20,134 nt of DNA from Fidelibacterota bacterium (GCA_043822705.1 JBDRBK010000046.1:1-20134); one strand, 5' to 3'; positions 1 to 20,134 are shown, counted from the stretch's first letter. Notes: generated from the sequence alone by a model not told the origin. A program made the numbers and translations.

Positions 1-396
1 CTTGACGTCCTTGATCTTGGCCTTGATCAGCGTCAGGAAATCCATCGCGTCCAGTTCTTCTTCGCCGCGGGCCTTGCGCTGGGCGTTCAGGGCCGTTTTC
101 AGGAAATACATATTGTTGACGCCGGGGATCACCACCGGGTATTGGAAGCTCATGAAAATACCTTCCCGGGCCCGGTCTTCGGGGCTCAGATCCAGCAGGT
201 TACGGCCGTTCCAGGTGATCGAACCGCGGGTCACTGTATAACCTTCCCGCCCGGAGATTACGTTGGACAGGGTGCTTTTCCCGGAACCGTTGCGGCCCAT
301 GATGGCGTGCAGCTCCCCCGGTTTTATTGACAGGTTAATCCCTTTCAAGATTTCCTTGTCTTCGACGTTGACGTGTAAATTTTTAATCTCAATCAT
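1..396 (-). CDS. sufC: Fe-S cluster assembly ATPase SufC, truncated at its 3' end by the window edge
   Basis: Not in the ORF track because no stop lies in the window. Manual translation from ATG at 396 gives MIEIKNLHVNVEDKEILKGINLSIKPGELHAIMGRNGSGKSTLSNVISGRE...GIFMSFQYPVVIPGVNNMYFLKTALNAQRKARG. It has the Walker A motif GRNGSGKS, the SufC-typical FQYPxxIPGV, an upstream AAGGA SD, and follows sufB. Confidence 0.96.
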   Translation of the reverse strand, partial: MIEIKNLHVNVEDKEILKGINLSIKPGELHAIMGRNGSGKSTLSNVISGREGYTVTRGSITWNGRNLLDLSPEDRAREGIFMSFQYPVVIPGVNNMYFLKTALNAQRKARGEEELDAMDFLTLIKAKIKDVK

Positions 397-418
397 TGTA
401 AGTCCTTATAAAAAGATT

Positions 419-499
419 GCCGCAGAGGCGCAGAGATCGCAGAGCAGATTTTGAATTTTAATATGTTGTTATTCTCTGTATTCTCTGTGGCTCCGTGGC
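419..499. repeat. Intergenic imperfect inverted-repeat element (CAGAG/CTCTG-type), copy 1
   Basis: Left arm GCCGCAGAGGCGCAGAGATCGCAGAG (419-444). The right arm (474-499) reverse-complements to GCCACGGAGCCACAGAGAATACAGAG. AT-rich spacer between arms. Confidence 0.8.
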
Positions 500-505
500 T
501 AATAA

Positions 506-1948
506 TCATCCCACGCTGCCTTCCAGGCTCACTTCCAGCAGTTTCTGGGCTTCCACGGCAAATTCCATGGGCAGTTTCTGGAAGACGTTTTTGCAGAAAC
601 CGTGGACGATCATCGACACGGCGTCTTCGGTGGAAATACCGCGCTGCCGGCAATAGAACAACTGATCCTCGCTGATCTTGGATGTGGAGGCCTCGTGCTC
701 GACCTGGGCCGACTGGTTGCGTACATCCAGATAGGGGAAGGTGTGGGCGCCGCATTTATCGCCGATCAGGATCGAATCACACTGGGAGTAGTTACGGGCG
801 TTTTCGGCGCTCTTGTTGATCTGTACCAGTCCGCGGTAGACGTTCTGACCGTGCCCGGCGGAAATGCCGTTGGAAATAATCGTGCTTTTGGTATTCTTGC
901 CGATGTGGATCATCTTGGTACCGGTGTCGGCCTGCTGGTAATTATTGGTCAGGGCCACCGAATAAAACTCGCCTACGGAATTGTCGCCCTTCAAAATGCA
1001 ACTGGGGTACTTCCAGGTGATGGCGGAACCGGTCTCGACCTGGGTCCAGCTAATCTTGGAATTTTCCTCTTTGCAAATGCCGCGCTTGGTGACAAAATTA
1101 TAGATGCCGCCTTTACCGTTCTCATCGCCGGGGTACCAGTTCTGGACAGTGGAGTACTTTATCTGGGCATCCTTGTGGGCCACCAGTTCCACCACCGCGG
1201 CGTGGAGCTGATTCTCGTCGCGCATCGGCGCCGTGCAGCCTTCCAGGTAGCTGACGTGGCTGGCCGCAGCAGCCACGATCAGGGTGCGCTCGAACTGGCC
1301 GGTCTGGCTGGCGTTGATCCGGAAATACGTCGATAATTCCAGCGGACAGCGCACGCCTTTGGGGATGTACACGAAGGAGCCGTCGCTGAAGACGGCGGAA
1401 TTGAGGGTGGCGAAATAATTATCGGTGTAGGGCACCACCGAACCGAGGTATTTCTCGATCAGGTCCGGATGCTGATGCACCGCTTCGGAGAACGGCATGA
1501 AAATCACGCCGTATTTCTTCAGCTCATCCTTGAAGGTGGTGGCGACGGAAACCGAATCGAAGACCGCATCCACGGCCACACTGGCCAGCATTTTCTGCTC
1601 GTGCAAAGGGATACCCAGCTTGGTGTAAGTTTCCAGCAGCTTGGGATCAACTTCATTGAGGCTCTGCAATTCTTTACGCTGTTTGGGCGCGGCGTAATAG
1701 CTGATGGCGTTATAATCGATGGGCGGGTAGTGCAGCTTGGCCCAGTCCGGTTCCTTCATCGTCAGCCAGTGGCGGTAGGCCTTCAGGCGCCAGTTCAGCA
1801 AAAATTCCGGTTCGTTTTTCTTGGCCGAAATCAGGCGCACAACATCCTCATTCAGACCCGGCGGAATTTTATCCTGTTCGATGTCGGTGATGAAGCCGTA
1901 CTTGTATTTCTGGTCGGCCGCCTTGTGAATGATGTCGATATCGCTCAT
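506..1948 (-). CDS. sufB: Fe-S cluster assembly scaffold SufB
   Basis: 480 aa with SufB motifs [77 protein letters not shown] and a C-terminal LEGSVG. Confidence 0.98.
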
Positions 1949-1955
1949 CGTTTTA

Positions 1956-2088
1956 GCCGCGGAGACGCAGAGTCCGCAGAGATAATAAATTGATTGAATG
2001 ATTCAGTGGTCAGCATGTCAGCTCGTCTAATGGAAAATTTTCTTACCATTATAAATTGTTTTCTCAGTGCCCTCTGTGCCTCTGTGGC
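1956..2088. repeat. Intergenic imperfect inverted-repeat element (CAGAG/CTCTG-type), copy 2
   Basis: Left arm GCCGCGGAGACGCAGAGTCCGCAGAG (1956-1981). The right arm (2063-2088) reverse-complements to GCCACAGAGGCACAGAGGGCACTGAG. Same family as 419-499. Confidence 0.8.
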
Positions 2089-2096
2089 GAAATGGA

Positions 2097-2495
2097 TCAT
2101 TGCATGACCTCGGCCAGGGTCACGTTGGAAAAAACGGTTTTCATGGTATCGTTGATGCGGTGGATCGGCGTGCGGATCGTGCAGGTTCTCTGTTGATCGC
2201 AGCCCTTGTCGATCGAGCAATCGGTGAGGGCTACCGGGCCTTCCAGCATTTCCATAAAATCGGCCAGGCAGACCGTCGCCAGATCGGCCTTCAGGCGGTA
2301 GCCGCCGTGGGGCCCCTGAACGGTCTCAACGAGTCCTTCCCGAGCCAGTAGCTGGAGCGTTTTGGCCAGCAGTTCACCGGGAATATTGTAGGTGCCGGCA
2401 ATCTCCTTCGAGCTGGTCAGTTCTCCGGCGGCTTTGCCGTGCAGGTGGCGCAGGGCCATCAGGGCATATTCGGTTTTGCGTGATAATTTCAGCAT
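2097..2495 (-). CDS. Rrf2-family, IscR-like Fe-S-sensing transcriptional regulator
   Basis: MLKLSRKTEYALMAL...IAGTYNIPGELLAKTLQLLAREGLVETVQGPHGGYRL is an Rrf2 winged HTH. The C-terminal C-x5-C-x5-C-x6-H pattern (DCSIDKGCDQQRTCTIRTPIH) resembles IscR cluster ligands. ATG 2495 is preferred over ATG 2516 because 2516 is only 2 nt from the predicted -10. Confidence 0.92.
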   Translation of the reverse strand: MLKLSRKTEYALMALRHLHGKAAGELTSSKEIAGTYNIPGELLAKTLQLLAREGLVETVQGPHGGYRLKADLATVCLADFMEMLEGPVALTDCSIDKGCDQQRTCTIRTPIHRINDTMKTVFSNVTLAEVMQ

Positions 2496-2517
2496 ATACG
2501 ACTTCTTTAGTCGCATT
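2494..2517. promoter_or_regulatory. IscR-type operator box, proximal
   Basis: Minus strand AATGCGACTAAAGAAGTCGTATAT, an imperfect palindrome with a CGACT-N5-AGTCG core. It overlaps the predicted transcription start and the start codon. Confidence 0.7.
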
Positions 2518-2518
2518 A

Positions 2519-2548
2519 AACTTAAAAAGGCTGAATAATCGGGTGCAA
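2519..2548 (-). promoter_or_regulatory. Putative sigma70-type promoter of rrf2-sufBC
   Basis: TTGCAC (2548-2543), 18-nt spacer, TAAGTT (2524-2519). It lies between the two operator boxes. Confidence 0.5.
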
Positions 2549-2554
2549 GAACTA

Positions 2555-2578
2555 ATTACGACTTAATTGGTCGGGTAT
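2555..2578. promoter_or_regulatory. IscR-type operator box, distal
   Basis: Minus strand ATACCCGACCAATTAAGTCGTAAT, which resembles the type-1 IscR site pattern ATAxxxGACt-N5-AGTC. Confidence 0.72.
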
Positions 2579-2595
2579 AAAGGAATGTACTAGTA

Positions 2596-2658
2596 TGTCA
2601 TGCTGAGCGTGTCGAAGCATGATTTTAATAATCACCCTTCGACGGGATCAGGGTGACA
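2596..2658. repeat. REP-like double-hairpin element (TGTCA...TCGAAG type), copy 1
   Basis: TGTCATGCTGAGCGTGTCGAAGCATGA, spacer, TCACCCTTCGACGGGATCAGGGTGACA. Each arm is self-complementary and the two arms are inverted homologues. Confidence 0.85.
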
Positions 2659-2726
2659 TACTGGAAAAAATGGTAAATGCTGAAAATATTTTAAATCAAT
2701 TTCAGTGTATTCAGTGTCTTTCGTGG

Positions 2727-3965
2727 TCACCCGTATTTCTTCACCAGCAAACTCACATTCCCGCCGCCGAAGCCGAAGGAATTGCTCAGTGCCGCGCCGA
2801 TCTTGATTTCCTGCGCCGTGTTAGGCACATAATCGAAGGGGCAGTCCGGGTCGGGGGTCCGGTAATTGATGGTGGGGTGGGCGGTCTGGAGTTGCAGGCA
2901 CAGGCAGAGCGCCACGAATTCCACCGAGCCGGACCCGGCCATCAGGTGGCCGATCATCGATTTGGTGGAACTGATTTTCAGTTTCCTGGCGTGGTCGCCG
3001 AAAACCCTGGCAACCGCCGCCGATTCGCGCTGATCATTCAATACCGTTGACGTGCCATGGGCGTTGATATAATCGATATCCTCTGGTTGCAGCCCGGCGT
3101 CTTTGATGGCGTTCTGCATTACCCGGATCATGCCGTCGCTTTCGGGATGGGGGGCGGTGAAATGGTAGGCGTCGGCGGTGTTGCCGTAACCGGCCAGCTC
3201 GCCGTAAATCTTGGCGCCCCGCTTCCGGGCGTGATCCAGTGTTTCCAGCACCACCAGTCCGCTGCCCTCGCCCATGACGAAACCGTCACGGTCCTTGTCG
3301 AAGGGTCGGCTGGCGCAGGCGGGGTCGGTACTGGCGGACATGGAACGGGTGGCGCAGAAACCGCCGTAGGCCAGTTTGTCGATGCAGGCTTCGGCGCTGC
3401 CGGCCAACATGATATCGGCATCGCCGTGCTGCAGGACCCGCAGAGCGTCGCCGATGGCATTGCCACCGGTGGAACAGGCTACCGAGGGAGCGGAGATCGG
3501 ACCCTTCAGGCCATAGCGGATCGATATCATGGCGGCGGCCATGTTAATCAATAATTTGGAAACGAAAAACGGATTCAGCCCTTTGGGACCTTTGGTGCCC
3601 AGGATATCGTAGCCTTCCTCAATCGTTTTCGAACCACCGATCCCGGAGCCGACATGGATGCCGAAGCGGTTGCCGTCGTAATCATAATCGATCAACCCGG
3701 CGTCTTCCAGGGCCATGGCGGCGGCGGAGACGGCGAACTGGGTGAACCGGTCCATACGGGCGGCGGTCTTGGGCTCGATCCATTTTTCCGGATTAAAATC
3801 GTGGATTTCCGCAGCCAGTTGCGAGCGGAAATCGCCGGCATCAAAAGTGGTGACAAACCCGATGCCGTTGCGGCCGGATTTCAGCCCCTGCCAGAATTCA
3901 GTAGTGCCGATGCCGATTGGCGAAACGACCCCCAGGCCGGTGATAACAACGCGATTCTGCTGCAT
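2727..3965 (-). CDS. fabF: Beta-ketoacyl-ACP synthase II (KAS II)
   Basis: 412 aa. RVVITGLGVVSPIG N-terminus, catalytic Cys in ACSTG, His in NAHGTST and KSMIGHL, SRPFDKDRDGFVMGEG, and C-terminal SNSFGFGG. Confidence 0.95.
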   Translation of the reverse strand: MQQNRVVITGLGVVSPIGIGTTEFWQGLKSGRNGIGFVTTFDAGDFRSQLAAEIHDFNPEKWIEPKTAARMDRFTQFAVSAAAMALEDAGLIDYDYDGNRFGIHVGSGIGGSKTIEEGYDILGTKGPKGLNPFFVSKLLINMAAAMISIRYGLKGPISAPSVACSTGGNAIGDALRVLQHGDADIMLAGSAEACIDKLAYGGFCATRSMSASTDPACASRPFDKDRDGFVMGEGSGLVVLETLDHARKRGAKIYGELAGYGNTADAYHFTAPHPESDGMIRVMQNAIKDAGLQPEDIDYINAHGTSTVLNDQRESAAVARVFGDHARKLKISSTKSMIGHLMAGSGSVEFVALCLCLQLQTAHPTINYRTPDPDCPFDYVPNTAQEIKIGAALSNSFGFGGGNVSLLVKKYG

Positions 3966-4031
3966 GACGATACCTTTTGTGATATTATAAGTCCCGGGAA
4001 AATTTACTCAATTACTCTGATTCGCGAAGAA

Positions 4032-4616
4032 CTAATATCCCGATTTATCGGAAAAATCGCTGAACCAGTTCCATAGGTCATCCATTTCCCGCTTGTGGTC
4101 TTTTTTAAGTTGCTGCATCACCCGGGCATTCTGGATCGCCACGCCACCCTGTTCGGCGATCGCTGTCATGAACTCGATTTCGTGGCTCGAAAAATCCCGC
4201 ACCTTGGAATCGTAGAACCGCAAAACGCCGATGATCTCATCTTTGAAGATGATCGGGATCGACAGCAGGGCGGCAATCCCTTCCTTTTTACAGGCGTCGG
4301 GGTACTGGAGTTGATCATCCTTGGAAATGTCAGGGACGATCACCGGCTGGCCGGTTTTCAGCGCCCGAGGCAAGGATTTATCAGCCGATACGGGACCCTT
4401 ATTCAGAAATTCTGCACTCAGATTTAAATGAGCGATCATCTCCAGCCGGTTGGCGCCTTTATTCCAGAGACTGATGGCGCCGGCTTTCAGGTCTAACGTT
4501 TCGATCGTGTTGAACAGAATCCGGTCCAGAACCTTGTGCAACTTGAGGGTCGAGCTGATGGCCTTGCTGATATCGGCAAAAGCCCGGAAATAATTCAAAC
4601 TGATGTTAGCGGTCAT
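4032..4616 (-). CDS. Stand-alone GAF-domain protein with a C-terminal coiled-coil tail
   Basis: 194 aa: ISKAISSTLKLHKVLDRI...LSAEFLNKGPV...LQYPDACKKEGIAALLSIPIIFKDEIIGVLRFYD...EIEFMTAIAEQGGVAIQNAR. GGAGG SD upstream. No output domain. Confidence 0.9.
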   Translation of the reverse strand: MTANISLNYFRAFADISKAISSTLKLHKVLDRILFNTIETLDLKAGAISLWNKGANRLEMIAHLNLSAEFLNKGPVSADKSLPRALKTGQPVIVPDISKDDQLQYPDACKKEGIAALLSIPIIFKDEIIGVLRFYDSKVRDFSSHEIEFMTAIAEQGGVAIQNARVMQQLKKDHKREMDDLWNWFSDFSDKSGY

Positions 4617-4640
4617 TCTACCTCCGGTATGGTTTTAATT

Positions 4641-4669
4641 ATTATAACCCCCGAGAGTTGAATTGTCAA
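4641..4669 (-). promoter_or_regulatory. Perfect-consensus sigma70 promoter upstream of the GAF gene
   Basis: Minus strand TTGACA (4669-4664), 17-nt spacer, TATAAT (4646-4641), followed by the GGAGG SD and ATG 4616. Confidence 0.85.
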
Positions 4670-4712
4670 GATATGCACAGAAGTACTGATTGATGAGTAA
4701 TAAGTACAGGGT

Positions 4713-4740
4713 TCGTTACAACACTCGAGTGTTGTAACGA
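4713..4740. repeat. Perfect 28-bp palindrome
   Basis: TCGTTACAACACTCGAGTGTTGTAACGA equals its own reverse complement. It lies 23 nt downstream of the microprotein stop codon. Confidence 0.85.
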
Positions 4741-4763
4741 TATTGAAAATGTTTGCGACACTG

Positions 4764-4904
4764 CTATTTCGCCGGTTTCTGCTTGATCCGGCGGACGCTG
4801 TTGCTGCTGCATTTGGGGCAGGTTCGTTCCACCAGGACGTTTTTATCGTAGGGCAGGGTGAATTCATGGCCACAATGCAGGCATTTGAATGGTGCTTGTT
4901 CCAT
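4764..4904 (-). CDS. 46-aa zinc-ribbon/rubredoxin-like microprotein (CxxC-x17-CxxC)
   Basis: Manual translation, below the ORF-track size cutoff: MEQAPFKCLHCGHEFTLPYDKNVLVERTCPKCSSNSVRRIKQKPAK* (ATG 4904, TAG 4766-4764). The CxxCGHEF...CPKCxSxxV pattern is typical of FmdB/HypA-like zinc ribbons. Confidence 0.8.
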   Translation of the reverse strand: MEQAPFKCLHCGHEFTLPYDKNVLVERTCPKCSSNSVRRIKQKPAK

Positions 4905-4918
4905 TAGTTAATCTCGTC

Positions 4919-4992
4919 TGTCATGCTGAGCCAGTCGAAGCATGACGAATTACTAATTAATCGTGTCGCCCTTAGACTGGCTCCGGGTGACA
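4919..4992. repeat. REP-like double-hairpin element (TGTCA...TCGAAG type), copy 2
   Basis: TGTCATGCTGAGCCAGTCGAAGCATGAC, spacer, GTCGCCCTTAGACTGGCTCCGGGTGACA. Same orientation and architecture as 2596-2658. Confidence 0.85.
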
Positions 4993-5061
4993 CGGTAATT
5001 TTACTTACATTTTCGATCACTGGTTGAACCGTTGCGCGGTGTAACCAGTTTTACGATTTAG

Positions 5062-7548
5062 TTAGGCTTCCGCCGTGACCGCTATCGTTTTCGGCTTGAG
5101 TTTTTCCTCTTCCTTTTTAGCTGCCTTGGCCTCGGCTTTTTCGCGCTCCCCCTTCAGGACCTGCATTGTATGTTCGACCTCTTCAGCCGTTACCTGTTTA
5201 CGCATTTCTTCCAGGTCGCGCATGGTGCGGGCCCATTTCTGGCCCTCGGCGGCGGAGATCCATTCCAGTTGCAGGCGCTCGGGGCGGATGCCCAGTTTCT
5301 CCAGCTTATCCCACAGTTTCTCGATCCGTTTCACCGTCCAGCGATTGGCGTCGATGTAGTGGCAGTCGGCGAAATGGCAGCCGGAAACCAGCACGATCGG
5401 AGCGCCATTCTCGAAGGCGTGCAGGATGAATTCCGAATCCACCCGGCCGCTGCACATGGTGCGCATGATCCGCTGGGTGGCGGGATACTGGAGCCGCGAC
5501 AATCCCGCCAGGTCGGCGCCGGCATAGGAGCACCAGTTGCAGGCAAAAACCACGACGTTGGCCTGGGGATCTTCTTCCAGCATGGCGTCGATCTGGGCCC
5601 GATACTGGATATTTTCGTAATGCTTCATTATCAGGGCGTCGAAATTGCATTCGGCGGCGCAGGTACCGCAGCCTTTGCACATGGCTTCGATCACCTCGGC
5701 GGGAGTCCCGGCCTTGGCTTCGCCGCCACGGATGGCGTTGAAGGGACAGACCTTGATACAGATGCCGCAGGACGTGCAGAGATCGATATTACAGTGGGAG
5801 GTGATTGCCTCGATACTGATATTGCCGGAATTAAGCAGTACCTGGGCGCGGGCGGCGGCGGCGCTAGCCTGGGTGACGCTATCTTTCACATCCTTGGGAT
5901 ACTCGACACAACCGGCGAAAAAGACACCGCCGGTGGGGGCGTCAACCGGTTTGAGCTTGGGATGCGATTCCATGAAAAAGCCGTCTTCGGTGCGCGACAG
6001 GGTGAACAGCTTGCGGATCAAACCGCTGTCGCGCCGGGGGATCACGCCCACTGACAGGACCACCGTGTCGAATTCATAATCGCGAATTTCGCCGGTCATG
6101 GTATCCTCGGCGATCAGGGTCAGGTTACGACTTTGGGGATCTTCGAAAATTTCACCTGGCAGGCCCCGGATGTACTGCACCCCGGCCTGTTTGCTGCGCA
6201 TAAACAGATCCTCGAAGCCCTTGCCGAAGGCCCGGATATCCATGTAGAATACGGTAATCTCGGTGTCAGGATAGTGATCCTTCAATAACAGGCTGTCCTT
6301 GACCGTATTCATACAGCAGATATTGCTGCAGTAGGGATTGCCCACGGCGCTGTTGGATCGGGAGCCGACACACTGGATGAAGGCGATCCGCTTAGGTGTC
6401 TGGCGGTCGCTGGGCCGGACAAAATGACCTTCGGTGGGGCCGCCGGCGGAGATCAGCCGTTCGAATTCCATACTGGTGATGACATTTTCGAAGCGCGTGT
6501 AGCCGTACTCGTCCATCTCGGTGGGATCGTAGACATCCATGCCGGTGGCGACGATCACCGCCCCGACATTCAGCTTTATGATTTTTTCCTCTTCGTCGAA
6601 ATCGATGCACTGTTTTTCGCAGACATCGGCGCATTTGCCGCAGGCAATCGGGTTGTGTCCCAGGCAGAGCTGGTCATCCAGGATATACACCGATGGCACG
6701 GCCTGGGGGAAGGGCATGTAAATCGCTTTGTGCGAGGAAAAACCCTGCTGGAAGGTATCGGGTCCCACTACCGGGCAGACTTTTTCACATTCGCCGCAGG
6801 CATTGCATTCAGCGACATTGACATAGCGGCGCTTCCGGCGCACGGTCACCTGAAAATTACCGATGTAGCCGGTGACGTCCTGGATTTCGCTATAAGTCAG
6901 GAGATTTATTCGGGGATGTCGACCGACATCCATCATTTTTGGTCCGAGTATTCATATGGAACAATCCATGGTTGGATAGGTCTTGTCCAGCATGGCCATG
7001 ATCCCGCCAATGGATGCCTCCTTTTCGACCAAATGGACCTGATAGCCGGTATCGGCCAGATCCAGGGCTGATTGAATACCGGCCACGCCGCCACCGACCA
7101 CCAGCACTTCGCGCAGGACCGGTATCCGTGCTTCCTGCTGCGGCCGCATGTAGCGGGCGCGGGCCACGGCGATCCGGACCGCATCCCGGGCTTTGCGGGT
7201 GGCGCCGTCCCAGTCATTGAGATGCGCCCAACTGACATGCTCGCGGATGTTGGCCATTTCCATCAAATAGGGATTAAGCCCGGCCTCGGCGACACAGGCC
7301 CGGAAAGTGGTTTCGTGCATCCGCGGCGTGCAGGAGGCCACCACGACCCGGTTCAGGCGCTGTTCCCGGATGTGGCGCTTGATCTCCACCTGTCCCGGTT
7401 CGGCGCAGGTGTATTTATTGACCACGGAACAGACCACATCGGGCAGCGTGGCGGCGTAGTCGCTGACCTGCCGGCAATCCAGCGACCCGGCGATGTTTTT
7501 GCCGCATTCGCAGACAAAAACACCGATTCTCAGACCGTCATCGTTCAT
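5062..7548 (-). CDS. hdrA: Selenocysteine-containing HdrA (heterodisulfide reductase A-like flavoprotein) fused to a C-terminal MvhD domain; 828 aa with Sec199
   Basis: ORFs 6952-7548 and 5062-6936 are in one frame, joined by TGA (6954-6952) in LDKTYPTMDCSI-U-ILGPKMMDVGRHP, the conserved HdrA DCSxCIL motif. Other motifs: RIGVFVCECG, VVVASCTPRMHE, FAD motif GGGVAG, ferredoxin motifs, EFERL, FIQCVGSR...YCSNICCMNTVK, and the MvhD domain FACNWCSYAGAD...MCSGRV...GCHFADCHY...LEWISAAEG. Confidence 0.95.
6914..6931 (-). promoter_or_regulatory. Putative bacterial SECIS hairpin of hdrA
   Basis: mRNA GGAUGUC-GGUC-GACAUCC, a perfect 7-bp stem with a G-initiated loop starting 20 nt after the UGA. A possible lower stem is UACUCGG/CCGAAUA. 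Confidence 0.8.
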
Positions 7549-7579
7549 TCAACGCTCCTTTTTATTGGTTGACTCCTTG

Positions 7580-7652
7580 GACACGGAGGATACTATGGTC
7601 ACAAGTTCCGTTATCTGGTTTATTTTATGCTCCCGTGTAATCCTGGTGTCTG
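7580..7652. repeat. Degenerate intergenic inverted repeat between the hdrD-like gene and hdrA
   Basis: GGACACGGAGGATAC near 7580 versus GTAATCCTGGTGTCTG near 7637-7652 (reverse complement CAGACACCAGGATTAC). Confidence 0.45.
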
Positions 7653-7657
7653 GGCGT

Positions 7658-8806
7658 TTAACTATTAATTCTTCTTAATATTATTGTTGAAATATCCTGT
7701 ATGCTAAGCGAACAGTCAGGATCATCCTGATGCTGCCGGGTACACTGCAGGTGAATATGACACTTGGGACAGGCCACCGCCAGCGTTCTCGCACCGGTTT
7801 CGCGTGCCTGACGCAGGCGCTCATTCTGGATTTTGCGGGTGGTGCCGTCGCAGTTCATCCAGGCCGATACTCCGCAGCACAACGCACCTTTGCCGTGTTG
7901 GGCCATTTCCACCAGATTGTCACTGCCATTGGATTGCAGCACTGTCCGGGGCGCGACGTACTCGTCCAGGTGACGCCCCAGGCGACAGGGGTCCTGGAAG
8001 GTCACCGGCTCGTAGCTGGGCTGCAGTTCCAGCGCGCCGGCTGCGATCTTTTCGGCAATGAACTGGCTCATATGCTGGAGTTTCCAGGGCACTTTGAAGC
8101 CGTTATCGCGGTACAGGTTTTGAAAAGCGCTCTGGCATTCGGCACAGGAAAAAAGGATTGTCTTACAGCCGGATGCGGCCACCATCTCCAGGTTGCGCTC
8201 AGCCAGCATTTTGAAATTGTCCGTGTCGCCGTTCCAGTACAGGTCGTGACCGCAGCAGCGTTCCTGAGGCAGCAGGACGGGCTTGATCCCCAGGTGATTT
8301 AATATTTTTATACTGCTGATCGCAGCATCCAATGTTGATAATTCCAGACTGGTGAAAAAGGAATCGAAATAAGGAGCACAGCCGACGAAATACAGGATTT
8401 CGCCCTGATCAGTGGTGATGTCCAGATCGGCGCTCAGCCAGTCCAGCCGGTTTTGTTTCAGGTCGGTGGCGGTCATCATTTTCTGCAATGTCTCGAGTAC
8501 GCCGGAATGGGAGCACTGGCCGCGGAACTGGTGCGATTCGTTGCGACTGCGCAGGATCTGGGTCAGCTCGATATAACTGATGGCGCTGGGGCAGACCTGG
8601 TCGCAGCGTTTACAGGTCAGACAGCTCCAGAGGTCGTAATCGCGGAACAGGTTTTCGAAATCCTGTTTCACGGACTTGTTCAGCATCAACCGTGGTGAAT
8701 ACTCCTGGCTGAAGCGCGAAACAGGACAGACCGAGGTGCATTTTCCGCATTCCAGGCAGGCCAGGGCGTTGGTTTTCCGGACGGCGGCGTATAAGTTTTC
8801 GTACAC
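7658..8806 (-). CDS. HdrD/GlpC-like Fe-S oxidoreductase (HdrC-like 2x[4Fe-4S] domain plus two CCG domains)
   Basis: 382 aa, GTG start. Ferredoxin motifs CLECGKCTSVCP and CLTCKRCDQVCP. CCG domains YFVGC...ERCCG...SCAEC and FQDPCRLGR...LCCG...ACPKC. Confidence 0.9.
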   Translation of the reverse strand: MYENLYAAVRKTNALACLECGKCTSVCPVSRFSQEYSPRLMLNKSVKQDFENLFRDYDLWSCLTCKRCDQVCPSAISYIELTQILRSRNESHQFRGQCSHSGVLETLQKMMTATDLKQNRLDWLSADLDITTDQGEILYFVGCAPYFDSFFTSLELSTLDAAISSIKILNHLGIKPVLLPQERCCGHDLYWNGDTDNFKMLAERNLEMVAASGCKTILFSCAECQSAFQNLYRDNGFKVPWKLQHMSQFIAEKIAAGALELQPSYEPVTFQDPCRLGRHLDEYVAPRTVLQSNGSDNLVEMAQHGKGALCCGVSAWMNCDGTTRKIQNERLRQARETGARTLAVACPKCHIHLQCTRQHQDDPDCSLSIQDISTIILRRINS

Positions 8807-8808
8807 GA

Positions 8809-11139
8809 TTAATTCCTCATCTGATTGCTGATTGATCGGGCAAACTCACTGACGGCCTGGATGAAACGGACACTGTCTCCGTCGGTGATAGCGGCAAAGC
8901 CGATCCGGCTGGGCGCGGTCCCCAGAATGTGAACCAGATTCCTGATTTCATCGAAGGCTGACCGAATCCGCCGGGCGCCGTCGCCATAATGACAGCTTTC
9001 ATCGCTGCAGGCCGTCAGCAGGACGCCGCTGGCACCGGCCGCCAGGGCTTTCAAAACGAAACCCGGCTCGATCCGGCCGCCACAGATGGTCTGAATCAGA
9101 TGCAGGTTAACACCGTCCGTATGCAATTGCGCCAGTTCATCGCCATGCAGGCTGGAACCATTCCAGCGGCAGGAAAACACCACCAGATTGGTTTGGCCGG
9201 TTTTCATTTGGGCCAGTTTGGAATCCAGCCAGGCCTCGTCGATGAAGGCCGGCAGCATGGCGCCGTTGGGGCAGGCCGCCACGCAGATGCCGCAGGCCCG
9301 GCAGAGATCGGGATTGAGCTGTGATATTTTCAATTCACCTGAGGTCGGTAGCAGTTCCAATGCGCCATACCCGCAGACTGAGACGCATTCGCCACAGCCG
9401 CGGCAGATATTAGCTGCGGTCCGTGGTTGCAGCGATCGCAGGTTGATGGCGGTCTTGCCAGTCTTCCCGAACCGCAGGGTCGCCGGCAGGGTGGATTGAT
9501 CATTCAAAATGGTACGCAGATTGTTCGGTACGCGGCACAGGATTTCGATCGACTGATCCGGAATGGTTAACAGGGCCGGTTGTTTGTCACACAGCGAAAC
9601 GCATTCCGCACATTCGCCGCAGGGACCGCAGCGCAGGCAGCGCCGGGCCTCGGCGATGGCGGTGGCCTCATCGAAACCGAATTCCACTTCTTCGAAATTG
9701 TCCAGCCGTTGCTGCACATTCAGGGCCGGCATTTCCGCCCGGGTTTTTTGCGGGCGTTGATTCGGATCGATTTTTATCTCCGCTTCAACCATCAGCTGGG
9801 GGAGTTTAGGGGGTACCAGCGATTCGCCGGTCAGATAATGCGCGATGGCGTCGGCGGCGCGGTGACCGTGGGCGATGGCGTCGATCACAGTGCCGGGACC
9901 AGTCACGGCATCGCCGCCGGCAAATACACCGGGGCGGTCGGTGACCATGGTGATCTCATCCGCAACCAGGGTGTTCCAGCGTGAAAGCCGGACGGCACTG
10001 AGCCCAAAACCAATCTCCGGCTCCTGGCTGATGGCGGGAATAATGCAATCGGCGGCAATGAAAAATTCGGATTCGGCAACTGGCACCGGTCGCCGCCGTC
10101 CGCTTTCATCCGGCTCGCCCAGTGTCATTTTCTGACACTTCATTCCATTAACTCTGCCGTCTATGCCAACAATCTCCAGCGGAGCCGCCAGATAGTGAAT
10201 CTGCACGCCTTCGTGCTCGGCCTCGTTAATTTCCTCCTCATCGGCGGGCATTTCATTCCGGGTGCGGCGATAAACGATATGCACTTCACGGCTGCCGAGG
10301 CGCCGGGCGGTCCGGGCCGAATCGATGGCGGAATTGCCGCCGCCGATTACGATAACCTGGTCCCCCGGTTTCTTTGCTGCCGTAAAATTGACCTGATTCA
10401 AAAAGGCCACGGCATCCAACACTCCCCGGTAATTTTCTTCCCCGGCAATATTTAATTTTTTGCCCCGGTGGGCCCCGATCGCCAGGTAGATGGCGGAATA
10501 ACCCACGGAGAATAAATCATCGATGGCAGTCTCACCTTCAATCGGGTGACCGGTTTTAATTTTAATTCCCAGATTGATAAGATAATCGATCTCGGCTGCC
10601 AAAATATTACGCGGCAGACGGTAGGCCGGGATGCCGGCGATCAGCATGCCGCCCGGTTCGGGCAGGGTCTCGAAAACGGTTACGTCAAATCCCTGACGCA
10701 CCAGATCGTTGGCAGCGGTCAGCCCGGAGGGACCGGAACCGACTACGGCCACTTTCTCGGGGCGGGTGGTTTCAATTTTCACCGGTGGTGTTCCGGGATG
10801 GGCCAGCTCATAATCGGCAGCGAAACGTTTCAGCCAGCGGACGGCCACCGGCTGATCGACAGCATTGCGGTTGCAGGCCGCCTCGCAGGGATGAGTACAG
10901 ACCCGGCCGCAGATCCCCGGCAGCGGGTTGCGCTGCCGGATCACATCCAGGGCAGCGACGAATTTGCCGGCGGCGATCAGCGAAACATAGGCTTTCACAT
11001 TAACGCCGGCGGGACAGGCGGTCGCACAGGGCGATTGTTCCACCGGACCGAAACGGTATTTATGCCGATCGCCGGAGAAGCTGATATAGCCATCCTCCCG
11101 GAGAAAATAATCAGGCCTTCGCGTAGCGGATTCAGGCAT
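8809..11139 (-). CDS. GltD/NfnB(SudA)-like FAD/NAD(P)H oxidoreductase fused to 4Fe-4S ferredoxin and MvhD-like domains
   Basis: 776 aa. PCATACPAGVNV...NPLPGICGRVCTHPCEAAC; FAD motif GSGPSG; GGGNSAIDSARTARRLG...VYRRTR (NADPH-type); GVFAGGDAVTGP; EARRCLRCGPCGECAECVSLC; CRGCGECVSVC and CRACGICVAACP; MvhD-like FSCRWN...ICGGRIEP...ACSDESCHY. Confidence 0.9.
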   Translation of the reverse strand: MPESATRRPDYFLREDGYISFSGDRHKYRFGPVEQSPCATACPAGVNVKAYVSLIAAGKFVAALDVIRQRNPLPGICGRVCTHPCEAACNRNAVDQPVAVRWLKRFAADYELAHPGTPPVKIETTRPEKVAVVGSGPSGLTAANDLVRQGFDVTVFETLPEPGGMLIAGIPAYRLPRNILAAEIDYLINLGIKIKTGHPIEGETAIDDLFSVGYSAIYLAIGAHRGKKLNIAGEENYRGVLDAVAFLNQVNFTAAKKPGDQVIVIGGGNSAIDSARTARRLGSREVHIVYRRTRNEMPADEEEINEAEHEGVQIHYLAAPLEIVGIDGRVNGMKCQKMTLGEPDESGRRRPVPVAESEFFIAADCIIPAISQEPEIGFGLSAVRLSRWNTLVADEITMVTDRPGVFAGGDAVTGPGTVIDAIAHGHRAADAIAHYLTGESLVPPKLPQLMVEAEIKIDPNQRPQKTRAEMPALNVQQRLDNFEEVEFGFDEATAIAEARRCLRCGPCGECAECVSLCDKQPALLTIPDQSIEILCRVPNNLRTILNDQSTLPATLRFGKTGKTAINLRSLQPRTAANICRGCGECVSVCGYGALELLPTSGELKISQLNPDLCRACGICVAACPNGAMLPAFIDEAWLDSKLAQMKTGQTNLVVFSCRWNGSSLHGDELAQLHTDGVNLHLIQTICGGRIEPGFVLKALAAGASGVLLTACSDESCHYGDGARRIRSAFDEIRNLVHILGTAPSRIGFAAITDGDSVRFIQAVSEFARSISNQMRN

Positions 11140-11142
11140 GGA

Positions 11143-11709
11143 TCAGGCTTCCACTTGGGCAGTTTGTTTTTCTTGCTCCAGCAATTCGACAGCGTAGTCA
11201 TAACCCTGTTGGAAGGCTTTGATGTTGACAGCGATGAAGCGTTCCGGTACCGACTCCGGCAGGGCCGCCTTGACCGCTTCGGCACTGATCACACCGGTAA
11301 TTCCCGTGAAGAAACCAACCATCACCACATTGGCAAAAATTCGATTGCCCATTTCCTCGGCGATACGGGTGGAGGGAATCGAATACATCCTGACATCGTC
11401 GCGCAACCGTTCCGGTTTGACCAGATCGTTATCGGTTAGCAGGATGCCGCCGGTGACCAGGTCGTCCAGGAATTTTTCGTAGGCTTCCTGAGACATCGTA
11501 ACCAGGATTTCCGGTGCCACGATATAGGGGTACAGAATCGGCTTGTCGTCCACCACCACCTGGGCCGAGCAGGCGCCGCCGCGGGCTTCCGGTCCGAAGC
11601 TTTGGGTCATGGTGCCGTATTTGTTGTCGTACAGGGAGGCGGCCATCCCGATTAAGATACCGGATTTGATGATTCCCTGTCCGCCGAAGCCGGAAAATCG
11701 AATATCCAT
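11143..11709 (-). CDS. 2-oxoacid:ferredoxin oxidoreductase gamma subunit (KorC-like)
   Basis: 188 aa: IRFSGFGGQGII, TQSFGPEARGGAC, ANVVMVG, VNIKAFQQGY. Confidence 0.93.
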   Translation of the reverse strand: MDIRFSGFGGQGIIKSGILIGMAASLYDNKYGTMTQSFGPEARGGACSAQVVVDDKPILYPYIVAPEILVTMSQEAYEKFLDDLVTGGILLTDNDLVKPERLRDDVRMYSIPSTRIAEEMGNRIFANVVMVGFFTGITGVISAEAVKAALPESVPERFIAVNIKAFQQGYDYAVELLEQEKQTAQVEA

Positions 11710-11738
11710 TGGTTACCCTGAAAGTATGTGGTTTGGGA

Positions 11739-11945
11739 AGGGCATGAATGCCCTCCACGGTAATTGGTGATATAGCTTAACCCAGCCCTGAAGGGCCGGG
11801 TCACTGAATGAAATAGTACGAGTACTGCCATGATCGAGTTGGTTCGTGTATGAATGAACCTGACTGACTGTTTTTTGGGCTGTAATCCAGCCATTTATGG
11901 CTGGGATAAAACGAAGCAAGTGAAGTAAGACGCCGTTCACGGCGT
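11739..11945. repeat. Four-hairpin REP/MITE-like insertion between the OFOR beta and gamma genes
   Basis: AGGGCA-TGAA-TGCCCT (11739-11754), ACCCAGCCC-TGAA-GGGCCGGGT (11780-11801), CCAGCCA-TTTA-TGGCTGG (11887-11904), ACGCCG-TTCA-CGGCGT (11930-11945). Confidence 0.75.
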
Positions 11946-12856
11946 TATTTCCCGTTGGGGCCGGTGTAAGGCACAAATTTATCGCCCAGTTTTTCGCGGA
12001 GGAATTGATCGCGTTTTTCCAGAAAATGGGATTTGTTCTTGTCAACAAATTCACCCACGGTGATGCGCTGCTGAAAATCGATATCCACGGTACGAGTGTC
12101 GATACCATGTTTGATGATGGCGTTGTCATGATAAAAACGCATCAAGTCCAGGCCCGAGCCGAGACGGTTGCGCCGGGCGTAGAGTGTCGAGCAGGGGGCG
12201 ATTACTTCGATGAAGGAAAAGCCCGGCTTTAGTAGCGCCTTAGTCATCGACTTGGCCATGCGCCGGATATGCAGGGCGGTCCAGCGAGCCACGAAAACAG
12301 CGCCGGATGATTCCGCCAGGAAGGGCAGATTGAAGGGATATTCATAGCAGCCGTAAGGGGCGGTAGAGGCGTTGGCGGTCAGGGGCGTGGTCGGTCCGGC
12401 CTGCCCGCCGGTCATGGCGTAATTGAAATTATTGATGCAGATGATGGTCAGGTTGATGTTGCGCCGGGCGGCGTGAATCAGATGGTTGCCGCCGATGGCA
12501 ATCAGATCACCGTCGCCGCTGATTACCGTAACCTTCAGTTCCGGGTTGCCCAGGGCCAGACCGGTGGCGAAGGGAATCGCCCGGCCGTGGGTGGAGTGAA
12601 ACGAGTCCAGCCGCAGGTAGCCGGCGGCCCGGCCGGAGCAGCCGATCCCGGAAACGACGGCCACTTTTTTCTGGTCCAGTCCCGATTTTTGCAGGGCTGT
12701 GATATAGGCGGTCAGCACGGTACCGATCCCACAGGAGGCACACCAGATGTGGGGCAGGCGTTCGGTCCGCAGAAAGTGCTCCATGGGATGGTGCAACGGT
12801 TCCTGAGGTTCGGGAATATGGAGTGTACTGGTCATTTCGGATGTCATTTCGCTCAT
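11945..12856 (-). CDS. 2-oxoacid:ferredoxin oxidoreductase beta (TPP-binding) subunit (KorB-like)
   Basis: 303 aa: PHIWCASCGIG, VSGIGCSGR, HSTHGRAIPFATG, TPP motif GDGD...NNFNYAMTGGQ. Start overlaps the alpha stop (ATGA). Confidence 0.94.
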   Translation of the reverse strand: MSEMTSEMTSTLHIPEPQEPLHHPMEHFLRTERLPHIWCASCGIGTVLTAYITALQKSGLDQKKVAVVSGIGCSGRAAGYLRLDSFHSTHGRAIPFATGLALGNPELKVTVISGDGDLIAIGGNHLIHAARRNINLTIICINNFNYAMTGGQAGPTTPLTANASTAPYGCYEYPFNLPFLAESSGAVFVARWTALHIRRMAKSMTKALLKPGFSFIEVIAPCSTLYARRNRLGSGLDLMRFYHDNAIIKHGIDTRTVDIDFQQRITVGEFVDKNKSHFLEKRDQFLREKLGDKFVPYTGPNGK

Positions 12857-14010
12857 GCCGCACCTTCCTCGATTGCTTTAAGAATATCCAGCGGATCATG
12901 TACCCAGCCGCCGGCGTGAGGTACCAGAATCGATTTGCAGGCGCCGCCGGCGCAGCGCTCCACTTCCAGCACCACCTGACCCAGATTGATTTCCGGAACT
13001 ACGAACGCTTTCACCTTGCGGGCCAGTTCCCGAATCCGCCGTTCCGGGAACGGCCAGACCGTTACCAACCGCAGCGTGCCGACTTTGAGACCTTTGGCAC
13101 GCGCCAAATCGACCGCCTTCAGGGCCACCCGCGAAGAAATACCGTAAGATACGACCACCACGTCGGCGCCTGCGATCTGGTCTTCTTCGATAATCTGGAT
13201 TTTTTTGACATTATTACGAATTTTATTCACCAGGTGGGTGACATTCTTTTGCTGGGCTTCGGCGTTGATTACGGGGTAGCCCCGTTCGTCGTGGGTCAGT
13301 CCGGTAATATGAATATTGTACCCATCACCGGCCTTGATCATCGGCGCCAGTTCATTTTCGTTAAACCGATACGGCCGATAGGCGTCGTGGTCACCCTGAT
13401 AAAAATTGCGGGGCACGATTTCAATTTCATCCGCGGCGGGAATAACGACTTTTTCAGTCATGTGGCCGACGCACTCGTCCATCATGAACAATACCGGCAC
13501 CCGCCATTTTTCCGCCAGATTGAAGGCCGTGATCGACAGATCGAAACATTCCTGGGGCGAGTTGGGCGAAAGGGCGATGATTTCGTAATCGCCGTGGGAG
13601 CCCCAGCGAGCCTGCATCATATCGGCCTGTCCGGTGAGGGTCGGCAGGCCGGTGGACGGTCCGCCGCGCTGCACGTTGACCACTACGCAGGGTGTTTCCA
13701 GCATTACGGCCAGTCCCAGGTTCTCCATCATCAGTGAGAAGCCGGGCCCGGAGGTGACGGTCATGGCCTTGACCCCGGACCAGGTCGCCCCGATGACGGC
13801 CGCCATGGAGGCCAGTTCATCTTCCATCTGGATAAACATACCGCCGATTTTTGGAAAGCGGACCGCGATCCGTTCCGCCACTTCGGTGGAAGGAGTGATC
13901 GGGTACCCCGCCAGGAAGCGGCAACCGGCGGCAATCGAACCTTCGGAGCAGGCGTGGTCGCCGTCCAGGTAATGGGCGCCGGTGGCGACGCCGATTGGAT
14001 CGGCCTTCAC
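12853..14010 (-). CDS. 2-oxoacid:ferredoxin oxidoreductase alpha subunit (KorA-like, four-subunit type)
   Basis: 385 aa, GTG start overlapping the delta stop. Motifs GYPITPSTE, QMEDELAS, TSGPGFSLMMEN, QRGGPSTGLPT, RWGSHGD, PEINLGQ. Confidence 0.95.
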   Translation of the reverse strand: MKADPIGVATGAHYLDGDHACSEGSIAAGCRFLAGYPITPSTEVAERIAVRFPKIGGMFIQMEDELASMAAVIGATWSGVKAMTVTSGPGFSLMMENLGLAVMLETPCVVVNVQRGGPSTGLPTLTGQADMMQARWGSHGDYEIIALSPNSPQECFDLSITAFNLAEKWRVPVLFMMDECVGHMTEKVVIPAADEIEIVPRNFYQGDHDAYRPYRFNENELAPMIKAGDGYNIHITGLTHDERGYPVINAEAQQKNVTHLVNKIRNNVKKIQIIEEDQIAGADVVVVSYGISSRVALKAVDLARAKGLKVGTLRLVTVWPFPERRIRELARKVKAFVVPEINLGQVVLEVERCAGGACKSILVPHAGGWVHDPLDILKAIEEGAA

Positions 14011-14312
14011 GAGTCACCACCTTTCTGCAGCAGTTCCCCGGCTCCGGGGTGGTGGGCGTCCGTCTCCCGGACGAATATGGCGAATTCCGGACAGATGGTC
14101 TCACAGAGATTACAGTTGACACAAACGCCCTCTTTGACCACAACCGGGTAATGATAACCCTTGCGGTTGAAATCGGCGGACATCTCGAGGACTTTTTTTG
14201 GACAATATTCGACGCAGAATCCGCAGCCCTTACAGCGCTCGACCAGCAAGTGGGTCGTACCGTGCGGAATCTCAATTGTGTCGATATCAAAAGGAACACG
14301 CCAGTTGTTCAT
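14007..14312 (-). CDS. 2-oxoacid:ferredoxin oxidoreductase delta subunit (2x[4Fe-4S] ferredoxin, KorD-like)
   Basis: 101 aa: CKGCGFCVEYCP...FNRKGYHYP...CVNCNLCETICPEFAI. Confidence 0.92.
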   Translation of the reverse strand: MNNWRVPFDIDTIEIPHGTTHLLVERCKGCGFCVEYCPKKVLEMSADFNRKGYHYPVVVKEGVCVNCNLCETICPEFAIFVRETDAHHPGAGELLQKGGDS

Positions 14313-14419
14313 GCTGCACCCTTATCGATAATTCTGATAATGATTATTGATTTTGATTTTAATCCGTAATTCCGGAAGTACTTGATAGTCGTGATTCGCA
14401 GTTTTCGTATGACGGAGTA

Positions 14420-14689
14420 TCAGTCGATGAAATTGCTGCCTTCCTCCCGTTGCACCGTTTGAAAAAATTGACAATTATCGCAGTTGTCGTTCGGTGGCTG
14501 GTGGGCACAGGTTTTTGGCGTCGCTTTCTTGGTCCCGGCGATGCTCCAACAGTATCTGCCCCCGTTAAAACCGTTGTTGGTGCCGTTGAAAGCGGTATAA
14601 GTCACTGATTGACAGACGCCCAGCAGACCGGCTTTGTCACCTCCCAGTTCACGACCGCAGTGGTTGAACTCCCAGCAGTTTGTTTTCAT
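14420..14689 (-). CDS. Two-CW-domain Cys-rich small protein
   Basis: 89 aa with seven Cys: NCWEFNHCGRE...GVC...NGTNNGFNGGRYCWSIAGT...C...CDNCQFFQTVQREEG. AAGGGG SD upstream. Confidence 0.85.
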   Translation of the reverse strand: MKTNCWEFNHCGRELGGDKAGLLGVCQSVTYTAFNGTNNGFNGGRYCWSIAGTKKATPKTCAHQPPNDNCDNCQFFQTVQREEGSNFID

Positions 14690-14931
14690 TGTTCCGATTC
14701 CCCTTCAATAGGGTTGTAAAACCTCGGCCAGGCGTACCTGACCGGCGCCTGGAAACAAGGAATCAGTATCTCCCCCTGGAGAATGCTAATTCGCTGAAAA
14801 CTGTGAATTCGTTGGCTTATAGTTAGTGTCCGTCGGCAGCAGGAAGCAGGTTATCCCCCGAGCGGATTCGTATAGGCGGTATATTCGTAAGTAGTATGTC
14901 GTATCGCAAAAGCATAGCTTGTTTCAAGCGG

Positions 14932-14961
14932 AGAATACGTCCAACCAGATAAAAATATCAA
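14932..14961 (-). promoter_or_regulatory. Putative promoter of the two-CW / OFOR / Hdr transcription unit
   Basis: TTGATA (14961-14956), 18-nt spacer, TATTCT (14937-14932). Confidence 0.45.
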
Positions 14962-15003
14962 GCGCAAAATCGACCGGATCGCAGTTCCTGGTTATAATTT
15001 TTA

Positions 15004-16056
15004 TTAAGGATCAACGATGATCCGCCGGGATTGCGGTATTAGTACTTCACCGATCTTGATGGCAGGGAATGGATTGGCCTGGTTGAACTGCGCGAGCAGC
15101 AACGACGCCTGCTCCGCGGGCAGGGCGATGATCAGGCCGCCCGAAGTCTGGGCGTCGGCGATCATGATTCTATCAACGGCGGTCAAGTCGGGACTGAAGC
15201 CGGTGAATTTTTCGGCATAGGCCAGATTGCGGCGGCTGCCGCCGGGAATTACATTTTGTTCGGCCAGAGCCCGTACCTCCGGCAGGAAGGGCAGGACGGT
15301 ATAGTCGATCCGGGCGCTGACGCCGCTGGCGGCGCACATTTCACCGAGATGACCGAGCAGTCCGAAACCGCTGACGTCCGTGACCGCGTGGGCGCCGAAT
15401 TGCCGGGCCGCTGTCGCGGCCAGATTATTTAATGTGCTCATCGACCGGGTCGCAATTTCGATTATTTCCTTCCCGGCCAGGCCTCTTTTGATGGCGGTGG
15501 CAATGATTCCGGTGCCCAGTGGCTTGGTCAGGATCAGGGCATCGCCGGGTCGGGCTTTGGCGTTGGTCAAAAGGTCCGCTTCCCGGACCTCGCCGGTGAC
15601 GACCAGTCCGTATTTCGGTTCCCGGTCGTCGATACTGTGTCCGCCGACGATGGCGATCCCGGCTTCCGCGGCTTTGTCAATCCCGCCCTGAAGAATCGCG
15701 GTCAGCATTTCATGCGGTAATTCGTCGATTGGAAAACCGACGATATTAAGCGCGAACAGCGGTGTGCCACCCATGGCGTAAATATCGGAAAGGGAATTGG
15801 CGGCGGCGATTTGCCCGAACCGATAGGGATCGTCCACCACCGGCGTGAAAAAATCAACGGTCTGCAACAACAGTTTACCATCATCCAGTCTGAACACGGC
15901 GGCATCGTCGGCGCCCTCGAATCCGACCACCGTCCGCCGATCCGGTTTGATGACCAGCCCGCCGAGAATTTGTCTTAGGTCCTCCGGACCGATCTTGCAG
16001 GCTCAGCCGGAGCCGTGACTCAAGGTCGTCAGGCGTTTTTGTTCTTTTATCGACAT
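15004..16056 (-). CDS. selD: Selenophosphate synthetase (selenide, water dikinase), Sec-containing; 350 aa with Sec18
   Basis: ORF 15004-15930 extends in frame through TGA (16005-16003) to ATG 16056: MSIKEQKRLTTLSHGSG-U-ACKIGPEDL, the SelD U/C-x-C-K active site. Downstream motifs are DDAAV, QTVDFFTPVVDDP, AANSLSDIYAMGG, GGHS, LTKPLGTG, TDVSGFGLLGH and DAQTSGGL. Confidence 0.97.
15978..15990 (-). promoter_or_regulatory. Putative bacterial SECIS hairpin of selD
   Basis: mRNA GGUCC-GGA-GGACC, a 5-bp stem with a G-initiated loop starting 12 nt after the UGA. Confidence 0.65.
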
Positions 16057-16123
16057 GTTGAAATTTAAGGCGGCAGTTAAAATTAAAAGTCTAATTAATT
16101 AATCCGGCGGCTGGCGAAATCGA

Positions 16124-16927
16124 TCAGAATCGCTCCGTCAGGGCGCGGATATCATCGACTGACTCGATATCGGTGTGTGCCAGATAATCAAGATGGATCG
16201 ATTTGAAGAACGACCGGATCTGGATCTGGTGCAGGTATTCGGACAATTTCAGCGGTATATGCTGGGTTTTGACCACCATTAATTTCAGGGGATATTGCAG
16301 ATCGGTGGAATCCAGTTCATTCAGGGCGGCCCGCCCGCTGCTCAGGCTGCGGCGCAGATCCTTGATTTCATCGAGTCGCAAATCGGCGGTGAATTCCCAG
16401 GGAGCGGTGATATCGGCCGCAGTGCGAATGAGGTCGTAACCCTGCTGAAACTGATCCAGAAACAGCCGGCCGTAGGTTCTGCGGCTCAGCAGCTTTTTGA
16501 TGGTCTTGGTGATCTGTTCGCGCTCGGCGATGAGAAAATTATGCCAGTCCTGAAAATGACTGCGGTACAAGAAGGGGCCGAAGGCCGTCGCCAGGGAATT
16601 TTCCGCATTGAAATAGGCTTTGACACCGTAAACCAGTTTCTGCAGTTGCCGGCGGATTTCCGCCGGGAATAATGGTGCCGTCAAAACCGGAAAAACCGTC
16701 CCCGGAATCAGGAAATCATCGGGGATTCCCAGTTCCCGGATATTCAGGCTGTAGCCTTTTTCGATACCCTGGATGTGCAGCTGAATAAAGGCGCCCAGAT
16801 CGCTCATTCGGATCAGGTTGGACAGGGCTCGGTCAAAATCGGGAGAAGTGGTAATGGAGGGCAACATCACCGAAGGTGAAAGTTCTGGAAACATAGCTAT
16901 TTGCCGCGGATCTCTTAACTCAAGCAT
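16124..16927 (-). CDS. Hypothetical protein, 267 aa, no cysteines
   Basis: Long ORF filling the gap, with a strong GGAGG SD before ATG 16927 and protein-like composition. No family recognised with confidence. Confidence 0.8.
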   Translation of the reverse strand: MLELRDPRQIAMFPELSPSVMLPSITTSPDFDRALSNLIRMSDLGAFIQLHIQGIEKGYSLNIRELGIPDDFLIPGTVFPVLTAPLFPAEIRRQLQKLVYGVKAYFNAENSLATAFGPFLYRSHFQDWHNFLIAEREQITKTIKKLLSRRTYGRLFLDQFQQGYDLIRTAADITAPWEFTADLRLDEIKDLRRSLSSGRAALNELDSTDLQYPLKLMVVKTQHIPLKLSEYLHQIQIRSFFKSIHLDYLAHTDIESVDDIRALTERF

Positions 16928-17006
16928 ATAACCTCCGGTCTGAGTTTACGACTTTGGCGGCAGAATATCAATGCATCCGATTTCGGGTAATTTTGTCCCA
17001 TTAACA

Positions 17007-17036
17007 TTGCCTTTCATATTTGACGGATGCTAAGTT
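17007..17036 (+). promoter_or_regulatory. Putative promoter of korAB
   Basis: TTGCCT (17007-17012), 18-nt spacer, TAAGTT (17031-17036) with an extended -10 TG. Confidence 0.5.
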
Positions 17037-17169
17037 TCCGCAAAAGAATTGTTGCCAATTGAACAATGACGATTTCCGCTTCGCGTTTTCTATCCTGTAT
17101 CAATGGAACCATTGCGCTCTGATCGAGTATCTATTACCGCTAATCAAGTATCACATCTGAGGAATTCTT

Positions 17170-19008
17170 ATGCCAAAAACCTTGAAACGAATTGATGATG
17201 TTACCATCCGTTTTGCCGGCGATTCCGGCGACGGTATGCAACTTACCGGTGATCGTTTCACAAGTGCTACCGCCATTATCGGCAATGATTTGAGTACCCT
17301 GCCGGATTATCCGGCGGAAATTCGCGCTCCCGCCGGTTCCCTGGCGGGCGTGAGTGCATTCCAACTGCACTTCAGTTCCCATGAAATATTCAGCCCCGGC
17401 GATGACCCGGATGTGCTGGTGGCGATGAACCCGGCCGCGTTGAAAGTGCATCTGCCCGAACTGGTACGGGGTGGAACGGTAATCCTCAACACCGCCAGTT
17501 TTACCCCGAAAAATATAAAACTGGCCCAGTACAATGTCAGTCCGCTGGACGACAACACATTGAAAGATTTTGTGGTTTATCCGGTCGATATGAGCCTGCT
17601 GGTGACCAACGCCTGCGCCGACATGGGCCTATCGCCCAAGATTGTTGAGCGGACCAAAAACATGTTCGCCCTGGGTATACTTTATTGGATGTACAACCGC
17701 CCGGTGGATACGACGATCCAGTGGCTGAAGGATAAATTCGCCCACAAACCGGATATCATCGAAGCTAATACCCGCGCCCTCAACGCCGGGTACAATTACG
17801 GCTCCACCAACCGGATTTTCACTACCAATTACAAAGTCGATGCGGCCCGCCTGAAACCGGGTGTATACCGCAACATCAGTGGCAATTTTGCCACGGCCCT
17901 GGGGTTGGTGGCGGCCGCGAAAAAGGCTGGATTAAATCTGTTCTACGGCAGTTATCCGATCACGCCGGCCAGCGATATTCTGCATCACCTGGCCGATATG
18001 CGCAATTACGGCGTGCGGACGTTTCAGGCGGAGGATGAGATCGCCGGAATTACTTCGGCGATCGGTGCGGCCTTCGCCGGTTCGCTGGCGGCCAGCGGCA
18101 CTTCCGGGCCCGGCCTGGCCCTGAAATCGGAAGCCCTGGGGCTGGCGGTCATGACCGAGTTGCCGTTAGTGATTATCAATGTCCAGCGCGGCGGACCGGC
18201 CACCGGTTTGCCGACCAAGACCGAACAGGCCGATCTGTTCCAGGCCATTTACGGCCGGAACGGCGAGGCGCCGATCCCGGTCATCTCGGCCCGCTCCCCA
18301 GGCGATTGTTTCACCGCCACCTACGAGGCTGCCCGGGTTGCCCTGAAGTACATGACCCCGGTGATCGTATTGACCGACGGTTATGTGGGCAACGGTTCGG
18401 AGCCCTGGAGCATCCCCAGCGTCGACGAACTGCCGGAAATAAAGGCTAATTTCTTCACTAAAGACAGCGGCCAGACCTACCAGCCTTACGGCCGTGACGA
18501 GACCACTTTGGCCCGTAAGTGGGTCGTACCCGGTACGCCGGGATTGGAGCATCGCATCGGTGGCCTGGAAAAGGAAAATGGCAGCGGCGATGTAAATTAC
18601 AGTCCCGAGAATCACCATCTGATGGTCACTCTGCGGGCCCGCAAAGTGGCGCAGGTCGCAGATGATATTTCACCCTGTAAGATCATCGGCGATGAGAGCG
18701 GCGATATCCTGATCGTTAGTTGGGGCAGTACCCGCGGTGCCTGCCGCGCCGCTCTGCAGAAGCTGCGGGCCGCGGGCAAATCGGTCAGCCACATGCATCT
18801 GCGCTGGCTCAATCCCTTGCCGCGGGAGCTGGGCGACATCCTGAAACGGTTCAAGAAAATATTTGTACCGGAGATCAACCTGGGGCAACTGGCCACAGTG
18901 CTCAGGTCACGGTATCTGATCGAACCGCACCAGCTCAACCTGGTGCGCGGGCGACCGTTCCTGACCCGTGAAATAATTGATGCTGTCAACGAATTGATAG
19001 ATGGATAA
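17170..19008 (+). CDS. korA: 2-oxoacid:ferredoxin oxidoreductase alpha subunit, two-subunit type (fused gamma+alpha domains)
   Basis: 612 aa: IRFAGDSGDGMQLTG, PDYPAEIRAPAG, YGSYPITPAS, QAEDEIAG, TSGPGLALKSE, QRGGPATGLPTKTEQADL, EHRIGGLEK. GAGGA SD upstream. Confidence 0.95.
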   Translation: MPKTLKRIDDVTIRFAGDSGDGMQLTGDRFTSATAIIGNDLSTLPDYPAEIRAPAGSLAGVSAFQLHFSSHEIFSPGDDPDVLVAMNPAALKVHLPELVRGGTVILNTASFTPKNIKLAQYNVSPLDDNTLKDFVVYPVDMSLLVTNACADMGLSPKIVERTKNMFALGILYWMYNRPVDTTIQWLKDKFAHKPDIIEANTRALNAGYNYGSTNRIFTTNYKVDAARLKPGVYRNISGNFATALGLVAAAKKAGLNLFYGSYPITPASDILHHLADMRNYGVRTFQAEDEIAGITSAIGAAFAGSLAASGTSGPGLALKSEALGLAVMTELPLVIINVQRGGPATGLPTKTEQADLFQAIYGRNGEAPIPVISARSPGDCFTATYEAARVALKYMTPVIVLTDGYVGNGSEPWSIPSVDELPEIKANFFTKDSGQTYQPYGRDETTLARKWVVPGTPGLEHRIGGLEKENGSGDVNYSPENHHLMVTLRARKVAQVADDISPCKIIGDESGDILIVSWGSTRGACRAALQKLRAAGKSVSHMHLRWLNPLPRELGDILKRFKKIFVPEINLGQLATVLRSRYLIEPHQLNLVRGRPFLTREIIDAVNELIDG

Positions 19009-20047
19009 GCCGATCATGGAAAAAAACGGAACAATTACAGTACAAGAACTGACCCGCATGGATTTCGCTTCCGACCAGGTGGTGAAATGGTGCCCGGGTT
19101 GCGGCGATTATTCGGTCCTGGCCCAGGTGCAGAAGGTATTCCCGACGCTGGGCGTACCCAAGGAGAATTTTGTAATCGTGTCCGGTATCGGCTGTTCCAG
19201 CCGGTTCCCGTATTACATGAATACTTACGGATTTCACGGTATCCACGGCCGGGCCGCCGCTATTGCCACCGGGGTCAAGCTGGCCAATCCCGACCTGTCG
19301 GTGTGGATCGTCACTGGTGACGGCGACAGTATGTCGATCGGCGGGAATCATTTCATCCACCTGCTGCGGCGCAATATCGATGTGAACATCCTGCTGTTCA
19401 ACAACCGCATTTACGGCCTGACCAAAGGTCAGTATTCACCGACTTCACCGCTGGGGAAGGTGACCAAATCGACACCCATGGGTTCATTGGACCATCCTTT
19501 CAATCCACCGGCCCTGGCCCTGGGTGCCGGTGCTTCATTCGTGGCGCGGACGATCGATAAGGAACCGAAGCATATGCAGGAAATGATCCAGCGCGCCCAT
19601 GCCCATCACGGTACCTCGTTCCTGGAAATTTATCAGAACTGCCTGATTTTCAACGACGGTGAATTTGCCAAGTACACCGACAAGGAAACCAAGGAAGACA
19701 ATGTGCTGGTGCTGGAACACGGGAAACCGATGATTTTCGGTAAAAACCGGGATAAGGGTATCCACTTGGCCGGGAATAGTCCACGGGTCGTGAATATCGG
19801 TCCCGAGGGGCAGTGGTCGGTCAACGATCTGTTGGTCCATGACGAAACCGATTGGATCATTGCCTCGATCCTGAGCCATTTCACTTACCGCGATGACCTG
19901 CCGACGCCGGTCGGCGTTCTCTATGCCGTGCAGCAATCGGTCTATGAGGACCTGCTGGTAGAGCAGTGCCGGCGGGCCGTCGAATTGAAAGGCGTAGGCG
20001 ATTTGCACGATTTGTTAAATTCCGGTGACACTTGGACCGTTAAATAA
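19001..20047 (+). CDS. korB: 2-oxoacid:ferredoxin oxidoreductase beta subunit
   Basis: 348 aa: WCPGCGDY, VSGIGCSSRFPYY, HGIHGRA, GDGDSMSIGGNH, NNRIYGLTKGQYSPT. Overlaps the korA stop. Confidence 0.95.
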   Translation: MDKPIMEKNGTITVQELTRMDFASDQVVKWCPGCGDYSVLAQVQKVFPTLGVPKENFVIVSGIGCSSRFPYYMNTYGFHGIHGRAAAIATGVKLANPDLSVWIVTGDGDSMSIGGNHFIHLLRRNIDVNILLFNNRIYGLTKGQYSPTSPLGKVTKSTPMGSLDHPFNPPALALGAGASFVARTIDKEPKHMQEMIQRAHAHHGTSFLEIYQNCLIFNDGEFAKYTDKETKEDNVLVLEHGKPMIFGKNRDKGIHLAGNSPRVVNIGPEGQWSVNDLLVHDETDWIIASILSHFTYRDDLPTPVGVLYAVQQSVYEDLLVEQCRRAVELKGVGDLHDLLNSGDTWTVK

Positions 20048-20083
20048 GATCAGTATCAAACAGATAATGATAACGGAGGGATT

Positions 20084-20134
20084 ATGACAGGTTTTAAACT
20101 TGACGAAGGCAAGCTCCGGGATGCCGTTCTGGAG
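20084..20134 (+). CDS. Start of an unidentified CDS running off the window
   Basis: GGAGG SD followed by ATG 20084: MTGFKLDEGKLRDAVLE. Too short to assign. Confidence 0.6.
   Translation, partial: MTGFKLDEGKLRDAVLE

Follow-up and report, generated by a model that had tools for sequence, protein, structure and literature searches.

Gene content and organization of the locus

The window, meaning the whole 20,134-nucleotide stretch analysed, belongs to a Marinisomatota genome (G000, here the source genome) and carries eight co-oriented genes on its minus strand between positions 5062 and 14689 (Table 1). In series, these encode a two-CW domain protein, the delta, alpha, beta and gamma subunits of an OFOR, a GltD-Fd-MvhD flavoprotein, an HdrD-like protein and an HdrA-MvhD fusion. 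The successive intergenic distances, in operon order, are 107 (CW/delta), -4 (delta/alpha), -4 (alpha/beta), 235 (beta/gamma), 3 (gamma/flavoprotein), 2 (flavoprotein/HdrD) and 109 nt (HdrD/HdrA). The initial annotation had listed the eight genes and four tight junctions, and had found no hdrB/C, mvhAG, fdh or flx gene inside the window; all three statements stand, with one refinement. The two-CW gene leads the operon in some relatives and is present in 15/39 short-type loci; it is therefore peripheral, and the conserved core consists of seven genes. In the close relatives L021, L022 and L024 beta and gamma overlap, so the 235-nt gap is an insert peculiar to this genome, and no second copy of it was found in the source genome. 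SelD is the upstream neighbour of the locus in close relatives as well.

Table 1. Positions of the genes and sequence elements in the window
Feature	Position	Strand	Evidence or remark
HdrA(Sec199)-MvhD fusion, HdrA2 type	5062..7548	-	NF040770, 1158 bits > 1100
SECIS-like hairpin, 7-bp stem, GGUC loop	6914..6931	-	20 nt 3' of TGA
In-frame TGA, HdrA residue 199	6952..6954	-	aligns with Cys197 of 5odc HdrA
HdrD/BamD-like: HdrC-like 2x[4Fe-4S] and two CCG domains	7658..8806	-	
GltD/StnC-type FAD-NADP(H) domain (Lys104), six-Cys linker, 2x[4Fe-4S], MvhD-like domain	8809..11139	-	
OFOR gamma	11143..11709	-	PF01558; NF006323, 202 bits, below cut-off 235
235-nt insert between beta and gamma, containing short palindromes	11710..11944	.	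specific to source genome
OFOR beta	11945..12856	-	alignments to 8ys5_C, 6n2n_B, 5b46/5b48
OFOR alpha, OGOR-type clade	12853..14010	-	NF006412, 566 bits > 411
OFOR delta, 2x[4Fe-4S] motifs, KorD-like	14007..14312	-	Fer4 matches; top NF042987 OGOR_delta, below cut-off
Two-CW domain protein, 89 aa	14420..14689	-	NF045718 above cut-off
SelD, own in-frame TGA (Sec18)	15004..16056	-	TIGR00476 above cut-off
Separate, divergent OFOR of the two-subunit KorAB type (for context)	17170..20047	+	TIGR03710, TIGR02177 above cut-off

The four-subunit OGOR (KorABCD) set is complete, with an OGOR-clade alpha whose best PDB matches are 1yd7 and 8ys5, while the scores of beta, gamma and delta fall below the specific NCBIfam cut-offs. 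Beta carries Arg where solved OGORs carry Arg and the broad-specificity enzyme Lys, a position that we take to be a mark of OGORs; the Arg is present in 49/49 copies with an intact motif, and five second copies are without the motif. These motifs point to 2-oxoglutarate as the probable substrate. Delta has an N-terminal extension with an invariant WRxPxD, which may be a docking element.

In the HdrA moiety, Glu363 corresponds to Glu356 and Lys417 to Lys409 in the alignment with 5odc HdrA (5odc_A), the bifurcating-site pair to which the initial annotation had pointed. Judged by its sequence, HdrA carries the bifurcation residues and cluster ligands of an HdrA-type bifurcating flavoprotein. The fused MvhD has a full CNWC motif and retains the extra Cys. 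The in-frame TGA is likely read as selenocysteine, as had been proposed: it is conserved in 14/14 relatives and in 61/61 copies of a larger set, and tRNA-Sec, SelD and SelA are all encoded in the source genome. The minimum free energy fold includes the SECIS-like hairpin with a z of -0.7, not exceptional alone; all seven pairs (7/7) form in 60/61 copies, with a two-sided change in nine.

The flavoprotein is nearest to NfnA/StnC in both sequence and fold of its GltD domain, with Lys replacing Cys at the FAD-proximal cluster. This Lys (Lys104 in the window) occurs in 120/120 homologues, whereas the source genome's own NfnB carries Glu at that position. Assignment as NfnB, which the first label 'NfnB-like' implied, was rejected, as Lys104 is not Glu and the operon has no small-subunit gene; the protein is by sequence a non-bifurcating NADP(H) module of the StnC/NfnA type. 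Its MvhD-like domain evolves fast and has four Cys ligands without the extra Cys. In relatives the same slot holds NuoF/NuoE/2Fe-2S genes (3/80 loci) or a GltD-containing HdrL (8/80), so the flavoprotein acts like one of several interchangeable NAD(P)H modules. Loci L159 and L163 have OFOR-MvhD-HdrD-HdrA without any NAD(P)H module; thus NADPH is not essential across the family.

The HdrD-like protein has the layout of BamD, a single chain of roughly 380 aa with HdrC plus two CCG domains, encoded next to MvhD and HdrA. All ten CCG Cys are present and both CCG motifs complete in the window copy, including Cys224, which is replaced by Gly in 63/120 family members; Trp316 is invariant (120/120). 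According to a preprint (bioRxiv 10.64898/2026.04.10.717634), His230/Trp325/Tyr356 block the heterodisulfide site of BamD, disruption of the distal cluster is common, and ETF serves as acceptor. Unlike in that description, the distal non-cubane cluster of the window HdrD is not disrupted; invariant Trp316 and His245 are suggestive, and only suggestive, counterparts of the blocking residues, BamD being compared by its published description.

Distribution in related genomes

Many uncultured anaerobic bacteria share the seven linked genes. Among 16 relatives fetched, the 11 that are fully covered all keep the gene order, so the arrangement is not due to chance; the remaining five stop at contig edges and contain nothing that contradicts it. 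On gene order the initial annotation is thus supported. Our survey of Marinisomatota took in 62 genomes, of which 42 have the HdrD-like gene (carriers) and 20 are listed non-carriers. HdrA matches were found in 42/42 carriers against 0/20 non-carriers, and the locus-type OFOR alpha in 40/42 against 0/20, in genomes that are kin and not independent. Where 8 kb or more of sequence precedes HdrD, OFOR genes lie upstream in 44/46 loci, and the linkage holds across at least seven named phyla.

The search for HdrB found none in the source genome (93% complete) or in 38/42 carriers, including the single-contig G149, and none in 39 short-type loci; four carriers have it. An NAD(P)H module in the absence of HdrBC, as first described, is therefore what the locus offers. 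The further statement that HdrD takes the place of HdrBC does not hold, as HdrC and HdrB adjoin HdrD in 14/26 long-form loci. Such forms, with tandem HdrA or HdrL, make up 26/80 related loci and follow the order described in the preprint, BamE (tandem HdrA)-BamF (MvhD)-BamD. Our locus is probably a reduced version of such a longer cluster, with OFOR, tandem HdrA/HdrL, MvhD, HdrD (with or without HdrCB) and HdrA-MvhD.

Discussion

We infer that the seven proteins form one soluble enzyme, in which electrons from NADPH would be split at the HdrA flavin between the OFOR as low branch and, through HdrD, ETF as high branch. We give this reading, which covers complex, wiring, direction, substrate and acceptor, a probability of roughly 0.4. 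NADPH would reduce the non-bifurcating GltD FAD, from which electrons would pass over the clusters to the C-terminal ferredoxin, the MvhD-like [2Fe-2S] relay, the ferredoxin/MvhD arm of HdrA and finally the bifurcating FAD. For the low branch, the exit would be HdrA's inserted ferredoxin domain, leading to delta, for carboxylation of succinyl-CoA or for charging a ferredoxin pool used by Rnf; the high branch would run from the Sec-ligated cluster to HdrD, ETF and a membrane ETF:quinone oxidoreductase. The linkage of the OFOR genes with HdrD and HdrA was counted for a single enzyme, and the kinship of the flavoprotein to NfnA/StnC, mid-potential NADPH input modules, supports entry of NADPH.

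For the high-potential electrons, the thiol/disulfide acceptor of the initial annotation is one option. By analogy with BamD, which reduces ETF according to the preprint, the acceptor would be a non-thiol carrier, most likely ETF. With NADPH at -370 mV and the low branch at -500 mV, the reaction would come to -49 kJ with ETF and to +2 kJ with a disulfide at -250 mV. The value for ETF, +16 mV, is given in the preprint (bioRxiv 10.64898/2026.04.10.717634). The source genome encodes ETF, acyl-CoA dehydrogenases, Rnf and a membrane CCG protein that resembles ETF:quinone oxidoreductase. ETF occurs in 62/62 Marinisomatota genomes, carriers or not, so its presence does not discriminate carriers. Against ETF count the ten CCG Cys, with which thiol chemistry is possible, and the fact that ETF is not linked to the operon: it did not recur as a neighbour in the first 80 HdrD loci and adjoins 1/78 further HdrD-like loci.

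HdrD could instead act as a (hetero)disulfide reductase, with NADPH input and the OFOR branch retained, in a reversible enzyme near equilibrium (-19 to +2 kJ). The complete CCG motifs of the window's clade suit such a role, and tubeworm symbionts couple Kor-Hdr with thiol:fumarate reductase. Against it, ComA was not found, DsrC/TusE family genes occur in only 16/42 carriers, the source genome's copy, a neighbour of sulfur-relay genes, contains a single Cys, and neither TfrAB nor a thiol protein recurs in the loci surveyed. Moreover, half of the nearest family is without a cluster Cys, and HdrBC, where present, comes beside HdrD, in addition to it. We regard a disulfide acceptor as distinctly unlikely. 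Separation of the partners, a co-regulated OGOR and an NADPH-HdrA-HdrD bifurcating enzyme communicating through free ferredoxin, is more improbable still. Loci L068 and L117 do have GltD-HdrD genes without an adjoining OFOR, free ferredoxins are encoded in the source genome and inserts of hundreds of bases between genes are tolerated; yet among the Marinisomatota genomes surveyed this OFOR alpha type was found only in Hdr carriers, the linkage spans phyla, and the delta extension may serve docking.

Reversal of the flow is also conceivable, though unlikely: the OFOR would oxidise 2-oxoglutarate as donor and the GltD-Fd-MvhD chain would reduce NADP+, with electrons taken directly from delta or from the point where the HdrA-HdrD high-potential branch ends. 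In that case HdrA would yield extra-low-potential ferredoxin. The tightest junctions are indeed gamma/GltD and GltD/HdrD, single-chain GltD-HdrD and GltD-Fd-MvhD-HdrD fusions are known among relatives, and the fusions to HdrD itself (GltD in 4/150, MvhD in 23/150 representatives) fit a different wiring. The fast-evolving MvhD of the flavoprotein, without its extra Cys, may have ceased to supply a bifurcating flavin. Downstream of hdrA, 13/39 short loci have citrate synthase and Mdh, and OFORs with GltD-type NADP+ enzymes are known from Azoarcus, although the literature search listed no paper on them. Reduced ferredoxin donates to the BCRII core. By arithmetic, however, the bifurcating version requires an acceptor near -630 mV, and none is evident; with its second OGOR-type enzyme, NfnAB and membrane transhydrogenase the source genome could already form NADPH; and a plain OFOR-to-NADP+ wire leaves HdrD and the Sec-HdrA, 65-88% identical among relatives, unexplained.

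The initial annotation called the module undescribed. In the literature searched, we found no characterisation of this exact gene composition, and to that extent the claim stands; OFOR-HdrA linkage with NAD(P)H input is already proposed in print. Tubeworm symbionts and Thioflavicoccus have an rTCA cluster in which korABCD is interspersed with flxABCD-hdrABC and tfrAB, and a Kor-Hdr complex, a proposal with transcript support, would connect KorABCD to HdrA as proposed here, alongside a dimeric KorAB (PMC6315080, PMC11636981). Both systems have a four-subunit OGOR, HdrA, an MvhD-type adaptor and NAD(P)H input in one operon, a proposed bifurcation direct to OGOR and a dimeric KorAB elsewhere. The symbiont cluster takes NADH through FlxABCD, delivers to HdrBC and TfrAB and serves an autotrophic rTCA cycle with ATP-citrate lyase, whereas our locus has the GltD fusion, HdrD and Sec-HdrA-MvhD, without flxABCD, hdrBC or tfrAB. 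PF16114 (ATP-citrate lyase) had no match in the source genome, nor in any control genome, and a CO2-fixing cycle is thus not evident.

BamDEF with ETF forms a core of the class II benzoyl-CoA reductase of Geobacter metallireducens (bioRxiv 10.64898/2026.04.10.717634). The likeness lies in HdrA-type bifurcation with Lys at N5, an MvhD adaptor, an output resembling an HdrBC fusion and an NAD(P)H input that can be exchanged. The long relatives of our locus show the order tandem HdrA, MvhD and HdrD, and three relatives have NuoEF/2Fe-2S genes. In contrast, the window operon has no W-containing AOR-type BamBC, no tandem HdrA (BamE) and no BamGHI input; its catalytic partner is an OFOR, its HdrA contains Sec, both CCG motifs are intact and ETF is unlinked.

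The HdrAL/POR locus of Syntrophobacter fumaroxidans (Sfum_0012-0018) and the HdrL of Desulfobacterium autotrophicum combine HdrA, a GltD-containing HdrL and MvhD with a 2-oxoacid:ferredoxin oxidoreductase, and Sec-HdrA/HdrL and HdrD types are on record there too; the Sfum complex is reported as undetected, with Sfum_0013 (MvhD) alone in the table (PMC5947623, PMC2702500). There GltD lies inside HdrA, an arrangement absent from the window and present in 8/80 related loci, whereas here its sole fusion partner is a ferredoxin-MvhD tail. HdrA2B2C2 of Methanosarcina acetivorans, whose HdrA-MvhD fusion is shared by our protein (which passes the HdrA2 cut-off), uses F420H2 or ferredoxin, for which NAD is no substitute (PMC5296606); it works with HdrB2C2 and CoM-S-S-CoB, whereas HdrB was not found at our locus. 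In the NfnABC/StnABC transhydrogenases (PDB 9bov, 8oh5, 9n5u; PMC12018979) the bifurcating core is BfuBC (FMN). The GltD domain is nearest their non-bifurcating, NADP(H)-reacting subunit and shares its Lys, but its partner here would be HdrA, not BfuBC.

The most specific form of our preferred reading, a minimal seven-protein complex in which selenium-HdrA would drive ferredoxin-free reductive carboxylation of succinyl-CoA by NADPH with ETF as sink, is tentative and rather doubtful. If the reading is true, the locus would represent a type of HdrA bifurcation not yet characterised and found widely among uncultured bacteria of sediment and groundwater. It would also be the least complex system in which to study both the Kor-Hdr complex, as proposed, and the BamD-ETF output.

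Operon layout and conservation

The minus strand of the window carries the genes from a two-CW protein to HdrA-MvhD, the last being 828 codons long with a single in-frame TGA. The initial annotation listed eight co-oriented genes; in the neighbourhood check the order of seven of them is intact in all 11 fully covered relatives, and the remaining five are consistent as far as their reach goes. Compared with close relatives, in which beta and gamma overlap, the beta/gamma gap is an insert of the window's genome (G000; completeness 93%, contamination 6%), which its named relatives assign to Marinisomatota/Fidelibacterota. Upstream of the operon lies SelD, and a dimeric KorAB, separate from it, runs divergently.

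Of 40 relatives searched, 16 have the flavoprotein fusion, either complete or truncated at the end of a contig. The HdrD-like gene was matched in 42 of 301 Marinisomatota genomes. Because these genomes are kin, the comparison of carriers with 20 listed non-carriers is descriptive; HdrA is matched in 42/42 carriers versus 0/20 non-carriers (the match in genome G231 is only 41% identical), OFOR alpha in 40/42 versus 0/20, and HdrB in 4/42 carriers.

Features of the window, with the gap to the next operon gene in the order listed
Feature	Position	Strand	Gap (nt)	Remark
Two-CW protein		-	107	
OFOR delta		-	-4	
OFOR alpha		-	-4	
OFOR beta		-	235	
OFOR gamma		-	3	
Flavoprotein, GltD-Fd-MvhD	8809..11139	-	2	776 aa
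HdrD-like CCG protein	7658..8806	-	109	382 aa
HdrA(Sec)-MvhD	5062..7548	-		
267-aa protein	16124-16927	-		no Pfam/NCBIfam match; 49-59% conserved between korA and selD in relatives
SelD	15004-16056	-		own in-frame TGA, kept in relatives
46-aa ORF	4764-4904	-		two CxxC motifs; after hdrA
TTGACA-17-TATAAT	4641-4669	-		perfect site ahead of GAF-domain gene
GAF-domain gene	4032-4616			after hdrA in 13 of the best 80 loci
fabF, Rrf2-type regulator, sufB, sufC	1-3965	-		ordinary; named from translations

Selenocysteine

The TGA of hdrA aligns with Cys197 of the solved HdrA. It is kept in all 14 covering relatives and in 61/61 copies among 80 further loci; on the latter count a frameshift or a two-gene reading is rejected. 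Starting 20 nt 3' of the TGA, a hairpin of 7 bp topped by a GGUC loop is fully paired in 60 of the 61 copies, with two-sided changes in nine. The folding energy of this SECIS-like element is unremarkable (z -0.7); its support comes from conservation, and it also overlaps conserved coding sequence. G000 encodes tRNA-Sec, SelD and SelA; Sec-containing HdrA is already known from PMC2702500. A second SelD of G000 (C16:4989-7187) is fused to a cysteine-desulfurase-like N-terminus.

Subunits of the predicted complex

HdrA scores over the HdrA2 cut-off and retains Glu363, Lys417 and the full MvhD motif. The OFOR is closest to solved 2-oxoglutarate enzymes and shares their beta Arg, from which we infer specificity for 2-oxoglutarate. 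By sequence and predicted fold (AlphaFold model, pLDDT 79, pTM 0.69) the flavoprotein is nearest NfnA/StnC, proteins with a Lys at the cluster beside the non-bifurcating FAD, where the bifurcating NfnL has Glu (PMC12018979). Lys occupies that position in 120/120 homologues of the flavoprotein and G000's own NfnB has Glu there, so the initial label NfnB-like needs correction; with a Lys as in NfnA/StnC, the flavoprotein is expected to serve as a plain NADP(H) port. The MvhD part of the flavoprotein keeps four Cys, and the second Cys of CNWC is absent in at least 116 aligned homologues, which suggests a one-electron relay. No CCG cysteine, of ten, is missing from the HdrD-like protein of the window, and its Trp316 is invariant; Cys224 is replaced by Gly in 63 of 120 family members. 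A partner of the Mvh hydrogenase or Fdh kind was rejected in G000, where, on ORF reading, the large subunits of NiFe enzymes appear to be of the Hyb and sulfhydrogenase types and the sole molybdopterin enzyme of the Psr type.

Wider family and origin of the fusion

A genome scan returned 522 relatives of the HdrD-like protein, and the best 80 loci were typed by hand from gene maps. Among these, 39 are of the short, window-like type (Marinisomatota, some KSB1; L116 has an unfused MvhD), eight carry HdrL, a tandem HdrA with GltD inserted, 18 carry tandem HdrA without GltD, in three HdrD is preceded by NuoF/NuoE/2Fe-2S genes together with a degenerate HdrA-MvhD, and 12 have no upstream DNA. OFOR genes stand upstream of the cluster in 44 of the 46 loci, among these 80, that have at least 8 kb upstream. 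HdrD does not simply stand in for HdrBC, as first proposed: HdrB is in 0/39 short loci and adjoins HdrD in 14/26 long ones (HdrL or tandem HdrA). Among the hosts with names are KSB1, Calditrichota, Zixibacteria, WOR-3/Stahlbacteria, TA06, Ignavibacteria and Bacteroidota. A second scan, taking the best 80 of at least 587 metagenome matches (full HdrD in 78), gave the same layouts and, in addition, two forms, L159 and L163, that have no NAD(P)H module. Judged by gene content across both scans, OFOR, an MvhD-like part, HdrD and HdrA(Sec)-MvhD make up the stable core, whereas the part that can be exchanged is the NAD(P)H module.

A six-Cys motif follows the GltD domain of the flavoprotein in 119/120 homologues and has the pattern of the HdrL junction where GltD re-enters the inserted ferredoxin of HdrA; NuoF-GltD proteins stop after two Cys. 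The tail of the flavoprotein is an HdrA-type C-terminal ferredoxin followed by MvhD. An HdrL-MvhD pair that lost its two HdrA cores would be an origin in keeping with these features; the GltD and MvhD trees, like the HdrD tree run in quick mode only, allow this origin and do not prove it. In the GltD tree the short type is a single group (support 89), an HdrL and a NuoF-GltD origin not being separated, and the MvhD tree has long branches. Short-type loci do not form one clade in the HdrD tree (five changes), so that repeated rearrangement of the modules is probable.

Several loci differ around this core. Five (L094, L107, L112, L113, L116) have two alpha-beta pairs upstream of gamma with complementary loss, the first alpha being without YPITP/RGGPS and its beta intact, the second alpha intact and its beta without GIGC and GDGD; these possibly encode an asymmetric OFOR in which a single site works. 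In 13 of the 39 short-type loci (L053, L054, L055, L061, L062, L064, L066 and others) hdrA is directly followed by citrate synthase and malate dehydrogenase genes. Calditrichota-type loci (L091, L093, L095, L096, L100, L104) are without an adjacent HdrA-MvhD and run on into genes for thiolase, a 3-hydroxyacyl-CoA dehydrogenase-like protein and HMG-CoA synthase. Several Marinisomatota have a second cluster (L129:1495-16666; L130-L135) of NuoE/NuoF(-GltD), MvhD, an MvhGA-like NiFe hydrogenase and a 2Fe-2S plus tandem-HdrA fusion of about 1090 aa, which we liken to BamGHI-E-F joined to a hydrogenase; it was not found in G000. HdrC/HdrB/short-HdrA clusters with DsrE/TusA-like, lipoate-carrier-like and Etf genes (L137, L138; names by inspection) resemble sulfur-oxidising Hdr systems.

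Proposed electron flow and candidate acceptor of the high-potential branch

We tentatively favour NADPH-driven bifurcation at HdrA, with a probability of about 0.42. Electrons would pass from NADPH through GltD, ferredoxin and the MvhD-like relay to HdrA, and from there to OFOR at low potential and through HdrD to ETF at high potential. The main rival is the reverse, in which OFOR is the electron donor and NADP+ is reduced; it draws on single-chain GltD-HdrD (4/150) and MvhD-HdrD fusions (23/150) but would require a very low-potential acceptor, of which none was seen; we consider it unlikely. Quite improbable is that the products act as separate enzymes. A single RNA run, with DNA carry-over possible, held 5% of the words and assembled only into short contigs (151-246 nt, depth 2-6); 0/8 listed pieces span two genes, and the run is neutral on co-transcription. 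A separate promoter or terminator within the operon was not retained, the scan for them being uninformative with terminators at chance level.

A preprint on the BCRII enzyme of Geobacter metallireducens (bioRxiv 10.64898/2026.04.10.717634) describes an HdrA-MvhD-HdrD-like core in which the heterodisulfide site of BamD is blocked, its distal cluster is often disrupted and the acceptor is ETF. Long relatives of the window locus share this layout, the window HdrD being compared with BamD by description only. With NADPH taken at -370 mV and a branch at -500 mV, the reaction is calculated to yield -49 kJ with ETF, -19 kJ with CoM-S-S-CoB and +2 kJ with a -250 mV disulfide. That HdrD instead reduces a disulfide seems rather unlikely; ComA has no match in G000, and the DsrC-family copy there is a one-Cys TusE-like protein, the family occurring in 16/42 carriers. 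As for ETF, G000 encodes one, together with several acyl-CoA dehydrogenases, Rnf, Frd/Sdh, a Psr-like enzyme and, in the membrane, a CCG protein that looks like ETF:quinone oxidoreductase. Against ETF as acceptor, it is present in 62/62 genomes, carriers or not, and so does not discriminate, nor does the membrane CCG protein set carriers apart (60/62, with an N-terminally shortened query). Also against it, ETF is unlinked to the window operon and adjoins the HdrD-like gene in 1/78 loci of the second scan. In six relatives (L142; G002, G022, G036, G169, G201, G287) one contig carries both etfBA and, some 17 kb away, the HdrD-like gene, with etfBA beyond the suf cluster in G002; this is probably general synteny.

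Prior knowledge and significance

Interspersed korABCD, flxABCD-hdrABC and tfrAB have been proposed as a complex bifurcating straight to OGOR (PMC6315080), operon-like co-expression is reported for a Kor-Hdr cluster (PMC11636981), and an HdrAL/POR locus is named whose complex was not detected (PMC5947623) and which a second Syntrophobacter proteome paper leaves unmentioned. Genomes and transcripts are the basis of these proposals of a direct wiring between HdrA bifurcation and a 2-oxoacid oxidoreductase that fixes or releases CO2, with no enzymology reported in the text consulted of these three sources. PMC2702500 defines the HdrL and HdrD types, and the text consulted of PMC5296606, PMC6085437 and PMC5109826 does not describe the window's gene set. 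Nor did full-text searches, reaching few subscription papers and neither of two central reviews, turn up this composition. The module had been put forward as a candidate undescribed one; its composition is apparently uncharacterised, and the concept is already in print (PMC6315080). The locus is a real, conserved variant of a known design. It is small and single-copy, and relatives in which each module is added, exchanged or missing occur in nature; it opens the wiring and the acceptor to testing. It touches on the electron acceptors of HdrD/BamD-like subunits beyond methanogens and on the NADPH/ferredoxin balance of abundant uncultured anaerobes.
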